NCBI RefSeq assembly: GCF_003018255.1
Contig: NZ_CP027440.1
Length of the DNA stretch: 64,000 nucleotides
Reading direction: 5' to 3' (one strand)
Source: Escherichia coli
GTDB lineage: Bacteria > Pseudomonadota > Gammaproteobacteria > Enterobacterales > Enterobacteriaceae
In this document: positions 1 to 64,000 of the stretch, one piece after another
Position numbering within the stretch: the first letter of the stretch is position 1
Layout of the letters: every line of letters starts with the position of its first letter
Position numbers and translations under genes: made by a program
Notes under the pieces: generated by a model
Told to the model about the DNA's origin: nothing
What the model saw: only the letters and a program-made list of their open reading frames with translations
Databases searched by the model: none

Positions 1-44
1 CTACGGTTTAAAAGATAACGATTACTGAAGGATGGACAGAACAC

Positions 45-1211
45 ATGAACTTACATGAATATCAGGCAAAACAACTTTTTGCCCGCTATGGCTTACCAGC
101 ACCGGTGGGTTATGCCTGTACTACTCCGCGCGAAGCAGAAGAAGCCGCTTCAAAAATCGGTGCCGGTCCGTGGGTAGTGAAATGTCAGGTTCACGCTGGT
201 GGCCGCGGTAAAGCGGGCGGTGTGAAAGTGGTAAACAGCAAAGAAGACATCCGTGCTTTTGCAGAAAACTGGCTGGGCAAGCGTCTGGTAACGTATCAAA
301 CAGATGCCAATGGCCAACCGGTTAACCAGATTCTGGTTGAAGCAGCGACCGATATCGCTAAAGAGCTGTATCTCGGTGCCGTTGTAGACCGTAGTTCACG
401 TCGCGTGGTCTTTATGGCCTCCACCGAAGGCGGCGTGGAAATCGAAAAAGTGGCGGAAGAAACTCCGCACCTGATCCACAAAGTTGCGCTTGATCCGCTG
501 ACTGGCCCGATGCCGTATCAGGGACGCGAGCTGGCGTTCAAACTGGGTCTGGAAGGTAAACTGGTTCAGCAGTTCACCAAAATCTTCATGGGCCTGGCGA
601 CCATTTTCCTGGAGCGCGACCTGGCGCTGATCGAAATCAACCCGCTGGTCATCACCAAACAGGGCGATCTGATTTGCCTCGACGGCAAACTGGGCGCTGA
701 CGGCAACGCATTGTTCCGCCAGCCTGATCTGCGCGAAATGCGTGACCAGTCGCAGGAAGATCCGCGTGAAGCACAGGCTGCACAGTGGGAACTGAACTAC
801 GTTGCGCTGGACGGTAACATCGGTTGTATGGTTAACGGCGCAGGCCTGGCGATGGGCACCATGGACATCGTTAAACTGCACGGCGGCGAACCAGCTAACT
901 TCCTGGACGTTGGCGGCGGCGCAACCAAAGAACGTGTAACCGAAGCGTTCAAAATCATCCTCTCTGACGACAAAGTGAAAGCCGTTCTGGTTAACATCTT
1001 CGGCGGTATCGTTCGTTGCGACCTGATCGCTGACGGTATCATCGGCGCGGTAGCGGAAGTGGGTGTTAACGTACCGGTCGTGGTACGTCTGGAAGGTAAC
1101 AACGCCGAACTCGGCGCGAAGAAACTGGCTGACAGCGGCCTGAATATTATTGCAGCAAAAGGTCTGACGGATGCAGCTCAGCAGGTTGTTGCCGCAGTGG
1201 AGGGGAAATAA
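45..1211 (+). CDS. sucC: succinyl-CoA synthetase beta subunit
   Basis: 388-aa ORF starting [21 protein letters not shown]-grasp fold, matches remembered E. coli SucC; stop overlaps sucD start by 1 nt. Confidence 0.96.
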
Positions 1212-2080
1212 TGTCCATTTTAATTGATAAAAACACCAAGGTTATCTGCCAGGGCTTTACCGGTAGCCAGGGGACTTTCCACTCAGAACAGGCCATTGCA
1301 TACGGCACTAAAATGGTTGGCGGCGTAACCCCAGGTAAAGGCGGCACCACCCACCTCGGCCTGCCGGTGTTCAACACCGTGCGTGAAGCTGTTGCTGCTA
1401 CTGGCGCTACCGCTTCTGTTATCTACGTACCAGCACCGTTCTGCAAAGACTCCATTCTGGAAGCTATTGATGCAGGCATCAAACTAATTATCACCATCAC
1501 TGAAGGCATCCCGACGCTGGATATGCTGACCGTGAAAGTGAAACTGGATGAAGCAGGCGTTCGTATGATCGGCCCGAACTGCCCAGGCGTTATCACTCCG
1601 GGTGAATGCAAAATCGGTATCCAGCCGGGTCACATTCACAAACCGGGTAAAGTGGGTATCGTTTCCCGTTCCGGTACACTGACCTATGAAGCGGTTAAAC
1701 AGACCACGGATTACGGTTTCGGTCAGTCGACCTGTGTCGGTATCGGCGGTGACCCGATCCCTGGCTCTAACTTTATCGACATCCTCGAAATGTTCGAAAA
1801 AGATCCGCAGACCGAAGCGATCGTGATGATCGGTGAGATCGGCGGTAGCGCTGAAGAAGAAGCGGCTGCGTACATCAAAGAGCACGTTACCAAGCCTGTT
1901 GTGGGTTACATCGCTGGTGTGACTGCGCCGAAAGGCAAACGTATGGGCCACGCGGGTGCGATCATTGCCGGTGGGAAAGGGACTGCGGATGAGAAATTCG
2001 CTGCTCTGGAAGCCGCAGGCGTGAAAACCGTTCGCAGCCTGGCGGATATCGGTGAAGCACTGAAAACTGTTCTGAAATAA
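1211..2080 (+). CDS. sucD: succinyl-CoA synthetase alpha subunit
   Basis: 289-aa [27 protein letters not shown], CoA-binding alpha subunit; translationally coupled to sucC. Confidence 0.96.
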
Positions 2081-2180
2081 ATATCTGTAATAAGAAATAG
2101 CCCTCGCCGCTTCCTTCTACAGGAATGGCGAAGGGCTGTCGGTTTCGACATGGTTGGCCATCATATGATGGCCTTTTTTG
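2081..2180 (+). ncRNA. sdhX: sucD 3' UTR, likely source of the 3'UTR-derived sRNA SdhX, ending at an intrinsic terminator
   Basis: Position immediately downstream of sucD, ending in hairpin plus T-run; sRNA identity is from recollection of K-12, not sequence-verified. Confidence 0.4.
2156..2180. terminator. intrinsic terminator between convergent sucD and mngR
   Basis: Stem ggcca / tggcc around loop tcatatga, followed by tttttt. Confidence 0.7.
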
Positions 2181-2183
2181 TGC

Positions 2184-2906
2184 TTATCGCGATGATTTTC
2201 GCTGCGCTATCAGGGTAAATTTATAGTCATCGGTATTAAAAGCGTTGCGGCTATATTCAAACACCCGGCCATCAACTAAATATCCACGCGATACTTTTTC
2301 AAGAATCGGCTTAGTCTGGCTGATATTAAGCAGACGGCTCATTTCTTCGGTTGGCATCAGAGGAATGATTTCCTGTTCGCTACGATCGATAACCATTTTC
2401 TTCACTTCTTCAATAAAGTGATATTTCGAATTTTCCATGACCTGCCAGGTGAGATCCGGGAACAACGCAAGCGGCATCCAGGTTTCTTCCAGCGCCATTG
2501 GCTTTTGCTTGCGATAGCGCACGCGCTTCACATGCCACACACGATCCTGCGCGGTGATTTGTAGCTGTTGCTGAAGAAAATCGTCAGCCGGAATCACTTC
2601 GAATATCAGAACTTCACTGTGTGTATCGACGTGACGGTCCGTCAGTTTTTCATCAAAACTGGTTAACTGAAAAATATCGTAATTGACCCGCTCTTCTTTT
2701 ACGTAAGTCCCGCTGCCCTGAATGCTTTCGAGGATCTGCTGTTCAACTAACTGGCGCAAAGCCTGACGCACCGTAACCCGGCTGACGCCAAACTCTGTTT
2801 GTAGCGCTGATTCAGTGGGTAACGCATCGCCAGGTTTAAGCTCGCCACGCGCAATTTGCTCACGAATGCGATCAGCAATCTGTCGGTATAAGGGTTTCCG
2901 TCCCAT
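2184..2906 (-). CDS. mngR: GntR-family repressor of the mannosyl-glycerate operon
   Basis: 240-aa ORF MGRKPLYRQIADRIREQIARGEL with N-terminal GntR helix-turn-helix; divergent from mngA. Confidence 0.94.
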   Translation of the reverse strand: MGRKPLYRQIADRIREQIARGELKPGDALPTESALQTEFGVSRVTVRQALRQLVEQQILESIQGSGTYVKEERVNYDIFQLTSFDEKLTDRHVDTHSEVLIFEVIPADDFLQQQLQITAQDRVWHVKRVRYRKQKPMALEETWMPLALFPDLTWQVMENSKYHFIEEVKKMVIDRSEQEIIPLMPTEEMSRLLNISQTKPILEKVSRGYLVDGRVFEYSRNAFNTDDYKFTLIAQRKSSR

Positions 2907-3015
2907 GATTTAGCATCTCATTAATACGAATTTAGCCATTATGCCCGATAAATTCATCCTGTAAATAATACAAATACAATACAAATAATTTCAATCAAGT
3001 GAAATTGATCACATA

Positions 3016-4992
3016 ATGGTATTGTTTTATCGGGCACACTGGCGCGACTATAAAAACGATCAAGTGAGGATCATGATGAACCTGACGACTCTGACCCACC
3101 GCGATGCGTTGTGTCTGAATGCGCGCTTTACCAGCCGTGAAGAGGCCATCCACGCGTTGACTCAACGTCTTGCTGCTCTGGGGAAAATTTCCAGTACTGA
3201 GCAATTTCTGAAAGAAGTGTATCGCCGTGAAAGCCTTGGCCCGACCGCCTTAGGTGAAGGGCTGGCTGTGCCGCATGGCAAAACTGCTGCGGTAAAAGAA
3301 GCGGCGTTTGCGGTCGCCACACTCAGCGAGCCGCTTCAGTGGGAAGGCGTGGATGGCCCGGAAGCGGTTGATTTAGTGGTGTTGCTGGCGATTCCCCCCA
3401 ATGAAGCGGGTACTACGCACATGCAACTGCTGACAGCGCTGACCACGCGCCTGGCGGATGATGAGATACGGGCGCGTATACAGTCGGCGACGACGCCTGA
3501 TGAATTGCTCTCGGCGCTGGATGACAAGGGAGGCACGCAACCCTCAGCTTCTTTTTCCAACGCGCCAACTATCGTCTGCGTAACGGCCTGCCCGGCGGGT
3601 ATTGCTCACACCTATATGGCTGCGGAGTATCTGGAAAAAGCCGGACGCAAACTCGGCGTGAATGTCTACGTTGAAAAGCAAGGTGCTAACGGCATTGAAG
3701 GGCGTTTAACGGCAGAGCAACTCAATAGTGCAACCGCCTGTATTTTTGCGGCTGAAGTCGCCATCAAGGAGAGTGAGCGTTTTAACGGCATTCCCGCGCT
3801 TTCTGTGCCTGTTGCCGAGCCGATTCGCCATGCAGAAGCGTTGATCCAACAAGCGCTTAACCTCAAGCGTAGCGATGAGACGCGTACCGTACAGCAAGAT
3901 ACGCAACCGGTGAAAAGCCTCAAAACGGAGCTAAAACAGGCACTGTTGAGCGGGATCTCTTTTGCAGTGCCGTTGATTGTCGCGGGGGGCACGGTGCTGG
4001 CGGTTGCGGTATTACTGTCGCAAATCTTCGGGCTACAAGATTTGTTTAATGAAGAAAACTCCTGGCTGTGGATGTACCGCAAACTGGGCGGAGGGCTGCT
4101 CGGGATTTTGATGGTACCGGTGCTGGCAGCCTACACCGCCTATTCACTGGCTGATAAACCGGCGTTAGCGCCAGGCTTTGCGGCTGGACTTGCCGCCAAC
4201 ATGATCGGTTCCGGGTTTCTCGGTGCTGTCGTTGGCGGATTGATAGCCGGTTATCTGATGCGCTGGGTGAAAAATCACTTGCGTCTTAGCAGTAAATTCA
4301 ATGGATTCCTGACTTTTTATCTCTACCCGGTGCTCGGTACGTTGGGAGCGGGCAGTCTGATGCTGTTTGTGGTGGGGGAACCTGTCGCCTGGATCAATAA
4401 CTCGCTTACCGCCTGGCTGAACGGTCTGTCAGGAAGTAACGCGCTGTTGCTGGGTGCCATTCTCGGTTTTATGTGTTCCTTTGACCTTGGAGGGCCAGTG
4501 AACAAAGCCGCTTATGCATTCTGCCTGGGCGCAATGGCGAACGGCGTTTACGGCCCGTATGCCATTTTCGCCTCCGTCAAAATGGTTTCGGCATTTACCG
4601 TAACCGCTTCCACGATGCTCGCACCGCGCCTGTTTAAAGAGTTTGAAATTGAGACCGGGAAATCCACCTGGCTGTTAGGGCTGGCAGGTATTACCGAAGG
4701 GGCGATCCCGATGGCGATTGAAGATCCGCTGCGGGTTATTGGTTCGTTTGTGCTGGGCTCTATGGTAACGGGCGCTATCGTCGGCGCGATGAATATCGGC
4801 CTTTCGACACCCGGTGCCGGCATTTTCTCGCTCTTTTTACTTCATGATAATGGCGCGGGCGGTGTTATGGCGGCAATTGGCTGGTTTGGTGCGGCATTGG
4901 TGGGGGCTGCAATCTCGACTGCAATTCTTCTGATCTGGCGGCGTCACGCGGTTAAGCATGGCAACTATCTGACTGATGGCGTAATGCCATAA
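3016..4992 (+). CDS. mngA: PTS 2-O-alpha-mannosyl-D-glycerate-specific EIIABC
   Basis: 658-aa ORF with EIIA/EIIB region followed by polytopic membrane domain; length equals K-12 MngA as I recall; alternative start at ATG 3073. Confidence 0.92.
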
Positions 4993-5009
4993 ACAAAAAG
5001 GAAACGACG

Positions 5010-7643
5010 ATGAAAGCGGTATCTCGCGTTCACATCACCCCGCATATGCACTGGGATCGGGAGTGGTATTTCACCACCGAAGAGTCACGCATTCTGCTGG
5101 TCAATAATATGGAAGAGATCCTGTGCCGACTGGAACAGGACAACGAATACAAATATTACGTACTCGACGGGCAAACGGCGATCCTCGAAGATTATTTCGC
5201 GGTGAAACCGGAAAACAAAGACCGTGTGAAGAAACAGGTAGAAGCAGGCAAGTTGATTATCGGCCCCTGGTATACCCAGACCGATACCACGATTGTTTCT
5301 GCGGAATCCATCGTCCGTAATCTGATGTACGGAATGCGTGACTGCCTCACGTTTGGCGAGCCGATGAAAATAGGTTATTTACCAGATTCCTTTGGCATGT
5401 CCGGGCAACTGCCGCATATTTACAATGGATTTGGCATTACCCGCACCATGTTCTGGCGCGGATGTTCTGAGCGCCACGGTACTGATAAAACCGAGTTTTT
5501 GTGGCAAAGCAGTGACGGTAGCGAAGTGACGGCGCAGGTGCTGCCGCTGGGCTACGCCATCGGTAAGTACTTACCTGCCGACGAAGACGGATTACGCAAA
5601 CGCCTCGACAGTTATTTTGATGTGCTGGAAAAAGCGTCAGTAACCAAAGAGATTTTGCTGCCGAATGGTCATGACCAGATGCCATTGCAGCAAAATATCT
5701 TCGAAGTGATGGATAAGCTACGTGAGATCTACCCTCAACGTAAGTTTGTGATGAGCCGCTTTGAAGAGGTATTTGAGAAGATCGAAGCGCAGCGAGATAA
5801 TCTGGCAACCCTGAAAGGGGAATTTATTGATGGCAAATATATGCGCGTGCATCGCACCATCGGTTCTACGCGTATGGATATCAAAATTGCCCACGCGCGT
5901 ATTGAAAATAAGATTGTTAATCTGCTGGAACCGCTGGCAACGCTGGCCTGGACGTTGGGTTTTGAATACCACCACGGCTTGCTGGAGAAATTGTGGAAAG
6001 AAATTTTAAAAAACCACGCCCATGACAGCATCGGCTGCTGCTGTAGTGACAAAGTTCATCGCGAGATTGTCGCCCGTTTCGAACTGGCAGAAGACATGGC
6101 GGATAATCTGCTGCGTTTCTATATGCGTAAAATTGCCGATAACATGCCACAGAGTGATGCCGACAAACTTGTGCTGTTTAACCTGATGCCCTGGCCGCGG
6201 GAAGAAGTGATCAACACCACTGTGCGGCTGCGCGCCAGCCAGTTTAATTTGCGGGACGATCGCGGTCAGCCTGTACCGTATTTTATTCGCCATGCCCGTG
6301 AGATCGATCCTGGCCTAATCGATCGGCAAATCGTTCATTACGGTAATTATGATCCCTTTATGGAGTTTGATATTCAGATCAACCAGATTGTCCCTTCTAT
6401 GGGCTATCGCACGCTTTATATCGAAGCGAATCAGCCTGGCAACGTGATTGCGGCAAAAAGTGACGCTGAAGGGATACTGGAAAATGCTTTCTGGCAAATT
6501 GCGCTCAATGAGGATGGAACGCTACAACTGGTAGATAAAGACAGCGGTGTGCGCTATGACCGGGTGTTGCAAATTGAAGAAAGCTCTGATGATGGTGATG
6601 AATATGACTATTCACCCGCAAAAGAAGAGTGGGTAATTACTTCGGCGAACGCGAAACCGCAATGCGAGATTACTCATGAGGCCTGGCAGAGTAGGGCTGT
6701 TATCCGCTATGACATGGCGGTGCCGCGTAATCTGCATGAACGCAGCGCAAGACAATCCACTGGCAGAGTAGGGGTGGAGTTGGCTGTCACTCTGAGTGAT
6801 AACAGCAGGCGCATTGATGTGGATATCAACCTTGATAACCAGGCTGACGATCATCGCCTTCGCGTCCTGGTCCCTACACCTTTTAACACCGACAGTGTTC
6901 TGGCCGATACCCAGTTTGGTTCGCTAACGCGCCCCGTGAACGACAGTGCAATGAACAACTGGCAGCAAGAAGGCTGGAAAGAAGCGCCGGTTCCGGTATG
7001 GAATATGCTCAACTATGCTGCCTTACAGGAAGGGCGTAACGGTCTGGCTGTCTTTAGCGAAGGGCTACGTGAATATGAAGTCATCGGTGAAGAGAAGAAA
7101 ACCTTTGCCATTACGTTGCTGCGTGGCGTGGGCTTACTGGGGAAAGAAGATCTGCTTTTAAGGCCTGGACGTCCTTCAGGAATAAAAATGCCGGTGCCCG
7201 ATTCACAATTACGTGGCTCCTTTAGCTGCCGTCTGAGCTTATTTAGTTATACAGGTACGCCTTCGACCGCCGGTGTAGCCCAGCAGGCGCGCGCATGGCT
7301 GACGCCAGTACAGTGTTACAACAAAATCCCGTGGGATGCGATGAAGTTAAATAAAGCCGGATTCAATGTGCCGGAAAGCTATAGCTTGCTGAAAATGCCC
7401 CCTGTGGGATGCCTGATTAGCGCTCTTAAAAAAGCGGAAGACCGGCAAGAAGTGGTATTGCGACTGTTTAATCCGGCAGAATCGACAACCTGTGAGGCAA
7501 CTGTCGCGTTCAGTCGTGAGGTGATTTCATGTACGCAAACGATGATGGATGAAAGCATCAGCACAGCGGAAAGAGATAATTTAAAGGAACTGGGGGCATT
7601 TTTACCGGGGCAGTCACGGACATTTAGCTACCGCCTTGGCTGA
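5010..7643 (+). CDS. mngB: alpha-mannosidase (GH38)
   Basis: 877-aa [26 protein letters not shown]38 N-terminal signature; follows mngA by 18 nt. Confidence 0.94.
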
Positions 7644-7787
7644 TTATTGCGCTAAAAGTGTATCTGAGGGGGGCAATAATTTCAGGCCATCTTCGGATGG
7701 CCTGAGATTGTTGATAAACAAGTTTGTTAGCTTACGCAGATACCAGATTTGACCTGCGTGAGAACCGCAGGCCATTTATCATTTCAG

Positions 7788-9185
7788 TTACCCCTTAAAC
7801 GTTAACCACGGTCGAAATCTGACCGCTGGCTGAATTAATCCGGCTTCTTGTTGGGCTTCGATAACCGGACCAATATCTTTATAAGCCGCTGGCGCTTCTT
7901 CAAAACGTCGTTCTTCGCGCAATGTGACGCATTGCCACGGCAGCGTTGACTCTTCAGTCGCGCGTGAGCGCATGGCCTGCCGACGCTGGCTGCGTCCTGC
8001 TCCGTGACTGCATGACCACAGCCACTCCGGGTTGCCGCAACCTACCGCAAGCCACGAATAATCGCCCATTGAACCGGGGATTAACGCCAGATTGCCCACT
8101 CGTGCCGGTGTTGCGCCTTTGCGATGAATATTCATTTCATGCTCGCGAAGGATGATGTTATGTGGCACATCCACCACCAGATGCGAATTGTCCTGATGAA
8201 AGAGATTGGCAAGACATACGCGCACCATTTCGGCAATTGTGACGCGATTTAACCATGCGTAACGCGCCGCCATTCCTATCGCTTGTAGATATTCCTCCGC
8301 CAGTCCGCCTGCCAGACCATATAACCCGCTTTGTGGATGTTTATGTCCGGTGGGCCATTCAGCACGGGCGCGATCCATCCAGCGTCTTCCGACGTAAAAG
8401 CCAACATCTCGCGATCCACTGTGGATCATCACCACAATATCGCCTGTTTTCAGCCCTTGTTGCCAGGCTACATGGCGATCAACCACGCTATCAACGACCT
8501 GAAGTTCAATAAAATGATTACCTGAACCCGGCGTACCCAGACAAGGATCGCGGAGTAATGCGCGGTCCGTTGCCTGCAGGGCGGGTGGGGCATAACGCGA
8601 ATGACTGTTATGCTCGTTAAGCCCAATGCAGCGGTCAATCTCTTGTACCATTCGGGGGATATTCGTGCGTATCCAGAGACCTTCTGATGGCAAGGTCGAC
8701 ACGCAATCTGCCGGTCCGCCATCAAAAAGCGCGGTGAACGCCTGTGCGGATAACGGAACATCGCGCTCATTTTGCAGTAGCACTTGCGTTAACCGCTGAG
8801 CGATGACGTCTTTATGCGCTTCGGCTTGCTCAAGTGTTAATCCGGTCGTCAGCAGCCGCATGCCACAAGAAATATCGGTGCCGATGGCGGCGGGAATGAC
8901 TAAATCCGGCGTTGAGGCCACCACCGCGCCAACGGGGACGCCATTGCCGGGATGAAAATCTGGCGTCGCGCACGTCTGGCGCACATAACCTGGGTGGTCT
9001 GGTAGCTTCACTTCTGCAAAATCAAGCAGTTGTGTTACTGCTTTTTCTTCCAGCGGCAGTTCGTCCGGCAGCAGTACGCGGGCACTGGCACCTGATGGAC
9101 GAGATAATGAAACAATATTGTTGGCGCGGGAAAGTTGGATCCCTTTGCGCAGAAAGGCTTTATCAAGCCTTGAAAGATGATGCAT
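7788..9185 (-). CDS. RtcB-family RNA 3'-phosphate ligase paralogue (orphan, no rtcA/rtcR/prfH neighbour)
   Basis: 465-aa ORF; blocks IPAAIGTDISCGM, GSGNHFIELQ, MIHSGSRDVG, ALIPGSMGDYS, CSHGAGRS and C-terminal AYKDIGPV...KG align by eye to E. coli RtcB; about 29-residue N-terminal extension; ATG at 9185. Confidence 0.85.
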   Translation of the reverse strand: MHHLSRLDKAFLRKGIQLSRANNIVSLSRPSGASARVLLPDELPLEEKAVTQLLDFAEVKLPDHPGYVRQTCATPDFHPGNGVPVGAVVASTPDLVIPAAIGTDISCGMRLLTTGLTLEQAEAHKDVIAQRLTQVLLQNERDVPLSAQAFTALFDGGPADCVSTLPSEGLWIRTNIPRMVQEIDRCIGLNEHNSHSRYAPPALQATDRALLRDPCLGTPGSGNHFIELQVVDSVVDRHVAWQQGLKTGDIVVMIHSGSRDVGFYVGRRWMDRARAEWPTGHKHPQSGLYGLAGGLAEEYLQAIGMAARYAWLNRVTIAEMVRVCLANLFHQDNSHLVVDVPHNIILREHEMNIHRKGATPARVGNLALIPGSMGDYSWLAVGCGNPEWLWSCSHGAGRSQRRQAMRSRATEESTLPWQCVTLREERRFEEAPAAYKDIGPVIEAQQEAGLIQPAVRFRPWLTFKG

Positions 9186-9436
9186 AACGCTGTCCTGAAA
9201 TATAGACGTTAAACAACCCCCTGTATGGCGAGGGTAATTTTGTCTTTCCGGTCAGCAGCCAGCAAAAGGGAAAGAAAACGCGCGTAGTGTATGTGGCGAT
9301 AGCAAGTGTTACAAGTGGTAAATCTGGCTTATTGTTAAAGAGGAATTATCTTTTGTGAAGTCTTTTAAGGCCATGACTCATTCAATTTAACCGGACATAG
9401 ATAATATATAACATAGGGTATCTAAATTTATCATTG

Positions 9437-9575
9437 TATACTTGTCATAATTCAAGTTGCATGTGCTGCATCGATGTTCGCTCACCCAGGTCACTTACTT
9501 ATGTAAGCTTCTGGAAATTCATTATTTGTTCCCTTCCTGCAACTTGACTTATTTAGAGTATATTCATGTATACAC
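9437..9575. repeat. ERIC (IRU) repetitive element
   Basis: Contains cgctcaccc.ggtcacttacttatgtaagct (reverse complement of the ERIC2/ERIC1R primer regions) with inverted termini tgtatac...gtataca; near-identical to the copy at 46501-46630. Confidence 0.8.
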
Positions 9576-10060
9576 ATCGAGATTTCAGCCAGCAGACGCG
9601 CATCTGGCGTGCCGTGGCGGATCTGTAGCGGTTTTTGCAGAGTTTCGGTGAGGCGACGGCAAGCTGCAACGCCGTGGTTAACGACCGGTAAACCGTTCAG
9701 TTTAGAGGTTCCGGCTTCGATGGATTTTTTAATCCCTACAGCCGCTTCTTCGTACCGATTCAGACGGGTATATGCATCGATGGTGCTCGGCAGCAGATCG
9801 CACTCTTCTTGTAGTGTTTTCAGTAGTTCGATGTGTTCGTCCATCAGCGCCACACCTGCGCGCGGTTGGCTAAGGGTTTTACCTTCCTTGTCTGCTTTCA
9901 ACAGCGCAAGAGAGAAGCGTTTATGCTCAGGAATGGTTTGTTGGTATTTAACGCCATCTTCAAAGTTTTCAACATCCTTGCCGGTTTCCCAGGTTTTCAG
10001 TACCTGTTGCCGCTCGGTCATGAATTCGTCATGGGTTAATTTCTTATTTCGAAGTTCCAT
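9491..10060 (-). pseudogene. glmE: glutamate mutase E subunit (methylaspartate mutase epsilon), truncated
   Basis: First about 160 aa ([50 protein letters not shown]) match GlmE/MutE; homology ends near 9580 where the frame runs into the ERIC element and stops; full-length GlmE is about 480 aa. Confidence 0.75.
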
Positions 10061-10078
10061 TGATTGCAGCCTTAATTG

Positions 10079-11467
10079 TTATAGGGTTAAGCATTGAATA
10101 CTGGTGCGCGCGGCGGCCAGCGGATCGACTCTGGCGACGTTTGCCAGCAGTGGTAATAGCCCCCGGGAATCGCGGTAATATTCAAATTCGGTCGGTAAGA
10201 GAATGCGTTTACCGTCGTCGTTTAACTCGCGGTATTTCAACCAGTGATGCATATCGAACTGACTGGCACGCGAGAGCCATCCGCCGGATCCGACGACTTT
10301 ACGCACGGTTGTCAGGTCACGTCCCATCTGTAAATCGACATTGCCGACGCAGGTGCAGACCTCTTTTTTGGTGCCCGCATGTCTTTCGGTGGCATAACCC
10401 ACACACAGTCCGGCCAGGACGGTATCGAAATATTTTTCTTCTGCATTCGCGGGTAAGTAGTCGGGATGAGCGACTAGATGACGGAGGTAATGATAAAAAG
10501 CGTCCAGCTGTGCGGGTTGCTGAGCAAAATTCACATTGACTAACTCTTTCGCACTTTCACCAACCACCATTGCCGAGACGCGCATTCCCAGATCTCCTTC
10601 CACCGTCCGTTTTACGAAGGGTTCCGGTACGCCATGTAAAACAGTGTCGGGCGAGAGCGTGTTGGCACTGGCGGAATAGACATCGGTGGTTGCGCCACCC
10701 ATGTCGATCAGCATGAACTCTTTCCAGCTGTGATCGACATTACTGATTGCCTTAACCAGTTCAAAGACTGTCCACGGTGTCGGCATTGGTTCTTCGCCTG
10801 TTTTATCAACAACGACATCCAGCCCTTTCCCTTTAACGATGCGTTTAAGGAATATGTCGCAGATAGCCTGGCGTGCAGCTAAAGGGTTCGGATGGTCAAG
10901 ATCGGGCAGAACGTTGTCGACGATGGTCAGGTCTTTATGCCCGAGGATCTCCTGCACCTCGTCCTGAATATCCCGGTTTCCGGCATAAATAATGGCGCAG
11001 TCGAGTTTGGATTCTGCCAACACACGGGCGTTATTCAGTCCGTAGCTTTCTTCTCCGCCATCGGTGCCGCCGGTGAACAAGAGAATATCGGGCTGCGTTT
11101 CTTCCAGTGCCTGGATATCACGGCGGTTCAGCTTGTAGGCGTAAGATTGCGCAATTTTAGCACCCGCAGAGTGAGCGGTTACTTTCGCGGTTTCCAGGGT
11201 GATAGAAGGCACCAATCCCATTGCGGCAACCGCCAGCCCACCTTTGGCAGAGGAGGAATACTTCAATGCAACCTCACCACTGTTTAACAGGGGGAGGGCA
11301 TCATCTACGTTTAACACCTGGTCCAGGCTGGAGAAAAACCCCTTCGCCAGATGATGGGTGGTGGTTGGGGTCAGTACGTGGTTAACCAACGTTAACGCGT
11401 CCCCCTCCCGGGCGAAGAGGGCTGCTTTGGTCCACGTCGATCCAATATCGACAGAGACGATTTGCAT
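10079..11467 (-). CDS. glmL: glutamate mutase accessory protein GlmL/MutL (actin/Hsp70-like fold)
   Basis: 462-aa [21 protein letters not shown], between glmS and glmE as in clostridial mut operons; start overlaps glmS stop. Confidence 0.75.
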   Translation of the reverse strand: MQIVSVDIGSTWTKAALFAREGDALTLVNHVLTPTTTHHLAKGFFSSLDQVLNVDDALPLLNSGEVALKYSSSAKGGLAVAAMGLVPSITLETAKVTAHSAGAKIAQSYAYKLNRRDIQALEETQPDILLFTGGTDGGEESYGLNNARVLAESKLDCAIIYAGNRDIQDEVQEILGHKDLTIVDNVLPDLDHPNPLAARQAICDIFLKRIVKGKGLDVVVDKTGEEPMPTPWTVFELVKAISNVDHSWKEFMLIDMGGATTDVYSASANTLSPDTVLHGVPEPFVKRTVEGDLGMRVSAMVVGESAKELVNVNFAQQPAQLDAFYHYLRHLVAHPDYLPANAEEKYFDTVLAGLCVGYATERHAGTKKEVCTCVGNVDLQMGRDLTTVRKVVGSGGWLSRASQFDMHHWLKYRELNDDGKRILLPTEFEYYRDSRGLLPLLANVARVDPLAAARTSIQCLTL

Positions 11468-11916
11468 CAGATTGCCTCTTCAAGAATACGAGTATCAACG
11501 TCATGACGTTGGTTGATATCGTGGGCCATCAGCTGACAAACATCTTCTAAGTCATGACTTGGGGCAAAGACGCGATCAAATCCCATCTCTTTGAATTTGG
11601 TTTCCACGTCAGCGAAGTCATGTTTTCCGACCACCAGGTTACCGCCCACATAGAGCAGGATGTCCCCCAGTCCACGCTCGATGCAGCGTTCGCGCATGCC
11701 CAGACAGTCGATATCGCCATGCCCATAGATAGAGGAGACGACAATCGCGTCAGCACCAGTTTCAATGGCAGCATCAATATATTCGTCCTGGCTGACCATT
11801 ACGCCCAGATTAATAACTCTGAAGTCATGGTTGCTAAAAACGCGGTCCAGAACTTTATTGCCTACTGCATGGCAGTCCGCGCCAATAACGCCAATCACAA
11901 GTGTTGCTTTCTTCAT
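11467..11916 (-). CDS. glmS: glutamate mutase S subunit (B12-binding sigma subunit)
   Basis: 149 aa from [24 protein letters not shown] with DxHxxG cobalamin-binding motif; GGA-type SD upstream of ATG at 11916 (the track ORF extends further 5'). Confidence 0.82.
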
Positions 11917-12463
11917 GGGTAATCCTTTGTAAGACAGAGAGTAAAATAAGTTACACACGTCGTATTTATGGCCGCTCATAACGGCACAGGTTTAATATCA
12001 CAGGAGTGTCTTTATCTGACCGTAATGTTGCAATTGATCTATTTTCAAAATGTCTTTCGGGAAATGATTGTTTAAAGTGTGTTTTCAAATTCTCATGTTA
12101 ATTCAGTGTGTTATGTCAACTAATGTCATGAATGTTAAATTTTTAAAATTAACTTGATTTGATGTATTGAGATAATTGTGATCAACTTCTAATTTGCATT
12201 TTAGTGATATGGGGTTAGCCATGAGTAAATGCATTTCATAAAAGTTAAGTCGAATTTCACTGCAATTCATCTCTGCTTAATGTAAAAATAATGTTGAAAA
12301 TAACAAATAATTAATGATTCATGCGAATTATGACCTTTGTTAGCTCTTTTGATTTTTCGTAAAAAAGAAAAGTACATGAAGGTGCTACCAGTACGAGAAA
12401 CGTTAATCAAAAGTTTTATTACGTCTGGCAATAACGCAGGCCATTTTTCGCGACAGGAGGGAT

Positions 12464-12886
12464 TTAATCAGTATAATCCTCATACAATAGGTCAGGATTT
12501 ACAGAACCGTTAACGGGGTTTTGGTGTTGAAATTTAGAAATGGTGGAGTCAATCAATGAAGACAGTATCGAAAAAATGACTGTGTCAGAATTAATTTCAA
12601 TTAATCCTTCTCGTTGTTGACCAAAAAAGATATTTATCTTGATTTCATTTGTACTACGGAAATCAATATGTAGTAATTTTTGATCGCTGAGATTTTCTGT
12701 TTCATAAATGTTTTTGGCGATAGTCGGATGTATTGATGCCAGACATCTGCTCAGATAAGCCAGATCCTTTAGGGAACACCCCGCTGAGTAGAGGATGTCA
12801 GAGAATTTTTGTGTGTCAACTGTTGGCTCTGAAGCGTATGTTGCATTGACTGGAAGGGTGTTGAAGGAGATTTGAGATGGGATCAT
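12464..12886 (-). CDS. hypothetical protein, 140 aa, no recognisable family
   Basis: Uninterrupted ORF in a strongly AT-rich block, co-directional with and 80 bp downstream of the 314-aa ORF; weak SD; no motif I can identify. Confidence 0.5.
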   Translation of the reverse strand: MIPSQISFNTLPVNATYASEPTVDTQKFSDILYSAGCSLKDLAYLSRCLASIHPTIAKNIYETENLSDQKLLHIDFRSTNEIKINIFFGQQREGLIEINSDTVIFSILSSLIDSTISKFQHQNPVNGSVNPDLLYEDYTD

Positions 12887-12966
12887 TATTTAAATCTTTC
12901 CGTGAGTAATAAAAATTAATCCCCGGGCATTGTTTAGTAATATTTGCCACAGGGGATATATAAAAA

Positions 12967-13911
12967 TTAAAGTATTTGATTGGCATCGGTTAACTGATCA
13001 ATAACCAGTGCCAGATTGGTAAACATTTTGAAAAAGCGATACTGGCTCGGAATATCTCTTTCAAAGACGAAACATTCAATGTCATTGTTTGAAAAATAAA
13101 GGACTAGTGATGCTGATTCGTCAGGAAAAATATGGAAATATATCTGGTTACCAGAAGGAGGATAGTCCAGAAGAAGGGTATCTTTGCCCGTCACATACCT
13201 GTTGTGGTCGTGGATGCTGCGCTCACACTTCATCAGAGGTGTCATGATACTCATGTATTCATCTGATGTTAATATATTAAAATCACCATCCATTTTAAAG
13301 AAACGATAAAGTAACAGTACATCCTCTTGCGTAACCGGTTCGTTTGTTTTTAGAGGGAAATAAGTGGGAACCAGAAGATGAGGTTCTAATCTATTTTGTT
13401 GAGCGCTATAACTAAATTTGAACATAAATTCCGGATCGCTCATCAATTGAGCGACATAATTATGCCTGGCTTCAAAAATTTTAACTTTTATCAGGTTAAA
13501 TAAGTCTGTTTCGTCATCCTGTATTAAAAGACATTGGCCATAGCAGCCAGGCTTTTTTTCATTATAAGCAGAAACGGTTATTCTGTCAGGAGTGTCAACG
13601 TTATATCCAAAAGCCAGATAGTGACCTTCCTCATCGAGATTTGTTTCCAGGTTATTTAAATTCATCACATGAAGTGTTTGCAATGCTGATTCAATGAGCT
13701 GTTGACTCTCTGAGGTAAATGTTTCGCGCTGCGTTGTATAAAGTGTATCGATTCCAACGACTATCCGATGTGGGTCAAGGATGGCGGCAATCATCTTTAT
13801 TACCTGCACAGTCATGGGTGATGTCATTGATTCTTTATCTGTTTTTAGAGGATCATTAGATGGCCAACCTGAGAAGCGATTGACAGCAGAACTGATAATA
13901 TCAGGACTCAT
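12967..13911 (-). CDS. hypothetical protein, 314 aa, no recognisable family
   Basis: Long ORF in AT-rich DNA with GAGG SD 9 nt upstream of ATG at 13911; no long hydrophobic segments, no P-loop or other motif recognised. Confidence 0.6.
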   Translation of the reverse strand: MSPDIISSAVNRFSGWPSNDPLKTDKESMTSPMTVQVIKMIAAILDPHRIVVGIDTLYTTQRETFTSESQQLIESALQTLHVMNLNNLETNLDEEGHYLAFGYNVDTPDRITVSAYNEKKPGCYGQCLLIQDDETDLFNLIKVKIFEARHNYVAQLMSDPEFMFKFSYSAQQNRLEPHLLVPTYFPLKTNEPVTQEDVLLLYRFFKMDGDFNILTSDEYMSIMTPLMKCERSIHDHNRYVTGKDTLLLDYPPSGNQIYFHIFPDESASLVLYFSNNDIECFVFERDIPSQYRFFKMFTNLALVIDQLTDANQIL

Positions 13912-14339
13912 AGCAGCAACCTCATTGTAATCAAGCGAGGCGCTGAGCGTACTCGGCTATAGAAAAACTAACTTGCAAAAATCGCTCATTTTTCATTTAT
14001 CAGGCGAAAGTGGTCTCTGTTCACTCAGAAACAATCACTCCCGCTAAGTCATACCTGTTTCATCGATACATTTAAGTGATTATTACTAATGAAACAATAA
14101 CATAATGGGCTTACGGCCGGTGCTCATAAACGCAACAATCAATTAACTTTGATAAAAATATGTTATGTAAAATAGCAACAAATTGGCTAATCTAATCAAT
14201 TGGTATTATAAAAAGTGGATAAGGCGGTTCTGTTAAATAAAACACTGGTTTTTTATCTATACCTTTTCATTGTAATAATTGTGTTGCATAAATATTTCAC
14301 AATAAATTAACAATAAAATCACCAATGATCTATGGTTTA

Positions 14340-14713
14340 TACATAATTAACATATTTGGTTGATTTTGATATAAATCAATTTTTAATTCTTGAAAAAAAT
14401 CTGCAAAACACGATAAATTGTCGTAGATCAAATTGGTGAGATCGTGACAATTTCGCTATAAATTGATCACTGTCGAAAAATGCAAATTTGCTCAATAAAA
14501 ACCTGTTTATTGTAAGGATTTTGCGGCGTAATATAATTACGGGATCAATTTGGTTTATTCATTAACACATTTGTAACTTTTTTATCATTGTCTTTTCCTC
14601 TTTTGATGAAATGGCAACGATAGAGGCGAGCAAATAATTTTGTATTGGGGCATGCGTGTGACCCTTTCTAACGGGGTTCACTCTCGGAGTCTTCATGCGA
14701 TGAGCAAGGAGTC
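14340..14713 (+). promoter_or_regulatory. cydAB promoter/regulatory region with FNR-type sites
   Basis: TTGAT-ATAA-ATCAA at 14356-14369 and TTGTC-GTAG-ATCAA at 14418-14431 match the FNR consensus TTGAT-N4-ATCAA; AT-rich upstream of cydA. Confidence 0.6.
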
Positions 14714-14716
14714 ATG

Positions 14717-16285
14717 ATGTTAGATATAGTCGAACTGTCGCGCTTACAGTTTGCCTTGACCGCGATGTACCACTTCCTTTTTGTGCCACTGACGCTCGGT
14801 ATGGCGTTCCTGCTGGCCATTATGGAAACGGTCTACGTCCTTTCCGGCAAACAGATTTATAAAGATATGACCAAGTTCTGGGGCAAGTTGTTTGGTATCA
14901 ACTTCGCTCTGGGTGTGGCTACCGGTCTGACCATGGAGTTCCAGTTCGGGACTAACTGGTCTTACTATTCCCACTATGTAGGGGATATCTTCGGTGCGCC
15001 GCTGGCAATCGAAGGTCTGATGGCCTTCTTCCTCGAATCCACCTTTGTAGGTCTGTTCTTCTTCGGTTGGGATCGTCTGGGTAAAGTTCAGCATATGTGT
15101 GTCACCTGGCTGGTGGCGCTCGGTTCAAACCTGTCCGCACTGTGGATTCTGGTTGCGAACGGCTGGATGCAAAACCCAATCGCGTCCGATTTCAACTTTG
15201 AAACTATGCGTATGGAGATGGTGAGCTTCTCCGAGCTGGTGCTTAACCCGGTTGCTCAGGTGAAATTCGTTCACACTGTAGCGTCTGGTTATGTGACTGG
15301 CGCGATGTTCATCCTCGGTATCAGCGCATGGTATATGCTGAAAGGTCGTGACTTCGCCTTCGCTAAACGCTCTTTTGCTATCGCTGCCAGCTTCGGTATG
15401 GCTGCCGTTCTGTCTGTTATTGTTCTGGGTGATGAATCTGGTTACGAAATGGGCGACGTGCAGAAAACCAAACTGGCTGCTATTGAAGCCGAGTGGGAAA
15501 CGCAACCTGCGCCTGCTGCCTTTACTCTGTTCGGCATTCCTGATCAGGAAGAGGAGACGAACAAATTTGCGATCCAGATCCCTTACGCGCTGGGCATCAT
15601 TGCAACGCGTTCCGTGGATACTCCAGTTATCGGCCTGAAAGAACTGATGGTGCAGCATGAAGAACGCATTCGTAACGGGATGAAGGCGTACTCTCTGCTC
15701 GAGCAACTGCGTTCTGGTTCTACCGACCAGGCGGTTCGTGACCAGTTCAATAGCATGAAGAAAGACCTCGGTTACGGTCTGCTGCTGAAACGCTATACGC
15801 CAAACGTGGCTGATGCGACTGAAGCGCAGATTCAACAGGCAACCAAAGACTCCATTCCGCGTGTAGCGCCGCTGTACTTCGCGTTCCGTATCATGGTGGC
15901 GTGTGGCTTCCTGCTGCTGGCAATCATCGCGCTCTCTTTCTGGAGTGTCATCCGCAACCGCATTGGCGAGAAAAAATGGCTGCTGCGCGCCGCGCTGTAC
16001 GGTATTCCGCTGCCGTGGATTGCTGTAGAAGCGGGCTGGTTCGTGGCTGAATATGGTCGCCAACCGTGGGCTATCGGTGAAGTGCTGCCGACAGCTGTGG
16101 CGAACTCGTCACTGACCGCAGGCGATCTCATCTTCTCAATGGTGCTGATTTGCGGCCTGTATACCCTGTTCCTGGTGGCAGAATTGTTCTTAATGTTCAA
16201 ATTTGCACGCCTCGGCCCAAGCAGCCTGAAAACCGGTCGCTATCACTTTGAGCAGTCTTCCACGACTACTCAGCCGGCACGCTAA
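14717..16285 (+). CDS. cydA: cytochrome bd-I ubiquinol oxidase subunit I
   Basis: [20 protein letters not shown]..., 522 aa; the track ORF starts one codon earlier at 14714. Confidence 0.96.
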
Positions 16286-16300
16286 GACAGGAGTCGTCAA

Positions 16301-17440
16301 ATGATCGATTATGAAGTATTGCGTTTTATCTGGTGGCTGCTGGTTGGCGTTCTGCTGATTGGTTTTGCAGTCACTGACGGTTTCGACATGGGGGTGGGCA
16401 TGCTCACTCGTTTCCTCGGTCGTAACGACACCGAGCGTCGAATTATGATTAACTCCATTGCACCACACTGGGACGGTAACCAGGTATGGCTTATCACCGC
16501 GGGCGGCGCACTCTTTGCTGCCTGGCCGATGGTCTATGCCGCTGCGTTCTCCGGCTTCTATGTGGCGATGATCCTCGTGCTGGCGTCTTTGTTCTTCCGT
16601 CCGGTCGGTTTTGACTACCGCTCCAAGATTGAAGAAACCCGCTGGCGTAACATGTGGGACTGGGGCATCTTCATTGGTAGCTTCGTTCCGCCGTTGGTGA
16701 TTGGTGTAGCGTTCGGTAACCTGTTGCAGGGCGTACCGTTCAACGTTGATGAATATCTGCGTCTGTACTACACCGGTAACTTCTTCCACCTGCTTAATCC
16801 GTTCGGCCTGCTGGCAGGCGTGGTGAGCGTAGGGATGATCATTACTCAGGGCGCAACCTATCTGCAAATGCGTACCGTGGGCGAACTGCACCTGCGTACC
16901 CGTGCAACGGCTCAGGTGGCGGCACTGGTGACACTGGTCTGTTTCGCACTGGCTGGCGTATGGGTGATGTACGGTATCGATGGTTATGTCGTGAAATCGA
17001 CAATGGACCATTACGCAGCCTCTAACCCACTGAATAAAGAAGTGGTTCGTGAAGCTGGCGCATGGCTGGTTAACTTCAACAACACGCCAATTCTGTGGGC
17101 TATTCCGGCACTGGGTGTGGTTCTGCCGCTGCTGACCATCCTGACTGCACGTATGGATAAAGCGGCGTGGGCGTTTGTGTTCTCCTCCCTGACGCTGGCC
17201 TGCATCATCCTGACAGCCGGTATCGCAATGTTCCCGTTTGTGATGCCGTCCAGCACCATGATGAACGCAAGTCTGACAATGTGGGATGCAACTTCCAGCC
17301 AGCTGACGCTTAACGTCATGACCTGGGTTGCGGTGGTTCTGGTACCGATCATTCTGCTCTACACCGCCTGGTGTTACTGGAAAATGTTCGGTCGTATCAC
17401 CAAAGAAGATATTGAACGTAACACCCACTCTCTGTACTAA
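16301..17440 (+). CDS. cydB: cytochrome bd-I ubiquinol oxidase subunit II
   Basis: 379-aa polytopic membrane protein MIDYEVLRFIWWLLVGV immediately after cydA. Confidence 0.96.
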   Translation: MIDYEVLRFIWWLLVGVLLIGFAVTDGFDMGVGMLTRFLGRNDTERRIMINSIAPHWDGNQVWLITAGGALFAAWPMVYAAAFSGFYVAMILVLASLFFRPVGFDYRSKIEETRWRNMWDWGIFIGSFVPPLVIGVAFGNLLQGVPFNVDEYLRLYYTGNFFHLLNPFGLLAGVVSVGMIITQGATYLQMRTVGELHLRTRATAQVAALVTLVCFALAGVWVMYGIDGYVVKSTMDHYAASNPLNKEVVREAGAWLVNFNNTPILWAIPALGVVLPLLTILTARMDKAAWAFVFSSLTLACIILTAGIAMFPFVMPSSTMMNASLTMWDATSSQLTLNVMTWVAVVLVPIILLYTAWCYWKMFGRITKEDIERNTHSLY

Positions 17441-17454
17441 GTAAGGAGCTAAAA

Positions 17455-17568
17455 ATGTGGTATTTCGCATGGATTCTGGGAACGCTTCTTGCCTGTTCGT
17501 TTGGGGTAATCACCGCGCTGGCGCTTGAGCACGTCGAATCAGGCAAAGCCGGTCAAGAAGACATCTGA
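17455..17568 (+). CDS. cydX: cytochrome bd-I small subunit CydX
   Basis: 37-codon ORF MWYFAWILGTLLACSFGVITALALEHVESGKAGQEDI read manually (below the track's length cutoff); single TM helix; stop overlaps ybgE start. Confidence 0.85.
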   Translation: MWYFAWILGTLLACSFGVITALALEHVESGKAGQEDI

Positions 17569-17861
17569 TGAGTAAGATTATCGCAACCTTGTATGCGGTA
17601 ATGGACAAGCGCCCCCTGCGGGCGCTTTCCTTCGTGATGGCGCTTCTGTTAGCAGGATGTATGTTTTGGGACCCATCACGTTTCGCCGCGAAGACCAGTG
17701 AACTGGAAATCTGGCATGGTTTATTGCTGATGTGGGCCGTCTGTGCTGGTGTGATTCACGGCGTGGGCTTTCGTCCGCAGAAGGTTCTTTGGCAAGGGAT
17801 TTTTTGCCCATTGCTTGCCGATATTGTTCTCATTGTCGGGCTGATTTTCTTCTTCTTTTAA
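17568..17861 (+). CDS. ybgE: small inner-membrane protein of the cyd operon
   Basis: 97-aa hydrophobic ORF MSKIIATLYAVMDKRP following cydX. Confidence 0.85.
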   Translation: MSKIIATLYAVMDKRPLRALSFVMALLLAGCMFWDPSRFAAKTSELEIWHGLLLMWAVCAGVIHGVGFRPQKVLWQGIFCPLLADIVLIVGLIFFFF

Positions 17862-17883
17862 ATCAGAATTCTCTTTAAAAAAT

Positions 17884-17912
17884 TATGGGCCGCTCCAGGC
17901 CCATAAATTTTT
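17884..17912 (+). terminator. intrinsic terminator after the cyd operon
   Basis: Hairpin tatgggcc / ggcccata followed by a T-run. Confidence 0.65.
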
Positions 17913-18010
17913 ACGCTCCCTTAACTTGCCCTCATTCCCAAACCTCAATCGCGCGCGTATAGTAGCAGCGTTTAAAAGCTCTAACTTTTGTTGCATTACC
18001 GGGATGTAAA

Positions 18011-19104
<1,094 letters not shown>

Positions 19105-19107
19105 GCC

Positions 19108-19536
19108 ATGGCCAGAGCGCGTGGACGAGGTCGTCGCGATCTCAAGTCCGAAATCAACATTGTACCGTTGCTGGACGTACTGCTGGTGCTGTTGCTGATC
19201 TTTATGGCGACAGCGCCCATCATCACCCAGAGCGTGGAGGTCGATCTGCCAGACGCTACTGAATCACAGGCGGTGAGCAGTAACGATAATCCGCCAGTGA
19301 TTGTTGAAGTGTCTGGTATTGGTCAGTACACCGTGGTGGTTGAGAAAGATCGCCTGGAGCGTTTACCACCAGAGCAGGTGGTGGCGGAAGTGTCCAGCCG
19401 TTTCAAGGCCAACCCGAAAACGGTCTTTCTGATCGGTGGCGCAAAAGATGTGCCTTACGATGAAATAATTAAAGCACTGAACTTGTTACATAGTGCGGGT
19501 GTGAAATCGGTTGGTTTAATGACGCAGCCTATCTAA
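19108..19536 (+). CDS. tolR: Tol-Pal system protein TolR
   Basis: 142-aa MotB/ExbD-family protein. Confidence 0.96.
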   Translation: MARARGRGRRDLKSEINIVPLLDVLLVLLLIFMATAPIITQSVEVDLPDATESQAVSSNDNPPVIVEVSGIGQYTVVVEKDRLERLPPEQVVAEVSSRFKANPKTVFLIGGAKDVPYDEIIKALNLLHSAGVKSVGLMTQPI

Positions 19537-19600
19537 ACATCTGCGTTTCCCTTGCTTGAAAGAGAGCGGGTAACAGGCGAACAGTTTTTGGAAACCGAGA

Positions 19601-20866
19601 GTGTCAAAGGCAACCGAACAAAACGACAAGCTCAAGCGGGCGATAATTATTTCAGCAGTGCTGCATGTCATCTTATTTGCGGCGCTGATCTGGAGTTCGT
19701 TCGATGAGAATATAGAAGCTTCAGCCGGAGGCGGCGGTGGTTCATCCATCGACGCTGTCATGGTTGATTCAGGTGCGGTAGTTGAGCAGTACAAACGCAT
19801 GCAAAGCCAGGAATCAAGCGCGAAGCGTTCTGATGAGCAGCGCAAGATGAAGGAACAGCAGGCTGCGGAAGAGCTGCGTGAGAAACAAGCGGCTGAACAG
19901 GAACGCCTGAAGCAACTTGAGAAAGAGCGGTTAGCTGCTCAGGAGCAGAAAAAGCAGGCTGAAGAAGCCGCAAAACAGGCCGAGTTAAAGCAGAAGCAAG
20001 CGGAAGAAGCGGCAGCGAAAGCGGCGGCAGATGCTAAAGCGAAGGCCGAAGCGGATGCTAAAGCTGCGGAAGAAGCTGCGAAGAAAGCGGCTGCAGACGC
20101 GAAGAAAAAAGCAGAAGCAGAAGCCGCCAAAGCCGCAGCCGAAGCGCAGAAAAAAGCCGAGGCAGCCGCGGCGGCACTGAAGAAGAAAGCGGAAGCGGCA
20201 GAAGCAGCTGCAGCTGAAGCAAGAAAGAAAGCGGCAACTGAAGCTGCTGAAAAAGCCAAAGCAGAAGCTGAGAAGAAAGCGGCTGCTGAAAAGGCTGCAG
20301 CTGATAAGAAAGCGGCAGCAGAGAAAGCTGCAGCCGACAAAAAAGCAGCAGAAAAAGCGGCTGCTGAAAAGGCAGCAGCTGATAAGAAAGCAGCGGCAGA
20401 AAAAGCCGCCGCAGACAAAAAAGCGGCAGCTGCAAAAGCAGCAGCTGAAAAAGCCGCTGCAGCAAAAGCTGCCGCAGAGGCAGATGATATTTTCGGTGAG
20501 CTAAGCTCTGGTAAGAATGCACCGAAAACGGGGGGAGGGGCGAAAGGGAACAATGCTTCGCCAGCCGGGAGTGGTAATACTAAAAACAATGGCGCATCAG
20601 GGGCCGATATCAATAACTATGCCGGGCAGATTAAATCTGCTATCGAAAGTAAGTTCTATGACGCATCGTCCTATGCAGGCAAAACCTGTACGCTGCGCAT
20701 AAAACTGGCTCCCGATGGTATGTTACTGGATATCAAACCTGAAGGTGGCGATCCCGCACTTTGTCAGGCTGCGTTGGCAGCAGCTAAACTTGCGAAGATC
20801 CCGAAACCACCAAGCCAGGCAGTATATGAAGTGTTCAAAAACGCGCCATTGGACTTCAAACCGTAA
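19601..20866 (+). CDS. tolA: Tol-Pal system protein TolA
   Basis: 421-aa ORF, GTG start, with long Ala/Lys/Glu-rich helical domain II encoded by degenerate tandem repeats (about 19.9-20.5 kb). Confidence 0.95.
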   Translation: MSKATEQNDKLKRAIIISAVLHVILFAALIWSSFDENIEASAGGGGGSSIDAVMVDSGAVVEQYKRMQSQESSAKRSDEQRKMKEQQAAEELREKQAAEQERLKQLEKERLAAQEQKKQAEEAAKQAELKQKQAEEAAAKAAADAKAKAEADAKAAEEAAKKAAADAKKKAEAEAAKAAAEAQKKAEAAAAALKKKAEAAEAAAAEARKKAATEAAEKAKAEAEKKAAAEKAAADKKAAAEKAAADKKAAEKAAAEKAAADKKAAAEKAAADKKAAAAKAAAEKAAAAKAAAEADDIFGELSSGKNAPKTGGGAKGNNASPAGSGNTKNNGASGADINNYAGQIKSAIESKFYDASSYAGKTCTLRIKLAPDGMLLDIKPEGGDPALCQAALAAAKLAKIPKPPSQAVYEVFKNAPLDFKP

Positions 20867-20998
20867 TCGCGATGTTGACTGTTCCGACGGTCAACATCAG
20901 GCACCGGTTGCCACGGGGTTCTGGTAGTTTTGTGTATTTTAGTTTGTTAACATTCTGCTAAATTATCGTGGGCCATCGGTCCAGATAAGGGAGATATG

Positions 20999-22291
20999 AT
21001 GAAGCAGGCATTACGAGTAGCATTTGGTTTTCTCATACTGTGGGCATCAGTTCTGCATGCTGAAGTCCGCATTGTGATCGACAGCGGTGTAGATTCCGGT
21101 CGTCCTATTGGAGTTGTTCCTTTCCAGTGGGCGGGCCCTGGTGCGGCACCTGAAGATATTGGCGGCATCGTTGCTGCCGACTTGCGTAACAGCGGTAAAT
21201 TTAATCCGTTAGATCGCGCTCGTCTGCCACAGCAGCCGGGTAGTGCGCAGGAAGTACAACCAGCTGCATGGTCCGCGCTGGGTATTGACGCTGTAGTTGT
21301 CGGTCAGGTCACTCCGAATCCGGATGGTTCTTACAATGTTGCTTATCAACTTGTTGACACTGGCGGCGCACCGGGTACTGTACTTGCTCAGAACTCGTAC
21401 AAAGTGAACAAGCAGTGGCTGCGTTATGCTGGTCATACCGCCAGTGATGAAGTGTTTGAAAAACTGACCGGCATTAAAGGTGCGTTCCGTACCCGTATTG
21501 CCTACGTTGTTCAGACCAACGGCGGTCAGTTCCCGTATGAACTGCGCGTATCTGACTATGACGGTTACAACCAGTTTGTCGTTCACCGTTCACCGCAGCC
21601 GCTGATGTCTCCGGCGTGGTCACCAGACGGTTCTAAACTGGCTTATGTGACCTTCGAAAGCGGTCGTTCCGCGCTGGTCATCCAAACGCTGGCAAATGGC
21701 GCTGTACGTCAGGTGGCTTCATTCCCGCGTCACAACGGTGCACCTGCATTCTCGCCAGACGGCAGCAAACTGGCATTCGCCTTGTCGAAAACCGGTAGTC
21801 TGAACCTGTACGTAATGGATTTGGCTTCTGGTCAGATCCGCCAGGTGACGGATGGTCGCAGTAACAATACCGAACCGACCTGGTTCCCGGACAGCCAGAA
21901 CCTGGCATTTACTTCTGACCAGGCCGGTCGTCCACAGGTTTATAAAGTGAATATCAACGGCGGTGCGCCACAACGTATTACCTGGGAAGGTTCGCAGAAC
22001 CAGGATGCGGATGTCAGCAGCGACGGTAAATTTATGGTAATGGTCAGCTCCAATGGTGGGCAGCAGCACATTGCCAAACAAGATCTGGCAACGGGAGGCG
22101 TACAAGTTCTGTCGTCCACGTTCCTGGATGAAACGCCAAGTCTGGCACCTAACGGCACTATGGTAATCTACAGCTCTTCTCAGGGGATGGGATCCGTGCT
22201 GAATTTGGTTTCTACAGATGGGCGTTTCAAAGCGCGTCTTCCGGCAACTGATGGACAGGTCAAATTCCCTGCCTGGTCGCCGTATCTGTGA
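20999..22291 (+). CDS. tolB: Tol-Pal system periplasmic protein TolB
   Basis: [21 protein letters not shown] signal peptide, beta-propeller protein, 430 aa; the track ORF starts one codon earlier. Confidence 0.95.
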
Positions 22292-22301
22292 TAATAATTA
22301 A

Positions 22302-22847
<546 letters not shown>

Positions 22848-22856
22848 GAGAATTGC

Positions 22857-23648
22857 ATGAGCAGTAACTTCAGACATCAACTATTGAGTCTGTCGTTACT
22901 GGTTGGTATAGCGGCCCCCTGGGCCGCTTTTGCTCAGGCACCAATCAGTAGTGTCGGCTCAGGCTCGGTCGAAGACCGCGTCACTCAACTTGAGCGTATT
23001 TCAAATGCTCACAGCCAGCTTTTAACCCAACTCCAGCAACAACTCTCTGATAATCAATCCGATATTGATTCCCTGCGCGGTCAGATTCAGGAAAATCAGT
23101 ATCAACTGAATCAGGTCGTGGAGCGGCAAAAGCAGATCCTGTTGCAGATCGATAGCCTCAGCAGCGGTGGTGCAGCGGCGCAATCAACCAGCGGTGATCA
23201 AAGCGGTGCGGCGGCATCAACGACGCCGACAGCTGATGCTGGTACTGCGAATGCTGGCGCGCCGGTGAAAAGCGGCGATGCAAACACGGATTACAATGCA
23301 GCAATTGCGCTGGTGCAGGATAAATCCCGCCAGGATGAAGCAATAGTGGCATTTCAGAATTTCATCAAAAATTACCCTGATTCAACTTACCTGCCAAACG
23401 CCAATTATTGGCTGGGTCAGTTAAACTACAACAAGGGTAAAAAAGATGATGCGGCGTATTATTTTGCTTCGGTAGTGAAAAACTATCCGAAGTCACCGAA
23501 GGCTGCAGATGCGATGTTTAAAGTCGGCGTCATCATGCAGGACAAAGGTGACACCGCAAAAGCGAAAGCCGTATACCAGCAGGTTATCAGTAAATACCCT
23601 GGTACTGATGGCGCTAAACAGGCGCAAAAACGTCTGAACGCGATGTAA
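22857..23648 (+). CDS. cpoB: cell division coordinator CpoB (YbgF)
   Basis: 263-aa ORF with signal peptide, coiled-coil and C-terminal TPR region. Confidence 0.93.
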   Translation: MSSNFRHQLLSLSLLVGIAAPWAAFAQAPISSVGSGSVEDRVTQLERISNAHSQLLTQLQQQLSDNQSDIDSLRGQIQENQYQLNQVVERQKQILLQIDSLSSGGAAAQSTSGDQSGAAASTTPTADAGTANAGAPVKSGDANTDYNAAIALVQDKSRQDEAIVAFQNFIKNYPDSTYLPNANYWLGQLNYNKGKKDDAAYYFASVVKNYPKSPKAADAMFKVGVIMQDKGDTAKAKAVYQQVISKYPGTDGAKQAQKRLNAM

Positions 23649-23812
23649 TGCATAACACACGACCAGAAGTCGCATTATTTCTGGTCGTGTCGTGCGAATC
23701 ATAAGCAGTTGAGTGATCTGCATCGAAATTTTTGTTGCGCTCAAGTCTGAAATCAGTAATATATGCCGCCGTTGCCACGGGATATCAAACAAACCGAAAG
23801 CAACGAAAAAGT

Positions 23813-23888
23813 GGGTCGTTAGCTCAGTTGGTAGAGCAGTTGACTTTTAATCAATTGGTCGCAGGTTCGAATCCTGCACGACCCACCA
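23813..23888 (+). tRNA. lysT: tRNA-Lys (UUU)
   Basis: 76-nt gggtcgttagctcagttggtagagcagttgacttttaatc...cccacca; anticodon loop cttttaa; symbol assigned by position in the cluster. Confidence 0.92.
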
Positions 23889-24023
23889 ATCGCTAAGGTG
23901 GAAGCGGTAGTAAAACGTGAAGGATAACGTTGCGTCAGCAACGGCCCGAAGGGCGAGACGAAGTCGAGTCATCCTGCACGACCCACCACTAACCTAGTTA
24001 GTTGTAGTATCCAGCGTAGTATC

Positions 24024-24099
24024 GGGTGATTAGCTCAGCTGGGAGAGCACCTCCCTTACAAGGAGGGGGTCGGCGGTTCGATCCCGTCATCACCCACCA
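24024..24099 (+). tRNA. valT: tRNA-Val (UAC)
   Basis: 76-nt gggtgattagctcagctgggagagcacctcccttacaagg...cacccacca; anticodon TAC. Confidence 0.92.
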
Positions 24100-24101
24100 C
24101 C

Positions 24102-24177
24102 GGGTCGTTAGCTCAGTTGGTAGAGCAGTTGACTTTTAATCAATTGGTCGCAGGTTCGAATCCTGCACGACCCACCA
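24102..24177 (+). tRNA. lysW: tRNA-Lys (UUU)
   Basis: Identical to the lysT sequence, 2 nt after valT. Confidence 0.92.
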
Positions 24178-24228
24178 CTAATTACGGTGGGTTCGGTGGA
24201 AGTAGTTTGTAGTATTCAGCGCAGTATC

Positions 24229-24304
24229 GGGTGATTAGCTCAGCTGGGAGAGCACCTCCCTTACAAGGAGGGGGTCGGCGGTTCGATCCCGTCATCACCC
24301 ACCA
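24229..24304 (+). tRNA. valZ: tRNA-Val (UAC)
   Basis: Identical to the valT sequence. Confidence 0.92.
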
Positions 24305-24307
24305 CTC

Positions 24308-24383
24308 GGGTCGTTAGCTCAGTTGGTAGAGCAGTTGACTTTTAATCAATTGGTCGCAGGTTCGAATCCTGCACGACCCACCA
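24308..24383 (+). tRNA. lysY: tRNA-Lys (UUU)
   Basis: Identical tRNA-Lys copy. Confidence 0.92.
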
Positions 24384-24529
24384 GTTTTAACATCAAACTC
24401 AGATGTTAAGCGTGAAGGATAACGTTGCGCCAGCAACGGCCCGTAGGGCGAGCGAAGCGAGTCATCCTGCACGACCCACCAATTTTAAAGATTGGTTCCG
24501 AGTAGAAATCTTTCAGGTAACACCCGTAT

Positions 24530-24605
24530 GGGTCGTTAGCTCAGTTGGTAGAGCAGTTGACTTTTAATCAATTGGTCGCAGGTTCGAATCCTGCACGACC
24601 CACCA
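24530..24605 (+). tRNA. lysZ: tRNA-Lys (UUU)
   Basis: Identical tRNA-Lys copy. Confidence 0.92.
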
Positions 24606-24638
24606 TCCTGAATGATTAAAGCAGCATAATCCCGCAAG

Positions 24639-24714
24639 GGGTCGTTAGCTCAGTTGGTAGAGCAGTTGACTTTTAATCAATTGGTCGCAGGTTCGAATCC
24701 TGCACGACCCACCA
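24639..24714 (+). tRNA. lysQ: tRNA-Lys (UUU)
   Basis: Identical tRNA-Lys copy, last gene of the cluster. Confidence 0.92.
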
Positions 24715-25066
24715 ATGTAAAAAAGCGCCCTAAAGGCGCTTTTTTGCTATCTGCGATACTCAAAGATTCGAACCTGCAGCAGGTTCGAGTTGAGCGCAGC
24801 GAAACAACGGAGCCGCTCGCGGCGACGGCCCGTAGGGCGAGCGAAGCGAGTTATCCTGCACGACCCACCAATGTAAAAAAGCGCCCTAAAGGCGCTTTTT
24901 TGCTATCTGCGATACTCAAAGATTCGAACCTGCAGCAGGTTCGAGTTGAGCGCAGCGAAATAACGGAGCCGCTCGCGGCGACGGCCCGTAGGGCGAGCGA
25001 AGCGAGTCATCCTGCACGACCCACCAATGTAAAAAAGCGCCCTAAAGGCGCTTTTTTGCTATTCAG
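24715..25066 (+). repeat. 156-bp direct tandem repeat (2 full units plus a partial), each with an intrinsic terminator and a tRNA-Lys 3'-end-like segment
   Basis: Units 24715-24870 and 24871-25026 nearly identical; each has hairpin aaaaaagcgccctaaaggcgcttttttgc and ends in atcctgcacgacccacca; partial third unit to about 25066. Confidence 0.85.
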
Positions 25067-25183
25067 GCATCCTCAATTTCACTTTGTAACCTGATGACAT
25101 CTTCAGAGCTTACTTTGCAAGCAACTCTACGTCGGTGGAATTAGGCGTAATTCGAGTGACTTTTCCCCACCATTCGACTATCT

Positions 25184-25201
25184 TGTTTAGCATATAAAAC
25201 A
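25184..25201 (+). promoter_or_regulatory. NadR operator (NAD box) in the nadA promoter
   Basis: TGTTTA-GCATAT-AAAACA palindrome about 70 bp upstream of nadA. Confidence 0.65.
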
Positions 25202-25273
25202 AATTTCACCGATAACAGCGAATATTACGCTCATGTCGGTTTTAACGTTAAGCCTGTAAAACGAGATGGTAAG

Positions 25274-26317
25274 ATGAGCGTGATGTTTGATCCAGACACG
25301 GCGATTTATCCTTTTCCCCCGAAGCCGACGCCGTTAAGCATTGATGAAAAAGCGTATTACCGCGAGAAGATAAAACGTCTGCTAAAAGAACGTAATGCGG
25401 TGATGGTTGCCCACTACTATACCGATCCCGAAATTCAACAACTGGCAGAAGAAACCGGTGGCTGTATTTCTGATTCTCTGGAAATGGCGCGCTTCGGTGC
25501 AAAGCATCCCGCTTCTACGTTGTTAGTCGCTGGGGTGAGATTTATGGGAGAAACCGCCAAAATTCTCAGTCCGGAAAAAACAATTCTGATGCCGACACTT
25601 CAGGCTGAATGTTCACTGGATCTCGGCTGCTCTGTTGAAGAATTTAACGCATTTTGCGATGCCCATCCCGATCGTACTGTCGTCGTCTACGCCAACACTT
25701 CTGCTGCGGTAAAAGCGCGCGCAGATTGGGTGGTAACTTCAAGCATTGCCGTCGAACTTATTGATCATCTGGATAGTTTGGGTGAAAAAATCATCTGGGC
25801 ACCCGACAAACATCTGGGGCGTTACGTGCAAAAACAGACGGGCGCAGACATATTATGCTGGCAGGGTGCCTGCATTGTGCATGATGAGTTTAAGACTCAG
25901 GCGTTAACCCGCTTGCAAGAAGAATACCCGGATGCTGCCATACTGGTGCATCCAGAATCACCGCAAGCTATTGTAGAGATGGCGGATGCGGTCGGTTCCA
26001 CCAGTCAACTGATCGCTGCTGCGAAAACATTGCCACATCAGAGGCTTATTGTGGCAACCGATCGGGGTATTTTCTACAAAATGCAGCAGGCGGTGCCAGT
26101 TAAAGAGTTACTGGAAGCACCAACCGCAGGTGAGGGTGCAACCTGCCGCAGCTGCGCGCATTGTCCGTGGATGGCCATGAATGGCCTTCAGGCCATCGCA
26201 GAGGCATTAGAACAGGAAGGAAGCAATCACGAGGTTCATGTTGATGAAAGGCTGCGAGAGAGGGCGCTGGTGCCGCTCAATCGTATGCTGGATTTTGCGG
26301 CTACACTACGTGGATAA
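25274..26317 (+). CDS. nadA: quinolinate synthase A
   Basis: 347-aa [24 protein letters not shown]. Confidence 0.95.
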
Positions 26318-26354
26318 CGAATAATAAGGCGTAACGTTACGCTTTGGGGGAAAG

Positions 26355-27074
26355 ATGGATTTTTTTAGTGTGCAGAATATCCTGGTACATATACCAATAG
26401 GTGCAGGCGGTTATGATCTCTCATGGATCGAAGCGGTAGGCACGATCGCCGGGTTGCTGTGTATTGGCCTTGCCAGTCTGGAGAAGATCAGCAACTACTT
26501 CTTTGGCCTGATCAACGTCACCTTGTTTGGCATTATTTTCTTTCAGATTCAGCTGTATGCCAGCCTGCTATTACAGATGTTTTTCTTTGCCGCGAATATT
26601 TACGGCTGGTATGCGTGGTCGCGACAAACCAGTCAGAACGAGGCGGAGTTGAAAATTCGCTGGTTGCCATTGCCGAAGGCGCTAAGCTGGTTGGCGGTTT
26701 GCGTTGTTTCGATTGGTCTGATGACGGTATTTATCAATCCGGTGTTTGCATTTTTGACCCGCGTGGCAGTCATGATCATGCAAGCATTAGGATTACAGGT
26801 TGCGATGCCTGAACTACAGCCGGACGCTTTCCCGTTCTGGGATTCATGCATGATGGTGTTATCTATCGTGGCAATGATTCTGATGACGCGTAAGTATGTG
26901 GAAAACTGGCTGTTGTGGGTGATTATTAACGTGATTAGCGTCGTTATTTTTGCACTTCAGGGCGTTTACGCCATGTCTCTGGAGTACATCATCCTGACCT
27001 TTATTGCCCTCAACGGCAGCCGGATGTGGATCAACAGCGCACGCGAAAGAGGTTCACGCGCGCTGTCCCATTAA
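26355..27074 (+). CDS. pnuC: nicotinamide riboside/NMN transporter PnuC
   Basis: 239-aa polytopic membrane protein downstream of nadA. Confidence 0.94.
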
Positions 27075-28012
27075 TGGTGATGATGTGAATGGCCAGACAC
27101 CCCTTCATTCAGGTGGCAGTCTGGCCCATGACAAGGTTGATATTCCATCTGAATAGTGGCGTGCTCAATCTGATAGTGATCCATCAGGTAGTGTTGGATC
27201 TGATCTAACAAGGCATCGTGATCGTGTGGCGGGATCACCTGCACATGCAGCGTCATCACCGGCTTCTCGCCTACCATCCATACATGCACATGGTGCACAT
27301 TGCGGACTTCCGGGATTTCCCGGCACATACGACGCTTCAGTTCGGCGATATCCAGCGATACCGGTGCACCTTCAAGTAATTCATTCACGCTATCTTTCAA
27401 CAGTCGCCACGCGCTACGCAGAACCAGAAGCGACACCAGTATTGAGAGAATGGGGTCAGCAGGTGTCCAGCCGGTCCAGATAATAATCAACGCGGCAATA
27501 ATAGCCCCAACCGAACCCAGCAGGTCCCCGAGCACATGCAGTGCCGCTGCTCGCACGTTGAGGTTTTTCTCTTCGCTGCCGTGATGAAGTAACCAGAAAG
27601 AAAGTATATTTGCCAGCAGCCCAGCCACGGCAATTGCCATCATCATGCCGCCCTCGACCGGACGCGGAGTGCGGAAGCGTTCTATCGCCTCCCAGACAAT
27701 CAAAATAGTAATCACCACCAGGGCGATGGCATTCACAAACGCCGCGAGCGTGGTCAATCTTAGCCAACCGAAAGTGTGGCGAATGGTGGGAGGACGACGG
27801 GAAAATTGCACTGCGAGTAGGGCGAAAAGCAGGGCGGCAGTATCGGTCAACATATGACCCGCATCGGCCAGCAATGCCAGAGAACCGGAAAGAAAACCAC
27901 CAATGACTTCTACGAGCATAAACCCGGCAGTCACGCCGAAAGCATACAACAAGCGACGAGCATTATTATCTTCTGGCAGGTGTGAGGAAGTGTGTGAGTG
28001 TGAGTGCGCCAT
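27071..28012 (-). CDS. zitB: cation diffusion facilitator Zn(II) efflux transporter
   Basis: 313-aa ORF with His-rich N-terminus ([11 protein letters not shown]), CDF-family membrane domain and His-rich C-terminus; 3' end overlaps pnuC by 4 nt. Confidence 0.94.
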
Positions 28013-28126
28013 GACGAGTCATCCCTTAATTATTCTCACTTAACTTTATGACATCATACTGCTTTTAGAAGGGAAAAATTAAAAGGGAGAGACTCCGCTC
28101 TCCCATTATTGGCTATTTTCGCAGGG

Positions 28127-28507
28127 TTACTGCGTGGTACCGTCGGTTTTGGTATCGACATCATTGTTGATGCCATCACCGGTTTGGACTTTTTTATTGA
28201 TATCCGGGCAGCGACCATCTTTGCACATGGTGTTCTTGTGCTCTTCATCTTTGGTCATGCCGTCATTGTTCATTGAAGAACCATCCGGATGCAGCATTGT
28301 GCCGCCAGAACCGGTATTTACCCCGTTATTGTCGACGTTATTTGGCGCGACATTTTCACGGGCATCAGGGGCTACCTGGCCCGCATCAGCTGCGGCGTTT
28401 GCCTGGCCGTTATTGCTTTGCGCTCCGCTATCGGCAGCCAGTGCGGCACCGCTGGCAAGGCTTAGAGTGGCAGTCAAAAATAGTGTGGCCAGTTTTGTCA
28501 TTTTCAT
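28127..28507 (-). CDS. ybgS: secreted low-complexity protein YbgS
   Basis: 126-aa ORF with signal peptide [24 protein letters not shown] and Asn/Asp/Gly-rich mature region. Confidence 0.88.
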
Positions 28508-28734
28508 AGGATGCTCCTGTTATGGTCGTTATGTCGGATAACCTCTTCCAACAGTGCATTTGCAGGTGAATATAAGGCAATGGTTTAAGATTTCAGCCAG
28601 GCAAAGATACCCAGCAGAGAATCTTGAAATAATTAACAAACAAAGGAGTTACAGTTAGAAATTGTAGGAGAGATCTCGTTTTTCGCGACAATCTGGCGAT
28701 TTTCTTGCTAATTCCAGGATTAATCCGTTCATAG

Positions 28735-28752
28735 TGTAAAACCCCGTTTACA
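28735..28752 (+). promoter_or_regulatory. TyrR box in the aroG promoter
   Basis: TGTAAA-ACCCCG-TTTACA matches TGTAAA-N6-TTTACA, about 70 bp upstream of aroG. Confidence 0.65.
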
Positions 28753-28822
28753 CATTCTGACGGAAGATATAGATTGGAAGTATTGCATTCACTAAGATAA
28801 GTATGGCAACACTGGAACAGAC

Positions 28823-29875
28823 ATGAATTATCAGAACGACGATTTACGCATCAAAGAAATCAAAGAGTTACTTCCTCCAGTCGCATTGCTGGAAAAATTC
28901 CCCGCTACTGAAAATGCCGCGAATACGGTCGCCCATGCCCGAAAAGCGATCCATAAGATCCTGAAAGGTAATGATGATCGCCTGTTGGTGGTGATTGGTC
29001 CGTGCTCAATTCATGATCCTGTCGCGGCGAAAGAGTATGCCACTCGCTTGCTGACGCTGCGTGAAGAGCTGCAAGATGAGCTGGAAATCGTGATGCGCGT
29101 CTATTTTGAAAAGCCGCGTACCACGGTGGGCTGGAAAGGGCTGATTAACGATCCGCATATGGATAACAGCTTCCAGATCAACGACGGTCTGCGTATTGCC
29201 CGTAAATTGCTGCTTGATATTAACGACAGCGGTCTGCCAGCGGCGGGTGAATTCCTGGATATGATCACCCCACAATATCTCGCTGACCTGATGAGCTGGG
29301 GCGCAATTGGCGCACGTACCACCGAATCGCAGGTGCACCGCGAACTGGCATCAGGGCTTTCTTGTCCGGTCGGCTTCAAAAATGGCACCGACGGTACGAT
29401 TAAAGTGGCTATCGATGCCATTAATGCCGCCGGTGCGCCGCACTGCTTCCTGTCCGTAACGAAATGGGGGCATTCGGCGATTGTGAATACCAGCGGTAAC
29501 GGCGATTGCCATATCATTCTGCGCGGCGGTAAAGAGCCTAACTACAGCGCGAAGCACGTTGCTGAAGTGAAAGAAGGGCTGAACAAAGCAGGCCTGCCAG
29601 CACAGGTGATGATCGATTTCAGCCATGCTAACTCGTCAAAACAATTCAAAAAGCAGATGGATGTTTGTGCTGACGTTTGCCAGCAGATTGCCGGTGGCGA
29701 AAAGGCTATTATTGGCGTGATGGTGGAAAGCCATCTGGTGGAAGGCAATCAGAGCCTCGAGAGTGGGGAACCGCTGGCCTATGGTAAGAGCATCACCGAT
29801 GCCTGCATTGGCTGGGATGATACCGATGCTCTGTTACGTCAACTGGCGAATGCAGTAAAAGCGCGTCGCGGGTAA
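28823..29875 (+). CDS. aroG: DAHP synthase, Phe-sensitive
   Basis: 350-aa ORF MNYQNDDLRIKEIKELLPPVALLEKFPATE. Confidence 0.96.
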   Translation: MNYQNDDLRIKEIKELLPPVALLEKFPATENAANTVAHARKAIHKILKGNDDRLLVVIGPCSIHDPVAAKEYATRLLTLREELQDELEIVMRVYFEKPRTTVGWKGLINDPHMDNSFQINDGLRIARKLLLDINDSGLPAAGEFLDMITPQYLADLMSWGAIGARTTESQVHRELASGLSCPVGFKNGTDGTIKVAIDAINAAGAPHCFLSVTKWGHSAIVNTSGNGDCHIILRGGKEPNYSAKHVAEVKEGLNKAGLPAQVMIDFSHANSSKQFKKQMDVCADVCQQIAGGEKAIIGVMVESHLVEGNQSLESGEPLAYGKSITDACIGWDDTDALLRQLANAVKARRG

Positions 29876-29970
29876 TTTATAGTCGAATCGCCATGACTGT
29901 ACGTTTGCAGCCCTGATAAGACGCGCAGCGTAGCATCAGGCAATGTGCTCCATTGTTAGCAACGACAAAC

Positions 29971-30010
29971 AAAAAAGCCGACTCACTTGCAGTCGGCTTT
30001 CTCATTTTTA
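29971..30010. terminator. bidirectional intrinsic terminator between aroG and gpmA
   Basis: A-run, hairpin gccgact / agtcggc, T-run. Confidence 0.7.
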
Positions 30011-30022
30011 AGCGAATGACGT

Positions 30023-30775
30023 TTACTTCGCTTTACCCTGGTTCGCAACGGCCGCTGCTTTCGCCGCGATCTCGTCAGCATTACCCAGATAATAGCGTTT
30101 CAACGGTTTGAAATTCTCGTCGAACTCATACACCAGTGGCACACCAGTCGGGATATTCAGCTCAAGAATCTCTTCTTCGCTCATGTTATCAAGATATTTC
30201 ACCAGCGCACGTAACGAGTTACCGTGTGCAGCGATGATTACGCGCTCACCGCTCTTCATACGCGGCAGAATGGTTTCATTCCAGTAAGGGATCACGCGGT
30301 CAATGGTCAGCGCCAGGCTTTCCGTCAGTGGCAGTTCTTTCTCGCTCAGCTTCGCGTAACGTGGATCGTGACCCGGATAACGCTCATCATCTTTAGTCAG
30401 TTCCGGCGGAGTCACTGCAAAACCACGACGCCACTGTTTCACCTGCTCGTCGCCATACTTTTCAGCGGTTTCTGCTTTGTTCAGACCCTGCAACGCACCG
30501 TAGTGACGTTCGTTCAGTTTCCAGGATTTCTCAACGGGCAGCCATGCCTGATCCAGTTCGTCCAGCACATTCCACAGGGTATGGATAGCGCGTTTCAGCA
30601 CAGAGGTGTAAGCAAAGTCAAAGCTGTAACCTTCCTCTTTCAGCAGCTTACCTGCTGCTTTTGCTTCGCTTACGCCTTTCTCAGACAGATCCACGTCGTA
30701 CCAACCGGTGAAACGGTTTTCTTTGTTCCACTGACTTTCGCCATGACGAACCAGAACCAGCTTAGTTACAGCCAT
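30023..30775 (-). CDS. gpmA: 2,3-bisphosphoglycerate-dependent phosphoglycerate mutase
   Basis: [17 protein letters not shown] (RHGE catalytic motif), 250 aa; track ORF trimmed of 5 upstream codons. Confidence 0.95.
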
Positions 30776-30799
30776 ATACTTACTCCTCAAATCATCTTT

Positions 30800-30818
30800 T
30801 AATGATAATAATTCTCAT
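30800..30818. promoter_or_regulatory. Fur box in the gpmA promoter
   Basis: aatgataataattctcatt resembles the Fur consensus GATAATGATAATCATTATC. Confidence 0.55.
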
Positions 30819-30977
30819 TATATTGCCGTGACGAAGCAACAGCAATGCTTACGCATAACCATAGCGAAAATAGTGTCGCAGTGTAAGGTTGTTGTGAATA
30901 TTGAGTTGCAAATATGTCGGTGTTTGCTGGTGATTTGAACAATATGAAGATAAAGCCCTCATGACGAGGGCTTAACA

Positions 30978-32018
30978 TTACTGAGCAATAAACTGATATT
31001 CCGTCAGGCTGGAATACTCTTCGCCAGGACGCAGGAAACAGTCCGGTTGCGGCCATTCAGGGTGGTTCGGGCTGTCCGGCAGAAACTCGCTTTCCAACGC
31101 CAGCCCTTGCCAGTCGGTGTAAGGTTCGGTTCCCCGCGACGGTGTGCCGCCGAGGTAGTTGCCGGAGTAGAATTGCAGAGCCGGAGCGGTGGTGTAGACC
31201 TTCAGCTGCAATTTTTCATCTGCTGACCAGACATGCGCCGCCACTTTCTTGCCATCGCCTTTGGCCTGTAACAAGAACGCGTGATCGTAACCTTTCACTT
31301 TGCGCTGATCGTCGTCGGCAAGAAACTCACTGGCGATGATTTTGGCGCTGCGGAAATCAAAAGACGTTCCGGCGACAGATTTCAGGCCGTCGTGGGGAAT
31401 GCCGCCTTCATCAACCGGCAGATATTCGTCCGCCAGAATCTGCAACTTGTGATTGCGCACGTCAGACTGCTCGCCGTCAAGATTGAAATAGACGTGATTA
31501 GTCATATTCACCGGGCAAGGTTTATCAACTGTGGCGCGATAAGTAATAGAGATACGGTTATCGTCGGTCAGACGATATTGTACCGTCGCTCCGAGATTAC
31601 CCGGGAAGCCCTGATCGCCATCATCTGAACTCAGGGCAAACAGCACCTGACGATCGTTCTGGTTCACAATCTGCCAGCGACGTTTGTCGAACCCTTCCGG
31701 GCCGCCGTGCAGCTGGTTAACGCCCTGACTTGGTGAAAGCGTCACGGTTTCACCGTCAAAGGTATAACGGCTATTGGCGATACGGTTGGCATAACGACCA
31801 ATAGAGGCCCCCAGAAATGCGGCCTGATCCTGATAGCATTCCGGGCTGGCACAGCCGAGCAGCGCCTCGCGGACGCTGCCATCGGAAAACGGAATACGGG
31901 CGGAAAGTAAAGTCGCACCCCAGTCCATCAGCGTGACTACCATCCCTGCGTTGTTACGCAAAGTTAACAGTCGGTACGGCTGACCATCGGGTGCCAGTGC
32001 GGGAGTTTCGTTCAGCAC
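30978..32018 (-). CDS. galM: galactose mutarotase (aldose 1-epimerase)
   Basis: 346-aa [26 protein letters not shown]. Confidence 0.95.
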
Positions 32019-33160
32019 TGTCCTGCTCCTTGTGATGGTTTACAAACGTAAAAAGTCTCTTTAATACCTGTTTTTGCTTCATATTGTTCAGCGACAGCTT
32101 GCTGTACGGCAGGCACCAGCTCTTCCGGGATCAGCGCGACGATACAGCCGCCAAATCCGCCGCCGGTCATGCGTACGCCACCTTTGTCGCCAATCACAGC
32201 TTTGACGATTTCTACCAGAGTGTCAATTTGCGGCACGGTGATTTCGAAATCATCGCGCATAGAGGCATGAGACTCCGCCATCAACTCGCCCATACGTTTC
32301 AGGTCGCCTTGCTCCAGTGCGCTGGCAGCTTCAACGGTGCGGGCGTTTTCAGTCAGGATATGACGCACGCGTTTCGCCACGATTGGGTCCAGTTCATGCG
32401 CAACAGCGTTGAACTCTTCAATGGTGACATCGCGCAGCGCTGGCTGCTGGAAGAAACGCGCACCAGTTTCGCACTGTTCACGACGGGTGTTGTATTCGCT
32501 GCCAACCAGGGTACGTTTGAAGTTACTGTTAATGATGACGACAGCCACACCTTTCGGCATGGAAACTGCTTTAGTCCCCAGTGAGCGGCAGTCAATCAGC
32601 AAGGCATGATCTTTCTTGCCGAGTGCGGAAATTAGCTGATCCATGATCCCGCAGTTACAGCCAACAAACTGGTTTTCTGCTTCCTGACCGTTAAGCGCGA
32701 TTTGTGCGCCGTCCAGCGGCAAATGATAAAGCTGCTGCAATACGGTTCCGACCGCGACTTCCAGTGAAGCGGAAGAACTTAACCCGGCACCCTGCGGCAC
32801 ATTGCCGCTGATCACCATGTCCACGCCGCCGAAGCTGTTGTTACGCAGTTGCAGATGTTTCACCACGCCACGAACGTAGTTAGCCCATTGATAGTTTTCA
32901 TGCGCGACAATGGTCGCATCGAGGGAAAACTCGTCGAGCTGATTTTCATAATCGGCTGCCATCACGCGAACTTTACGGTCATCGCGTGGTGCACAACTGA
33001 TCACGGTTTGATAATCAATCGCGCAGGGCAGAACGAAACCGTCGTTGTAGTCGGTGTGTTCACCAATCAAATTCACGCGGCCAGGCGCCTGAATGGTGTG
33101 AGTGGCAGGGTAGCCAAATGCGTTGGCAAACAGAGATTGTGTTTTTTCTTTCAGACTCAT
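32012..33160 (-). CDS. galK: galactokinase
   Basis: 382-aa GHMP kinase [21 protein letters not shown]; overlaps galM start. Confidence 0.96.
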
Positions 33161-33163
33161 TTC

Positions 33164-34210
33164 TTACACTCCGGATTCGCGAAAATGGATATCGCTGACT
33201 GCGCGCAAACGCTCTGCGGCCTGTTCTGCGGTCAGGTCTCGCTGGGTTTCTGCCAGCATTTCATAACCAACCATAAATTTACGTACGGTGGCAGAGCGCA
33301 ACAGAGGCGGATAAAAGTGCGCGTGCAGCTGCCAGTGTTGATTCTCTTCGCCATTAAATGGCGCGCCGTGCCAGCCCATAGAGTAGGGGAAGGAGCACTG
33401 GAAGAGGTTGTCATAACGACTGGTCAGCTTTTTCAACGCCAGTGCCAAATCGCTGCGCTGGGCGTCGGTCAAATCGGTGATCCGTAAAACGTGGGCTTTG
33501 GGCAGCAGTAGCGTTTCGAACGGCCAGGCAGCCCAGTAAGGTACAACGGCTAACCAGTGTTCGGTTTCGACAACGGTACGGCTACCGTCTGCCAGCTCGC
33601 GCTGAACATAATCCACCAGCATTGGCGATTTCTGTTCGGCGAAATATTCTTTTTGCAGACGGTCTTCGCGCTCAGCTTCGTTAGGCAGGAAGCTATTTGC
33701 CCAAATCTGTCCGTGCGGATGCGGGTTAGAGCAGCCCATCGCCGCGCCTTTGTTTTCAAAGACCTGCACCCATGGGTACGTTTTCCCCAGTTCTGCGGTT
33801 TGCTCCTGCCAGGTTTTGACGATTTCCGTCAATGCCGCAACGCTGAGTTCTGGCAACGTTTTGCTGTGATCCGGTGAAAAGCAGATCACCCGACTGGTGC
33901 CACGCGCGCTCTGGCAACGCATCAGCGGATCGTGACTTTCCGGCGCATCTGGTGTGTCAGACATCAAAGCCGCAAAGTCATTAGTGAAAACGTAAGTCCC
34001 GGTGTAATCGGGGTTTTTATCGCCTGTCACCCGCACATTACCTGCGCAGAGGAAGCAATCTGGATCATGAGCAGGTAACACCTGTTTGGCTGGCGTTTCC
34101 TGCGCCCCCTGCCAGGGGCGCTTAGCGCGGTGCGGTGAAACCAGAATCCATTGCCCGGTGAGCGGGTTGTAGCGGCGATGTGGATGATCAACGGGATTAA
34201 ATTGCGTCAT
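33164..34210 (-). CDS. galT: galactose-1-phosphate uridylyltransferase
   Basis: 348-aa ORF with HPHGQ active-site motif. Confidence 0.96.
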
Positions 34211-34219
34211 GGTCGTTCC

Positions 34220-35236
34220 TTAATCGGGATATCCCTGTGGATGGCGTGACTGCCAGTGCCAGGTGTCCTGCGCCATTTCATCGAGTGTGCGCGTTACGCG
34301 CCAGTTCAGTTCACGGTCGGCTTTGCTGGCGTCCGCCCAGTAGGCCGGAAGGTCGCCCTCGCGACGCGGTGCAAAATGATAATTAACCGGTTTGCCGCAG
34401 GCTTTGCTGAAGGCATTAACCACGTCCAGCACGCTGCTGCCTACGCCAGCGCCGAGGTTATAGATGTGTACGCCTGGCTTGTTCGCCAGTTTTTCCATCG
34501 CCACGACGTGACCGTCCGCCAGATCCATTACGTGGATGTAATCGCGTACGCCAGTACCGTCTTCGGTCGGATAATCGTTACCAAAAATCGCCAGCGAGTC
34601 GCGACGGCCTACAGCAACCTGGGCGATGTATGGCATCAGGTTATTCGGAATGCCTTGCGGATCTTCGCCCATATCGCCCGACGGATGCGCGCCAACCGGG
34701 TTGAAGTAGCGCAGCAGGGCAATGCTCCAGTCCGGCTGGGCTTTTTGCAGATCGGTGAGGATCTGTTCCACCATCAGTTTGCTTTTGCCGTAAGGGCTTT
34801 GCGGTGTGCCGGTCGGGAAGCTTTCAACGTATGGAATTTTGGGCTGATCGCCATAGACGGTGGCGGAGGAGCTAAAAATAAAGTTTTTGACGTTCGCGGC
34901 GCGCATGGCGCTAATCAGGCGCAGGGTACCGTTGACATTGTTGTCGTAATATTCAAGCGGTTTTTGTACCGATTCGCCAACGGCTTTCAGCCCGGCGAAG
35001 TGGATCACAGTGTCGATAGCGTGATCGTGCAGGATCTCGGTCATCAACGCTTCGTTACGGATATCGCCTTCAACAAACGTTGGATGTTTGCCGCCTAAAC
35101 GCTCGATAACAGGCAGTACGCTGCGCTTACTGTTACAGAGGTTATCAAGAATGATGACATCATGACCGTTTTGCAGTAATTGCACACAGGTATGACTTCC
35201 AATGTAACCGCTACCACCGGTAACCAGAACTCTCAT
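34220..35236 (-). CDS. galE: UDP-glucose 4-epimerase
   Basis: MRVLVTGGSGYIGSH Rossmann motif, 338 aa; track ORF trimmed of 14 upstream codons. Confidence 0.95.
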   Translation of the reverse strand: MRVLVTGGSGYIGSHTCVQLLQNGHDVIILDNLCNSKRSVLPVIERLGGKHPTFVEGDIRNEALMTEILHDHAIDTVIHFAGLKAVGESVQKPLEYYDNNVNGTLRLISAMRAANVKNFIFSSSATVYGDQPKIPYVESFPTGTPQSPYGKSKLMVEQILTDLQKAQPDWSIALLRYFNPVGAHPSGDMGEDPQGIPNNLMPYIAQVAVGRRDSLAIFGNDYPTEDGTGVRDYIHVMDLADGHVVAMEKLANKPGVHIYNLGAGVGSSVLDVVNAFSKACGKPVNYHFAPRREGDLPAYWADASKADRELNWRVTRTLDEMAQDTWHWQSRHPQGYPD

Positions 35237-35279
35237 AATTCGCTCCATTAGGCTTATGGTATGAAATAACCATAGCATA

Positions 35280-35335
35280 ACAAAGATGCGAAAAGTGTGA
35301 CATGGAATAAATTAGTGGAATCGTTTACACAAGAA
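35280..35335 (-). promoter_or_regulatory. gal operon promoter region with CRP site and GalR operator OE
   Basis: gtggaatcgtttacac at 35315-35330 is the GalR operator sequence; adjacent aaagtgtgacatggaataaatt is the CRP site; the P1/P2 region lies between this and galE. Confidence 0.75.
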
Positions 35336-35496
35336 TTTAGCCGTTTTTTATGCGCCATTAATGGATTATAAAACAGAGGGTTTATGAATGATTGAGCTTT
35401 TTATCTGAAAAAAGTCGCGGTTTCATGCCTGGATGCGTCGAACTGTAGGCCGGAGAGGGCGCTTAGGCCGCCTCCGGTACAGTCAGCATTACCGAC

Positions 35497-36969
35497 TCAG
35501 TTTATTTTTGTCAGCGCATAGCGATAAAAGTCACCGTCCGGCACGAACTCAAGACGATGGGTAATACAGGCAGGCGCATCTTCAGCATGGTGCGAAACAA
35601 ACAACAATTGCGTTTCACCTTCGCTAATCAGCACATCAACAAACCGGCGGATAAGCTGGCGATTGAGCGGATCAAGCCCCTGTAGTGGTTCATCGAGAAT
35701 AAGCAACGTCGGATGTTTCACCAGCGCGCGGACGATCAGCGCCAGACGCTGCTGTCCCCAGGAAAGACTATGGAACGGAGCGTCAGCCGTGCGTTTATCA
35801 ATGCCGAGAATATCCAGCCACTGCTGCACCAGTTTTTGCTGGCGATCCGAAACGGCCTGATAAATGCCAATCGAATCAAAATAGCCAGAAAGGATCACAT
35901 TACGCACGGTAGTGCTGACCCGGTAATCCAGATGCAAACTACTGCTGACGTAACCGATATGCTTTTTGATATCCCAGATGGTTTCGCCGCTGCCGCGACG
36001 TCGTCCGAAAAGCGTCAAATCGTTGCTGTAACCTTGCGGATGATCGCCAGTAATCAGGCTTAATAACGTCGATTTTCCCGCGCCATTTGGCCCGACAATT
36101 TGCCAGTGCTCGCCTGGATTCACCTGCCAGCTAAGGTTATTAAGAATGGGGCGATCGTTATAAGAAACCACGCCGTTGTTCAGCACAATGCGCGGTTCGT
36201 TGGCGGGTAAGGCGTGACGTGCTGAAGGTTCATCCGGCTCCGGCAGTTGCACACCTTCAAGCTGTTCGCTATGTGCCAGTTGCGCGACGAGTGCTTGCTG
36301 GAGCAGTTCCTCTTTAGCGCCCGTTTCCGCTAACGTACAATCCGCCAGCACGCCAGCAAACTGGACAAATTCCGGGATCTCATCGAAGCGATTGAGCACC
36401 AGTACCAGAGTAATACCGGACTGATGTAACGAGGCGAGTAGCTCAGCCAGCTGCTGACGTGAGGCAACATCCAGGCCATCGAACGGCTCATCAAGAATCA
36501 ACAAGTCAGGCTCCGACATCAGCGCCTGACACAGCAGGGTTTTTCGCGTCTCGCCAGTGGAAAGGTATTTAAAGCGTCGGTCGAGGAGGGCGGTAATACC
36601 GAACTGCTGCGCCAGTTGCATGCAACGCGGTGCATCCTTTACTTCATCCTGAATGATTTCAGCCGTGGTACGCCCGGTGTCATCTTCGCCAGGGCCGAGC
36701 ATATCGGTGTTATTCCGCTGCCATTCGTCGCTGACGAGCTTTTGCAATTGCTCGAAGGAGAGACGAGTGATGTGGGAAAACTGGCTTTGCCGTTCACCTT
36801 TCAAAAGCGGAAGTTCCCCCGCCTGCGCGCGGGCCAGCGCCGATTTCCCGCTTCCATTCGAACCGACAAACGCCCAACTATCACCCGCGTTTAACGTTAG
36901 CTGAGGCAATTGCAGCGTTTTTGTGTCGCTAAGACGAAACGTGCCTTGCAAAATTTGCAACGATGACAT
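35497..36969 (-). CDS. modF: ABC-type ATPase ModF (two ATP-binding cassettes)
   Basis: MSSLQILQGTFRLSD..., two Walker A motifs (GSNGSGKS, GPNGAGKS), 490 aa; track ORF trimmed of 4 codons. Confidence 0.93.
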   Translation of the reverse strand: MSSLQILQGTFRLSDTKTLQLPQLTLNAGDSWAFVGSNGSGKSALARAQAGELPLLKGERQSQFSHITRLSFEQLQKLVSDEWQRNNTDMLGPGEDDTGRTTAEIIQDEVKDAPRCMQLAQQFGITALLDRRFKYLSTGETRKTLLCQALMSEPDLLILDEPFDGLDVASRQQLAELLASLHQSGITLVLVLNRFDEIPEFVQFAGVLADCTLAETGAKEELLQQALVAQLAHSEQLEGVQLPEPDEPSARHALPANEPRIVLNNGVVSYNDRPILNNLSWQVNPGEHWQIVGPNGAGKSTLLSLITGDHPQGYSNDLTLFGRRRGSGETIWDIKKHIGYVSSSLHLDYRVSTTVRNVILSGYFDSIGIYQAVSDRQQKLVQQWLDILGIDKRTADAPFHSLSWGQQRLALIVRALVKHPTLLILDEPLQGLDPLNRQLIRRFVDVLISEGETQLLFVSHHAEDAPACITHRLEFVPDGDFYRYALTKIN

Positions 36970-37036
36970 TTTATATCCCATTTTGTGCAGCGATTACTGA
37001 CAGGGATACGTGTTTCATAACAAATTGTCAACACGC

Positions 37037-37825
37037 TTAGCACAGCGTGGCGATAATCACGCTGTCGGCATTAAAGTAGGCCGTGACATTCTGTCCTTGC
37101 TGAAGAGAAGTCGCTTCATTTACCGGCACTGTGGCGCACAGTGTTTGCCCGTCGGGTAGCGCCATTAATACTTCGCACTGCTCTGCGCCGCGCTCAATAT
37201 GGCTAATAATACCCGGTAATTGGTTGTCGGCGTTTTGTGCGACCGCTTCGTCCTGAGTAATGCCTACCCACGGCGCTTTTAGTAATATCAACACTTCTTT
37301 GCCTTCATCCAGCCCCAGACGCGCGCCGCTTTGTGCGGTAATTGCGACTTTCAGGCGTGTTTTTCCGTCAGCCAGTAAGACATCAACATGCTGTTGAACG
37401 TCATCATGATTGCGGGCGGTGATGGTGCCAAACCATTGGTTACGGGCGCTGGTTTGCAGTGAAAAACGTGAGATCGCGGCCAGCAGGCTGTTCAGCGGCA
37501 GGGCGTCATCGTCACTTAACACATCGAAGGCTTTTTGCTGGATTTGCGCCAGTAAGTCATAGAGCTGAATCAGTCGCTGACCATAGCGGGTCAGTACTGC
37601 GCCGCCTCCACCTTTACCGCCTGTTGCGCGCTCAACCAGAATATGCTCACTTAACTGATTCATCTCGTTAATGGCATCCCATGCGCTTTTATAGCTGATA
37701 CCGGCATCTTTCGCTCCCTGGCTAATGGAACCGGAAAGCGCAATGTGTTTTAGTAGCGAAATGCGGCGCGGGTCGGCGAATAATTTTTGTTGGAGCTTAA
37801 GGGTGAGAAGGATTTCGGCCTGCAT
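37037..37825 (-). CDS. modE: molybdate-responsive transcription regulator ModE
   Basis: 262-aa ORF MQAEILLTLKLQQKLFADPRRISLLKHIALSGSISQGAKDAGISYKSAW. Confidence 0.95.
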   Translation of the reverse strand: MQAEILLTLKLQQKLFADPRRISLLKHIALSGSISQGAKDAGISYKSAWDAINEMNQLSEHILVERATGGKGGGGAVLTRYGQRLIQLYDLLAQIQQKAFDVLSDDDALPLNSLLAAISRFSLQTSARNQWFGTITARNHDDVQQHVDVLLADGKTRLKVAITAQSGARLGLDEGKEVLILLKAPWVGITQDEAVAQNADNQLPGIISHIERGAEQCEVLMALPDGQTLCATVPVNEATSLQQGQNVTAYFNADSVIIATLC

Positions 37826-37935
37826 AACAATATCCTGGAAAAAGTCTTATTGTGACGGAAAACGAACGCCACGCAAAGCTGACCGCACAAAAGGGGAGTG
37901 CTTTTCTTTGCTTAGCGGTTAGAATAGTCTCATGA

Positions 37936-38103
<168 letters not shown>

Positions 38104-38111
38104 ATCCCTGA

Positions 38112-38139
38112 ATGCCCGCTTAGTCGGGCATTTCTTTTT
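38112..38139 (+). terminator. intrinsic terminator after acrZ
   Basis: Hairpin atgcccg / cgggcat followed by tttcttttt. Confidence 0.7.
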
Positions 38140-38225
38140 CTCAACCTCCTGCTTTTCCTGCCGATATTTTTTCTCATCTACCTCACAAAGGTTAGCAATA
38201 ACTGCTGGGAAAATTCTGAGTTAGC

Positions 38226-38249
38226 CGTTATATTGTCGCCTACATAACG
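38226..38249 (+). promoter_or_regulatory. ModE operator of the modABC promoter
   Basis: cgttatattgtcgcctacataacg, palindromic TATAT-N7-TACAT. Confidence 0.75.
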
Positions 38250-38268
38250 TTAGATTAAGGGGTTACCA

Positions 38269-39042
38269 ATGGCTCGTAAATGGTTGAACTTGTTTGCCGG
38301 GGCGGCACTCTCTTTCGCTGTTGCTGGCAATGCACTGGCAGATGAAGGGAAAATCACGGTGTTCGCCGCCGCATCACTGACTAACGCAATGCAGGACATT
38401 GCTACGCAGTATAAAAAAGAGAAAGGCGTGGATGTGGTTTCTTCTTTCGCTTCGTCATCTACTTTGGCCCGTCAGATTGAAGCGGGTGCGCCTGCGGATC
38501 TGTTTATTTCTGCCGATCAGAAATGGATGGATTATGCGGTTGATAAAAAAGCGATCGATACGGCTTCGCGCCAGACACTGCTCGGCAATAGCCTGGTCGT
38601 TGTAGCACCGAAAGCCAGCGAGCAGAAAGATTTCACCATCGACAGCAAAACCAACTGGACTTCGCTGCTGAATGGCGGTCGTCTGGCGGTTGGCGATCCG
38701 GAACATGTTCCCGCTGGCATTTATGCAAAAGAAGCACTGCAAAAACTGGGCGCATGGGATACGCTCTCCCCGAAACTGGCTCCGGCGGAAGATGTTCGTG
38801 GCGCGCTGGCGTTGGTCGAACGCAATGAAGCGCCGCTGGGTATTGTTTACGGTTCTGACGCAGTTGCCAGCAAAGGGGTAAAAGTGGTTGCCACCTTCCC
38901 GGAAGATTCGCATAAAAAAGTGGAATATCCGGTTGCTGTTGTGGAAGGGCATAACAATGCGACGGTGAAAGCATTTTATGATTATCTGAAGGGACCGCAG
39001 GCTGCGGAAATCTTTAAACGTTACGGATTTACAACCAAGTAA
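38269..39042 (+). CDS. modA: molybdate ABC transporter periplasmic binding protein
   Basis: 257-aa ORF with signal peptide MARKWLNLFAGAALSFAVAGNALA. Confidence 0.96.
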   Translation: MARKWLNLFAGAALSFAVAGNALADEGKITVFAAASLTNAMQDIATQYKKEKGVDVVSSFASSSTLARQIEAGAPADLFISADQKWMDYAVDKKAIDTASRQTLLGNSLVVVAPKASEQKDFTIDSKTNWTSLLNGGRLAVGDPEHVPAGIYAKEALQKLGAWDTLSPKLAPAEDVRGALALVERNEAPLGIVYGSDAVASKGVKVVATFPEDSHKKVEYPVAVVEGHNNATVKAFYDYLKGPQAAEIFKRYGFTTK

Positions 39043-39731
39043 TGATACTGACCGATCCAGAATGGCAGGCGGTTTTACTAAGCCTGAAAGTTTCTTCCCT
39101 GGCTGTGCTGTTTAGCCTGCCGTTTGGGATCTTTTTTGCCTGGTTACTGGTGCGTTGCACGTTTCCGGGCAAAGCTCTGCTCGACAGCGTACTGCATCTA
39201 CCGCTGGTGTTACCGCCCGTGGTCGTCGGTTACTTATTATTAGTTTCGATGGGACGGCGCGGATTTATCGGTGAACGTCTGTATGACTGGTTTGGCATTA
39301 CCTTCGCCTTTAGCTGGCGCGGCGCGGTTCTCGCTGCCGCCGTCATGTCGTTTCCGCTGATGGTGCGGGCAATTCGTCTGGCGCTGGAAGGGGTTGATGT
39401 CAAACTGGAACAGGCCGCAAGAACACTGGGTGCCGGGCGCTGGCGCGTTTTCTTTACTATCACGTTACCGCTGACCTTACCGGGCATTATTGTTGGTACG
39501 GTACTGGCTTTTGCTCGTTCTCTCGGTGAGTTTGGTGCAACCATCACCTTTGTGTCGAACATTCCTGGTGAAACGCGAACCATTCCTTCTGCCATGTATA
39601 CCCTGATCCAGACCCCCGGCGGGGAAAGTGGAGCGGCGAGACTGTGCATTATTTCTATTGCACTGGCGATGATCTCCCTGTTGATTTCAGAATGGCTGGC
39701 CAGAATCAGCCGTGAACGGGCGGGGCGCTAA
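39042..39731 (+). CDS. modB: molybdate ABC transporter permease
   Basis: 229-aa membrane protein. Confidence 0.96.
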
Positions 39732-39733
39732 TC

Positions 39734-40792
39734 ATGCTGGAACTGAATTTTTCCCAGACGTTGGGCAACCATTGCCTGACCATTAATGAAACGCTGCCCG
39801 CCAATGGCATCACTGCTATCTTTGGCGTCTCCGGTGCCGGAAAAACTTCGCTGATTAACGCCATCAGTGGACTGACGCGCCCGCAAAAAGGGCGGATTGT
39901 CCTCAATGGGCGGGTACTAAATGATGCCGAAAAAGGTATCTGCCTGACGCCGGAAAAGCGTCGCGTTGGCTATGTTTTTCAGGATGCGCGGCTGTTCCCG
40001 CATTACAAAGTGCGTGGCAATCTGCGCTACGGCATGGCGAAAAGTATGGTCGATCAGTTCGATAAGCTGGTGGCGCTTTTAGGCATTGAACCGTTGCTTG
40101 ACCGTTTACCAGGCAGCCTGTCCGGAGGTGAAAAACAGCGCGTGGCGATTGGTCGGGCTTTGCTGACAGCACCGGAATTGCTGTTGCTGGATGAACCGCT
40201 GGCGTCACTGGATATTCCGCGTAAACGCGAACTGTTGCCTTATCTGCAACGGCTGACACGGGAAATCAACATTCCGATGTTGTATGTCAGCCATTCGCTG
40301 GATGAGATCCTCCATCTGGCAGACAGAGTGATGGTACTGGAAAACGGTCAGGTGAAAGCCTTTGGCGCGCTGGAGGAAGTGTGGGGCAGTAGCGTGATGA
40401 ATCCGTGGCTGCCGAAAGAGCAACAAAGTAGCATTCTGAAAGTGACGGTGCTTGAGCATCATCCGCATTACGCGATGACCGCGCTGGCGCTGGGCGATCA
40501 GCATTTGTGGGTCAATAAGCTGGACGAACCGCTGCAAGCTGCGCTACGCATCCGCATTCAGGCTTCCGATGTCTCGCTGGTTTTACAACCGCCGCAGCAA
40601 ACCAGCATTCGTAACGTATTGCGGGCAAAAGTGGTTAATAGTTATGACGACAACGGCCAGGTGGAAGTGGAGCTGGAAGTCGGCGGTAAAACGCTGTGGG
40701 CGCGTATCAGCCCGTGGGCCAGGGATGAACTGGCGATCAAACCTGGCCTGTGGCTGTATGCGCAAATTAAAAGTGTGTCGATAACCGCCTGA
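39734..40792 (+). CDS. modC: molybdate ABC transporter ATPase
   Basis: 352-aa ORF with Walker [10 protein letters not shown] and signature LSGGEKQRV. Confidence 0.96.
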
Positions 40793-41611
40793 TTAAATCA
40801 GGTGGCTATAAATGAACTGGGCAATGCTGTCGGTGGTGTTATCACCAATCACAATGTTGGCGCGCGCTTTTACTGCGTCATCGGCGTTGCCCATCGCCAC
40901 GCCTGTACCAGCGGCTTCCAGCATACTAATATCATTGAAGTTATCGCCGAAGGCCACGACGTTTTCCATCGACCAGCCTTGCGCCTCAACCCATTTCGTC
41001 AAACGTTTACCTTTGCTGTTGCCGCCGCGTGCAATATCAACCTGATCGTGCCAGGACCATTCACACTCCAGTCCCAGTTCATGTTCGACATGCTTACCAA
41101 AATGCTGCAATTGCGGCAGGTCATCGTGCGTCAGGGCGAACTTCCATACGGCGTTAACTTGTTGCGCCGTTTCAGCCAGAGAAGCGACTTGTGTGAAAGT
41201 CGGACGCTGTTCCGGCGGCAGGGTTTGCGCCCAGTTAGACGTGCGAATGACATGTCCGGTCGGGTGCTCATAGACCATTGCATCATCGACATACATCAGA
41301 CCGTGAATGTGGTGTTCATTCAGCATCTCAATGAGTTGCAGGGCTTTATTAACGGGCATTGGGTCCGCTTCCAGCACTGTTTTTGCATGATAATCATACA
41401 AATAGGTGCCATTACAGCAAATAGCAGGTGTATCCAGCGCCAGCGCCTGATAAAAAGGATGAATAGCGACGTGATGGCGACCTGTGACGATGATTAATTG
41501 ATAGCCTGCTTCGCGAGCGCGGGCCAGGGCTTCTATCGATGATGGAAGCAAGGTCTTTTTCGGGGTCAATAAGGTGCCGTCTAAGTCGAGAGCAATCACG
41601 CGTGTGGTCAT
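40793..41611 (-). CDS. ybhA: HAD-family (Cof-type) sugar-phosphate phosphatase
   Basis: MTTRVIALDLDGTLL HAD motif I, 272 aa; track ORF trimmed of 34 upstream codons. Confidence 0.92.
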   Translation of the reverse strand: MTTRVIALDLDGTLLTPKKTLLPSSIEALARAREAGYQLIIVTGRHHVAIHPFYQALALDTPAICCNGTYLYDYHAKTVLEADPMPVNKALQLIEMLNEHHIHGLMYVDDAMVYEHPTGHVIRTSNWAQTLPPEQRPTFTQVASLAETAQQVNAVWKFALTHDDLPQLQHFGKHVEHELGLECEWSWHDQVDIARGGNSKGKRLTKWVEAQGWSMENVVAFGDNFNDISMLEAAGTGVAMGNADDAVKARANIVIGDNTTDSIAQFIYSHLI

Positions 41612-41729
41612 GGCGTATTCCAGATTAAGGTTAAGAATTTTCGTCTGCGCGAATGGTACACCGATACCACTATCGGACAAAATTCTGCGTTTTAATTCAG
41701 CATTCACCGCCAAAAGCGACTAATTTTAG

Positions 41730-42761
<1,032 letters not shown>

Positions 42762-42801
42762 CCGCTGATTTACCCGGCGCAGTCTCTTCTGCGCCGGTGT
42801 A

Positions 42802-43755
42802 TTAACCTATCTCCTGTAACGCATGTCTCTGGCGTTCGACGATATTGGTCCACAAATTGTCTTTATCGTCAGTCCACAAATTAATCAGCAAGGCAAAAAA
42901 GCGTTCAGCTGCCGGAGAAAGCACGGCATCTTTGCGGCGAATAATCCCCAATGTCCGACGTATAACCGGTTCCACCAGCGGGATACCAATAATCGAAGAA
43001 TAGGGCGCATGGGGCATTGCCAGACCAGGAAGCGCCGAAATCCCCAGTCCCGCCTCCACCAGCCCTAATGACGTCGAAAGATGACGCACTTCGTAAAACC
43101 AGTCCAGCTTCCAGGGCTTGTCGGCTAGCTGTTGTTCTATCAATAGTCGGTTGCCGCTGGAGGAGCGTACGCCAATCATTTTGTAACCCACTAACTCCTG
43201 CCATTCTACAAGCTGCTTTTTGGCCAATGGATGGTCACGCCGACAGGCCAGCACGAACGGCTCGTTGACCAGTGGGGTAAAATCAATGGATGAATTTGTG
43301 ACGTTGTTCATGTTTATGCCAAAGTCTGATTCGTTACACAGCACCGATTCCATGCAATTATTCGTGCCTTGTTCCAGAATCCGCACTTTAATATTGGGAT
43401 ACAGCTCATTAAATTTACCGATTGCCAGCGGTAAAAAATAAAATACTGCGGTCGGAATACACGCTAACGTCACCATACCACGATGATAAGCATTCATATC
43501 ACGAATATTAAAAAGCGTTTCATCGAATTTTTTTATTAATTCCCGCGCCTCCGGGAGCAACCTTTTTCCTGCTTTTGTTAACGTAACCTTGCGAGTTGTA
43601 CGCTCAAATAGTTGAATGTGTAAATCTTCCTCCATCTTTTTTATTCTTCGCGTTAATGCAGGTTGCGTAATATTGAGTAATTTAGCAGCATTGTTAAATG
43701 AACTGGACTCTGCCAGTATGACAAATGCCTTCATACTTGATAATTCATGCTTCAT
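42802..43755 (-). CDS. ybhD: LysR-family transcription regulator
   Basis: MKHELSSMKAFVILAESSSFNNAAKLLNITQPALTRRIKKMEE HTH, 317 aa; divergent from ybhH. Confidence 0.9.
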   Translation of the reverse strand: MKHELSSMKAFVILAESSSFNNAAKLLNITQPALTRRIKKMEEDLHIQLFERTTRKVTLTKAGKRLLPEARELIKKFDETLFNIRDMNAYHRGMVTLACIPTAVFYFLPLAIGKFNELYPNIKVRILEQGTNNCMESVLCNESDFGINMNNVTNSSIDFTPLVNEPFVLACRRDHPLAKKQLVEWQELVGYKMIGVRSSSGNRLLIEQQLADKPWKLDWFYEVRHLSTSLGLVEAGLGISALPGLAMPHAPYSSIIGIPLVEPVIRRTLGIIRRKDAVLSPAAERFFALLINLWTDDKDNLWTNIVERQRHALQEIG

Positions 43756-43938
43756 TATTACTCCGGAAAATGGAAGCGACGATTTTGGGTGACTGGCAGT
43801 TAAAAATTTTACCTGCATTTAGCCAACTTAAATTAATGAAAAAATGTTATTAATCGTTGAGCTAAAGTCATTAGAGATGCTTTGCCCTTAATGTAACCAT
43901 ATCGCAATAAGTTATGTTTTTAAATTGAGGGCATTATT

Positions 43939-44991
43939 ATGAAAAAAATACCCTGCGTGATGATGCGAGGTGGAACCTCGAGGGGCGCGTTCCTGTTAGC
44001 GGAACATCTACCCGAAGATCAAACGCAGCGCGATAAAATATTGATGGCAATTATGGGTTCCGGTAACGATCTGGAAATTGACGGTATTGGCGGCGGTAAT
44101 CCGCTGACCAGTAAAGTCGCCATTATTAGCCGCTCCAGCGATCCGCGTGCAGATGTCGATTATCTGTTTGCTCAAGTTATCGTCCATGAGCAACGTGTCG
44201 ATACCACGCCTAACTGCGGCAATATGCTGTCTGGCGTTGGGGCATTCGCCATTGAAAATGGTTTGATTGCAGCGACTTCGCCAGTTACCCGCGTACGTAT
44301 CCGCAACGTCAATACGGGTACGTTTATCGAAGCTGATGTGCAAACGCCAAATGGTGTTGTCGAGTACGAGGGTAGCGCCAGAATTGACGGCGTACCGGGT
44401 ACTGCCGCACCGGTTGCGCTCACTTTCCTGAATGCCGCCGGAACGAAAACCGGAAAAGTCTTCCCGACGGATAATCAGATTGATTATTTTGACGATGTCC
44501 CGGTGACCTGTATCGATATGGCGATGCCAGTTGTCATTATTCCTGCTGAATATCTGGGAAAAACAGGCTATGAATTACCGGCAGAGCTGGATGCCGACAA
44601 AGCATTATTAGCCAGCATTGAATCTATCCGTCTACAAGCGGGTAAAGCAATGGGCTTAGGCGATGTCAGTAATATGGTTATCCCTAAACCTGTACTTATT
44701 TCTCCAGCGCAGAAAGGCGGGGCAATTAATGTGCGTTATTTTATGCCGCATTCTTGCCATCGCGCTTTGGCGATAACCGGTGCTATTGCTATTTCCTGTA
44801 GTTGTGCATTGGAAGGCACCGTCACCCGACAAATCGTCCCTTCTGTAGGATACGGCAATATCAATATTGAACACCCCAGTGGTGCGCTCGACGTTCATTT
44901 AAGTAATGAAGGTCAGGATGCCACGACGTTACGCGCATCTGTTATTCGGACGACAAGAAAAATATTTTCCGGTGAAGTTTATCTTCCCTGA
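43939..44991 (+). CDS. ybhH: PrpF/AcnD-accessory-family isomerase
   Basis: 350-aa ORF MKKIPCVMMRGGTSRGAFL. Confidence 0.9.
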   Translation: MKKIPCVMMRGGTSRGAFLLAEHLPEDQTQRDKILMAIMGSGNDLEIDGIGGGNPLTSKVAIISRSSDPRADVDYLFAQVIVHEQRVDTTPNCGNMLSGVGAFAIENGLIAATSPVTRVRIRNVNTGTFIEADVQTPNGVVEYEGSARIDGVPGTAAPVALTFLNAAGTKTGKVFPTDNQIDYFDDVPVTCIDMAMPVVIIPAEYLGKTGYELPAELDADKALLASIESIRLQAGKAMGLGDVSNMVIPKPVLISPAQKGGAINVRYFMPHSCHRALAITGAIAISCSCALEGTVTRQIVPSVGYGNINIEHPSGALDVHLSNEGQDATTLRASVIRTTRKIFSGEVYLP

Positions 44992-45066
44992 AAAATTTTG
45001 TTGTCGTGATAATGACAATCAATAAAGGAATTCTGTATGAGTCATACAGAAAGAACAGGATATTAA

Positions 45067-46500
45067 ATGAATAAAAAATCGTTATGGAAGCTAATTCTGA
45101 TATTAGCGATCCCATGTATTATTGGCTTTATGCCAGCTCCGGCAGGATTAAGCGAACTGGCGTGGGTGCTTTTTGGTATTTACCTGGCGGCCATTGTGGG
45201 GCTGGTTATCAAGCCTTTCCCGGAACCTGTCGTACTGTTAATTGCCGTCGCCGCATCGATGGTAGTGGTGGGTAACTTATCAGGTGGGGAATTTAAAACC
45301 ACCGCCGTATTAAGCGGTTACTCTTCCGGTACCACCTGGCTGGTGTTTTCTGCGTTTACTTTAAGCGCCGCGTTTGTAACCACAGGCTTAGGTAAACGTA
45401 TTGCCTATCTGCTGATTGGTAAAATTGGTAGCACTACCCTGGGTCTGGGTTACGTTACGGTATTTCTCGATCTGGTACTGGCTCCGGCAACACCGTCTAA
45501 CACCGCGCGTGCGGGCGGCATCGTGTTACCGATCATCAACAGCGTGGCAGTGGCTTTGGGATCAGAACCGGAAAAAAGTCCGCGTCGTGTTGGACATTAC
45601 CTGATGATGTCCATTTACATGGTCACTAAAACCACCAGCTATATGTTCTTTACCGCAATGGCGGGGAACATTCTGGCGCTGAAAATGATCAACGACATTC
45701 TGCACCTGCAAATTAGCTGGGGTGGATGGGCGCTGGCCGCTGGATTGCCGGGTATCATTATGCTGCTGGTCACCCCGCTGGTGATTTACACCATGTATCC
45801 GCCAGAAATTAAGAAGGTGGATAACAAAACCATCGCCAAAGCGGGCCTTGCCGAACTGGGACCGATGAAAATCCGCGAAAAAATGCTGCTCGGTGTCTTC
45901 GTGCTGGCGCTGCTGGGCTGGATTTTCAGTAAGTCACTGGGGGTTGATGAATCCACCGTGGCAATCGTTGTTATGGCGACTATGCTGCTGCTGGGTATCG
46001 TTACCTGGGAAGACGTGGTTAAAAATAAAGGCGGCTGGAATACCTTAATCTGGTACGGCGGTATTATCGGCTTAAGCTCCTTATTATCGAAAGTTAAATT
46101 CTTTGAATGGTTAGCTGAAGTCTTTAAAAATAACCTGGCATTTGATGGTCACGGTAACGTTGCTTTCTTCGTTATTATTTTCCTCAGCATCATCGTGCGT
46201 TATTTCTTCGCTTCCGGTAGTGCCTATATCGTTGCTATGTTACCTGTATTTGCCATGCTGGCGAACGTCTCCGGCGCACCGTTAATGTTAACCGCGCTGG
46301 CACTGTTGTTCTCTAACTCCTATGGCGGCATGGTTACTCACTATGGCGGCGCGGCAGGTCCGGTCATCTTTGGCGTGGGTTACAACGATATTAAATCCTG
46401 GTGGTTGGTCGGTGCGGTACTGACGATATTAACCTTCCTGGTGCATATCACCCTCGGCGTGTGGTGGTGGAATATGCTGATCGGCTGGAACATGCTGTAA
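45067..46500 (+). CDS. ybhI: DASS-family anion:sodium symporter (di/tricarboxylate transporter)
   Basis: 477-aa polytopic membrane protein. Confidence 0.9.
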   Translation: MNKKSLWKLILILAIPCIIGFMPAPAGLSELAWVLFGIYLAAIVGLVIKPFPEPVVLLIAVAASMVVVGNLSGGEFKTTAVLSGYSSGTTWLVFSAFTLSAAFVTTGLGKRIAYLLIGKIGSTTLGLGYVTVFLDLVLAPATPSNTARAGGIVLPIINSVAVALGSEPEKSPRRVGHYLMMSIYMVTKTTSYMFFTAMAGNILALKMINDILHLQISWGGWALAAGLPGIIMLLVTPLVIYTMYPPEIKKVDNKTIAKAGLAELGPMKIREKMLLGVFVLALLGWIFSKSLGVDESTVAIVVMATMLLLGIVTWEDVVKNKGGWNTLIWYGGIIGLSSLLSKVKFFEWLAEVFKNNLAFDGHGNVAFFVIIFLSIIVRYFFASGSAYIVAMLPVFAMLANVSGAPLMLTALALLFSNSYGGMVTHYGGAAGPVIFGVGYNDIKSWWLVGAVLTILTFLVHITLGVWWWNMLIGWNML

Positions 46501-46630
46501 ATATACTCGTCATACTTCAAGTTGCATGTGCTGCGTCTGCGTTCGCTCACCCCAGTCACTTACTTATGTAAGCTCCTGGGGATTCACTCGCTTGTCGCCT
46601 TCCTGCAACTCGAATTATTTAGAGTATATC
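46501..46630. repeat. ERIC (IRU) repetitive element
   Basis: atatactcgtcat...cgctcaccccagtcacttacttatgtaagctcctggggattcac...gagtatat; palindromic; matches the ERIC1R/ERIC2 primer regions. Confidence 0.85.
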
Positions 46631-46682
46631 CATTTATTATCTTTCTGCGCACTTCACGGTGCGCAGATATCTGGAGCATTTG

Positions 46683-48943
46683 ATGATCAAGTTATCTGAA
46701 AAAGGCGTGTTTCTCGCCAGCAATAACGAAATAATTGCCGAAGAACATTTCACCGGCGAAATAAAAAAAGAAGAAGCAAAAAAAGGCACTATTGCCTGGT
46801 CTATTCTCTCTTCTCATAATACGTCCGGAAATATGGATAAACTTAAAATTAAGTTTGATTCATTAGCCTCTCACGATATTACCTTTGTTGGTATTGTACA
46901 GACCGCTAAAGCGTCCAGTATGGAACGTTTCCCGCTGCCGTATGTGCTGACCAACTGCCATAACTCACTCTGTGCTGTGGGCGGCACCATTAACGGTGAT
47001 GACCATGTTTTTGGTTTATCGGCGGCCCAGCGTTATGGCGGTATTTTTGTGCCACCGCATATTGCGGTCATCCATCAATATATGCGTGAAATGATGGCGG
47101 CGGCGGCAAAATGATCCTCGGGTCAGACAGCCATACCCGTTACGGTGCGTTAGGGACAATGGCGGTTGGCGAGGGCGGCGGCGAGTTGGTAAAACAGCTG
47201 CTTAATGACACCTGGGATATCGACTATCCGGGCGTGGTTGCGGTGCATCTGACCGGAAAACCTGCGCCGTATGTGGGGCCGCAGGATGTGGCGCTGGCTA
47301 TCATCGGTGCCGTGTTCAAAAACGGTTACGTCAAAAACAAAGTGATGGAGTTCGTAGGTCCCGGTGTTGCAGCGCTCTCTACCGATTTCCGTAACAGCGT
47401 TGACGTGATGACCACTGAAACGACCTGTTTAAGTTCTGTCTGGCAAACCGATGAAGAAGTCCATAACTGGCTGGCGCTGCACGGTCGCGGCCAGGATTAC
47501 TGCCAACTTAACCCTCAACCAATGGCGTACTACGATGGCTGCATCAGCGTTGATTTAAGCGCCATCAAACCAATGATTGCGCTGCCATTCCACCCGAGCA
47601 ACGTGTATGAAATCGACACGCTGAACCAGAACCTGACCGACATTCTGCGTGAGATTGAAATTGAGTCCGAACGCGTGGCGCACGGTAAAGCCAAACTCTC
47701 GCTGCTGGATAAAGTGGAAAATGGTCGCCTGAAAGTGCAGCAGGGGATTATCGCGGGCTGTTCTGGCGGTAACTACGAAAACGTCATCGCGGCGGCGAAT
47801 GCGCTGCGCGGTCAATCCTGCGGCAACGATACCTTCTCATTGGCGGTTTACCCGTCATCACAGCCGGTGTTTATGGATCTCGCCAAAAAAGGTGTGGTAG
47901 CAGATTTGATTGGCGCAGGCGCAATCATCAGAACCGCGTTCTGCGGCCCATGCTTTGGTGCGGGCGATACGCCAATCAACAACGGTTTGAGTATTCGCCA
48001 CACCACGCGTAACTTCCCGAACCGCGAAGGCTCTAAGCCAGCTAATGGGCAGATGTCAGCGGTGGCGTTGATGGACGCTCGTTCTATCGCTGCAACTGCG
48101 GCAAACGGTGGCTATTTAACCTCTGCCAGCGAACTCGATTGCTGGGACAACGTGCCGGAGTACGCCTTCGATGTAACGCCGTATAAAAATCGCGTCTATC
48201 AAGGCTTTGTGAAAGGGGCGACCCAGCAACCGCTGATCTACGGACCGAACATCAAAGACTGGCCGGAATTGGGCGCGCTGACTGACAATATCGTCCTCAA
48301 AGTGTGCTCGAAGATCCTCGACGAAGTCACCACCACCGACGAACTGATTCCTTCCGGTGAAACCTCTTCTTATCGTTCAAATCCGATTGGTCTGGCGGAG
48401 TTTACCCTGTCACGCCGCGATCCCGGTTATGTTGGCAGAAGTAAAGCGACTGCTGAGCTGGAAAATCAGCGTCTGGCGGGGAATGTCAGCGAGCTGACAG
48501 AGGTGTTTGCGCGCATTAAGCAGATTGCTGGTCAGGAGCATATTGATCCGCTGCAAACTGAAATTGGCAGCATGGTCTATGCGGTGAAACCAGGCGATGG
48601 TTCTGCGCGTGAGCAGGCGGCGAGCTGCCAGCGTGTGATTGGCGGTCTGGCGAATATTGCCGAGGAATACGCGACTAAACGCTACCGTTCTAACGTCATC
48701 AACTGGGGGATGTTACCGCTGCAAATGGCGGAAGCACCAACGTTTGAAGTGGGGGATTACATTTACATCCCTGGCATTAAAGCGGCGCTGGATAATCCTG
48801 GAACGACGTTTAAAGGTTATGTGATCCATGAAGATGCACCGGTAACGGAGATTACGCTCTATATGGAAAGTCTGACTGCTGAAGAGCGCGAGATTATCAA
48901 GGCGGGTAGTTTGATTAACTTCAATAAAAACCGTCAGATGTAA
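46683..48943 (+). pseudogene. ybhJ: aconitase-family hydratase YbhJ, interrupted by a frameshift near 47090-47114
   Basis: Two overlapping ORFs in different frames (46683-47114 and 47090/47111-48943); second begins at the aconitase-type motif GSDSHT; span is 2261 bp, not a multiple of 3; shift lies in the atgatggcggcggcggcaaaatg tract. Confidence 0.7.
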
Positions 48944-48957
48944 AAAGCGCCATGTGA

Positions 48958-49078
<121 letters not shown>

Positions 49079-49083
49079 AGCTC

Positions 49084-50367
49084 CTACTTCTTCGCCTCTG
49101 CAACCACTTTGCTACCCACGCCGCGGTTATTGTATTCCCACATGCGGTTGTAGTTAGTGTCATTCAGATTGCGCTGTACTTCGTCGTTATCATCAACGCT
49201 GCCGGTGTTACCCGCGAATGGACGATTGGAAATCACCGCATCAGCCCACGGTTTGGCTGTGTTAAAACCTTCGTTGATGGCGCTATCACGGATCACCACC
49301 TGACCGTTGGTATTGGCATCAACATCCAGCGAGCGGCCCAGTTGCGCCACGCCATCACCGGAAGCATTGAAACGACTGTTTACGGCGAGGAAACCGTAGT
49401 AAATGTTGGACAGCGTAGCCGGTGCAAACACATACGCTTCTTGCTGAGTACGTGAGTTCACCACGCGGAATTCGGTATTATCGAACACCACTGCGCCGCG
49501 ACCAGAAACGATATCCACATCCCCTTCAATGTAGCTGTTGGTCACCAGCGTACGCGGCTGACGATTCGTTTCCAGACGGTTCTGCACACCGCTGTTGGTG
49601 ACAAAGAAGGTGTTCTGACGACCGAGAATGTTAACGTTGTTAATCTGTACCTGGTCACCATCAGTACGCAGTGCCACCGCCGGATGGTTACCCGCATCTA
49701 CGCTATCGCCCAGCGTGTTTTCGATGGTCAGGTTTTGCAGTTGCAGTCCATTGTTTTGTGACCAGAAGACCGCAGAGCAGAGAACGCCGATACTGTCGCT
49801 GCGTTTGCTCTGGCAGCTATCGTACATATACCACGCTGGTTTACCTGGCATATATTTGCCGCGCGGGTTGACGTCGTGACGCCAGTCGGCGGGGCTCATG
49901 CCCCCATCAAGGGAAAGCCCAATCTTCACATCAATCGGTTTTTCACCTGTACCGTACAGAGTAATTCCACCCGGAGCGGCAGGGACATATACCGTTCCCT
50001 GATACTCACCAGGCATCACGGCAATATACTGGCGCTTGTTGGTACGCTTGATAATTGCCGCATCTACCGCCGCCTGAATCGTGGTATGCGTTACACCTTG
50101 AGTACCCGCCGGGCCGACAACAAAGTCAGGTTGTGCAGGCAGGGTAATCGGGGAAGGATTCCACGCTGCCGCACCTGGTGTCAGGGATGCAAAATAGTGT
50201 TGAGCATCGAAATTCTGCGCTTCTTTTGCCGACAGAATCGGGCGAGAAGAGGTACCAGGCGCGGTTTGATCAGAAGGACGTTGATCGGGCGGTGTTGAGC
50301 TACAGGCGGTCAGCGTCACGCCAAAAGCCAATGCCAGCGCCAGACGGGAAACTGAAAATGTGTTCAC
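49084..50367 (-). CDS. ybhC: outer-membrane lipoprotein, pectinesterase-like fold
   Basis: 427-aa ORF with lipoprotein signal MNTFSVSRLALALAFGVTLTACSS. Confidence 0.9.
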   Translation of the reverse strand: MNTFSVSRLALALAFGVTLTACSSTPPDQRPSDQTAPGTSSRPILSAKEAQNFDAQHYFASLTPGAAAWNPSPITLPAQPDFVVGPAGTQGVTHTTIQAAVDAAIIKRTNKRQYIAVMPGEYQGTVYVPAAPGGITLYGTGEKPIDVKIGLSLDGGMSPADWRHDVNPRGKYMPGKPAWYMYDSCQSKRSDSIGVLCSAVFWSQNNGLQLQNLTIENTLGDSVDAGNHPAVALRTDGDQVQINNVNILGRQNTFFVTNSGVQNRLETNRQPRTLVTNSYIEGDVDIVSGRGAVVFDNTEFRVVNSRTQQEAYVFAPATLSNIYYGFLAVNSRFNASGDGVAQLGRSLDVDANTNGQVVIRDSAINEGFNTAKPWADAVISNRPFAGNTGSVDDNDEVQRNLNDTNYNRMWEYNNRGVGSKVVAEAKK

Positions 50368-50518
50368 AGGTTGCTCCGGGCTATGAAATAGAAAAATGAA
50401 TCCGTTGAGGCCTGCTTTTTTATACTAACTTTAGCGAAACGGGAAGGTAAAAAGACAAAAAGTTGTTTTTAATACCTTTAAGTGATACCAGATGGCTTTG
50501 CGCCATCTGGCAGAGTAA

Positions 50519-50995
50519 TTAACTGAACATCGCGGTAATCGATGCGCTTGCCAGAGAGTGGAAATGGATGTTAAACCCGACCATCGCGCCGCTGGCACCT
50601 TCATCGACATCAATACGTTCTACATCCAGCGCATGAACGGTAAAAATGTAGCGATGGGTTTCGCCTTTCGGCGGCGCTGCACCATCGTACCCGGTTTTAC
50701 CAAAGTCGGTACGCGTCTGCAAAACGCCGTCTGGCATTGCTACCAGACCAGAGCCAAGCCCTTGCGGTAATACGCGGGTATCAGCGGGTAAGTTAACAAC
50801 TACCCAGTGCCACCAGCCGGAGCCGGTTGGCGCATCCGGGTCGTAGCAGGTGACAACAAAACTTTTCGTTCCCGCAGGAACATCATCCCACGCCAGATGC
50901 GGTGAAATATTATCGCCATCGTAACCCATGCCGTTAAAGACATGACGATGTGGCAACTTATCGCCATCGCGCAGATCATTACTGATGAGTTTCAT
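50519..50995 (-). CDS. ybhB: PEBP/RKIP-family protein
   Basis: 158-aa ORF MKLISNDLRDGDKLPHRHVFNGMGYDGDNISPHLAWDDVP. Confidence 0.9.
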   Translation of the reverse strand: MKLISNDLRDGDKLPHRHVFNGMGYDGDNISPHLAWDDVPAGTKSFVVTCYDPDAPTGSGWWHWVVVNLPADTRVLPQGLGSGLVAMPDGVLQTRTDFGKTGYDGAAPPKGETHRYIFTVHALDVERIDVDEGASGAMVGFNIHFHSLASASITAMFS

Positions 50996-51053
50996 GAACC
51001 CTCCTTTCTAGTTTGCAGAAAGTGTAGCCAGAACCCCTCACGCTGACTCCCGG

Positions 51054-52343
51054 TTATTGGCAAAAAAATGTTTCATCCTGCACCGCACGGTTAACCGCTA
51101 CGGTCAGACGCTGCAACTGTTGCGGGAGAATAATATAGGGCGGCATCAGGTAAATCAGTTTGCCAAAAGGCCGGATCCAGACACCCTGTTCGACAAAGAA
51201 TTTTTGCAGCGCTGCCATATTCACCGGACGAGTGGTTTCGACCACGCCGATTGCCCCCAGTACGCGCACATCGGCAACCATTTCGGCGTCACAGGCGGGG
51301 GCAAGTTGCTCGCGTAGCTGCCCTTCAATAGCCGCCACCTGATGCTGCCAGTCGCCAGATTCGAGAATCGCCAGGCTGGCGTTTGCTGCTGCGCAGGCCA
51401 GCGGATTGCCCATAAAAGTTGGCCCATGCATAAAGCAGCCGGCTTCGCCGTTACTGATGGTTTCCGCAACCTCGCGCGTGGTGAGCGTGGCGGAAAGGGT
51501 CATTGTGCCGCCGGTTAAGGCTTTACCGAGACACAAAATATCCGGCGCGATATCTGCATGTTCACAGGCAAACAGTTTGCCGGTACGACCAAATCCGGTG
51601 GCGATCTCGTCAGCAATCAGCAAGATACCTTCGCGATCGCACATTTTGCGGATTCGTTTTAACCATTCCGGATGGTAGATGCGCATCCCGCCTGCGCCCT
51701 GGACAATCGGTTCAATGATCACGGCGGCGATTTCATGACGATGTGCCGCCATCAGGCGGGCAAAGCCCACCATATCGCGTTCATCCCATTCACCATCCAT
51801 GCGGCTTTGCGGGGCGGGAGCAAACAAGTTTTCTGGCAGATAGCCTTTCCACAGGCTGTGCATTGAGTTGTCCGGATCGCACACAGACATCGCGCCAAAG
51901 GTATCGCCATGATAACCATTGCGGAAGGTCAGAAAACGCTGGCGCGCTTCGCCTTTGGCCTGCCAGTACTGCAACGCCATTTTCATCGCCACTTCCACCG
52001 CTACGGAACCGGAGTCCGCGAGAAAAACGCATTCCAGCGGTTGCGGCGTCATCGCCACCAGTTTGCGGCACAGCTCAATGGCTGGCGCATGAGTGATACC
52101 ACCAAACATCACATGCGACATGGCATCAATTTGCGTCTTCATCGCCGCATTAAGCTGCGGGTGATTGTAGCCGTGGATCGCCGCCCACCAGGACGACATA
52201 CCGTCAACCAGGCGTCTGCCGTCAGACAAAATTAGCTCGCAACCTTCGGCGCTCGCCACCGGATAAACCGGTAGCGGGGAGGTCATGGATGTGTATGGGT
52301 GCCAGATATGGCGTTGGTCAAAGGCAAGATCGTCCGTTGTCAT
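51054..52343 (-). CDS. bioA: adenosylmethionine-8-amino-7-oxononanoate aminotransferase
   Basis: [20 protein letters not shown]..., 429 aa; track ORF trimmed of 37 upstream codons that run through the bio operator. Confidence 0.95.
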
Positions 52344-52350
52344 AATCGAC

Positions 52351-52385
52351 TTGTAAACCAAATTGAAAAGATTTAGGTTTACGAG
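52351..52385. promoter_or_regulatory. bio operator (BirA binding site) with divergent bioA/bioBFCD promoters
   Basis: ttgtaaaccaaattgaaaagatttaggtttacgag, an imperfect palindrome between bioA and bioB. Confidence 0.8.
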
Positions 52386-52429
52386 TCTACACCGAATTAA
52401 CAACAAAAAACACGTTTTGGAGAAGCCCC

Positions 52430-53470
52430 ATGGCTCACCGCCCACGCTGGACATTGTCGCAAGTCACAGAATTATTTGAAAAACCGTTGCTGGATCTGCT
52501 GTTTGAAGCGCAGCAGGTGCATCGTCAGCATTTCGATCCACGTCAGGTGCAGGTCAGCACTTTGCTGTCAATTAAGACCGGAGCTTGTCCGGAAGATTGC
52601 AAATACTGCCCGCAAAGCTCGCGCTACAAAACCGGGCTGGAAGCCGAGCGGTTGATGGAAGTTGAACAGGTGCTGGCGTCGGCGCGCAAAGCGAAAGCGG
52701 CAGGATCGACGCGCTTCTGCATGGGCGCGGCGTGGAAGAATCCCCACGAACGCGATATGCCCTACCTGGAACAAATGGTGCAGGGAGTAAAAGCGATGGG
52801 GCTGGAGGCGTGTATGACGCTGGGTACGTTGAGTGAATCTCAGGCGCAGCGCCTTGCGAATGCCGGGCTGGATTACTACAACCATAACCTCGACACCTCG
52901 CCGGAGTTTTACGGCAATATCATCACCACACGTACTTATCAGGAACGCCTTGATACGCTGGAAAAAGTGCGCGATGCCGGGATCAAAGTCTGCTCAGGTG
53001 GCATTGTGGGTTTAGGCGAAACGGTAAAAGATCGTGCCGGATTATTACTGCAACTGGCAAACCTGCCGACGCCGCCGGAAAGCGTGCCAATCAACATGCT
53101 CGTGAAGGTGAAAGGTACTCCACTGGCAGATAACGATGATGTCGATGCCTTTGATTTTATTCGCACCATTGCCGTAGCGCGGATCATGATGCCGACCTCA
53201 TACGTGCGCCTTTCTGCCGGACGCGAGCAGATGAATGAACAGACTCAGGCGATGTGCTTTATGGCCGGGGCTAACTCGATTTTCTACGGTTGCAAACTGC
53301 TAACCACGCCGAATCCGGAAGAAGATAAAGACCTGCAACTGTTCCGCAAACTGGGGCTAAATCCACAGCAAACTGCCGTGCTGGCAGGGGATAACGAACA
53401 ACAGCAGCGTCTGGAGCAGGCACTGATGACCCCGGACACTGACGAATATTACAACGCGGCAGCACTATGA
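52430..53470 (+). CDS. bioB: biotin synthase
   Basis: 346-aa radical-SAM ORF with CPEDCKYC cluster motif. Confidence 0.96.
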
Positions 53471-54621
53471 GCTGGCAGGAGAAAATCAACGCGGCGCTCG
53501 ATGCGCGGCGTGCTGCCGATGCCCTGCGTCGCCGTTATCCGGTGGCGCAAGGGGCCGGACGCTGGCTGGTGGCGGACGATCGCCAGTATCTGAACTTTTC
53601 CAGTAACGATTATTTAGGTTTAAGCCATCATCCGCAAATTATCCGTGCCTGGAAGCAGAGTGCGGAGCAATTTGGCGTCGGTAGCGGCGGCTCCGGTCAC
53701 GTCAGCGGTTATAGCGTGGCACATCAGGCGCTGGAAGAAGAACTGGCCGAGTGGCTGGGCTATTCGCGGGCGCTGCTGTTTATCTCCGGTTTTGCGGCTA
53801 ATCAGGCAGTCATTGCCGCGATGATGGCGAAAGAGGACCGTATTGTTGCCGACCGGCTTAGCCATGCCTCATTGCTGGAGGCTGCAAGTTTAAGCCCGTC
53901 GCCGCTTCGCCGTTTTGCTCATAACGATGTCACTCATCTGGCGCGACTGCTTGCTTCCCCCTGTCCGGGGCAGCAACTGGTAGTGACAGAAGGTGTGTTC
54001 AGCATGGACGGCGATAGTGCGCCACTGGAGGAAATCCAGCAGGTAACGCAACAGCACGATGGCTGGTTGATGGTCGATGACGCCCACGGCACGGGCGTTA
54101 TCGGGGAGCAGGGGCGCGGCAGCTGCTGGCTGCAAAAGGTAAAACCAGAATTGCTGGTGGTGACTTTTGGCAAAGGATTTGGCGTCAGCGGGGCAGCGGT
54201 GCTTTGCTCCGATACGGTGGCGGATTATCTGGTGCAATTTGCCCGCCATCTTATTTACAGCACCAGTATGCCGCCCGCTCAGGCGCAGGCATTACGTGCA
54301 TCGCTGGCGGTCATTCGCAGTGATGAGGGTGATACACGGCGCGAAAAACTGGCGGCACTCATTACGCGTTTTCGTGCCGGAGTACAGGATTTGCCGTTTA
54401 CGCTTGCTGATTCATGCAGCGCCATCCAGCCATTGATTGTTGGTGATAACAGCCGTGCGTTACAACTGGCAGAAAAACTGCGCCAGCAAGGCTGCTGGGT
54501 CACGGCGATTCGCCCGCCAACCGTACCTGCTGGTACTGCGCGACTGCGCTTAACACTAACAGCCGCGCATGAAATGCAGGATATCGACCGTCTGCTGGAG
54601 GTGCTGCATGGCAACGGTTAA
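53467..54621 (+). CDS. bioF: 8-amino-7-oxononanoate synthase
   Basis: 384-aa PLP-dependent ORF overlapping the bioB stop. Confidence 0.96.
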
Positions 54622-55363
54622 TAAACAAGCCATTGCAGCGGCATTTGGACGGGCAGCCGCACACTATGAGCAACACGCCGATCTACAGCGCCAGAGTGCT
54701 GACGCCTTACTGGCAATGCTCCCACAGCGTAAATACACCCACGTACTGGATGCGGGTTGTGGACCAGGCTGGATGAGCCGCCGCTGGCGAGAGCGTCACG
54801 CGCAGGTGACTGCGTTAGATCTCTCTCCGCCAATGCTTGTTCAGGCACGCCAGAAGGATGCCGCAGACCATTATCTGGCGGGAGATATCGAATCCCTGCC
54901 GTTAGCGACTGCAACGTTCGATCTTGCATGGAGCAATCTCGCGGTGCAGTGGTGCGGTAATTTATCCATGGCACTCCGCGAGCTGTATCGGGTGGTGCGC
55001 CCCGGAGGCGTGGTCGCGTTTACCACGCTGGTGCAGGGATCGTTACCCGAACTGCATCAGGCGTGGCAGGCGGTGGACGAGCGCCCGCATGCTAATCGCT
55101 TTTTACCGCCAGATAAAATCGAACAGTCGCTAAACGCCGTGCATTATCAACATTATATTCAGCCCATTACGCTGTGGTTTGATGATGCGCTCAGTGCCAT
55201 GCGTTCGCTGAAAGGCATCGGTGCCACGCATCTTCATGAAGGGCGCGACCCGCGAATATTAACGCGTTCGCAGTTGCAGCGATTGCAACTAGCCTGGCCG
55301 CAACAACAGGGGCGATATCCTCTGACGTATCATCTTTTTTTGGGAGTGATTGCTCGTGAGTAA
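54608..55363 (+). CDS. bioC: malonyl-ACP O-methyltransferase
   Basis: [27 protein letters not shown]..., 251 aa; track ORF trimmed of 13 codons. Confidence 0.94.
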
Positions 55364-56033
55364 ATGTTATTTTGTCACCGGAACGGATACCGAAGTGGGG
55401 AAAACTGTCGCCAGCTGCGCGCTTTTACAAGCCGCAAAGGCAGCAGGCTACCGGACGGCAGGTTATAAACCGGTGGCCTCTGGCAGCGAAAAGACCCCGA
55501 AAGGCTTACGTAATAGTGACGCGCTGGCGTTACAGCGCAACAGTAGCCTGCAGCTGGATTACGCAACGGTAAATCCTTACACCTTCGCAGAACCCACCTC
55601 GCCGCATATCATCAGCGCGCAAGAGGGCAGGCCGATAGAATCATTGGTAATGAGCGCCGGATTACGCGCGCTTGAACAACAGGCTGACTGGGTGTTAGTG
55701 GAAGGTGCTGGCGGCTGGTTTACGCCGCTTTCTGACACTTTCACTTTTGCGGATTGGGTAACACAGGAACAACTGCCGGTGATACTGGTAGTTGGTGTGA
55801 AACTCGGCTGTATTAATCACGCGATGTTGACTGCGCAGGCAATACTACACGCCGGACTGACTCTGGCGGGGTGGGTGGCGAACGATGTCACGCCTCCGGG
55901 AAAACGTCACGCTGAATATATGACCACGCTCACCCGCATGATTCCCGCGCCGCTGCTGGGCGAAATTCCCTGGCTTGCAGAAAATCCAGAAAATGCGGCA
56001 ACCGGAAAGTACATCAATCTTGCCTTAATGTAG
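55356..56033 (+). CDS. bioD: dethiobiotin synthetase
   Basis: GTG start, [17 protein letters not shown]-loop, 225 aa. Confidence 0.93.
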
Positions 56034-56519
56034 TCATCCTGTAATTGGTTAAATTGCGAGCGAGATCGTGTCTCCGATTGACTGCAATTTAACCAATTAA
56101 ATTCTAAAAAAATCACGAAAAAAATTTTACCTCCGCATCATGCGGTGAATGTGGGAATTGCCCAGGCGGCGGGGGATAGGGGCTGCAGACAGTTATCCAC
56201 TATTCCTGTGGATAACCATGTGTATTAGAGTTAGAAAACACGAGGCAAGCGAGAGAATACGCGGCTTGCACGCGAATTGGCGTTAAAGACGGCTCAAAGA
56301 AATATCTTTTATTTTTTAACAGGTTAGATAATTGCAATGGCAGTCACTGAACAGGCATCTCTTGCCATAAAACTGTCATCAATCATCTTGACAAATGTTA
56401 AAAAAGCCGTTGCTTTGGGGATAACCCGGTAAGGCCGGAGTTTTATCTCGCCGCAGAGTAAATTTTGCTCATGATTGACAGCGGAGTTTACGCTGTAACA
56501 GAAATATTATGGTGATGAA

Positions 56520-56535
56520 CTGTTTTTTTATCCAG
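56520..56535 (+). promoter_or_regulatory. LexA (SOS) box of the uvrB promoter
   Basis: CTGTTTTTTTATCCAG matches CTGT-N8-ACAG, about 80 bp upstream of uvrB; DnaA-box-like ttatccaca motifs lie further upstream near 56200. Confidence 0.8.
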
Positions 56536-56611
56536 TATAATTTGTTGGCATAATTAAGTACGACGAGTAAAATTACATACCTGCCCGCCCAACTCCTTCA
56601 GGTAGCGACTC

Positions 56612-58633
56612 ATGAGTAAACCGTTCAAACTGAATTCCGCTTTTAAACCTTCTGGCGATCAGCCGGAGGCGATTCGACGTCTCGAAGAGGGGCTGGAAGA
56701 TGGCCTGGCGCACCAGACGTTACTTGGCGTGACTGGCTCCGGGAAAACCTTCACCATTGCCAATGTCATTGCTGACCTTCAGCGCCCAACCATGGTACTT
56801 GCGCCCAACAAAACGCTGGCGGCCCAGCTGTATGGCGAAATGAAAGAATTCTTCCCGGAAAACGCGGTGGAATATTTCGTCTCCTACTACGACTACTATC
56901 AGCCGGAGGCCTATGTACCGAGTTCCGACACCTTCATTGAGAAAGATGCCTCGGTAAACGAACATATCGAACAGATGCGTTTGTCCGCCACCAAAGCGAT
57001 GCTGGAGCGGCGTGATGTGGTTGTGGTGGCGTCTGTTTCCGCGATTTATGGTCTGGGCGATCCTGATTTATATCTCAAGATGATGCTCCATCTCACGGTC
57101 GGTATGATTATCGATCAGCGCGCGATCCTGCGCCGACTGGCGGAGCTGCAATATGCTCGTAATGATCAAGCCTTCCAGCGTGGTACTTTCCGTGTTCGTG
57201 GCGAGGTGATTGATATCTTCCCGGCAGAATCGGATGACATTGCACTTCGCGTGGAGCTGTTTGACGAGGAAGTGGAACGATTGTCGTTATTTGACCCGCT
57301 GACCGGGCAGATTGTTTCCACTATTCCACGTTTTACCATCTACCCGAAAACGCACTACGTCACGCCACGCGAGCGCATCGTCCAGGCGATGGAGGAGATC
57401 AAAGAAGAGCTGGCCGCCAGACGTAAAGTGCTATTGGAAAACAACAAACTGCTGGAAGAGCAGCGGCTGACCCAGCGTACCCAGTTTGATCTGGAGATGA
57501 TGAACGAGCTAGGCTACTGTTCGGGGATTGAGAACTACTCGCGCTTCCTCTCCGGTCGTGGACCGGGTGAGCCACCGCCGACGCTGTTTGATTACCTGCC
57601 TGCTGATGGGCTGCTGGTGGTCGATGAATCTCACGTCACCATTCCACAAATTGGCGGCATGTATCGCGGTGACCGGGCGCGTAAAGAGACACTGGTGGAG
57701 TACGGCTTCCGCCTGCCATCAGCGCTGGATAACCGTCCGCTGAAATTTGAAGAGTTCGAAGCATTAGCGCCGCAAACCATCTATGTTTCGGCGACGCCGG
57801 GTAATTACGAGCTGGAAAAATCCGGTGGCGATGTGGTGGATCAGGTGGTGCGTCCAACAGGCTTACTCGACCCGATTATCGAAGTGCGGCCAGTGGCAAC
57901 ACAGGTGGATGATCTTCTTTCGGAGATTCGTCAGCGAGCGGCAATTAACGAACGCGTACTGGTTACAACTCTGACCAAGCGGATGGCGGAAGATCTCACT
58001 GAATATCTCGAAGAACACGGTGAGCGCGTGCGTTATCTTCACTCAGATATCGACACCGTCGAACGTATGGAGATTATCCGCGACTTGCGTCTGGGTGAGT
58101 TCGACGTATTGGTAGGGATCAACTTACTGCGCGAAGGTCTGGATATGCCGGAAGTTTCGCTGGTGGCGATCCTCGACGCTGACAAAGAAGGCTTCCTGCG
58201 TTCCGAACGTTCGTTGATCCAGACCATTGGTCGTGCGGCACGTAACGTTAACGGTAAAGCGATTCTCTACGGCGATAAGATCACCCCATCAATGGCGAAA
58301 GCGATTGGCGAAACCGAACGTCGCCGCGAGAAACAGCAGAAGTACAACGAGGAACACGGCATTACGCCGCAAGGCTTGAACAAGAAAGTGGTCGATATCC
58401 TGGCGCTGGGGCAGAACATTGCCAAAACCAAAGCGAAGGGCAGAGGAAAATCGCGACCGATTGTTGAGCCGGATAATGTGCCGATGGATATGTCGCCTAA
58501 AGCGTTGCAGCAGAAAATCCATGAACTGGAAGGGTTGATGATGCAACACGCGCAGAATCTGGAGTTCGAAGAAGCGGCACAAATTCGTGACCAGTTGCAT
58601 CAGCTGCGTGAGTTGTTCATTGCGGCTTCGTGA
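56612..58633 (+). CDS. uvrB: excinuclease ABC subunit B
   Basis: 673-aa ORF with Walker A GVTGSGKT and helicase motifs. Confidence 0.97.
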
Positions 58634-58671
58634 CAGGATAACGAAGAAGACAGATGACAAAAGCAAAATTG

Positions 58672-58785
58672 CCTGATGTGCTACGCTTATCAGGCCTACA
58701 TGATCTCTGCAATACATTGAATTAGCGCGGTTTGTAGGCCGGATAAGGCTTTCACGCCGCATCCGGCATAAACAACGCGCACTTT
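58672..58785. repeat. REP/BIME palindromic elements
   Basis: gcctgatgtgctacgcttatcaggcctac and gtaggccggataaggctttcacgccgcatccggca units after uvrB. Confidence 0.8.
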
Positions 58786-58824
58786 GTCTTCAATAGGAAG
58801 CCGGAATTTTCCTTCGGCTTTCCG

Positions 58825-59793
<969 letters not shown>

Positions 59794-59930
59794 TTAACCT
59801 GCCAATATTGAGGATACAAACTATTTTCTTCTACCTCTAAAGGACGATGTACGCTATGCCTTCCTGATGATGTATATCAAAGTAAAACCGCCATTTTCCC
59901 TTATTCTGTAGCGAAATAGCACGATCATGA

Positions 59931-59954
59931 CGCTATATACATGATTACATAGCG
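59931..59954 (+). promoter_or_regulatory. ModE operator in the moaA promoter
   Basis: cgctatatacatgattacatagcg, same TATAT-N7-TACAT architecture as the modA operator. Confidence 0.6.
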
Positions 59955-59984
59955 AAAGTGTGGATGGTAAAAATCTCATTTACA

Positions 59985-60129
59985 CGCTAGTATCGGCTTA
60001 ACCACTAAACACTCTAGCCTCTGCACCTGGGTCAACTGATACGGTGCTTTGGCCGTGACAATGCTCGTAAAGATTGCCACCAGGGCGAAGGAAGAAATGA
60101 CTTCGCCTCCCGTATCTGGAAAGGTGTAC
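59985..60129 (+). ncRNA. moaA 5' leader, likely Moco riboswitch
   Basis: About 145-nt structured leader directly upstream of moaA; assigned from recollection of K-12, covariance-model check not done. Confidence 0.5.
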
Positions 60130-61119
60130 ATGGCTTCACAACTGACTGATGCATTTGCGCGTAAGTTTTACTACTTGCGCCTGTCGATTACTGATGTGTG
60201 TAACTTTCGTTGCACCTACTGCCTGCCGGATGGCTACAAACCGAGCGGCGTCACCAATAAAGGCTTTCTTACCGTCGATGAAATTCGCCGGGTTACGCGC
60301 GCCTTTGCCAGTCTGGGCACCGAAAAAGTGCGCCTGACAGGCGGTGAGCCGTCTTTACGCCGCGACTTTACCGATATCATCGCCGCTGTGCGGGAAAACG
60401 ACGCTATCCGCCAGATTGCGGTCACCACCAATGGTTACCGTCTGGAACGCGATGTGGCGAACTGGCGCGATGCGGGACTTACTGGCATCAACGTCAGCGT
60501 TGATAGCCTTGACGCTCGCCAGTTTCATGCCATTACCGGGCAGGATAAATTCAACCAGGTCATGGCAGGGATCGATGCTGCATTTGAGGCCGGTTTTGAG
60601 AAGGTCAAAGTCAATACCGTGCTGATGCGTGATGTTAATCATCATCAGCTCGACACCTTTCTGAACTGGATCCAGCATCGCCCTATCCAGCTGCGTTTCA
60701 TCGAATTGATGGAAACGGGTGAGGGCAGCGAGCTCTTCCGTAAGCATCACATCTCTGGTCAGGTTCTGCGTGACGAGCTACTGCGTCGCGGCTGGATCCA
60801 CCAATTACGTCAACGCAGCGACGGTCCCGCGCAAGTCTTTTGTCATCCGGATTACGCCGGAGAGATTGGCCTTATCATGCCGTATGAAAAAGACTTCTGC
60901 GCCACTTGCAACCGCCTGCGCGTTTCCTCCATTGGTAAACTCCATCTCTGCCTGTTTGGTGAAGGCGGCGTTAACCTGCGCGATCTGCTGGAAGACGATA
61001 CCCAGCAACAGGCGCTGGAAGCGCGTATTTCAGCGGCGCTGCGGGAGAAGAAACAGACCCATTTCCTGCATCAAAACAACACCGGTATTACGCAAAACTT
61101 ATCGTACATTGGCGGCTAA
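60130..61119 (+). CDS. moaA: GTP 3',8-cyclase (radical SAM)
   Basis: [31 protein letters not shown], 329 aa; track ORF trimmed of 27 codons. Confidence 0.96.
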
Positions 61120-61140
61120 AACGTCAAAAGGAGAGATCAG

Positions 61141-61653
61141 ATGAGTCAGGTAAGCACTGAATTTATCCCGACCCGTATTGCTATTCTTACGGTTTCTAAT
61201 CGTCGTGGTGAAGAAGACGATACCTCCGGTCACTATCTGCGCGATTCGGCGCAGGAAGCGGGCCATCACGTTGTCGATAAAGCCATTGTGAAAGAAAACC
61301 GCTACGCTATTCGCGCTCAGGTATCTGCGTGGATCGCCAGCGACGATGTACAAGTGGTATTGATTACGGGTGGTACTGGCCTGACGGAAGGTGATCAGGC
61401 TCCCGAAGCGCTGCTGCCGTTGTTCGACCGTGAAGTTGAAGGTTTTGGTGAAGTGTTCCGGATGTTGTCGTTTGAAGAGATTGGCACCTCAACGTTGCAA
61501 TCTCGTGCGGTAGCGGGCGTCGCTAACAAAACGCTGATTTTCGCCATGCCGGGTTCGACCAAAGCGTGCCGCACCGCGTGGGAAAATATCATCGCGCCGC
61601 AGCTCGATGCCCGTACACGTCCATGCAATTTCCATCCACATTTGAAGAAATAA
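61141..61653 (+). CDS. moaB: molybdopterin biosynthesis protein MoaB
   Basis: 170-aa MogA/MoaB-fold ORF. Confidence 0.95.
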
Positions 61654-61655
61654 GT

Positions 61656-62141
61656 ATGTCGCAACTGACCCATATCAACGCCGCTGGCGAAGCACACATG
61701 GTGGATGTCTCCGCCAAAGCGGAAACCGTGCGTGAAGCGCGGGCGGAAGCCTTTGTCACCATGCGCAGCGAGACGCTGGCGATGATTATTGATGGTCGCC
61801 ACCACAAAGGCGACGTATTTGCCACTGCGCGTATCGCCGGTATTCAGGCGGCAAAACGCACCTGGGATCTGATCCCGCTGTGTCACCCGCTGATGCTCAG
61901 CAAAGTTGAAGTCAATTTACAGGCCGAGCCGGAGCACAATCGGGTACGTATAGAAACCTTATGCCGCCTGACCGGGAAAACCGGTGTCGAAATGGAAGCG
62001 TTAACCGCGGCCTCCGTGGCGGCGCTGACCATTTATGACATGTGCAAAGCGGTGCAAAAAGATATGGTAATTGGTCCGGTACGTTTGCTGGCGAAGAGCG
62101 GCGGCAAGTCGGGTGACTTTAAGGTGGAAGCGGATGATTAA
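61656..62141 (+). CDS. moaC: cyclic pyranopterin monophosphate synthase
   Basis: [28 protein letters not shown]..., 161 aa; track ORF trimmed of 30 codons. Confidence 0.95.
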
Positions 62142-62379
62142 AGTTCTTTTTTTCGCCCAGGTGCGCGAGTTGGTGGGAACAGATGCAACCGAAGTGGCTG
62201 CGGATTTCCCAACCGTTGAAGCGTTACGCCAACATCTGGCTGCGCAGAGCGATCGCTGGGCGCTGGCGCTGGAAGATGGCAAATTGCTGGCTGCCGTCAA
62301 CCAGACGCTGGTGAGTCTTGACCATCCGCTGACTGACGGCGACGAAGTGGCTTTCTTCCCGCCGGTAACCGGAGGTTAA
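62134..62379 (+). CDS. moaD: molybdopterin synthase sulfur-carrier subunit
   Basis: [15 protein letters not shown]..., ends in GG, 81 aa; overlaps moaC end. Confidence 0.94.
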
Positions 62380-62380
62380 G

Positions 62381-62833
62381 ATGGCAGAAACCAAAATTGT
62401 TGTCGGCCCGCAGCCATTCAGCGTAGGAGAAGAGTATCCGTGGCTGGCGGAGCGTGATGAAGACGGTGCGGTAGTCACCTTTACCGGTAAGGTGCGCAAC
62501 CATAACCTTGGCGACAGCGTCAAAGCATTAACCCTCGAACACTATCCGGGGATGACTGAAAAAGCACTGGCAGAAATTGTCGATGAAGCGCGTAACCGCT
62601 GGCCGCTGGGGCGCGTCACGGTGATTCACCGCATCGGGGAATTATGGCCGGGAGATGAAATCGTTTTTGTCGGTGTCACCAGTGCGCATCGCAGCAGTGC
62701 GTTTGAAGCCGGGCAGTTTATTATGGATTATCTCAAAACCCGCGCACCGTTCTGGAAGCGTGAAGCCACGCCGGAAGGCGACCGCTGGGTTGAAGCTCGG
62801 GAGAGCGATCAGCAGGCGGCAAAACGCTGGTAG
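62381..62833 (+). CDS. moaE: molybdopterin synthase catalytic subunit
   Basis: 150-aa ORF MAETKIVVGPQPFSVGEEYPWLAE. Confidence 0.95.
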   Translation: MAETKIVVGPQPFSVGEEYPWLAERDEDGAVVTFTGKVRNHNLGDSVKALTLEHYPGMTEKALAEIVDEARNRWPLGRVTVIHRIGELWPGDEIVFVGVTSAHRSSAFEAGQFIMDYLKTRAPFWKREATPEGDRWVEARESDQQAAKRW

Positions 62834-62969
62834 TTTTTTGTTAGCCGGATAAGGCACCGCTGCGTCCGGCAATTTCACCGCTCAGTACATGCGTTTACGC
62901 TGCGTCGATGCACAGCCTCATCATTTTGCAGTATCCTTAAGATATTCCTTATATCTTCAGGAGATCGTC

Positions 62970-63674
62970 ATGGACAGATTCCCACGTTCTGATTCAATTG
63001 TACAACCCCGGGCTGGCTTGCAAACTTATATGGCGCAAGTCTATGGCTGGATGACCGTTGGCTTGTTGCTGACCGCATTTGTTGCCTGGTATGCGGCTAA
63101 TTCCGCGGCCGTGATGGAGCTGTTGTTCACTAACCGTGTCTTTTTAATCGGTCTGATCATCGCGCAATTAGCATTGGTTATTGTGTTATCAGCGATGATT
63201 CAAAAGCTGAGCGCAGGTGTAACGACGATGCTCTTTATGCTTTATTCGGCGCTGACGGGTCTTACGCTTTCCAGTATTTTCATTGTTTATACCGCTGCTT
63301 CTATCGCCAGTACTTTCGTCGTTACTGCCGGAATGTTTGGCGCAATGAGCCTGTACGGTTACACCACGAAGCGCGATCTAAGCGGCTTTGGCAATATGCT
63401 GTTTATGGCGTTAATCGGCATTGTGCTGGCATCGCTGGTCAACTTCTGGCTGAAAAGCGAAGCATTGATGTGGGCAGTTACCTACATTGGCGTGATTGTC
63501 TTTGTCGGATTGACGGCGTATGACACGCAGAAATTGAAAAATATGGGTGAGCAGATTGATACCCGCGACACGTCGAACCTGCGCAAATATTCCATTCTTG
63601 GCGCGTTAACCTTGTATCTGGACTTCATCAACTTGTTCCTGATGTTGTTGCGGATCTTCGGCAACCGCCGTTAA
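62970..63674 (+). CDS. ybhL: BAX inhibitor-1/YccA-family inner-membrane protein
   Basis: MDRFPRSDSIVQPRAGLQTYMAQVYGWMTVGLL..., 7-TM, 234 aa; track ORF trimmed of 27 codons. Confidence 0.9.
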   Translation: MDRFPRSDSIVQPRAGLQTYMAQVYGWMTVGLLLTAFVAWYAANSAAVMELLFTNRVFLIGLIIAQLALVIVLSAMIQKLSAGVTTMLFMLYSALTGLTLSSIFIVYTAASIASTFVVTAGMFGAMSLYGYTTKRDLSGFGNMLFMALIGIVLASLVNFWLKSEALMWAVTYIGVIVFVGLTAYDTQKLKNMGEQIDTRDTSNLRKYSILGALTLYLDFINLFLMLLRIFGNRR

Positions 63675-63889
63675 TTCTTTTTCACCATCAATATCCCGGC
63701 CATGTGTCGGGATTTTTTTCTTACGAAAAAACGACACTTAACAAGTACCAAGTATAAAATATGCCTTATGGCCGAGCGGAAGTGTTTTCCGTATCCATAA
63801 ATACAAAAGTATTTTGTATGCGTGGCTTTAAATTTATTGATGGTGAATATTAATATTTTTTCTAAGGATAACTAAAAGAATGGAATCAT

Positions 63890-64000
63890 ACTCGCAAAGC
63901 AGCAATAAATTAGATTTTCAGCACGAAGCCAGGATATTAAACGGCATATGGCTCATTACCGCTTTGGGTTTGGTGACAACCGCAGGACTGGCCCTGGTGA
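63890..64000 (+). CDS. ybhM: BAX inhibitor-1-family membrane protein, 5' partial (runs off window)
   Basis: MESYSQSSNKLDFQHEARILNGIWLITALGLVTTAGLALV read manually; only the first 37 codons are in the window. Confidence 0.8.

Follow-up and report, generated by a model that had tools for sequence, protein, structure and literature searches.

The mngB-cydA interval of an Escherichia coli genome, very probably the residue of a variable Escherichia segment cut by one 8,843-bp deletion

The window, i.e., the whole 64,000-nucleotide stretch of E. coli DNA analysed here, was aligned by BLASTN with the K-12-type genome EPI300 (L003). Window positions 5500-7646 and 14341-16500 align to this genome, and the 6,694 bp between them (7647-14340) stand in place of a 470-bp K-12-specific, REP-containing spacer. 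The whole mngB-cydA gap in K-12 is 846 bp. The gene order of the flanks is that of K-12 (sucC, sucD, mngR, mngA, mngB, the interval, cydA, cydB). The original prediction, made from the sequence alone, had placed an insertion at 7650-14330, between flanks in K-12 order and in a K-12 gap of a few hundred bp. Its limits lie within about 10 bp of those found here, and sucC-sucD-mngRAB and cydA-cydB are present on either side. The RtcB paralogue, the glmS-glmL-glmE' remnant and the two unknown ORFs that it had described as non-K-12 genes are all present, the first two assigned by NCBIfam and Pfam searches, and none of these ORFs occurs at this locus in EPI300. The features of the interval and the adjoining cydA control region are as follows.

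7644..7792, spacer 3' of mngB, with a terminator-like hairpin at 7674-7713 (18-bp stem)
7788-9185, minus strand, RtcB-family RNA ligase gene, intact, 465 aa
9186..9572, remainder of the rtcB-LysR intergenic region, 387 bp
9437-9563, ERIC element, 127 bp
9573..9574, deletion junction, two filler bases (CA)
9575-10060, minus strand, glmE' pseudogene, first 162 of 481 codons
10079-11467, minus strand, glmL, methylaspartate mutase accessory protein, intact, 462 aa
11467-11916, minus strand, glmS, B12-binding S subunit of methylaspartate (glutamate) mutase, intact, 149 aa
11917..12463, AT-rich spacer 5' of glmS, 32% G+C
12464-12886, minus strand, orphan ORF, 140 aa, acidic (pI 4.65), 37% G+C, Escherichia/Shigella only
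12967-13911, minus strand, orphan ORF, 314 aa, acidic (pI 4.69), 38% G+C, divergent from cydA, Escherichia only
13912..14340, island-type distal part of the intergenic region between cydA and the divergent orphan
14296-14312 and 14562-14578, predicted ArcA-like repeats (pattern scan)
14341..14716, plus strand, cydAB proximal promoter region, common to K-12 by alignment
14366-14379, predicted FNR box (pattern scan)

The composition of the interval is mosaic, as had been predicted. The G+C content of 11980-14340 is 35.3%, the lowest of any 2.36-kb stretch in the 64 kb (other 2.36-kb windows average 51.5%, sd 2.0%). The rtcB and glm genes have 49-54% G+C, so the atypical composition is confined to 11980-14340. 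No tRNA, no Rfam match and no integrase, transposase or IS ORF was found within the interval, and the direct repeats around it are short and at chance level, in line with the earlier reading. In island-bearing genomes, the spacer at 7644..7792 accompanies the mng module. EE72d matches the window from 7644, the mng-less ETEC1738 and LD67-1 match only from 7793, and the K-12 type departs from the window after 7646. The mngRAB module (about 2184-7792) is itself variable at this hotspot.

The RtcB-family protein contains a full-length RtcB domain (PF01139, E 6.9e-95, residues 63-465, model positions 7-426 of 426). The motifs DFHPG, DISCG, GSGNHF, HSGSR, HN, and HGAGR are conserved in an alignment to the solved RtcB proteins of P. 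horikoshii and T. thermophilus. We take the metal ligands and the GMP-accepting histidine to lie in these motifs as in the published structures. The protein scores below both NCBIfam equivalog cut-offs, with 208.7 against 407 for the K-12-type model NF007153 and 171.8 against 271.8 for the PrfH-linked RtcB2 model TIGR03073. The gene is solitary, with mngB and the glm remnant as neighbours and without rtcA, rtcR or prfH. Because of these scores and the lack of matching neighbours, assignment to K-12-type RtcB or to PrfH-linked RtcB2 was ruled out. The nearest relatives outside Escherichia share 60-67% identity and come from Pseudomonas, Burkholderia, Variovorax, and Chitinimonas; the protein belongs to a clade of about 465 aa that is common in the first three genera. 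Compared with K-12 RtcB (rtcBA/rtcR operon) and the RtcB2 of the RtcB2-PrfH ribosome-repair module (PMC9223846, PMC9304027), it retains the full-length domain and the metal-binding and histidine-nucleophile motifs, but is longer (465 aa) and lacks rtcA, rtcR, and prfH beside it. The paralogue can probably still seal RNA with 2',3'-cyclic-phosphate/3'-phosphate and 5'-OH ends.

Three genes of a glutamate-fermentation cluster follow. The glmE' pseudogene matches only positions 1-161 of 480 in TIGR01503 (E 2.6e-75), and its 253.8 bits fall short of the 390.1-bit cut-off for a full-length catalytic E subunit (about 481 aa). It is annotated as an incomplete pseudogene in RefSeq. Its open frame reads through into the adjoining spacer and ends with a stop at 9491, giving a chimeric 189-aa ORF. 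GlmL matches TIGR01319 over its full length (883 bits) and exceeds the NF040745 cut-off (508.7 against 475), with dN/dS of 0.14-0.19 against other strains. GlmS exceeds the cut-offs of both NF002612 (253 against 110 bits) and TIGR01501 (246.6 against 135.8 bits), and is identical to the protein annotated in O145:H28 and O157:H7. The spacer 5' of glmS (11917..12463) is 91% conserved in Escherichia sp. MOD1-EC7003, has no Rfam match and presumably holds the glm operon promoter region. No ORF for methylaspartate ammonia-lyase or the co-localised class I fumarase/mesaconase FumD was found in 7647-14340; both lie within the missing 8,843 bp described below. The E subunit holds the active site of glutamate mutase and is required by the enzyme. 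Since the catalytic subunit is truncated and neither methylaspartate ammonia-lyase nor mesaconase is encoded at the locus, the glutamate pathway should be inactive in this strain.

This gene cluster is the already known methylaspartate pathway cluster, which was published for O157:H7 and other Enterobacteriaceae (Kronen and Berg, 2015, PMC4682846), with earlier work by Kato and Asano (1997, as cited in PMC4682846). The window and O157:H7 share the gene set, the gene order and the chromosomal place between the suc operon and cydA, beside cydA. They differ in that the window lacks 8,843 bp, so that only 162 codons of glmE remain and the genes mal, AtuA/DUF1446, DUF4387, transporter, fumD, cobO, and LysR are missing, and in that the O157 form is without mngRAB and has rtcB reduced to scars.

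The fullest known arrangement is that of strain EE72d (sucD-mngRAB-rtcB-LysR-cobO-fumD-transporter-DUF4387-AtuA-mal-glmE-glmL-glmS-orphan-orphan-cydA), in which the segment measures about 15.5 kb. Window 3000-9572 corresponds to EE72d (reverse complement) 964-7536, and window 9575-17000 to 16380-23804. At 9572/9575, 8,843 bp of EE72d-type sequence are absent, and the window is otherwise collinear with EE72d. Besides the 3' two-thirds of glmE, the lost sequence holds LysR, cobO, fumD, the transporter, DUF4387, AtuA, and mal. Comparison of the junction sequences revealed the two filler bases and no microhomology. The same junction was found in 5 of 5,426 complete E. coli genomes (identity 99.5-100%), from hosts including human, monkey, and pig. 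Its recurrence in five independent complete genomes indicates that it is not a misassembly.

The rtcB-LysR remainder is 99% identical to the ETEC1738 spacer and 98.9% to that of EE72d. Like other ERIC elements, the copy in it is an imperfect palindrome of about 127 bp with a conserved central core. Its arms (9437-9461 and 9538-9562) are 80% complementary, its core differs from the ERIC2 primer at two positions, and it shares 83% identity with the ERIC found at 46501-46629 of the window. An ERIC copy had been predicted at an internal deletion, and it indeed lies 9 bp before the junction. A role of the deletion in producing this copy was rejected, as the element is native to the rtcB-LysR spacer in undeleted genomes too. 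The deletion simply ends 9 bp past the ERIC.

The components of the interval are widespread, and its original description as strain-specific has to be given up. The AT-rich cydA-proximal module is present in single copy in 1,138 of 5,426 complete E. coli genomes (21%); of its 1,139 locations, a single one is in a record labelled as a plasmid. The rtcB segment matches in 689 genomes, many with a 39-bp scar only; of 40 rows sampled at even spacing from these matches, 17 have the rtcB-like gene, which extrapolates to roughly 290 genomes. The glm/mal cluster occurs in 26.5% of E. coli (PMC4682846). Only the 8.8-kb deletion form is rare (five genomes). Decay has taken several routes. In strain 042, two pieces of rtcB (39 and 57 bp) remain between sucD and LysR, 23CRST031 has a truncated LysR gene with IS1 and IS903B on its sides, mal and glmL are frameshifted in O145:H28, and fumD has an internal stop in strain 300033. 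In MOD1-EC7003, the 314-aa ORF lies beside cydA together with glmS-glmL-glmE-mal-AtuA-DUF4387-transporter, a window-like arrangement.

The block is probably of old standing in the genus, with repeated losses, since the 314-aa ORF is also found at cydA in E. albertii and in an unclassified Escherichia species. Since its components are common in E. coli and this ORF is at cydA in E. albertii and MOD1-EC7003, the K-12 state is more likely derived, by loss or replacement, than the window state is by gain. No island-bearing form contains the 470-bp K-12 spacer. K-12 therefore did not arise by deletion alone, and its state calls for either a replacement or a separate history of the mng-cydA junction. 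The block could also pass between Escherichia lineages by homologous recombination in the conserved suc/cyd flanks, so a shared position alone is no proof of vertical descent.

Taken together, 7647-14340 is very probably the residue of a multi-module segment that varies between suc/mng and cydAB across the genus Escherichia and was cut by one 8,843-bp deletion. In its fullest known form (EE72d), the segment comprises a solitary RtcB-family RNA ligase gene, a B12-dependent methylaspartate (mesaconate) cluster on the minus strand (glmS-glmL-glmE-mal-AtuA-DUF4387-transporter-fumD-cobO), bounded distally by an oppositely oriented LysR regulator gene, and two AT-rich Escherichia-restricted orphan genes divergent from cydA. 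A single illegitimate-recombination event would have fused the rtcB-LysR spacer to codon 162 of glmE, removing the rest of glmE with mal, fumD, the transporter, cobO, and the regulator. The extra 6.7 kb is ordinary genome decay of a known, widespread Escherichia block and not a new insertion. The prediction of an old, decaying block rather than a fresh mobile-element insertion is borne out by its cydA-adjacent position in other Escherichia and by the absence of mobility genes.

Recent insertion of a horizontally acquired island, brought by a mobile element into a mngB-cydA spacer of K-12-like form, might be suspected from the strongly AT-rich right third (35% G+C), the K-12-type genomes without the interval, and the beta- and gamma-proteobacterial affinities of the RtcB gene. 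We consider it extremely improbable, as integrase, IS, tRNA, and flanking repeats are all missing, the K-12 spacer is replaced over 470 bp rather than interrupted, and the block is found at this position in E. albertii, an unclassified Escherichia species and 21% of E. coli. A tblastn search of a plasmid collection with the 314-aa ORF also returned just three non-mobilizable E. coli records of 0.7-4.9 Mb, apparently mislabelled chromosomes or parts of chromosomes. The remnant might instead be alive, with glmS-glmL (plus the chimeric 189-aa GlmE'), RtcB and the orphans kept for a glutamate-independent function by adaptive streamlining. The intactness of glmL, glmS, rtcB, and both orphans, dN/dS below 1 wherever computed, and the range of hosts agree with such a role. 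It is nevertheless highly improbable. The five carriers are nearly identical at the junction, hence there has been too little time for decay, and the mutase needs the E subunit with its active site. The dN/dS values were measured against strains with the intact cluster and so mirror selection before the deletion. Even for the intact O157:H7 cluster, no expression conditions were found (PMC4682846). Under the preferred deletion reading, glmS and glmL would survive only because the deletion is recent.

No relatives of the two AT-rich ORFs were detected beyond Escherichia. For the 140-aa ORF, Pfam, NCBIfam, and PADLOC searches were empty, the PHROG match was non-significant (E 0.051), and all named homologs are from E. 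coli or Shigella; its dN/dS is 0.20-0.30 and its AF2 pLDDT 40. The 314-aa ORF has no family match, and an exhaustive phmmer search of 1.84 billion representatives returned only its own fragments (dN/dS 0.39-0.52, AF2 pLDDT 43.5). An intact copy, 64% identical, lies beside cydA in L009, and broken copies lie beside cydA in E. albertii NBRC 107761 and MOD1-EC7003. Window 12861-14716 shares about 80% nucleotide identity with E. albertii and L009. Between the window and L009, dS of the 314-aa ORF is 0.51, about twofold that of cydA (0.26), which could reflect a different history or simply different constraints. Lineage-restricted E. coli orphan genes (ORFans) are AT-rich and typically H-NS-silenced. 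The pair resembles them in its low G+C, lack of homologs beyond the genus, relaxed purifying selection, and frequent pseudogenisation, and differs in its position, as it adjoins the upstream side of the cydAB control region and is transcribed away from it.

Both ORFs could be no genes at all but frames left open by chance in AT-rich spacer DNA, silenced in the H-NS manner, upstream of cydA. The lack of domains and of homologs outside Escherichia, the low AF2 confidence, the pseudogenised copies (also in O145:H28), and the fairly high dN/dS of the 314-aa ORF (0.4-0.5) are consistent with this. We regard it as unlikely, since 314 codons have stayed open at 64% amino acid identity and dS 0.5 despite stop-prone DNA of 38% G+C, dN/dS is clearly below 1 for both ORFs, and the lengths of 314 and 140 aa are constant across many E. 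coli alleles. It is likewise doubtful, with only a slim chance of being right, that the orphans form a functional module of a new protein family and, with the 430-bp island-type upstream DNA, alter the control of cydAB (cytochrome bd-I). If so, in about a fifth of E. coli the cydAB control region would be shared with a divergent orphan promoter and lack the cydA1 ArcA site. The distal part of this region (13912..14340) has no counterpart in K-12-type genomes by MAFFT and BLASTN. The K-12 ArcA sites upstream of cydA were taken from the supplements of PMC3798270; the strongest of them (cydA1, about 590 bp 5' of the ATG) has no sequence counterpart in island-bearing strains. The orphan-cydA spacer is conserved in E. 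albertii too, and from 14076 on, the distal part is also common to island-less MS15046-type genomes.

Window 7000-15000 is 100% identical to strain JNE23-011 (NZ_AP045067.1). Genes on the left flank (sucC, sucD, mngR, mngA and mngB) and on the right flank (cydA and cydB) are arranged in K-12 order. In a BLASTN comparison with EPI300, a K-12-type genome, only window 5500-7646 and 14341-16500 were aligned, indicating that 7647-14340 (6,694 bp) replaces 470 bp of the K-12 type. This 470-bp spacer is peculiar to K-12-type genomes and carries REP-like repeats, and the whole mngB-cydA gap in K-12 is 846 bp. The following features were identified in the interval:

7788-9185, minus strand, RtcB-family gene
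9575-10060, minus strand, glmE fragment
10079-11467, minus strand, glmL
11467-11916, minus strand, glmS
12464-12886, minus strand, ORF of 140 aa
12967-13911, minus strand, ORF of 314 aa

The G+C content of 11980-14340 is 35.3%, compared with 51.5 ± 2.0% in same-size windows elsewhere, making it the lowest-G+C stretch in the 64 kb. No tRNA, integrase or transposase ORF, or meaningful flanking repeat was identified in the interval by ORF, tRNA and repeat scans. An Rfam search of 7500-14800 gave no match, even at E ≤ 1, and promoter and terminator scans did not rise above shuffled expectation. The original prediction had described K-12 gene order on both flanks, a strikingly AT-rich right part, a lack of integrase, tRNA and flanking repeats, and an extra mngB-cydA interval at 7650-14330; all of these agree with our results, the interval almost to the base.

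The fullest form of the locus was found in strain EE72d, in the order sucD-mngR-mngA-mngB-rtcB-LysR-cobO-class I fumarase-dicarboxylate/amino-acid symporter-DUF4387-AtuA-methylaspartate ammonia-lyase-glmE-glmL-glmS-140-aa ORF-314-aa ORF-cydA. Apart from one 8,843-bp gap, the window and EE72d are collinear, with 97.7-98.7% identity. On the left, the edge of the gap falls within the rtcB-LysR spacer, 9 bp past an ERIC element of 127 bp (9437-9563), as expected from the internal deletion junction first proposed at an ERIC copy, and the right edge follows codon 162 of glmE. The junction shows no microhomology and includes two bases (CA, 9573-9574) that match neither parent. The ERIC copy, native to the rtcB-LysR spacer, was also seen in genomes without the deletion. 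The truncated glmE frame continues into the spacer, resulting in a chimeric 189-aa ORF. Among 5,426 complete genomes of E. coli, only five fully cover a 401-bp junction probe; their hosts were human, monkey and pig. Because these five share the junction at 99.5-100% identity, a misassembly of the interval, raised earlier as a point to check, is ruled out. The data indicate that the 8,843-bp deletion is a recent, lineage-specific event. Another ERIC element, at window 46501-46629, is well preserved and matches both ERIC primers perfectly.

The block, together with the neighbours usual for it, corresponds to the glutamate-fermentation cluster published for enterobacteria, and RefSeq already annotates it, glmE pseudogene included. 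Along this pathway, glutamate is changed to methylaspartate by a B12-dependent mutase with S and E subunits, and methylaspartate to mesaconate by the ammonia-lyase and then to (S)-citramalate by FumD (PMC4682846). GlmS and GlmL are full-length equivalogs, and GlmE keeps only profile positions 1-161 of 480. With the E subunit cut and the lyase, FumD, transporter, adenosyltransferase and regulator missing at the locus, the methylaspartate pathway should be inactive here. Even for the intact cluster of O157:H7, induction in the laboratory failed (PMC4682846). Unlike a functional cluster, the window copy has a truncated glmE and lacks mal and fumD, and is best described as a cluster remnant.

The RtcB paralogue contains a complete PF01139 domain (E 6.9e-95) and, in alignments to solved RtcB structures, keeps the DFHPG, DISCG, GSGNHF, HSGSR, HN and HGAGR motifs. 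It differs from K-12-type and PrfH-linked RtcB in scoring under the curated cut-offs of both models. Its closest relatives outside Escherichia, with 60-67% identity, are from Pseudomonas, Burkholderia, Variovorax, Ralstonia and Chitinimonas. The paralogue belongs to a common clade and is likely to be active as an RNA 3'-P/5'-OH ligase.

The interval had also been called a strain-specific insertion, which the distribution contradicts: the AT-rich module (11980-14340) occurs in 1,138 of 5,426 genomes (21%), and the block is also present in other Escherichia. The module is single-copy in all but one genome, and one of its 1,139 places is on a plasmid-labelled record. The rtcB segment matches 689 genomes; about 17 of 40 evenly spaced samples from these matches contain the gene, extrapolating to ~290 rtcB-bearing genomes, and the sampled matches without the gene have only a 39-bp scar. 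Several structural forms of the sucD-cydA interval were distinguished:

O157/O145/042 type: sucD followed by rtcB scars and the full cluster; no mng
ETEC1738 type: sucD-rtcB-cluster
LD67-1 type: rtcB, then a hut operon, then LysR
23CRST031: LysR gene truncated, with flanking IS1 and IS903B copies; remaining cluster absent
MS15046 type: sucD, TPR pseudogene, cydA
K-12 type: mngRAB, REP spacer, cydA

The hut block of LD67-1 (L006 11151-18891) encodes hutU, a permease, a hutD-like gene, hutI, hutG and a HAL/PAL-family lyase, and its left junction is equivalent to window 9293. In MS15046 (L020 7197-8312), a tetratricopeptide-repeat pseudogene lies between sucD and cydA, and both mng and the island are absent.

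The sucD-LysR spacer of strain 042 (L013 7001-7096) retains rtcB fragments of 39 bp (window 7793-7831) and 57 bp (window 8005-8061), showing that rtcB was formerly present there and then lost. The mngRAB genes with a 146-bp tail (~window 2184-7792) are an indel relative to the mng-less forms; in ETEC1738-, 042- and O157-type genomes, sucD and ~100 bp are followed directly by rtcB or its scar. The window mngB allele shares 92.6% identity with K-12 mngB versus 97.7% with that of EE72d. Point inactivations were also found: mal and glmL are frameshifted in O145:H28, and fumD of strain 300033 has an internal stop.

One genome per species was searched for the 314-aa ORF, which was found in two species of Escherichia. 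Two remaining matches, 98-99% identical, are in metagenome bins labelled Collinsella and Citrobacter and are taken to be wrongly binned E. coli contigs. The homolog in E. albertii NBRC 107761 (68% identity) is split into 209-aa and 108-aa frames. That in Escherichia sp. MOD1-EC7003 (~50% identity by tblastn) is broken by two ERIC insertions, here a gene-inactivating event, and its neighbours (glmS-glmL-glmE-mal-AtuA-DUF4387-transporter) are the same as in E. coli. The two ERIC copies inside this homolog (L018 ~10345-10472 and 11087-11214) are in opposite orientation. An intact copy with 64% identity lies between cydA and sucD on L009, an Escherichia-like contig probably from E. albertii or a relative. 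A 258-aa ORF of L009 (11786-12562), situated between this copy and sucD, has an N-terminus resembling a signal peptide and no recorded Pfam hit, and nothing in the window corresponds to it.

In E. albertii and L009, ~1.86 kb adjoining cydA aligns to window 12861-14716 with ~80% identity. The island-type sequence upstream of cydA (from window 14076) recurs in MS15046-type E. coli and can also be aligned with the orphan-cydA spacer of E. albertii; K-12-type genomes share only its proximal ~380 bp. Within the K-12 470-bp spacer, no island remnants were found, only REP-like repeats, and the K-12 form is not explained by deletion alone but calls for a replacement. The simplest reading is that the block has long been resident in the genus Escherichia and was repeatedly lost, although it may instead have spread by recombination through the conserved flanks. 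A plasmid origin was rejected, as a tblastn search of a plasmid collection with the 314-aa ORF matched only three E. coli records of 0.7-4.9 Mb, apparently chromosomes, or pieces of them, with wrong labels. The original prediction of an old, decaying island is borne out. The wider significance is small: the sucD-cydA interval is a multi-allelic hotspot in which an old Escherichia block has been lost piecemeal, and exact breakpoints are now given for one rare deletion form.

Both orphan ORFs encode acidic, soluble proteins with no predicted membrane spans. Pfam, NCBIfam and PADLOC searches were empty for both, and the only match in PHROGs, for the 140-aa ORF, was not significant (E 0.051). An exhaustive phmmer search of the 314-aa protein against 1.84 billion representatives returned only self-fragments, and named hits to the 140-aa protein include relatives from E. 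coli and Shigella only. The 314-aa ORF has a dN/dS of 0.39-0.52 and the 140-aa ORF one of 0.20-0.30, compared with 0.006 for cydA, and the 314-codon frame stays open at 64% identity in 38% G+C DNA. On this sequence evidence, we regard the orphans as real genes that evolve under relaxed constraint and often become pseudogenes. The AlphaFold2 models, built from shallow alignments, have mean pLDDT of 43.5 (314-aa ORF) and 40.3 (140-aa ORF) and are unusable; fold matches would be meaningless. The idea of a type III effector plus chaperone for this acidic 314-aa/140-aa pair had been prompted by N-termini rich in Ser/Thr/Pro/Asn, by the small acidic partner and by the low G+C content; it was dropped as no tool result favoured it. 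The two orphans are not paralogous (BLASTP E = 1.2). A literature search with guessed Sakai/EDL933 locus tags for the orphans yielded nothing relevant. As two genus-restricted orphans without detectable relatives, though present in O157:H7, they may be of specialist interest.

To our knowledge, K-12 is the strain behind all ArcA/FNR/H-NS work on cydAB. ArcA ChIP-seq in MG1655 located three sites upstream of cydA, of which the strongest, cydA1 (770081-770111), is ~590 bp upstream of the ATG (PMC3798270 supplements). The upstream regions were compared between window 13912-14716 and the K-12-type EPI300 (L003 2145-2990). The cydA1 sequence, AAGTTAACTAAATGTTAA, lies in the 470 bp of spacer specific to K-12, and the window has no sequence corresponding to it. 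Since ~21% of E. coli carry the island-type module, the distal cydAB control region differs from that of the model strain K-12 in a fifth of the species, possibly also a point of specialist interest, and in island-type strains the regulation of cytochrome bd-I may deviate somewhat from that in K-12. The cydA2 site spans the breakpoint and can be recognised at window 14296-14312, and cydA3 (window 14562-14578) and the FNR box (window 14366-14379) are conserved.

Follow-up and report, generated by a model that had tools for sequence, protein, structure and literature searches.

The window (the whole 64,000-nucleotide stretch of E. coli DNA that was analysed) carries an RtcB-family ligase gene preceded by a predicted promoter and a candidate regulatory leader (Table 1). 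The remaining genes of the window are core genes: sucCD, mng, cyd, tol-pal, gal, mod, bio and moa. As an earlier prediction from the sequence had stated, mngB (5010..7643, plus strand) is convergent with the RtcB gene, and the two are separated by a spacer of 144 nt. The "shared hairpin terminator" proposed for this spacer stood only in part. Two separate hairpins are found there, both without a U-tract, and neither was flagged by the terminator scan.

Table 1. Features of the RtcB locus in window coordinates, with the basis of each assignment
Feature	Position	Strand	Basis or description
Two GC-rich hairpins between mngB and RtcB	7683..7773 (7683-7704; 7751-7773)	.	Folding; -17.2 kcal/mol (7683-7704) and, on the RtcB strand, -16.2 kcal/mol (7751-7773)
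RtcB-family ligase CDS	7788..9185	minus	ATG start, 465 aa; ORF and translation; stand-alone long-form clade
Structured 5' leader RNA, candidate cis-regulator	9186..9282	minus	Covariance model R2: 9183-9282, 45.4 bits, E=2.5e-10
H1 3' strand CAGGACAGC	9189..9197	minus	Holds Shine-Dalgarno AGGA; complementary to GCUGCUG
H2 3' strand GUCUAUAUUUC	9197..9207	minus	Folding and covariation
H3 variable hairpin ACCCUC...GGGGGU	9216..9235	minus	Folding
Purine run GGAAAGA	9243..9249	minus	P1 3' arm, or alternatively H2 5' strand
Invariant GCUGCUG	9253..9259	minus	H1 5' strand and part of the loop of alternative hairpin P1
P1 5' arm UCUUUCC	9269..9275	minus	Pairs with GGAAAGA
Predicted sigma-70 promoter	9286..9314	minus	-35 TTGTAA 9314..9309, 17-nt spacer, -10 TACACT 9291..9286; read from sequence
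8.8-kb deletion junction	9572..9575	.	blastn alignment with the strain 7/2 locus, where the island is intact
glmE remnant (pseudogene)	9575..10060	minus	N-terminal 162 codons of methylaspartate mutase subunit E; RefSeq pseudogene

The "accessory island" in which the gene had been placed is no defence island but a methylaspartate (glutamate-fermentation) island that an 8.8-kb deletion has shortened. At the junction, window position 9572 corresponds to position 16873 and window position 9575 to position 25717 of the strain 7/2 locus (L005). The deletion took the LysR gene, cobO, fumarate hydratase, a symporter, DUF4387, AtuA, mal and the 3' two-thirds of glmE, the remnant of which matches only profile positions 1-162 of 480 in TIGR01503. 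It ends 387 nt upstream of RtcB, sparing the promoter and leader. The PADLOC 2.0 defence models held no family for RtcB or its two neighbouring hypothetical proteins; with PADLOC blank, the idea of a defence system was rejected.

In E. coli strains of the 7/2 type, where the island is intact, a LysR-type regulator adjoins RtcB and is divergently transcribed. In other E. coli, and in a relative with 86% identity, the RtcB module lies beside the hut operon and has no LysR neighbour, and in Pseudomonas, Burkholderia, Ralstonia, Variovorax and others RtcB is found in unrelated contexts. The comparison shows that the module occupies the "hypervariable" sucD-cydA spacer independently of the metabolic cargo. 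No partner gene is conserved over ten different neighbourhoods, which bears out the stand-alone status originally proposed, and neither rtcA, rtcR nor prfH occurs anywhere in the 64-kb window.

The open reading frame is real, and both of the motifs first noticed in it, DISCGM (C107) and CSHGAGR (H394), are present. RefSeq annotates the identical coding sequence as "RtcB family protein" (WP_096122540.1), and residues 63-465 match Pfam RtcB (PF01139) with E=6.9e-95 over model positions 7-426 of 426. Residues D76, H78, D104, C107, N223, H224, H255, H342, H394 and K464 are unchanged in 38/38 aligned sequences, E. coli RtcB1 included (equivalence to P. horikoshii D65, H67, D95, C98, N202, H203, H234, H329 and H404 was taken from the PDB alignment). 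No catalytic residue was thus lost on proper alignment, and the 465-aa protein is predicted to be catalytically complete, in line with the original prediction. An AlphaFold2 model (pLDDT 91.4, pTM 0.92) gave Foldseek matches to 4dwq_A and 8odo_A with TM 0.83 and E about 1e-31, which places the protein in the RtcB fold. The "extra" N-terminus of about 29 residues did not survive this comparison: it is the ordinary N-terminus of the long archaeal/eukaryal-type RtcB, and E. coli RtcB1 is the short one. The window protein aligns end-to-end with the T. thermophilus and P. horikoshii structures, and in the alignment with P. horikoshii RtcB (481 aa) its residue 40 falls opposite residue 30. With dN/dS values of 0.08-0.25 and a frame that is intact in all copies compared, the coding sequence is under purifying selection.

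The protein shares 30% identity with K-12 RtcB, a divergence from the housekeeping enzyme that had been foreseen, and it is an extra paralogue, not a relocated housekeeping rtcB. Strain JNE112863, whose genome matches the window at 100% identity over 7.1 kb of query, still has rtcA-rtcB-rtcR in the usual place, the malT-glpR locus, and RtcB1 and window-type RtcB thus occur together in one genome. Of 5426 E. coli genomes, 4837 carry the rtcA-rtcB-rtcR genes. The window protein stays below the cut-offs of two NCBIfam models, scoring 208.7 bits against PRK09588 (the RtcB equivalog, cut-off 407) and 171.8 bits against TIGR03073 (PrfH-coupled RtcB, cut-off 271.8). Judged by sequence, it is a third E. 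coli paralogue. The stand-alone clade to which it belongs spans at least 303 species, chiefly Beta- and Gammaproteobacteria. A plasmid-borne origin was rejected, the clade being essentially absent from 72,556 plasmids. The lone E. coli match in the plasmid set is a 4.9-Mb record that is filed as a plasmid and is probably a chromosome; other matches in the set lie on large replicons of Eleftheria (a 737-kb replicon) and Nostoc (plasmids of about 300 kb).

The promoter and structured leader of RtcB had not been remarked on in the original prediction. Both the hut context and the 86%-identity homologue retain the CTTGT sequence and the -10 box of the predicted promoter, and other genera have TAnAAT-like boxes at the equivalent position. 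Reading the upstream sequence by eye, we saw no sigma-54 promoter. Over 105 nt, the leader region is about 95% identical to that of a homologue whose coding sequence has a dS of about 1.06, a value at which synonymous sites are saturated. Of 80 species loci sampled (from at least 303 species), 78 carry an exact GCUGCUG, in most cases 72-78 nt ahead of the ATG. The reading CUGCAG is seen in many lineages. Some lineages are missing a clear Shine-Dalgarno sequence. All of the folded lineages have a hairpin at the H3 position, its sequence differing from one lineage to the next. An 18-codon upstream ORF starting from TTG, noticed by eye in the E. coli leader, was dropped because it is not conserved in other genera.

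The nested fold composed of H1, H2 and H3 is the minimum-free-energy structure in nearly all lineages; in E. coli the minimum-energy fold is the P1 form, and the E. coli leader by itself folds only modestly better than its shuffles (z=-1.8). In most lineages folding favours the closed form by 2-10 kcal/mol over the fold that permits P1, these energies being indicative only (conformer comparison, 20/25 lineages; the constraint limited pairing direction and P1 was not forced). MAFFT followed by RNAalifold yielded no consensus structure for the diverse leaders because loop lengths differ. The leader models were built from a subgroup seed, which was converted into a covariance model and iterated to R2. 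The model R1 was set aside as too group-specific, with 33 matches and scores of 14-22 bits in other lineages.

Compensatory changes support two leader helices and, less firmly, the competing hairpin P1. Among 48 distinct leaders, in the model-fitted alignment A10, 95.1% of cells are paired as compared with 85.5% in shuffles, double-sided changes number 89 against 24, and covariation is 0.380 against 0.226 (0/500); slid controls reached at most 55% paired and a covariation of at most 0.091. Compensatory changes occur in 6/6 distal pairs of H2. H1 is 97% paired over the same 48 leaders but, its GCUGCUG strand being invariant, has no double-sided covariation. Sequence able to pair with GCUGCUG is not unusual around start codons in general, as 40% of control ORF starts reach -6 kcal/mol. 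H2/H3 complementarity is confined to cognate strands (permutation 0/5000), as is that of P1 (permutation 0/5000). P1 shows 108 double-sided changes against 49 (0/500) in an alignment, A12, that was register-fitted and hand-spliced and therefore leans towards pairing. Compensatory changes and a fixed position relative to the gene, the general marks of a structured cis-regulatory RNA, are thus both found in these model- or register-fitted alignments, and the leader is a well-supported candidate orphan cis-regulatory RNA.

Several searches bore on whether the leader is already known and on its link to RtcB. Rfam 15 gave no match at E<=1 for window positions 7500-14800, and at the leader position of 20 loci no Rfam family reached its gathering score, with noise at E>1 in a single locus (L032). 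All R2 matches with E<=0.02 in the 724 kb scanned lie immediately 5' of RtcB, and 295 E. coli genomes each hold a single, unannotated copy of the leader. Among 80 listed matches to the pattern TTCC-N(2-14)-GCTGCTG-N(1-5)-GGAAR in metagenomes, none had RtcB in its locus, and the matches are attributable to chance and do not bear on whether the leader precedes other genes; model R1 found only noise in these 80 loci (best score, 17.7 bits). Neither a third E. coli RtcB nor a leader preceding RtcB is described in the papers that term-based literature searches turned up. The examined papers that cite Maughan and Shuman 2015 do not mention a leader RNA.

We consider it likely that the product is a functional RNA ligase of the long RtcB form and that the structured leader gates its translation. 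The clade lacks RtcA, RtcR and PrfH partners and acts as a self-contained unit made up of a promoter, a leader of about 100 nt and the RtcB gene. From the conserved residues and pairings we infer ligase activity, occlusion of the ribosome-binding site and switching between two forms. In the chemistry that we envisage, His394 would take GMP from GTP in a Mn2+-dependent step and pass it to an RNA 3'-phosphate, any 2',3'-cyclic phosphate having been opened beforehand; attack by the 5'-OH end would then seal the break. The originally suggested role in repairing RNA cut by ribotoxins or anticodon nucleases is speculative. The leader probably controls RtcB translation. In its closed form, GCUGCUG would pair with the Shine-Dalgarno-proximal sequence as H1 and GGAAAG with the downstream U-rich strand as H2, around H3, and the ribosome-binding site would therefore be buried. 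In the alternative form the upstream pyrimidine run would pair with the same purine run as P1, leaving GCUGCUG in the hairpin loop. RtcB synthesis would then be gated at translation initiation by a switch between these two forms, in place of transcriptional control by sigma-54 and RtcR.

The sparse distribution of the gene in E. coli invites a different reading, in which RtcB is a passenger undergoing decay at the margin of a metabolic island and has no present function in this species. It is retained in 289 of 5426 E. coli genomes (about 5%) and lost from most; about 840 genomes have only 57-96-nt remnants of its 3' end, occasional copies are split or half-deleted (H69, H71), and the 8.8-kb deletion comes close to the gene. 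The intact frame and low dN/dS of all compared copies, the full set of catalytic residues, the highly conserved promoter and leader that the deletion spared, and the maintenance of the clade in at least 303 species make this reading quite improbable. A functional tie of RtcB to the glutamate-fermentation (methylaspartate) genes or to their LysR regulator could be read from the divergent LysR gene that adjoins RtcB in 7/2-type strains, and is scarcely credible for a module that other E. coli and the 86%-identity relative carry beside a hut operon, that has unrelated contexts in other genera, and that is lost from many island-positive strains, such as O157:H7.

The same LysR gene, the sigma-70-like promoter that directly precedes the conserved block, and the conservation of GCUGCUG and GGAA as sequence, beyond what pairing demands, would fit a DNA element (a promoter with a transcription-factor operator) in place of an RNA structure. 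However, no LysR gene accompanies RtcB in the hut context or in other genera, and the window has lost it by deletion. The block lies between the -10 box and the ATG and is therefore transcribed. Double-sided compensatory changes in all six distal H2 pairs and throughout P1, the cognate-specific complementarity, and the persistence of the H3 hairpin despite its varying sequence also point to RNA, and we regard a DNA element as very improbable. If the leader acts as RNA, it might be a riboswitch for a metabolite or ion (e.g. GTP, Mn2+ or 2',3'-cyclic nucleotides), as opposed to a switch that responds to protein, RNA or temperature. Its two mutually exclusive pairings touching the ribosome-binding site resemble those of translational riboswitches, and its architecture is fixed over a broad distribution. 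Yet the conserved unpaired positions are very few, GCUGCUG and the purine run only, and offer little for a ligand pocket; the leader is linked to one gene family only in the sequence scanned, and Rfam has no similar aptamer. A metabolite or ion riboswitch is thus unlikely.

A more tentative extension of translational gating, and one that we think doubtful, is that the leader is an RNA-damage sensor acting jointly with its enzyme. Upstream of cyanobacterial RtcB relatives that are 41% identical, GCUGCUG lies in a hairpin loop with no obvious H1 partner; it may therefore be recognised itself, and not serve only as an anti-RBS strand. In one version, GCUGCUG in the P1 loop may be an operator bound by RtcB, such that free RtcB represses its own synthesis and broken RNAs titrate it off. 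In another, GCUGCUG may be bait for an endoribonuclease that leaves 2',3'-cyclic phosphate and 5'-OH ends; cleavage may free the ribosome-binding site, and RtcB may switch synthesis off by resealing its own leader. GCUGCUG holds two GCU sites, GCU being the cleavage site of MqsR, and CUGCAG is the consensus at which eukaryotic IRE1 cleaves ahead of ligation by RtcB. The cleave-and-ligate version, if true, would be a bacterial counterpart of IRE1/RtcB-type control.

To our knowledge, bacterial RtcB has so far been found in two arrangements, the rtcBA operon controlled by RtcR and sigma-54 and the PrfH-coupled RtcB2. The locus described here represents a third, in which one gene comes with a promoter of its own and a conserved structured leader. 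This arrangement is phylogenetically broad, spanning at least 303 of the species sampled. Should the leader gate translation, it would provide a direct experimental route to the signal that calls for RNA ligation in bacteria, and its hosts include genetically tractable organisms (E. coli ST405-type strains, Pectobacterium, Burkholderia and P. aeruginosa). For annotation, some E. coli carry at least two RtcB paralogues, perhaps three when RtcB2-PrfH is counted.

Leaders that sequester the ribosome-binding site, among them translational riboswitches, RNA thermometers and ribosomal-protein leaders, likewise pair the Shine-Dalgarno sequence in one fold that an upstream competitor can remodel; the RtcB leader differs in matching no Rfam 15 family and in being tied, so far, to one RtcB clade. 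Several RtcB paralogues in one bacterium have a precedent, by description, in RtcB1-3 of Myxococcus xanthus, whose activities differ (Maughan and Shuman 2015, as cited in PMC9304027). The RtcB2-PrfH ribosome-repair module known from E. coli ATCC 25922 (PMC9304027, PMC9223846) is also an accessory RtcB paralogue found in some E. coli strains only, whereas the window gene has no adjacent prfH and its product scores under the TIGR03073 cut-off. The published P. aeruginosa RtcB study concerns PA4583 of the RtcR operon, which falls outside the window RtcB clade.

The RtcB proteins of P. horikoshii, T. thermophilus (TTHA1785) and human (4dwq, 2epg, 8odo) have in common with window RtcB the full-length architecture, the N-terminal segment and all metal- and GMP-binding residues (TM-score 0.83), but structural alignments give just 22-27% identity, and the window locus lacks an archease or tRNA-splicing context. 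Housekeeping RtcB is controlled by the sigma-54 activator RtcR, which has a CARF domain and is divergent from rtcBA. Window RtcB has the Pfam family and catalytic residues of RtcB1, and presumably the same GTP/Mn2+-dependent sealing of 3'-phosphate and 5'-OH ends, but it exceeds RtcB1 by 57 aa and has an N-terminal subdomain and an internal insertion not found in the shorter protein. Where the rtcBA operon has rtcA, RtcR and a sigma-54 promoter, window RtcB has instead a sigma-70-like promoter and a structured leader.

The RtcB gene is preceded by a conserved leader, a 5' RNA of about 100 nt. Over the 105 nt before the ATG, the window is about 95% identical to a homologue whose synonymous sites are saturated, and in other genera the same upstream layout lies behind a -10 box resembling TAnAAT. 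The exact 7-mer GCTGCTG was found in 78 of 80 species loci, mostly 72-78 nt upstream of the start codon and at 106-137 nt where extra hairpins are inserted; it is missing only from a Firmicute MAG and from a truncated gene. Minimum-free-energy (MFE) folds, computed independently, gave the same nested structure almost everywhere. It consists of the three helices of an RBS-closed form (H1, H2 and H3); H2 joins strands such as GGAAGGUAC with GUACCUUUU, GGAAAACAGU with AUUGUUUUCU, and GAAAGAC with GUCUUUU. An upstream hairpin, P1, can form with the same purine run in place of H2. In most lineages the RBS-closed form has the lowest energy, by 2-10 kcal/mol, and in the E. coli leader the P1 form is lowest (-28.5 vs -25.7 kcal/mol). 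From these folds, lineages may differ in the set-point of the presumed leader switch. A "long form" of the leader, seen in Comamonadaceae and related Burkholderiales, has one or two extra hairpins between the 3' strands of H2 and H1, so that H1 closes a multibranch loop.

Several statistics bear on the pairing. When strand duplex energies were permuted among 25 lineages with leader identity below 72%, cognate duplexes were more stable than permuted ones for H2/H3 (-12.9 vs -10.5 kcal/mol, 0/5000) and for P1 (-10.0 vs -8.0 kcal/mol, 0/5000); the result for H1, 102/5000, is expected because its 5' strand is invariant. An iterated covariance model (R2), seeded with one subgroup and iterated once, was run on 724 kb and gave 52 matches with E ≤ 0.02, every one of them immediately 5' of RtcB. 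In the R2 alignment (48 distinct rows), paired cells (95.1% vs 85.5% shuffled), double-sided changes (89 vs 24) and covariation (0.380 vs 0.226) were each reached in 0/500 shuffles, and a control in which partners were slid by 1-3 columns gave at most 55% paired cells and covariation of at most 0.091. Compensatory changes were seen at each of the six distal H2 pairs. The P1 alignment yielded 108 vs 49 double-sided changes and covariation of 0.439 vs 0.245 (0/500), values that carry lower weight because it was register-fitted and spliced, and is biased towards pairing. The mean energy of complementarity to GCUGCUG, taken within 14 nt of the start codon, is -9.2 kcal/mol for leaders and -5.4 kcal/mol for 347 control ORF starts. 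The E. coli leader by itself has z = -1.8 vs dinucleotide shuffles.

No Rfam 15 family matched window positions 7500-14800 at E ≤ 1 or reached its gathering score where the leader lies in 20 diverse loci, and a search with a Burkholderia leader at E ≤ 10 gave noise alone. Each of 295 E. coli genomes has a single copy of the leader, with no annotated feature beneath it, and full-text term searches of the literature found neither a third E. coli RtcB nor an RtcB leader. Nostocales relatives of 41% identity carry a conserved hairpin, AGAC-GCGGCUGCUGAACCnAA-GUCU, 73-137 nt upstream of the ATG, and three of the four sequences have the exact GCUGCUG in its loop; no anti-RBS partner was obvious in the four. 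Taken together, these observations hint that GCUGCUG shown in a loop is itself a recognised element, a post hoc comparison of four related sequences. Such an element would fit either autoregulation by RtcB or a nuclease bait site. A second copy, UGCUGAA, lies beside the Shine-Dalgarno sequence in Scytonema and one Nostocales sequence.

Coordinates and composition of features at the RtcB locus and in related loci
Feature	Position	Strand	Remarks
RtcB-family CDS	window 7788..9185	minus	465 aa; DISCGM and CSHGAGR present
Leader, R2 match	window 9183-9282	minus	45.4 bits
AGGA	window 9196..9193		Shine-Dalgarno sequence; inside H1 3' strand
Predicted sigma-70-type promoter	window -35 TTGTAA 9314..9309; -10 TACACT 9291..9286	minus	conserved across contexts
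H1	3' strand at about -12 to -3		GCUGCUG with CAGCAGC, GGUAGC or GCGGCAC; MFE folds
H2			purine run and variable extension with U-rich strand; MFE folds
H3			hairpin, sequence different in each lineage; MFE folds
P1			upstream pyrimidine run (CCUUCC, CUUUCC, CCUCC or CUUUCUUG) with purine run of H2; GCUGCUG in loop
Long-form leaders	upstream of RtcB in L084, L085, L026, L029, L033, L034, L037, L041, L061, L070, L075		loci of relatives
Cyanobacterial hairpin	L221 1404-1432; L223, L224, L225 upstream of position 601		AGAC-GCGGCUGCUGAACCnAA-GUCU
GC-rich hairpin	window 7683-7704		mngB-RtcB spacer; no U-tract; unflagged by terminator scan
GC-rich hairpin	window 7751-7773		mngB-RtcB spacer; no U-tract; unflagged by terminator scan
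8,843-bp deletion	window 9572 joined to 9575		= L005 (strain 7/2) 16873 and 25717; removed stretch L005 16874-25716
glmE stub	window region 9572-10060		162 codons
Two AT-rich hypothetical ORFs	window 12464-13911	minus	140 and 314 aa; cydA-proximal island end
RtcB remnant, O157:H7	NZ_CP015846.1 864743-864799		between sucD and island LysR gene
Alternative cargo	L011 (strain 98203) 7996-17501; L015		sucD-cydA spacer
Ralstonia pickettii locus	L010 1-7859		RtcB module

The ORF proved to be an RtcB, as originally predicted (Pfam RtcB over residues 63-465, E = 6.9e-95; "RtcB family protein" WP_096122540.1 in RefSeq). The expectation that its catalytic residues are kept also held on proper alignment: D76, H78, D104, C107, N223, H224, H255, H342, H394, R398, R402, Y435 and K464, which correspond, in the alignment to the solved RtcBs, to metal- and GMP-binding residues of the P. 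horikoshii enzyme, are invariant in 38 sequences including the housekeeping E. coli enzyme, RtcB1. The N-terminal segment of about 29 residues had been taken for an addition. The protein can be aligned over its whole length to the solved RtcBs of T. thermophilus and P. horikoshii, and residue 40 matches P. horikoshii residue 30; the segment therefore belongs to the usual N-terminus of long-form RtcB, a part that RtcB1 (408 aa) lacks. An AlphaFold2 model (pLDDT 91.4, pTM 0.92; ten-residue block means of 91-94 over residues 11-40, and 66 for the first ten) superposes on P. horikoshii RtcB-GMP/Mn and human RTCB with a TM of 0.83. Comparison of four E. coli alleles gave Nei-Gojobori dN/dS values of 0.14-0.25, and comparison with an 86%-identity homologue (dS ~1.06) gave 0.08; by these ratios the gene is under purifying selection. 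Occasional alleles are decayed (NZ_CP041300.1 (H69) and NZ_OZ547117.1 (H71)): in one RtcB is annotated in two pieces, and the other covers only 51% of the query region.

The gene could have been the housekeeping rtcB relocated. Its divergence from K-12 RtcB, noted in the original prediction, amounts to 30% identity with 18% gaps, and its scores fall under the curated cut-offs of both NCBIfam PRK09588 (208.7, cut-off 407) and the PrfH-coupled TIGR03073 (171.8, cut-off 271.8). The window corresponds to the sucCD-mngRAB-cydAB-tol-pal region of E. coli; JNE23-011 and JNE112863 are 100% identical to it over a 7.1-kb query, and JNE112863 retains rtcA, rtcB and rtcR intact between malT and glpR, an operon found in 4837 of 5426 complete E. 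coli genomes. On this evidence, the gene is a third paralogue and not a relocated housekeeping copy.

Its description as an orphan was upheld and is true of the whole clade of stand-alone long-form relatives. No rtcA, rtcR or prfH lies within the 64-kb window, the rest of which holds core genes only, and no neighbour recurs across the ten contexts inspected. Two peptide patterns identified relatives in at least 303 species, from which the 80 loci were retrieved; orthologues 58-67% identical and about 465 aa long are plentiful among Burkholderiales, Pseudomonas, Chromobacterium-like Betaproteobacteria, Gilliamella, Snodgrassella, Xenorhabdus, Pectobacterium, Thiothrix and Xanthomonadales, and the clade is practically missing from plasmids. 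Immediately upstream of the RtcB module in Ralstonia pickettii are a 1338-aa protein with a reverse-transcriptase domain, several ORFs without annotation and a DUF4288 gene; this neighbourhood, unlike the other contexts, could be of defence type.

The accessory island, from which a still hypothetical role in repairing ribotoxin-cleaved RNA had been suggested, is of a different nature: it consists of a methylaspartate mutase/ammonia-lyase gene set and is taken here to be a glutamate-fermentation island, and a PADLOC defence search with RtcB and the two neighbouring hypothetical proteins gave no match. Strain 7/2 has the island intact, in the order mngB, RtcB (minus), LysR (plus), then on the minus strand cobO, fumarate hydratase, dicarboxylate symporter, DUF4387, AtuA, methylaspartate ammonia-lyase, glmE, glmL and glmS, followed by two hypothetical genes and cydA. 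The deletion in the window removed LysR through mal and left glmS, glmL and the glmE stub; the pathway is therefore dead in this strain. This form occurs in only 6 of the 5426 genomes. The two hypothetical ORFs are kept in all island variants and have no match in NCBIfam or PADLOC. mngB is convergent with RtcB, as predicted, but the hairpin terminator that they were thought to share resolves into two separate hairpins.

A complete RtcB gene is present in 289 of the 5426 genomes, and about 840 others, including O157:H7, keep just 57-96 nt of its 3' end; RtcB is therefore probably ancestral at the sucD-cydA site and was lost in many E. coli lineages. In other E. coli, the CDS with exactly 108 upstream nt directly follows sucD and adjoins a hut operon, and a relative of 86% identity has this context too. 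The sucD-cydA spacer is a hotspot whose cargo differs between genomes; hut-type loci carry a complete hut (histidine utilisation) operon, and mngRAB and the methylaspartate island are absent from the stretch examined.

We infer that promoter, leader and enzyme form a self-contained module. The closed fold would bury the Shine-Dalgarno region within H1, and opening would proceed by remodelling through P1 pairing and an exposed GCUGCUG. The enzyme would then follow the established RtcB pathway and join 5'-OH ends to 3'-P or 2',3'-cP ends. By itself the gene would be one more ordinary addition to a known family; with its conserved leader it becomes a new regulatory variant, one that merits experimental follow-up.

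Follow-up and report, generated by a model that had tools for sequence, protein, structure and literature searches.

The window, as we call the whole 64-kb stretch of Escherichia coli DNA analysed here, carries a truncated form of the methylaspartate-pathway island, a gene cluster that lies in E. coli between cydA and sucD/mngRAB. The features at and around the truncation are as follows, with positions counted from the first nucleotide of the window.

7788..9185, minus strand: RtcB-family gene, just beyond the deletion (PF01139 covers residues 63-465 at 319 bits; also annotated by PGAP).
9437..9563, no strand assigned: ERIC element of 127 bp, resident in the rtcB upstream region and not inserted.
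9491..9574, minus strand: read-through tail of 27 unrelated codons plus TAA (11 nt of spacer, the remainder within the ERIC element).
9573..9574, no strand assigned: deletion junction, two bases (TG on the gene strand) without a match in either intact flank.
9575..10060, minus strand: glmE remnant, codons 1-162 of the 481-aa catalytic subunit E (profile and PDB matches; PGAP pseudogene).
10079..11467, minus strand: glmL, mutase accessory (reactivase/chaperone) protein, intact, 462 aa.
11467..11916, minus strand: glmS, B12-binding subunit S of methylaspartate (glutamate) mutase, intact, 149 aa.
12464..13911, minus strand: two hypothetical genes (140 and 314 aa), the retained, AT-rich, cydA-proximal end of the island.

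An earlier note on this DNA had described glmS, with its DxHxxG motif, and glmL as full-length, and profile searches agree. GlmS scores well above the NCBIfam equivalog cutoff of NF002612 (253.3 bits against 110, over residues 1-147 of 149) and that of TIGR01501 (246.6 bits against 135.8), and its translation contains DCHAVG near the N-terminus, which is the DxHxxG base-off/His-on cobalamin-binding motif. GlmL matches the equivalog NF040745 over its full length (508.7 bits, cutoff 475) and TIGR01319 at 883 bits. The glmS stop codon and the glmL ATG share one nucleotide (TGATG), an overlap consistent with the translational coupling that the note had also proposed. One RefSeq entry, WP_000710390.1, represents GlmS both in the window and in O157:H7, where the island is intact. 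In a 22-sequence alignment with identities down to 55%, GlmL keeps every invariant column, and the two replacements specific to its lineage, Y108S and C267S, lie in variable ones. Altogether, glmL has acquired two non-synonymous and one synonymous lineage-specific substitutions and glmS none, which is too few for dN/dS or any inference about selection. Signs of decay are absent from both genes, which on their sequence appear stranded yet undamaged.

The third mutase gene is not intact. The stump open reading frame (9491-10060, minus strand, 189 aa) starts 18 nt past glmL and matches TIGR01503 at positions 1-162 of 480 only, with a score (254.3 bits) below the cutoff of 390.1. The GlmE chains in PDB entries 6h9e_B and 1cb7_B (483 aa) likewise align at residues 1-162 only (E = 1e-53), so the match of about 160 residues reported in the earlier note holds. 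A full-length functional GlmE would have about 480 aa and a score above the equivalog cutoff; the 189-aa product has neither. The same note had the frame running into an ERIC repeat and terminating there, and the stop codon (9491-9493) does lie inside the element at 9437-9563. On the 1CCW/1I9C structures, the greater part of the TIM barrel would lie in the missing portion of GlmE, as would the catalytic residues, which we assume to be Glu171 and Tyr181 in Clostridium cochlearium numbering, both beyond residue 162. Judging from the known structure, with epsilon residues 163-483 missing a heterotetramer with a complete TIM-barrel active site could not form.

What has been lost can be read from strains that retain the island. 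In STO_Bone2 (locus L003) the order is cydA, hyp314, hyp140, glmS, glmL, glmE (481 aa), mal, AtuA-family, DUF4387, symporter, fumD, cobO, LysR, ERIC, rtcB, mngB, mngA, mngR, a composition that matches the cluster glmS-mutL/glmL-glmE-mal-DUF1446-...-gltP-fumD-cobA-LTTR described in E. coli O157:H7 and other Enterobacteriaceae (Kronen and Berg, 2015; PMC4682846). By blastn, the window aligns with this locus in two collinear blocks that end at L003 positions 18526 and 27370; the 8,843 bp between them are missing in a single clean deletion with a 2-nt filler. The deletion runs from glmE codon 163 into the LysR-rtcB intergenic region and removes the rest of glmE and the eight genes after it, those named being mal, the AtuA-family gene, the DUF4387 gene, a symporter of the dicarboxylate/amino acid type, fumD (a class I fumarase), cobO and the LysR gene. 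The extent of this loss, with the transporter, cobO and the LysR regulator, had escaped the earlier note.

None of the lost genes has moved elsewhere within the window. Searched by tblastn with L003 queries, the 64 kb contain no match to Mal, FumD, the AtuA-family protein, the DUF4387 protein, the symporter, CobO, LysR or the GlmE C-terminus; the only island matches are hyp314, hyp140, GlmS, GlmL, GlmE residues 1-163 and RtcB. The absence of methylaspartase and mesaconase genes, and of any remaining part of glmE, asserted in the earlier note is thereby confirmed for this interval, and Mal and FumD, whose co-location with the mutase genes is the mark of a functional cluster, are not found beside them. 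The comparison with O157:H7 that the note had suggested lets the missing genes be seen directly. That strain shares with the window the cydA-adjacent site, glmS, glmL and the 5' end of glmE at about 98% nucleotide identity, and both upstream hypothetical genes; the window differs in a gap of 8.84 kb that begins at glmE codon 163 and takes in the LysR regulator.

The neighbourhood of the island is itself variable. O157:H7 has the island without rtcB and mngRAB, both of which the window keeps; other strains (STO_Bone2, 6EVA) have the island together with rtcB-mngRAB, and rtcB follows the LysR gene in intact strains. RM14723 carries an intact island with hut genes instead of rtcB on the other side, and K-12-like genomes share only 360-625 nt adjoining cydA. 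By this comparison of sequences, the sucD-cydA interval is a hotspot of recombination and deletion in E. coli.

Compared base by base with L003, glmE homology to the intact gene stops exactly at 9575 and right-side homology restarts at 9572, which leaves the two filler bases at 9573-9574. The k-mer that spans the junction is CTCGATGTGTATACATGAATATAC. At the glmE-side breakpoint, the intact strains checked have neither microhomology nor ERIC-like sequence. A junction without microhomology points to illegitimate recombination as the probable mechanism. The closest intact relative of the window haplotype in a megablast search of 5,426 complete E. coli genomes is only 98.7% identical, so part of the filler could be a later point mutation. 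In 6EVA, the first filler position is occupied by a T.

The ERIC element next to the junction deserves separate consideration, since the earlier note had glmE cut at the repeat and regarded the repeat as the deletion scar. ERIC (also IRU) elements are 127-bp MITEs (Sharples and Lloyd, 1990; Hulton et al., 1991; reviewed in PMC3184786), and the size, terminal inverted repeats and distribution seen here agree with that description (PMC3184786). The copy at 9437-9563 resembles published elements in its length of 127 bp, its TATAC...GTATA terminal inverted repeats, its hairpin and its membership in a set of dispersed intergenic copies; it departs from them in its approximately 85% identity to other genomic copies and, as a result of the deletion, in now terminating a pseudogene with a stop codon. 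A second, canonical copy in the window (approximately 46502-46629), matched perfectly by both ERIC primers, can be aligned with it over the full length. The copy beside glmE is matched by ERIC2 with 2 mismatches and, at up to 3 mismatches, not by ERIC1R, which shows 4 in the alignment; its core is recognisable, though diverged. Its minimum-free-energy fold is a long imperfect hairpin with paired ends (-32.8 kcal/mol, z = -3.46). Used as a query, this 127-nt copy has full-length matches at 30,779 places, spread over 5,425 of the 5,426 E. coli genomes; the median is 6 per genome and the identity about 84-85%.

An element that transposed into glmE, or that broke the gene by ERIC-ERIC recombination, would explain why the truncated frame ends in the repeat and why the breakpoint lies just 9 bp from the element end, and a role in promoting plasticity has been suggested for ERIC-type MITEs of other enterobacteria (PMC3184786). 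We nevertheless consider this very unlikely. Intact STO_Bone2 and intact 6EVA (locus L010) both have this ERIC copy in their LysR-rtcB spacer, at an unchanged position, and the flank that borders the junction in the window, ...TATACATGAATATAC, is also present at the same position in both loci. A copy found with its flanks upstream of rtcB in strains with intact islands is a resident element and not a product of the deletion, which already refutes insertion. On the glmE side of the break the intact strains have nothing ERIC-like, and the 11-base spacer between the junction and the element is native rtcB-side sequence. Mapped against the ends of the element, as the earlier note had proposed, the break adjoins the repeat without entering it: the deletion endpoint lies 9 bp outside, and glmE homology ends 11 bases short. 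The element is thus pre-existing, neither scar nor insertion, and appears to be a bystander that the deletion brought against the glmE stump. More generally, a repeat that adjoins a truncated gene should not be assumed to have caused the truncation.

The reading in which we have high confidence is that a known gene island of E. coli, that of the methylaspartate pathway, is present in the window as a deletion allele, formed by one illegitimate loss of 8,843 bp beside a resident ERIC element. The ancestral state would have been the full island followed by ERIC and rtcB, as still found in STO_Bone2 and 6EVA. A single homology-independent deletion would then have fused glmE, after codon 162, to the spacer 9 bp short of the element, with two filler bases; the truncated frame now runs through 27 random codons to a stop within ERIC. 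Lost along with two-thirds of the catalytic subunit are three enzymes (methylaspartase, the FumD mesaconase and the adenosyltransferase), the transporter and the presumed LysR regulator.

This allele is rare. In a megablast comparison of the region with the 5,426 complete E. coli genomes, the glmS-glmL-glmE' segment is present in 1,135, with homology ending at 9575 in all but a handful, and about 1,126 genomes carry the glmE 3' end and mal. Given these counts, a second copy of glmE and mal elsewhere in the source genome is unlikely. The exact junction, filler included, occurs in 5 of the 5,426: JNE23-011 and JNE112863 (human, Japan), DETEC-S792 (human, China), A25 (monkey, Mexico) and DCE7 (pig, China), under accessions NZ_AP045067.1, NZ_AP045072.1, NZ_CP116067.1, NZ_CP028750.1 and NZ_CP090611.1. 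RefSeq/PGAP already annotates the glmE stump as an incomplete pseudogene in each of these five carriers.

The five carriers fall into two flanking haplotypes, which differ at 30 of 2,325 nt over glmS-glmL-glmE' and at 28 of about 1,400 nt in rtcB. One of them is only 3 nt from intact RM14723 on the glm side. Differences on both flanks mean that a single origin requires later recombination of the flanks. Reshuffling of flanks by homologous recombination is usual in E. coli, and one deletion event with flanks later exchanged in this way is the most economical reading of the sequences. Around the junction the two haplotypes share 360 identical nt; this core gives only a weak signal of a single origin and we set it aside, nearby intact strains being nearly identical there too. 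The shared 2-nt filler is the better argument.

Other accounts of the junction fare worse than a deletion. Conceivably the short form could be ancestral, or naturally functional, comprising glmS, glmL and a 189-aa GlmE-like protein, with the full island inserted later. That glmS and glmL are undamaged, with all conserved residues retained, and that the allele persists in two haplotype backgrounds would suit such a history. We find it scarcely credible, because glmE homology stops in mid-domain at codon 162, where the frame goes on in some 1,126 genomes, and the codons of the 27-aa tail come from spacer and repeat DNA. The GlmE fragment falls below the family cutoff and presumably has neither most of the TIM barrel nor the catalytic Glu171; the allele is also found in only 5 of the 5,426 genomes. 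A contig collapsed or misjoined at the adjoining repeat has a negligible chance of accounting for the junction: identical junctions in five independently sequenced complete genomes with differing flanking SNPs rule out assembly error, and a 127-bp repeat whose copies share about 85% identity has neither the length nor the similarity needed to confuse assemblies of long reads.

With the catalytic part of the mutase, the methylaspartase, FumD, the transporter, the adenosyltransferase and the regulator gone, we infer that the pathway is dead in strains with the deletion allele. The description of the locus in the earlier note as a non-functional remnant of the methylaspartate pathway, with S and L intact, E truncated, and the mal and mesaconase genes missing, is therefore probably right. 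Glutamate mutases of C. cochlearium and C. tetanomorphum (PDB 1CCW, 1CB7, 1I9C, 6H9E) illustrate how much remains: the GlmE fragment corresponds to epsilon residues 1-162, and GlmS has the DxHxxG motif in common with them, whereas epsilon residues 163-483 are missing from the GlmE of the window. Partial clusters have a precedent in Clostridium kluyveri, whose rudimentary glutamate-fermentation cluster has one mutase subunit and a mesaconase gene (PMC4682846). The two are alike in keeping only some of the mutase genes; they differ in the organism and in the genes kept, which in the window are S, L and a third of E, the mesaconase being absent.

Citramalate is the product of the glutamate-fermentation cluster, and published tests of the intact cluster in O157:H7 gave no detectable expression (PMC4682846). 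Since expression of the intact cluster could not be demonstrated there, the loss of a rarely used accessory pathway is unsurprising. We regard the locus as a case of ordinary gene-cluster decay. The cluster itself (Kronen and Berg, 2015) and the standard ERIC element are already known, as is the pseudogene, which RefSeq has flagged; a literature search gave no relevant publication on the deletion itself or on the island beside cydA, and the deletion allele is undescribed but unremarkable. It shows that an accessory glutamate-fermentation island can be lost piecemeal. It also means that glmS or glmL alone is unfit for scoring a strain as positive for the methylaspartate pathway.

A more speculative possibility is that glmS and glmL are of use without GlmE, for example as a cobalamin-binding/chaperone module, or that the deletion allele spread by recombination because it was advantageous, either through loss of the pathway or through placement of rtcB behind the glm promoter. 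We think both ideas improbable. The only hints in their direction are the presence of the junction in two haplotypes 1.3-2% apart and the lack of a disabling mutation in either gene. A consensus promoter and terminator scan of positions 9100-12600 returned fewer sites than shuffled sequence and is thus uninformative on expression of the remnant. When the whole window was searched against Rfam, neither a riboswitch nor any other RNA family turned up close to the glm genes.

The two hypothetical genes at the cydA-proximal end of the island have a GC content of 29-40%; 1,134 genomes contain them at a coverage of at least 80%, a count close to that for glmS-glmL. Their products belong to no family in PADLOC, NCBIfam or Pfam. 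At the other end of the island, the glm remnant now lies directly upstream of rtcB and in the same orientation, the convergent LysR gene that separated them having gone. We considered whether the RtcB encoded there has an unusual N-terminus and rejected the idea; the Pfam match at residues 63-465 is an ordinary RtcB domain.

The sucD-cydA interval (window positions ~1-14340) is a hypervariable hotspot in E. coli. Across the window, the O157:H7 7.1_Anguil locus (L002), the STO_Bone2 locus with its intact glutamate-fermentation island (L003), three further E. coli loci (L008, L009 and L010) and K-12-like genomes, the interval takes at least five gene arrangements:

Arrangement 1: without the island, K-12-like
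Arrangement 2: the island alone
Arrangement 3: the island with rtcB-mngRAB
Arrangement 4: the island with hut genes
Arrangement 5: the deletion allele carried by the window

Two hypothetical genes lie near cydA, within an AT-rich stretch at 12000-14500.

12464-13911, minus strand: two hypothetical genes, encoding proteins of 140 aa and 314 aa

The DNA that holds them has a GC content of 29-40%, and neither protein matches a family in NCBIfam, Pfam or PADLOC. These genes appear to belong to the glm island, because the number of genomes in which they are found (1,134) is about the same as the number that carry the island.

At the DETEC-S792 locus (L005), which is otherwise near-identical to the compared locus L004, some 35 SNPs that set it apart from L004 are densely clustered at L005 positions 3120-3723. 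This patch, which spans the region upstream of glmS together with the 3' end of the gene for the 140-aa hypothetical protein, looks like a short recombination tract that has been imported. The 140-aa gene is frameshifted in DETEC-S792. Pseudogenes other than the window's glmE are present at the locus in other strains: mngA of DCE7 (L007) has an internal stop, and in O157:H7 7.1_Anguil the LysR regulator gene of the island carries a frameshift.

The window also carries a stand-alone member of the RtcB family.

7788-9185, minus strand: RtcB-family gene with a full-length Pfam RtcB domain

Its scores with two NCBIfam equivalog models, 208.7 and 171.8, fall short of the respective cutoffs of 407 and 271.8. 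Carriage extends to 689 of the 5,426 complete E. coli genomes searched, in several contexts, and obvious partner genes for it were not found.

An Rfam scan of the window returned the following features, which are ordinary RNA features.

22748-22886: CpoB/ybgF thermometer
23813-25026: array of seven tRNA genes interspersed with four RtT repeats
59998-60142: Moco riboswitch

Homologous tRNA arrays in the compared loci are annotated as tRNA-Lys and tRNA-Val.

Finally, the window contains a second, canonical ERIC copy at ~46502-46629, to which the ERIC1R and ERIC2 primers both match perfectly. The alignment between this element and the copy at 9437-9563 runs from one end to the other.

Follow-up and report, generated by a model that had tools for sequence, protein, structure and literature searches.

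Within the 64,000-nucleotide stretch of Escherichia coli DNA analysed here (the window; contig NZ_CP027440.1 of assembly GCF_003018255.1), the glutamate-fermentation island has lost 8,843 bp, and the resulting junction lies 10 nt past the end of an ERIC element (copy A, 9437..9562, plus strand). The first-pass annotation had correctly placed copy A at a deletion junction and had taken its presence there as consistent with an ERIC-associated rearrangement; we find no positive support for that association, given that the ERIC pre-exists in 145 genomes, that the break falls outside it, that filler bases mark the junction and that homology is lacking. We consider it very probable that one illegitimate, homology-independent deletion would have extended from 10 nt right of the ERIC to just past codon 162 of glmE, its ends having been joined via two filler bases, and that the ERIC was a bystander, present before the event and unchanged by it. 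Read-through into the repeat would then have given the glmE pseudogene 23 codons and a stop, and the consequence would have been the loss of the methylaspartate pathway (mal, fumD, the transporter and the regulator). Sequence by itself cannot prove how a single past deletion came about; the molecular route was presumably either replication slippage or a break followed by end-joining, and the deletion itself probably represents neutral or loss-of-function decay.

The state of the locus before the deletion can be read directly from intact genomes. Kronen & Berg (2015, PMC4682846) described a glutamate-fermentation (methylaspartate pathway) cluster with fumD for E. coli O157:H7 and further Enterobacteriaceae, and the island agrees with that cluster in its genes, their order and their location by cydA (glmS, glmL, glmE, mal, the DUF1446/AtuA family gene, DUF4387, and further a gltP-like gene, fumD, cobA/cobO and the LysR gene), but in the window glmS, glmL and a third of glmE are all that survives. 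In strain 103 the intact order runs from mngB through the RtcB-family gene (minus strand), a 590-bp spacer with the ERIC, the LysR gene (plus strand), cobO, a class I fumarase gene, a dicarboxylate/amino-acid symporter gene, DUF4387, the AtuA-family gene, mal, glmE, glmL, glmS and two hypothetical genes to cydA; strain ETEC1738 has the same arrangement, except that sucD stands directly left of the RtcB-family gene. The ERIC sits intact in the RtcB-LysR spacer, at the left end of the island, in 145 of the 150 genomes that carry copy A. In these intact genomes mal abuts glmE without an intervening ERIC, the element being 8.8 kb away, so that the glmE-mal junction envisaged by the first-pass annotation does not correspond to the actual one, whose right break falls inside glmE.

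Across E. coli, the island has a mosaic left end, for which we observed four arrangements, those of strain 103, ETEC1738, IAI39 and O157:H7. In IAI39 the order is RtcB-hutU-permease-hutD-hutI-hutG-HAL-LysR without an ERIC, a histidine-utilisation cluster (which yields glutamate) thereby directly adjoining the glutamate-fermentation genes. O157:H7 has sucD, two RtcB 3' remnants (40-57 nt, 93% identity) and then the LysR gene, with no ERIC, and so differs from the window, where the left end of the island has both an RtcB-family gene and the ERIC. This gene (7788..9185, minus strand, 465 aa; Pfam RtcB, 320 bits) is the left neighbour of copy A; its product scores under every NCBIfam equivalog cut-off, and the nearby annotation includes neither an RtcA nor an RtcR partner. 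The deletion has left the gene downstream of glmS-glmL-glmE' and in the same orientation. Intact glmL (10079..11467, minus strand) and glmS (minus strand, from 11467 to 11979, with a RefSeq start at about 11916) are the surviving orphans of the mutase operon, and at the right end of the island lie two hypothetical genes of about 37% GC (12464-12886, minus strand, 140 aa; 12967-13911, minus strand, 314 aa) which have no Pfam or NCBIfam match; both are conserved across O157:H7 and the deletion strains.

Comparison of the window with these intact loci fixes the breakpoints to the nucleotide. The lost segment comprises the LysR gene, cobO, fumD, the symporter gene, DUF4387, the AtuA-family gene, mal and codons 163-481 of glmE. 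The left break follows position 9572, 10 nt outside the ERIC, the 10 nt of original right flank that were retained (9563..9572, TTCATGTATA) matching strain 103 and ETEC1738 up to 9572, and the right break lies within glmE. The left parent reads ...GAGTATATTCATGTATA|TGAATAATATTC... (in short, ...CATGTATA|TGAATA...), the right parent, read in two intact strains, ...AAGCCGCTGGC|CATCGAGATTTC... (...GCTGGC|CATCGAG...), and the product in the window ...GAGTATATTCATGTATA-CA-CATCGAGATTTC... (...CATGTATA-CA-CATCGAG...). The two filler bases CA (9573..9574) occur in neither parent, the left one having TG and the right one GC at these positions, and the overlap at the junction is 0 nt, as expected of an illegitimate deletion. 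The longest string common to the two breakpoint neighbourhoods (60 nt on either side) has 7 nt, where shuffled sequences give 6.2 on average and 10 at most, and a search of the intact 18.5-kb locus for a second ERIC found exactly one element and none near mal or glmE. A single ERIC per intact locus together with chance-level homology therefore argues for an illegitimate deletion and against ERIC-ERIC recombination; the features of a repeat-mediated deletion, namely a repeat at both endpoints and a hybrid repeat at the junction, are absent. In the intact state a small 7-bp palindrome, TATTCAT-gtat-ATGAATA (TATTCATgtatATGAATA), straddles the end of the ERIC and includes the 10-nt flank, and the break occurred right after the loop of this palindrome. 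A scan for promoters and terminators around the junction returned none above shuffle expectation.

What remains of glmE, which encodes methylaspartate (glutamate) mutase subunit E, occupies 9575..10060 on the minus strand and comprises codons 1-162 of 481. Its translation is identical to intact GlmE through ...LLAEISM and matches positions 1-162 of the 480 of the GlmE profile TIGR01503 with 254 bits, below the cut-off of 390, i.e. it falls short of a full-length protein. The frame nonetheless continues across the junction, giving a chimeric ORF (9491..10060, minus strand) of 189 aa, 162 from GlmE followed by a 27-aa tail and TAA. It had been proposed that the ERIC contributes the last 28 codons and the stop; the stop does come from the repeat, but the tail counts 27 codons plus stop, the first 4 of which derive from the filler and the 10-nt flank, and only 23 (codons 5-27), along with the stop, from the minus strand of the ERIC. 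The RefSeq glmE pseudogene annotation covers only 9575-10060, and the 189-aa ORF is best annotated as a pseudogene of glmE whose tail derives from a repeat. Copy A lies inside an ORF in the window only because of the deletion; no ERIC was found inside a full-length glmE.

That the sequence adjoining the junction is ERIC-like, and that a second ERIC in the same orientation lies about 37 kb away, between ybhI and ybhJ (copy B, 46502..46628, plus strand), had been proposed from the letters alone, and both copies are indeed genuine members of the ERIC/IRU family of MITE-like imperfect palindromes of about 127 bp, as judged by primer sites, termini, hairpins and distribution. Copy A measures 126 bp (37% GC) and copy B 127 bp (46% GC), in keeping with a unit length of about 124-127 bp. 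The conserved core is present: relative to the ERIC1R and ERIC2 primers, whose sequences were confirmed from the literature and occur together in 246 papers, copy B has no mismatch to ERIC1R and none to ERIC2 (reverse complement), and copy A has 4 and 2, respectively, over 22 nt each. Both elements possess the inverted termini TATAC...GTATA, with 21 of 30 terminal positions complementary, and both fold into hairpins paired from end to end with minimum free energies that no shuffle equalled (copy A, -32.8 and -32.5 kcal/mol, z about -4, and -4.3 at -32.8; copy B, -43.2 kcal/mol on the plus strand and -52.9 on the minus strand, z -6.2 and -7.7). Used as blastn queries, A and B each match over their full length in 5,425 of the 5,426 complete genomes of E. 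coli, which, with an E value of about 1e-30 at 85% identity, places the similarity between the two copies far above chance. Copy B retrieves 11 places in the median genome (range 2-21; 3,848 records at 99% identity or more), and copy A retrieves 6 (range 2-11), with full-length matches at 80-90% identity; the distinct ERIC loci retrieved include preT-yeiS, pgk-fbaA, ybhI-ybhJ and a site downstream of narK. Both copies are extragenic, B between ybhI and ybhJ and A between the RtcB and LysR genes of intact genomes. Rfam contains no ERIC family, the matches from a scan of the window being limited to tRNAs, RtT, the Moco riboswitch and the cpoB thermometer.

The elements, known as ERIC, IRU or RU-1, are reportedly covered by Sharples & Lloyd 1990, Hulton et al. 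1991 and Wilson & Sharp 2006. ERICs have been characterized as 127-bp MITEs with terminal inverted repeats and TA termini (PMC3184786, PMC2229807), co-transcribed with adjacent genes and exerting effects on mRNA stability that depend on orientation (PMC3184786, PMC2229807, PMC10969869), and occasional ERIC reading frames in-frame with host ORFs were described earlier (PMC2229807). Our two copies conform to this picture in their length of 126-127 bp, conserved core, TA-ended terminal inverted repeats, long imperfect hairpin and dispersed multicopy distribution, as does copy B in being intergenic near a stop codon. Copy A, in contrast, is located in accessory DNA, where it is flanked by divergent genes and not part of an operon, owes its ORF fusion to the deletion of adjacent DNA rather than to insertion into a gene, and is unusually diverged, with a weakened central stem.

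The exact limits of the elements matter to the position of the break, and were fixed for both copies by an alignment of five (A, B and the preT-yeiS, pgk-fbaA and narK copies), in which family similarity runs from TATAC to ...GAGTATA and the flanks are unrelated. Since similarity ends there, the earlier end of copy A at 9575 overshoots by the 10 nt of flank, the 2 filler nt and the first base of glmE. A repeat finder had grouped the copies into a single family of two direct repeats (9437-9521/46502-46586 and 9526-9571/46592-46637, at an offset of 37,065 nt), and the 9 nt that follow A (TTCATGTAT) and B (TCCATTTAT) are alike enough to suggest that the ERIC reaches the breakpoint; we rejected this extension because unrelated sequence occupies that place in three other ERIC loci. 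Copy B begins 1 nt past the stop codon of ybhI and ends 54 nt ahead of the ATG of ybhJ, these two genes being co-oriented. Between it and the ybhJ start codon, outside the ERIC, there is a perfect 8-bp GC-rich hairpin, CTGCGCAC-ttcacg-GTGCGCAG (46645-46666), without a T-run.

The two copies had also been called near-identical, and while all four identical stretches quoted in support are present in both, that description is too strong: in a global alignment 108 of the 127 columns are identical (85%), there is a single 1-nt gap, and the longest exact runs are 20, 19, 14, 13 and 12 nt. Copy A is in fact the outlier of the family, reaching 83.5-85.0% identity at most with other copies, compared with 97.6-98.4% between copy B and the preT-yeiS and pgk-fbaA copies. 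It departs from the consensus of the other copies in 18 columns, 13 of them GC-to-AT as against 3 AT-to-GC, and has matches of at least 90% identity in no more than 150 of the 5,426 complete genomes; being diverged, AT-shifted and rare, it is therefore no recent copy of B. Copy A, AT-shifted and probably either older or foreign, belongs to the RtcB-LysR spacer in one structural variant of the island, the spacer sequence around it being unique to the ERIC-bearing variant, and copy B is a conserved copy of the core genome. Among the E. coli genomes inspected, none came to light in which the site of copy A is empty. For typing, copy A constitutes a site relevant to ERIC-PCR whose primer targets contain mismatches, and it is present in about 3% of genomes.

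The divergence between the copies also bears on the suggestion that they could mediate recombination across the intervening DNA. Efficient RecA-dependent exchange in E. coli takes roughly 23-27 bp of identity or more, and mismatch repair suppresses homeologous exchange; the longest identical runs shared by A and B are 20 and 19 nt. A predicted A-by-B recombinant, built with the crossover in the 20-nt identical run and searched for at a coverage of at least 80%, was found in 0 of 5,426 genomes, a search of limited power because only about 150 of these carry copy A and could have produced it. The product would drop 37 kb including cydAB, tol-pal, seven tRNA genes, gal and mod, from a gene order that runs in the window as sucCD-mngRAB-[island]-cydAB-tol-pal-lysT/valT tRNAs-nadA-gal-mod-ybhI/ybhJ-bio-uvrB-moa. 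Recombination between A and B is unlikely. The lysT-valT cluster in this interval (23813-25062; 5 tRNA-Lys and 2 tRNA-Val) contains four RtT matches (Rfam), together with RtT-like repeats and with 156-nt tandem units that end in tRNA 3'-end fragments and terminator-like hairpins.

As for the frequency of the deletion, the junction occurs in 5 of the 5,426 complete genomes, fully covered at 99.5-100% identity; their countries of origin are Japan, China and Mexico, and their hosts human, pig and monkey. It is base-identical in four sequences, those of the window, JNE23-011, A25 and DCE7. Around the junction the window is 100% identical to JNE23-011, from which it differs by a SNP at 16798 and by a 1-nt shift of annotated gene ends near 46.5 kb. 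Of 2,991 flanking positions, 38 distinguish A25 (monkey, Mexico) and DCE7 (pig, China) from the window, none of them in 9309-9667. This base-identical junction on two haplotypes points to one event, since inherited or transferred, and hence to a single origin of the deletion, which the sequence comparison appears to establish. The 38 differences between the haplotypes (window/JNE23-011 versus A25/DCE7) are unevenly distributed, 27 of them falling within about 450 nt (8575-9027) in the 5' part of the RtcB-family gene, a clustering that suggests a recombination patch. The 150 genomes with copy A comprise the 145 intact ones and the 5 with this deletion, so that all are either intact or have the same junction, and there is no sign of recurrent breakage at this ERIC.

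The ERIC pre-dates the deletion, as 145 undeleted genomes have it in the identical position, bordered by the same sequence on the left and by the same 10 nt on the right. Since ERICs are considered to be mobile and MITE-like, with TA termini (PMC3184786, PMC2229807), one might imagine that the element transposed into an already existing deletion junction; the intact loci with their identical flanks refute this, no genome bearing the deletion without the ERIC was found among the 5,426, and we give the idea practically no credence. Hardly any probability attaches either to homologous recombination between the spacer ERIC and a former ERIC near glmE or mal that would have left a hybrid element, for which nothing speaks beyond the fact that an ERIC adjoins the junction. 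Here again the intact-locus sequences provide the refutation, in that islands with exactly one ERIC in 18.5 kb have none near mal or glmE, the element in the window equals the pre-deletion copy bar 1-2 strain SNPs, and the break lies outside it with 10 nt of original flank retained. Repeats can cause mis-assemblies, so that a collapse or mis-join at the repeat might in principle have created the junction; yet the latter recurs in five independent complete genomes, is base-identical in three that were read directly and falls outside the repeat, and an assembly artefact is accordingly extremely improbable.

It is conceivable that the structure of the ERIC region contributed to the break, considering that the break lies 10 nt from the end of the ERIC, at the loop/stem boundary of the palindrome. 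According to such an explanation, the ERIC or the palindrome at its edge was extruded during replication, and a break (e.g. by SbcCD cleavage) or slippage set the left endpoint; if true, the rearrangement would be ERIC-associated structurally, not by homology. The position of the left break, directly after the loop of the 7-bp palindrome, and the fact that the ERIC folds significantly better than shuffles (z about -4) are in its favor. Yet this is a single event, the 150 genomes with copy A showing either the intact locus or this one junction; a break inside the ERIC or within 10 nt of it has an estimated chance of about 25% (146/590) in the 590-bp spacer; the small palindrome is weak and AT-rich; the hairpin of copy A is weaker than that of copy B; and the island has also been eroded by deletions without any ERIC, as in O157:H7. 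With one event, a weak palindrome and a chance of some 25%, the position of the break does not constitute evidence for a role of the ERIC, and we deem stimulation by structure unlikely. Rather doubtful, too, is the broader proposal that ERICs act as fragile sites seeding homology-independent deletions in the accessory islands of E. coli, with the junction in the window as one example. With other spontaneous illegitimate deletions in E. coli, and with the formation of pseudogenes in accessory islands, the event in the window shares zero junction homology, a short filler, its occurrence as one event in a small clade and the loss of a dispensable pathway; it is not distinctive, and the adjacent palindrome alone hints at a structural trigger.

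The bystander reading thus leaves a known repeat family, a known accessory island and an ordinary lineage-specific deletion that happens to end by a repeat. The case illustrates that a repeat adjoining a junction is in itself no evidence that the repeat caused the rearrangement. For the organism, it means that a small lineage of E. coli, represented by 5 of 5,426 complete genomes, has lost glutamate fermentation by the methylaspartate pathway through one 8.8-kb deletion.

Follow-up and report, generated by a model that had tools for sequence, protein, structure and literature searches.

The 547-bp intergenic gap upstream of glmS (11917-12463, minus strand, running from the stop codon of a 140-aa ORF to the glmS ATG) is best explained as two parts, a glmS-proximal control region of about 285 bp that holds a deeply conserved sigma-70-type promoter with its operator, and a distal stretch of about 250 bp of filler. 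We give this explanation as a whole a probability of roughly three in four. The window, i.e., the whole stretch of 64,000 nucleotides analysed, is E. coli chromosome, and the gap sits within an accessory methylaspartate (glutamate fermentation) island in the mngB-cydA interval. The product of glmS (11467-11916, minus strand; Pfam B12-binding), first gene of the operon that the promoter would serve, is the B12-binding S subunit of glutamate (methylaspartate) mutase. Next come glmL (10079-11467) and a truncated glmE covering profile positions 1-122 of 441. Upstream of the gap, on the same strand, are the 140-aa ORF (12464-12886) and then a 314-aa ORF (12967-13911), past which lies the divergent control region of cydA, whose start is at 14714. 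The gap is present at full length in all of the island-bearing complete E. coli genomes (1135/5426).

A preliminary description of this DNA had reported about 550 bp of AT-rich sequence without an ORF of 60 aa or more, and both statements hold: the gap has a G+C content of 32.2% compared to 50.8% for the whole window, which places it in the lowest 1.1% of 547-bp windows, and its longest ORF is 55 aa. The low G+C content is not peculiar to the gap, as the whole of 11917-14713, with the two upstream ORFan genes and the control region of cydA, has a G+C content of 35%. The ORFs of 54, 55, and 40 aa within the gap carry stops or frameshifts in other E. coli strains and none is conserved. A tRNA/tmRNA gene search of the gap region returned none, and the only tandem repeat there is a trivial 12-nt repeat of 2.2 copies. 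Promoter-like consensus matches in the gap numbered 11 with 12.2 expected, making such a scan uninformative. Two other points did not survive closer inspection. The 140-aa ORF had been placed convergent onto the gap; it is co-directional with glmS, both being on the minus strand in tandem. Similarly, most of the gap should not be called a leader, as the predicted 5' UTR is only about 82 nt long.

The conserved box and the predicted glmS promoter

A scan of a genome collection with GlmS returned 80 loci. Outside Escherichia, BLAST aligns just about 120 nt of the gap. Multiple alignment revealed an invariant 21-nt box, TTTTGAAAATAGATCAATTGC (12030-12050, minus strand), containing a dyad TTGA-N7-TCAA with a T-N11-A core centred at about -43. 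All Enterobacteriaceae loci have the box approximately 110-138 nt ahead of the ATG with one exception, Citrobacter amalonaticus S646 (L016, 5757-6003), in which a repeat of about 110 bp, which we take to be an ERIC/IRU-like element, is inserted in the predicted glmS 5' UTR and the box lies at -244. The box is unique in the window, with 0 occurrences expected by chance even when 3 mismatches are allowed. Together with TTTnnnGAAAGAnAT, it makes up an extended operator (12031-12064, minus strand) that aligns without gaps across four Enterobacterales families. A position weight matrix (PWM) of this operator scores 43.8 at the glmS site and -6.3 at the next best site in the window, and the glmS site is the sole strong match in the island. 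The preliminary description had named a lack of conservation beyond this strain among the outcomes that would count against it; the element is instead conserved well beyond it, across Enterobacterales. Its suggestion of a regulatory RNA is borne out in spirit, with the correction that the element appears to act not as RNA but as a promoter and operator at the DNA level.

To define the layout, 58 loci were anchored on ATCA(A/T)TTG and aligned without gaps. Among the genera covered are Escherichia, Klebsiella, Citrobacter, Salmonella, Enterobacter, Lelliottia, Pluralibacter, Buttiauxella, Pseudescherichia, Yokenella, Yersinia, Hafnia, Budvicia, and Morganella. The pattern ATCA(A/T)TTG-N3-N17-nAnnnT is shared by every glm locus of the 58, all from Enterobacterales. 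The TTG at the 3' end of the invariant box begins a predicted -35 element, TTGCAA (12028-12033, minus strand), which is followed by a spacer (12011-12027) of exactly 17 bp in 58/58 loci and a predicted, weak -10 element, GACACT (12005-12010), whose A-11, A-9, C-8, and T-7 are invariant in a 28-sequence Enterobacteriaceae alignment. When information content was calculated from the 38 sequences less than 90% identical to one another, the operator and the -10 columns A-11, A-9, and T-7 carried approximately 1.6-2 bits, while the spacer carried approximately 0 bits, i.e., its sequence is free. The -10 element reads GACACT, GAAACT, or CACACT in Enterobacteriaceae, CACATT in Yersinia, Hafnia, Budvicia, and Morganella, and CATATT in Yokenella. 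Such an arrangement, in which a spacer fixed in length and free in sequence separates TTG from an A..T hexamer, is characteristic of sigma-70 promoters, and TTGCAA-17-GACACT has the form of a sigma-70 hexamer pair whose TTG, A-11, T-7, and 17-bp length are kept in 58/58 loci. The matches to the consensus hexamers are weak (4/6 for the -35 and 3/6 for the -10) and fall below the threshold of the consensus scanner, which did not call the promoter. Such poor hexamers suggest activator dependence, and the glmS promoter is probably activator-dependent.

The predicted transcription start is 11998, 7 nt past the -10 element, inferred from this layout. Next to it is a conserved TATTAA (11992-11997, minus strand), in which T56 of the alignment is invariant and A59 is found in at least 90% of sequences. 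This motif may represent the transcript start or an alternative -10 element. As a -10 element it would lack the T at -7, and it is not kept in the Pseudescherichia group, so we rank it second; nevertheless, TATTAA, 7 bp downstream of GACACT, could be the real -10 element, in which case the operator would lie at about -56. Closer to the start codon, the Shine-Dalgarno sequence AAGGA (11923-11927, minus strand) lies in a near-invariant Enterobacteriaceae block that includes ACAgAGGATTACCCATG, with alignment columns A123 and G126-T129 invariant. We also considered a promoter on the opposite strand, read through the palindromic CAATTG, and rejected it as it fits only the TTGCAA of E. coli and not the other genera.

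With these elements in place, we propose that the weak core promoter (TTGCAA, the 17-bp spacer, and GACACT) would start transcription near 11998, and that its -35 element is fused to an operator of about 34 bp with TTTTGAAAATAGATCAATTGC at its core. A pathway-specific activator bound to the operator would recruit RNA polymerase to the glmS promoter, such that glmS expression would depend on ATCAATTG of the operator. In intact islands, the promoter would serve the methylaspartate operon glmS-glmL-glmE-mal-...-fumD-cobO.

Searches for a structured RNA in the gap

The preliminary description had also raised the possibility of a riboswitch-like, B12-related leader, and a long structured leader RNA (a cobalamin riboswitch, another kind of riboswitch, or an attenuator) controlling glmS in cis would be in keeping with the length of the gap and the B12 dependence of the enzyme. 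The gap does resemble the setting of the cobalamin riboswitch (RF00174, clan CL00101) in being a long non-coding stretch upstream of a B12-linked gene, although cobalamin riboswitches normally control genes for B12 synthesis or transport rather than B12-dependent enzymes. Unlike RF00174 riboswitches, it has no covariance-model match, conserved structure, terminator, or sequestering helix. A permissive Rfam scan of 9000-15000 (E<=10) retrieved nothing in the gap, cobalamin riboswitch models included, and a scan at gathering thresholds of 11 orthologous loci from 11 genera assigned no family to any glmS leader. The lack of a covariance-model match was one of the outcomes that the preliminary description had set against its own idea. 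The sole Rfam match in the 11 loci was a genuine RF00174 cobalamin riboswitch in Buttiauxella agrestis (L035, 1268-1442, minus strand, 99.8 bits), located 4.6 kb upstream of glmS on the opposite strand beside cobalamin-related genes. This match serves as a positive control, showing that the scan works.

Structure prediction gave the same picture. RNAalifold found 0 consensus pairs in 28 orthologous leaders, taken from the conserved box to the ATG, and folding of the predicted UTRs against shuffled sequences gave a mean z of -0.04 per sequence (-0.39 for the first 50 nt). Folding the whole gap against shuffled sequence gave z values of -0.77 in the sense and +0.60 in the antisense direction, i.e., no excess structure, and the many short inverted repeats noted earlier are at the level expected by chance. 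No terminator-like hairpin with a T-run was detected on the minus (glmS) strand of 11917-12463, and there is no conserved leader peptide.

One feature on the side of a leader RNA is a small hairpin, GCCG-TTATGAG-CGGC (11971-11985, minus strand), near the predicted 5' end of the mRNA. Most genera have a hairpin of other sequence at a similar position; Citrobacter amalonaticus has none. By eye, we considered this recurring hairpin after TATTAA as a candidate for covariation and rejected it, given its absence in that species and its statistical weakness (mean z -0.39). The conservation around the promoter is instead promoter-shaped, with fixed spacing and no compensatory changes. The gap thus holds no riboswitch or other structured RNA, and cis control of glmS by a leader of this kind is exceedingly improbable.

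A different way for RNA to be involved is that the box itself acts within a longer transcript, perhaps as a protein-binding stem-loop, the transcript being either read through from the 140-aa ORF or started at an upstream, CRP-dependent promoter. Consistent with this, no terminator was detected past the 140-aa ORF, CRP-like sites lie upstream (see below), and the sequence UUGA-AAAUAGA-UCAA resembles the tRNA-Lys anticodon arm. However, the stem would comprise just 4 A/U-rich pairs, and its left arm is lost in several lineages by changes that are uncompensated. The strict 17-bp distance to nAnnnT is a property of a promoter at the DNA level, and the extra copies of the operator described below have better -10 elements (TATATA, TATATT, and TAGTAT) at that same 17-bp distance. 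Most genera, moreover, have no upstream gene on the glmS strand. As such, we consider a box working as RNA to be highly improbable.

The distal part of the gap and the truncated island

The distal part of the gap (12216-12463) is Escherichia-specific filler in which no element could be detected; beyond about 12200, the sequence is found in Escherichia only. Within E. coli, identity to the window is 95.5-99.5% over the proximal 200 bp and 84.8-95% over the middle and distal parts of the same strains, so that the proximal part evolves 3-4 times slower than the distal part. In the most divergent strain, mid and distal divergence is close to the local synonymous divergence (dS 0.12-0.31), and divergence at about the synonymous rate indicates that the distal 250 bp or so behave as neutral filler. 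The earlier suggestion that the gap might be simply decayed sequence therefore fits this Escherichia-specific distal stretch and fails for the rest of the gap. Extended to the whole gap, it would mean AT-rich, horizontally acquired, silenced, and decaying DNA without function, a reading that draws on the AT richness shared with the rest of 11917-14713, the neutral divergence of the distal half, and the truncation of the operon in this strain. However, the proximal part shows little or no variation across genera that have unalignable flanking sequences, and its slow evolution within E. coli also speaks against this reading, which is refuted for the proximal 285 bp or so and very improbable overall.

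We also weighed whether a trans-acting small RNA or small protein might be encoded in the distal half, which has ORFs of 54 and 55 aa and which all island-bearing E. coli genomes carry at full length. The ORFs are interrupted in other strains, however, and there is no Rfam match, terminator, or excess structure; the distal half is absent outside Escherichia and diverges at a near-neutral rate. We hold the chance of such a product to be very slight.

The two genes upstream of the gap, the 140-aa ORFan gene (minus strand, co-directional with glmS) and the AT-rich 314-aa ORFan gene (also minus strand), retrieved no matches in Pfam, NCBIfam, PHROGs, or PADLOC. Both are confined to E. coli, with degenerate versions in Escherichia sp. 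MOD1-EC7003; every E. coli strain examined keeps their reading frames open, with dN/dS values of 0.24-0.33 for the 140-aa gene and 0.35-0.88 for the 314-aa gene. E. whittamii, Escherichia sp. E1V33, Klebsiella, Citrobacter, and Salmonella lack both, and in these the glmS control region runs directly into that of cydA. The two ORFans are probably genuine genes that evolve fast and were inserted between the control regions of cydA and glmS, and the distal 250 bp or so of AT-rich DNA would have come with them.

Two strains show rearrangements in this region. E. coli MEI003 (L002) carries a 327-bp tandem duplication at the equivalent of about 12239-12565, made up of the distal 225 bp of the gap and the last 102 bp of the 140-aa ORF; RefSeq annotates the duplication as a partial hypothetical protein. 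In Escherichia sp. MOD1-EC7003 (L030), the locus is mosaic, with 88-95% identity to the window over the gap and the cydA control region and only 85-86% over glmS/glmL, which suggests a recombination breakpoint near the glmS start, and about 306 bp of the 140-aa ORF are deleted.

In the strain analysed here, the island itself is truncated. An RtcB-family gene (7788-9185) abuts the glmE remnant (~9491-10060), a junction present in 5/5426 complete E. coli genomes; elsewhere, RtcB lies about 11-12 kb away, at the far end of the intact island. The rarity of the junction and the position of RtcB in other genomes point to a deletion of about 10 kb in this strain, which took the 3' part of glmE, followed by mal, atuA, DUF4387, gltP, fumD, cobO, and the LysR gene of the island. 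No orthologue of this LysR gene was found within the 64-kb window. The promoter and operator are still sequence-perfect despite the truncated operon, and the deletion is therefore probably recent. The promoter in this strain is an intact relic, with most of its operon gone and the regulator gene deleted.

The island's LysR regulator as candidate activator

Sites bound by LysR-type transcriptional regulators (LTTRs) typically take the form T-N11-A, and the box contains such a dyad, TGAAAATAGATCA. TGA-N7-TCA is kept in Enterobacteriaceae, Yersinia, Hafnia, and Budvicia, and the left arm is altered in Yokenella and Morganella. In intact islands, such as those of O157:H7 (L086) and Enterobacter (L087), a gene encoding a GcvA-like LysR protein (WP_001214266 family) is located at the far end past cobO, and no other regulator gene was seen in the island. 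This gene lies about 10 kb from the operon promoter in E. coli and Enterobacter and is convergent with the operon. Its orthologues are found 2.7 kb upstream of glmS in five Yersinia species (62-64% identity), 5.1 kb upstream of glmS in Yokenella (57% identity), and directly divergent from glmS in the Betaproteobacteria Aromatoleum and Rhodoferax (42-45% identity).

Extra copies of the operator were found beside this regulator gene. In Yokenella and Enterobacter sp. ENT03 (L056 and L057), a copy lies 119 bp from the start codon of the divergent LysR gene; it is identical to the local glmS operator at 26/34 positions, is followed by 17 bp and TATATA, and precedes a btu-like uptake operon encoding FecCD, ABC, TonB-receptor, and binding proteins. 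In two other Enterobacterales, copies precede fumD-cobO just downstream of the LysR gene (L089, 7466-7525, with -10 TAGTAT; L090, 7360-7419, with -10 TATATT) and have the same layout of -35, 17 bp, and -10. Additionally, the operator sequence diverges in the same lineages as the LysR protein. The T-N11-A box, the presence of a single regulator in the island, the extra operator copies, and this joint drift together make the LysR protein of the island the likely activator at the glmS operator, as far as can be inferred from these patterns.

If so, the box would be the operator of an undescribed LysR regulon that senses glutamate, methylaspartate, or mesaconate, or else corrinoid availability, and co-activates glutamate mutase, mesaconase, corrinoid adenosyltransferase, and, in some genera, corrinoid uptake. 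We offer this fuller version tentatively, at a little under an even chance.

Several weaker resemblances to the operator turned up alongside these copies. In O157, the region upstream of the LysR gene yielded no copy, and the best candidate there is a degenerate GTGAAAATTATTAAATTG (L086, 14152-14169; 13/18 positions) that faces away from LysR, into non-coding DNA ahead of sucD; such a match may be left over from an ancestral divergent promoter, or be due to chance. In Yersinia, Hafnia, Budvicia, and Morganella, the second-best match to the operator PWM is a recurring sequence containing TTTAcGGAATGAnCTCTTnAnAnTAT (L045, 3599-3632; L047, 3418-3451; L042, 1718-1751; L049, 4415-4448). These sites adjoin B12-related genes (sumT, pduX, and cbiD-like), in Yersinia lie inside the divergent LysR-sumT gap, and yielded no riboswitch in Rfam; they may represent a related operator. 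In the window itself, the second-best matches to the PWM of the operator core are four tRNA-Lys(UUU) anticodon arms (TTGACTTTTAATCAATTG) at 24102-24714, identical to the box at 13/18 positions. This likeness is almost certainly a coincidence.

The main alternative for the identity of the activator accepts the promoter and has the box bound not by LysR but by a global class II activator of the CRP/FNR family, e.g., FNR under anaerobic conditions. Like class II CRP/FNR promoters, the glmS promoter combines a poor core with an inverted repeat near -42 that overlaps the -35 element: the dyad TTGA-N7-TCAA, at about -42.5, resembles the FNR site TTGAT-N4-ATCAA. The pathway is fermentative, and there are CRP-like sites farther upstream. 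Against this, the half-sites are 1 bp too far apart for a CRP or FNR site, with 7 rather than 6 nt between TGA and TCA. The left half varies by lineage, reading TTCA, CTTA, or TTGT/TTGC in Yokenella, Morganella, and the fumD copies, changes that would abolish an FNR half-site, and the site diverges by lineage whereas CRP/FNR proteins are nearly invariant. Finally, the copies are confined to methylaspartate-pathway promoters beside the LysR gene. A CRP/FNR-family activator at the box is therefore unlikely. We also compared the box by eye to the consensus sequences for sigma-54, sigma-32, IHF, Fur, ArgR, Lrp, Cra, the LacI family, FNR, and CRP, and none fits; these comparisons are leads only.

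As for the upstream CRP-like sites, productive CRP positions are -41.5, -61.5, -71.5, and so on, and the consensus is TGTGA-N6-TCACA. A CRP-like site, AAATTAGAAGTTGATCACAATT (12174-12195, minus strand), matches 8/10 core positions and is centred at -186.5 from the predicted start, at a fixed position of about -187 in Enterobacteriaceae. A second TCACA motif at about -254 to -269 is found in other Enterobacteriaceae and is not present in E. coli. Both motifs have a perfect TCACA half-site and keep fixed distances from the promoter across Enterobacteriaceae, and Yersinia has better CRP-like sites near -252. A position of -187 is too far upstream for standard CRP activation.

Returning to LysR as the likely activator, known LTTR-dependent promoters include those bound by MetR at metE/metH (TGAA-N5-TTCA), BenM/CatM (ATAC-N7-GTAT), and GcvA at gcvT. 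The glmS promoter resembles these systems in having a T-N11-A dyad within a conserved block of about 35-45 bp that reaches a weak core promoter at its -35 element, in having an LTTR gene in the same cluster, and, in Yokenella, in having one operator copy in a divergent LTTR intergenic region. The recognition site of classical LysR promoters lies near -65 and is the best conserved, with an activation site near -35. The glmS block extends from about -72 to -30 relative to the predicted start and is strongest at -50 to -33, so that, unlike at the MetR, BenM/CatM, and GcvA sites, none of whose sequences the box resembles, the best-conserved part abuts the -35 element and is not near -65. A further difference from the classical arrangement is that the E. 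coli LTTR gene is about 10 kb away and convergent.

The genes concerned belong to the cluster analysed by Kronen and Berg in 2015 (PMC4682846), which contains glmS, glmL/mutL, glmE, mal, DUF1446/AtuA, gltP, fumD, cobA/cobO, and the LTTR gene. The LTTR is named there, in the legend of Fig. 5, as a putative regulator; the paper describes no promoter, operator, or regulation, and draws the clostridial clusters with a GntR-type regulator (PMC4682846). According to the same work, the methylaspartate pathway genes are found in approximately 1/4 of sequenced E. coli strains, in nearly all O157:H7, and in many opportunistic Enterobacterales, and the authors propose that the pathway lets these bacteria ferment gut glutamate (PMC4682846). 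Our searches of the accessible literature, including by Sakai and guessed EDL933 locus tags, retrieved no study of the glmS promoter or its regulation; as far as these searches reach, neither the conserved operator nor its probable LysR regulator appears to have been described.

The finding is an ordinary one, a promoter and operator region plus filler, of modest value for understanding the regulation of enteric glutamate fermentation, and it has little consequence in this strain given its truncated operon. It does remove a false lead, there being no B12 riboswitch upstream of glmS, and it provides a 34-bp operator, a predicted promoter, and a candidate regulator, making the timing of the switch to glutamate fermentation testable. 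If the proposed LysR regulon is real, it would mean that enteric pathogens link B12 supply to a B12-dependent fermentation through a protein rather than through a riboswitch.

Follow-up and report, generated by a model that had tools for sequence, protein, structure and literature searches.

The window analysed here, a 64,000-nt stretch of Escherichia coli DNA, contains two co-directional minus-strand genes, ORF-A and ORF-B, which are separated by 80 bp and lie between glmS and cydA on the E. coli chromosome (Table 1). The ORF list bears out the initial annotation in this respect, including the lengths of the two products (314 and 140 aa) and the gap between the genes. It had also described the surrounding DNA as the most AT-rich of the window, and this holds: the lowest-GC kilobase is 12001–13000 (GC 0.335), the next two kilobases have a GC of 0.386 and 0.370, and values elsewhere are close to 0.51. 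GC3 is 0.35 in both ORF-A and ORF-B, compared with 0.51 in glmS. Of the flanks described earlier, the one on the glmS side (about 480 bp) agrees with our measurement of 484–547 bp, which varies with the choice of the glmS start; this spacer shares 91% identity with Escherichia sp. MOD1-EC7003. The flank on the cydA side, however, spans 802 bp rather than about 400 bp, and is not anonymous DNA but the divergent control region common to ORF-A and cydA. No integrase, tRNA, flanking repeats, or adjacent defence genes are found at the locus, and Rfam yielded zero family matches across 11000–15000. The sole candidate for mobile-element boundaries is a 24-nt inverted repeat with 75% complementarity (12050–12073 / 14029–14052), which in AT-rich DNA probably reflects chance.

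Table 1. Features of the ORF-A/ORF-B locus, in coordinates of the window.
Feature	Position	Strand	Description
AT-rich spacer, ORF-B to glmS	11917–12463	minus	Short ORFs only (40–58 aa)
ORF-B	12464–12886	minus	140 aa, ATG start; ECs_0766 in O157 Sakai
U-rich tract UAAUUUUUAUUAC	12906–12918	minus	Directly 3′ of the hairpin; read from sequence
Hairpin AUCCCC.G.GGCA / UGCCCGGGGAU	12919–12957	minus	Just after ORF-A, in the ORF-A/ORF-B spacer; predicted terminator-like or RNA-stability element
ORF-A	12967–13911	minus	314 aa, ATG start; ECs_0767 in O157 Sakai; PGAP 'hypothetical protein'
Cassette-linked AT-rich upstream DNA	13912–14340		About 430 bp; distal half of the divergent ORF-A/cydA intergenic region
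Shine-Dalgarno GAGG	13920–13923	minus	8 nt upstream of the ORF-A ATG; read from sequence
cydAB-proximal regulatory region	14341–14713	plus	Homologous in all E. coli; cydA starts at 14714

Both ORFs are genuine protein-coding genes under real but weak purifying selection. At the local base composition, the chance of 314 codons staying open is 2e-10 for ORF-A, and the corresponding chance for the 140 codons of ORF-B is 5e-5. Synonymous changes are in excess in both genes (p = 8.8e-6 to 0.017), with p = 8.8e-6 for ORF-A compared with E. albertii and p = 5e-4 to 4e-3 for ORF-B. The dN/dS ratio is 0.39–0.52 for ORF-A and 0.20–0.30 for ORF-B, while the neighbouring glmS shows 0–0.14. ORF-A has a length of 314 codons in both E. 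albertii and E. coli, with zero indels, despite a nucleotide divergence of 22.5%; in simulations of neutral substitution at the observed divergence, the frame stays open with a probability of 0.0015. In E. coli, ORF-A is intact in all loci examined, the exceptions being a strain disrupted by IS elements and an assembly riddled with errors. The good Shine-Dalgarno sequence previously ascribed to ORF-A is present at the expected place (Table 1), and ORF-B is preceded only by a weak, SD-like GGAAAG. The predicted products are acidic and soluble (pI 4.7 for ORF-A and 4.65 for ORF-B), with maximal Kyte-Doolittle 19-residue means of 1.25 and 1.37, respectively, and therefore contain no hydrophobic segment.

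The predicted hairpin that follows ORF-A is conserved in its pairing. Across seven alleles, including that of E. albertii, 94.8% of cells pair, compared with only 26–53% in a control in which the 3′ partner was slid by 1–3 columns. Compensatory changes occur at two pairs (AU/GC/UA and CG/UA). The folding energy of the whole 96-nt stretch is unexceptional (z = −1.18), and a simple terminator scan with a loop limit of 3–8 nt missed the hairpin, the loop of which comprises 15 nt. Given this loop and its unremarkable folding score, the element is no more than a candidate terminator, and the conservation of such a structure between the two genes disfavours a tight operon.

Upstream of ORF-A, the divergent region falls into two parts. 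The cydA-proximal part is 83% identical to K-12 (over 14341–14800), with near-invariant blocks. The cassette-linked part is common to O157, Escherichia sp. MOD1-EC7003, and E. albertii, whereas K-12 has unrelated sequence at that position. By its location, this distal part probably contains the promoter of ORF-A; a consensus scan of its minus strand detected no promoter-like site upstream of ORF-A, and the promoter and terminator scan returned no more matches than shuffled sequence did. In published O157 RNA-seq data from 11 conditions, the four CDSs of the interval are near-silent, a result that is stated for all four together, with Z-numbers not matched to single ORFs. The locus is thus almost untranscribed in these data, in keeping with the silenced DNA that the initial annotation had assumed. 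Our literature search for H-NS ChIP or hns-mutant results on the locus found none, and the supplements of other EHEC papers yielded nothing. A passage in PMC3708157 that cites Govantes et al (2000) states that E. coli cydAB is repressed by H-NS and that this repression is relieved by ArcA. Together, the AT content of the islet, its low expression, and these K-12 data on the neighbouring promoter suggest that it is probably subject to H-NS-type silencing.

Sequence and profile searches of Pfam, NCBIfam, PADLOC, and the PDB gave no significant match for either protein, and both lack P-loop and HExxH motifs. With the absence of hydrophobic segments, this upholds the earlier description of two proteins without a recognisable family, motif, or transmembrane segment. 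PADLOC-DB v2 contains no family that either protein matches, even at E <= 1. PHROGs returned a lone non-significant match for ORF-B (phrog_24553, E = 0.051), and the best family match outside PHROGs, Intu_longin_2, is non-significant as well (E = 0.17). An ORF-A HMM searched against 1.84 billion protein representatives recovered fragments of ORF-A only. For ORF-B, searches with a single sequence and then with a profile retrieved exclusively Escherichia and Shigella proteins; these were word-indexed searches only, so that distant relatives may have been missed. In all sources, both proteins are named 'hypothetical' or 'uncharacterized'. By sequence comparison, ORF-A is an orphan protein with no detectable relative outside Escherichia, and ORF-B is an orphan protein with relatives found only in Escherichia and Shigella.

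The predicted structures are unusable for assigning a fold. AlphaFold2 on shallow alignments gave a pLDDT of 43.5 for ORF-A and 39.3 for ORF-B, and Foldseek against AFDB50 returned self-matches only at E <= 0.001. Since these pLDDT values are too poor, either protein may still adopt a known fold. Because all three segments are predicted to form helices, a three-strand meander, and a long helix, we also considered ORF-A as a tandem duplicate of an ORF-B-like domain. This idea was rejected for want of significant similarity (BLASTP E = 1.2; hhalign E = 0.06 over 28 columns; Smith-Waterman shuffles z = −0.8 to 1.3).

The pair is present in 1,135 of the 5,426 complete E. coli genomes (21%) and missing from about 79%. 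Chromosome records account for all places but one, and wherever the locus was examined, glmS and cydA flanked it; phages and true plasmids contain no copy of the pair. When 100,044 species genomes were scanned, the only matches came from E. albertii, Escherichia sp. MOD1-EC7003, and two MAG contigs, the latter being probably mis-binned. Synteny in E. albertii is the same as in E. coli, and the order ORF-A, ORF-B, glmS, glmL, glmE on one strand recurs in E. coli, some E. albertii, and MOD1-EC7003. The islet is older than the divergence of E. coli and E. albertii and has since been inherited vertically at a single locus, with losses. The earlier label of horizontally acquired DNA therefore calls for qualification, as the arrangement predates the split of the two species and has been passed on by descent ever since.

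Losses have affected both genes. The E. albertii type strain has a frameshift in ORF-A, and MOD1-EC7003 a broken copy; S. dysenteriae carries truncated versions of both genes, and in one E. coli strain IS elements have inserted into the cassette. Alleles of ORF-B with a C-terminal frameshift circulate in E. coli alongside an intact ORF-A. In three E. albertii loci (L023–L025), an intact ORF-A of 314 aa accompanies an ORF-B that stops at codon 36; a further E. albertii-type locus (L002) combines an intact ORF-A with a largely deleted ORF-B. An intact ORF-A without full-length ORF-B is thus found at four E. albertii-type loci, and some E. albertii strains have an intact ORF-A without the glm genes. 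The two genes co-occur at one locus in the 1,135 E. coli genomes, but ORF-A also occurs without intact ORF-B in E. albertii. ORF-A is intact in most E. albertii loci, and the pair is degraded in some sister lineages. We further noted that a dN/dS of 0.4–0.5 combined with repeated pseudogenisation would equally suit genes heading for loss.

The functional guess of the initial annotation, a toxin–immunity, abortive-infection, or other anti-phage defence module with ORF-A as the effector and ORF-B as its neutraliser or sensor, now appears very improbable. The pair shares with the two-gene modules covered by PADLOC and DefenseFinder a large gene followed by a small co-directional one in accessory, AT-rich DNA, and with both proteins uncharacterised, a wholly new defence system could escape homology searches. 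It differs from these modules in that PADLOC, when run, matched neither protein, no toxin, trafficking, or enzymatic domain is recognisable in Pfam, NCBIfam, or the PDB, and the setting is neither a mobile element nor a defence island, the neighbours being glmS/glmL and cydAB. Defence systems are expected to be horizontally mobile in their distribution, whereas this pair lacks phage and genuine plasmid copies and is restricted to a single syntenic locus of a single genus. The 80-nt spacer with its conserved hairpin and U-tract and the near absence of transcription in O157 also argue against such a module, as does the persistence of ORF-A without full-length ORF-B in E. albertii and beside the frameshifted ORF-B in E. 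coli, even though the 90-aa ORF-B remnant in E. albertii might retain activity and the polarity may be reversed, with ORF-B as the toxin. It is also unlikely, if less so, that ORF-A is a lineage-specific type III secretion (T3SS) substrate, of ETT2 or LEE, with ORF-B as its acidic partner or chaperone or as a second substrate; a secreted-protein role for the pair is only a lead. As in the effector and class I chaperone pairs of LEE, ETT2, and SPI-1, an AT-rich, lineage-specific larger gene stands beside the gene for a small acidic protein, and the size and pI of ORF-B fit the class I chaperone range (about 130–150 aa, acidic). Furthermore, the N-termini of both proteins are polar and charge-poor: on a crude home-made index, which is no validated predictor, the Ser/Thr/Pro/Asn/Gln fraction of the first 25 residues reaches 0.56 in ORF-B and 0.44 in ORF-A, which rank first and joint second, respectively, among 55 proteins of the window (mean 0.26, sd 0.10). 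Among the carriers, E. albertii, O157:H7, and CE10 are lineages reported to have kept ETT2 or LEE, which counts in favour of secretion; many cassette carriers lack LEE, which counts against it. Pfam, NCBIfam, and the PDB revealed no sequence or profile similarity to effector or chaperone families, and the locus lies outside any prophage, exchangeable effector locus, or T3SS island. Class I chaperones have an alpha-beta-beta-beta-alpha-beta-beta-alpha fold, unlike the three helices, three strands, and one helix predicted for ORF-B (pLDDT 39, unreliable), and it is precisely the N-terminus of ORF-B that E. albertii loses.

Another possibility is that both ORFs are functionless leftovers of an ancient acquisition, with the apparent constraint being residual or a sampling effect. 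The near-silence of the locus in 11 conditions would fit such relics, as would the several-fold higher dN/dS of ORF-A relative to glmS, the absence of the pair from most E. coli, the pseudogenes and IS insertions listed above, the circulating ORF-B frameshift alleles, and the low confidence of the structure predictions. Nevertheless, we consider this explanation unlikely, given that ORF-A has remained intact and free of indels in E. coli and most E. albertii loci against the small neutral chance of its staying open, that only the IS-disrupted strain and the error-ridden assembly depart from this among the E. coli loci examined, and that the excess of synonymous changes is significant in both genes. 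Least probable, and largely refuted, is a role of ORF-A and ORF-B as accessory or regulatory parts of the adjacent glmSLE/mal glutamate-fermentation operon, which the constant same-strand order of the five genes would favour. The glutamate-fermentation cluster has been described in Klebsiella, Citrobacter, Salmonella, Yersinia, and Morganella (PMC4682846), and yet neither ORF follows it across these genera: ORF-A has no relatives outside Escherichia, and those of ORF-B were found only in Escherichia and Shigella. In addition, some E. albertii strains keep ORF-A in the absence of the glm genes, the strain of the window has both ORFs intact although its truncated glmE spans just 162 of 480 residues and the remainder of the pathway has been replaced, and a spacer of several hundred base pairs separates ORF-B from glmS.

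On balance, we lean towards the reading of ORF-A and ORF-B as an old, Escherichia-only accessory orphan pair in an AT-rich islet, which is under weak constraint and, as its composition and expression suggest, H-NS-type silencing. The islet has the glutamate-mutase (methylaspartate) cluster on one side and the control region of cydAB on the other, and xenogeneic silencing of the H-NS type would span both the islet and the adjacent cydAB promoter, leaving almost no transcription. ORF-A would be transcribed divergently from cydA, starting within the 430 bp of cassette-specific DNA, and its transcript would end at its own terminator-like hairpin, with ORF-B expressed by read-through or separately. 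The products may act only when silencing is lifted, as dispensable, niche-specific accessory factors; ORF-A would be the functionally autonomous partner and ORF-B an optional companion rather than an obligate antidote. The H-NS-silenced orphan islets of enterobacteria resemble this locus in their composition (GC of about 0.34–0.39 in a genome of about 0.51), the absence of homologues beyond the genus, trace transcription in laboratory and environmental conditions, fast evolution (dN/dS 0.2–0.5), strain-variable presence, and recurrent decay. In contrast to them, the islet of this pair is not recent, as E. coli shares its synteny with a cryptic Escherichia lineage and with E. albertii, and the pair carries no mobility genes or scars; the likeness in H-NS binding is a presumed one. 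It is doubtful that ORF-A, with or without ORF-B, founds a new family with a new fold that is expressed upon H-NS release, for instance in the gut at low oxygen, and that is either a secreted or host-interaction factor peculiar to Escherichia or a so far unseen conflict (toxin or defence) module. The suggestion of expression in the low-oxygen gut arises because ORF-A shares the control region of cydAB.

If the orphan-pair reading is correct, the cassette represents an ordinary case of a kind that is common in E. coli pangenomes and always annotated as 'hypothetical', and it would become a notable finding only if the proteins prove to be secreted or toxic. The analysis removes a false lead, as nothing at this locus points to a defence system. 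It also delineates a well-bounded 314-aa orphan that has been kept over the whole divergence of E. coli and E. albertii and could serve studies of orphan-gene evolution. Furthermore, the DNA upstream of cydAB, a central respiratory operon, exists in two very different configurations across E. coli lineages; the cassette-type configuration lengthens the AT-rich tract by about 2.7 kb and could affect the control of cytochrome bd by H-NS, ArcA, and FNR.

Constraint on their reading frames shows that ORF-A and ORF-B, the larger and smaller member of a cassette next to cydA, are genuine coding genes. At the local base composition, the chance of an open frame is 2e-10 for 314 codons and 5e-5 for 140 codons. 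Nei-Gojobori dN/dS for ORF-A is 0.39-0.52 in the five informative comparisons among eight other alleles, with dS against Escherichia albertii reaching 0.51-0.53; the three closest alleles, differing at just 4-12 sites, scatter from 0.26 to 2.9. Values for ORF-B are 0.20-0.30, and those for the adjoining glmS in the same loci are 0-0.14. The synonymous excess is significant for ORF-A against E. albertii (p = 8.8e-6) and for ORF-B (p = 5e-4 to 4e-3). ORF-A also keeps exactly 314 codons, without an indel, despite 215 differences in 945 nucleotides; when an equal number of random substitutions was simulated neutrally (20,000 runs), its frame stayed open in 0.15%. Constraint is therefore real but weak; glmS, the adjacent metabolic gene, is several-fold more tightly constrained.

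Features of the cassette and its surroundings (window coordinates)
Feature	Position	Strand	Remark
ORF-A	12967-13911	minus	314 aa
ORF-B	12464-12886	minus	140 aa
Spacer hairpin	12919-12957	minus	U-rich tract 3'; hairpin plus tract 12906-12957
glmE remnant	9491-10060	minus	first 162 of 480 residues only
RtcB-family RNA-ligase-like gene	7788-9185	minus	lone; next to glmE remnant

The initial annotation's observation of two genes in AT-rich DNA is sound: the 12-13 kb bin is the GC minimum of the window (0.335), followed by 0.386 and 0.370 in the next two bins, against about 0.51 elsewhere. On this E. coli chromosome the genes, 80 bp apart, have on one side glmS/glmL, which encode methylaspartate mutase on the minus strand and end near 11916-11979, and on the other cydA (plus strand, start 14714). 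The Shine-Dalgarno motif noted for ORF-A is present (GAGG, 8 nt 5' of the ATG), and neither ORF contains a P-loop, an HExxH motif or a hydrophobic segment. The cydA-side flank, described as about 400 bp of non-coding sequence, measures 802 bp and is a divergent control region shared with cydA.

Both proteins are orphans. In agreement with the initial annotation, which recognised no family, sequence and profile searches of Pfam, NCBIfam, PADLOC, PHROGs and the PDB gave no significant match. Against 1.84 billion representative proteins, the ORF-A profile returned 14 matches, all 36-131-residue pieces of differing parts of ORF-A, and indexed searches found only Escherichia and Shigella proteins (identity at least 64% for ORF-A and at least 50% for ORF-B). 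Every source names them "hypothetical" or "uncharacterized", including PGAP ("hypothetical protein" for both) in the nearly identical strain JNE23-011 (99.9% identity); in O157:H7 Sakai, ECs_0767 (314 aa) corresponds to ORF-A and ECs_0766 (140 aa) to ORF-B. The proteins are acidic (pI ~4.7) and soluble. AlphaFold2 models from shallow alignments reached pLDDT 43.5 and 39.3, and no fold conclusion was drawn. A low-confidence secondary structure pattern (helices, three strands, long helix), with two occurrences in ORF-A and one in ORF-B, suggested an internal repeat, an idea dropped because BLASTP, hhalign and shuffled Smith-Waterman tests were all non-significant.

Of 5,426 complete E. coli genomes, 1,135 carry the 1.45-kb cassette, essentially once each, with identities of 90-99.9% (at least 95% in all but 19). 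At every examined locus its neighbours are glmS and cydA, and all places but one are on records of chromosomes; no phage copies were found, and three "plasmid" matches, on records of 0.73-4.9 Mb, look like mislabelled chromosome sequence. K-12 lacks it, having mngB, an 846-bp intergenic region and cydA. When a single genome of each species was scanned, the only relatives were those of E. albertii and Escherichia sp. MOD1-EC7003, plus two MAG contigs that are probably mis-binned E. coli. These two GTDB species representatives (L015 and L016), labelled Collinsella sp. and Citrobacter sp., match the window at 98-99% in ORF-A protein and at ~97% of nucleotides in ORF-B. Some E. albertii strains share the order cydA, ORF-A, ORF-B, glmS, glmL, glmE, mal, and the arrangement is therefore older than the split from E. 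coli; others retain ORF-A beside cydA but have lost the glm genes and the greater part of ORF-B. Descent has been vertical, accompanied by losses.

The cassette has decayed repeatedly. The E. albertii type strain carries a frameshift in ORF-A, and insertions interrupt this gene in MOD1-EC7003; S. dysenteriae has truncated forms of both genes, one E. coli strain has a cassette split by IS elements, and an allele with a 1-nt deletion alters the C-terminus of ORF-B in some strains of E. coli with intact ORF-A. The genes are old, single-locus and dispensable. Short inserts in the MOD1-EC7003 remnant (L018 8117-9320), whose translations repeat the motif …TSSCMC…CVRSP.SL.YVSS.GF..LP.SCNSNYL… on both strands, suggest REP- or MITE-like elements. 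In E. coli MEI003 (L013 1501-2250), a duplication of ~327 bp placed a second, partial ORF-B, labelled an incomplete hypothetical protein by PGAP, downstream of the intact copy. ORF-B falls into two allele classes differing mainly at residues 115-133. Identity to other strains (L010, L012, L015, L016) is unequal between the genes (L015: ORF-A 99.8%, ORF-B 96.7%). Both observations hint at recombination within the cassette.

Within E. coli the two genes co-occur as one block. Four E. albertii loci (L002, L023-L025) carry an intact 314-aa ORF-A together with an ORF-B that is mostly deleted or interrupted in frame by a stop at codon 36; ORF-A thus persists without ORF-B. Across seven alleles of the conserved spacer hairpin, pairing is kept in 94.8% of cells, with compensatory changes at two pairs (AU/GC/UA and CG/UA), whereas sliding the 3' partner by 1-3 columns leaves only 26-53%. 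Seven alleles are a small sample, and the wider stretch does not fold with exceptional energy (z = -1.18). A simple terminator scan, which allows loops of 3-8 nt, did not report the hairpin; its loop has 15 nt. On its simplest reading, the hairpin would be a terminator-like or stabilising element closing the ORF-A transcription unit. In E. albertii-type loci lacking the glm cluster, the next gene after ORF-A encodes 258 aa (L002 11786-12562), with a signal-peptide-like N-terminus and without a Pfam match on record; its predicted product resembles an outer-membrane protein. At the equivalent position, the type strain has only a 114-aa ORF (L017 9862-10206) matching the C-terminal part of this product.

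On the glm side, the glutamate-fermentation cluster (7788-11916) is truncated, with glmS and glmL intact. The RtcB-like gene stays under the NCBIfam cut-offs and matches nothing in PADLOC; mngB/mngA/mngR lie beyond it. Where the window has mngRAB, O157 Sakai has the full cluster (LysR regulator, cob(I)alamin adenosyltransferase, fumD, transporter, mal, glmESL). Evidently, the stretch from sucD to cydA is a gene-replacement hotspot.

The cassette genes are almost untranscribed. In published O157 RNA-seq covering 11 conditions, CDSs of the cassette interval reach an RPKM of 0-2 in LB; cydA reaches 13-212 in ten conditions and is at 2 in the eleventh, LB with antibiotics. All four Z-numbered CDSs of the interval are near-silent, so this conclusion is independent of their assignment to the ORFs. 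cydAB is described as repressed by H-NS and anti-repressed by ArcA (Govantes et al, 2000, as cited in PMC3708157). Together with the AT content, this naturally suggests H-NS-type silencing of the cassette. H-NS would silence the islet, transcription of ORF-A, divergent from that of cydA, would begin in the 430 bp of cassette-specific DNA upstream, and the products may have a conditional, niche-specific accessory role.

Several other readings were weighed. Recurrent decay could mean that both genes are decaying relics; set beside the constraint on their frames, this is unlikely. Even less likely, and a lead only, is that the proteins are secreted: Ser/Thr/Pro/Asn/Gln are unusually abundant, and charged residues scarce, at the N-terminus of each protein (score 0.56 for ORF-B, the top of 55 window proteins, and 0.44 for ORF-A; window mean 0.26, sd 0.10), ORF-B is an acidic 140-aa neighbour, and carriers such as E. 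albertii, O157:H7 and CE10 belong to lineages reported to retain ETT2 or LEE.

The toxin/immunity, abortive-infection or other defence pair envisaged in the initial annotation is improbable, and its "undescribed system" is unsupported. Intact ORF-A without intact ORF-B in E. albertii, together with the spacer hairpin, argues against an obligate toxin/antidote operon with ORF-A as toxin. Weakest of the four, and very improbable, is membership in the glutamate-fermentation operon. That cluster is found in other genera (PMC4682846), whereas no relative of ORF-A exists beyond Escherichia and ORF-B relatives were found only in Escherichia and Shigella; moreover, E. albertii can keep ORF-A without any glm genes, and the window strain keeps both ORFs despite a glmE cut to 162 of 480 residues. 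The pair is instead an uncharacterised addition to a familiar class, that of silenced, lineage-restricted orphan genes.

The cydAB upstream region exists in two very different forms (window 13912-14713 versus K-12, L003 6613-7458). Homology to K-12 is limited to the cydA-proximal ~370 bp (window 14341-14800, 83% identity), an alignment that includes one strongly diverged patch; the ORF-A-proximal ~430 bp, unrelated to K-12, is common to E. albertii and the cryptic Escherichia lineage. The whole 800 bp is shared by cassette-bearing E. coli, MOD1-EC7003 and E. albertii. The cassette would gain importance only if its proteins proved to be secreted or toxic, or if it were shown to affect cydAB regulation in cis; the two upstream forms could alter ArcA/FNR/H-NS control of cytochrome bd between lineages.
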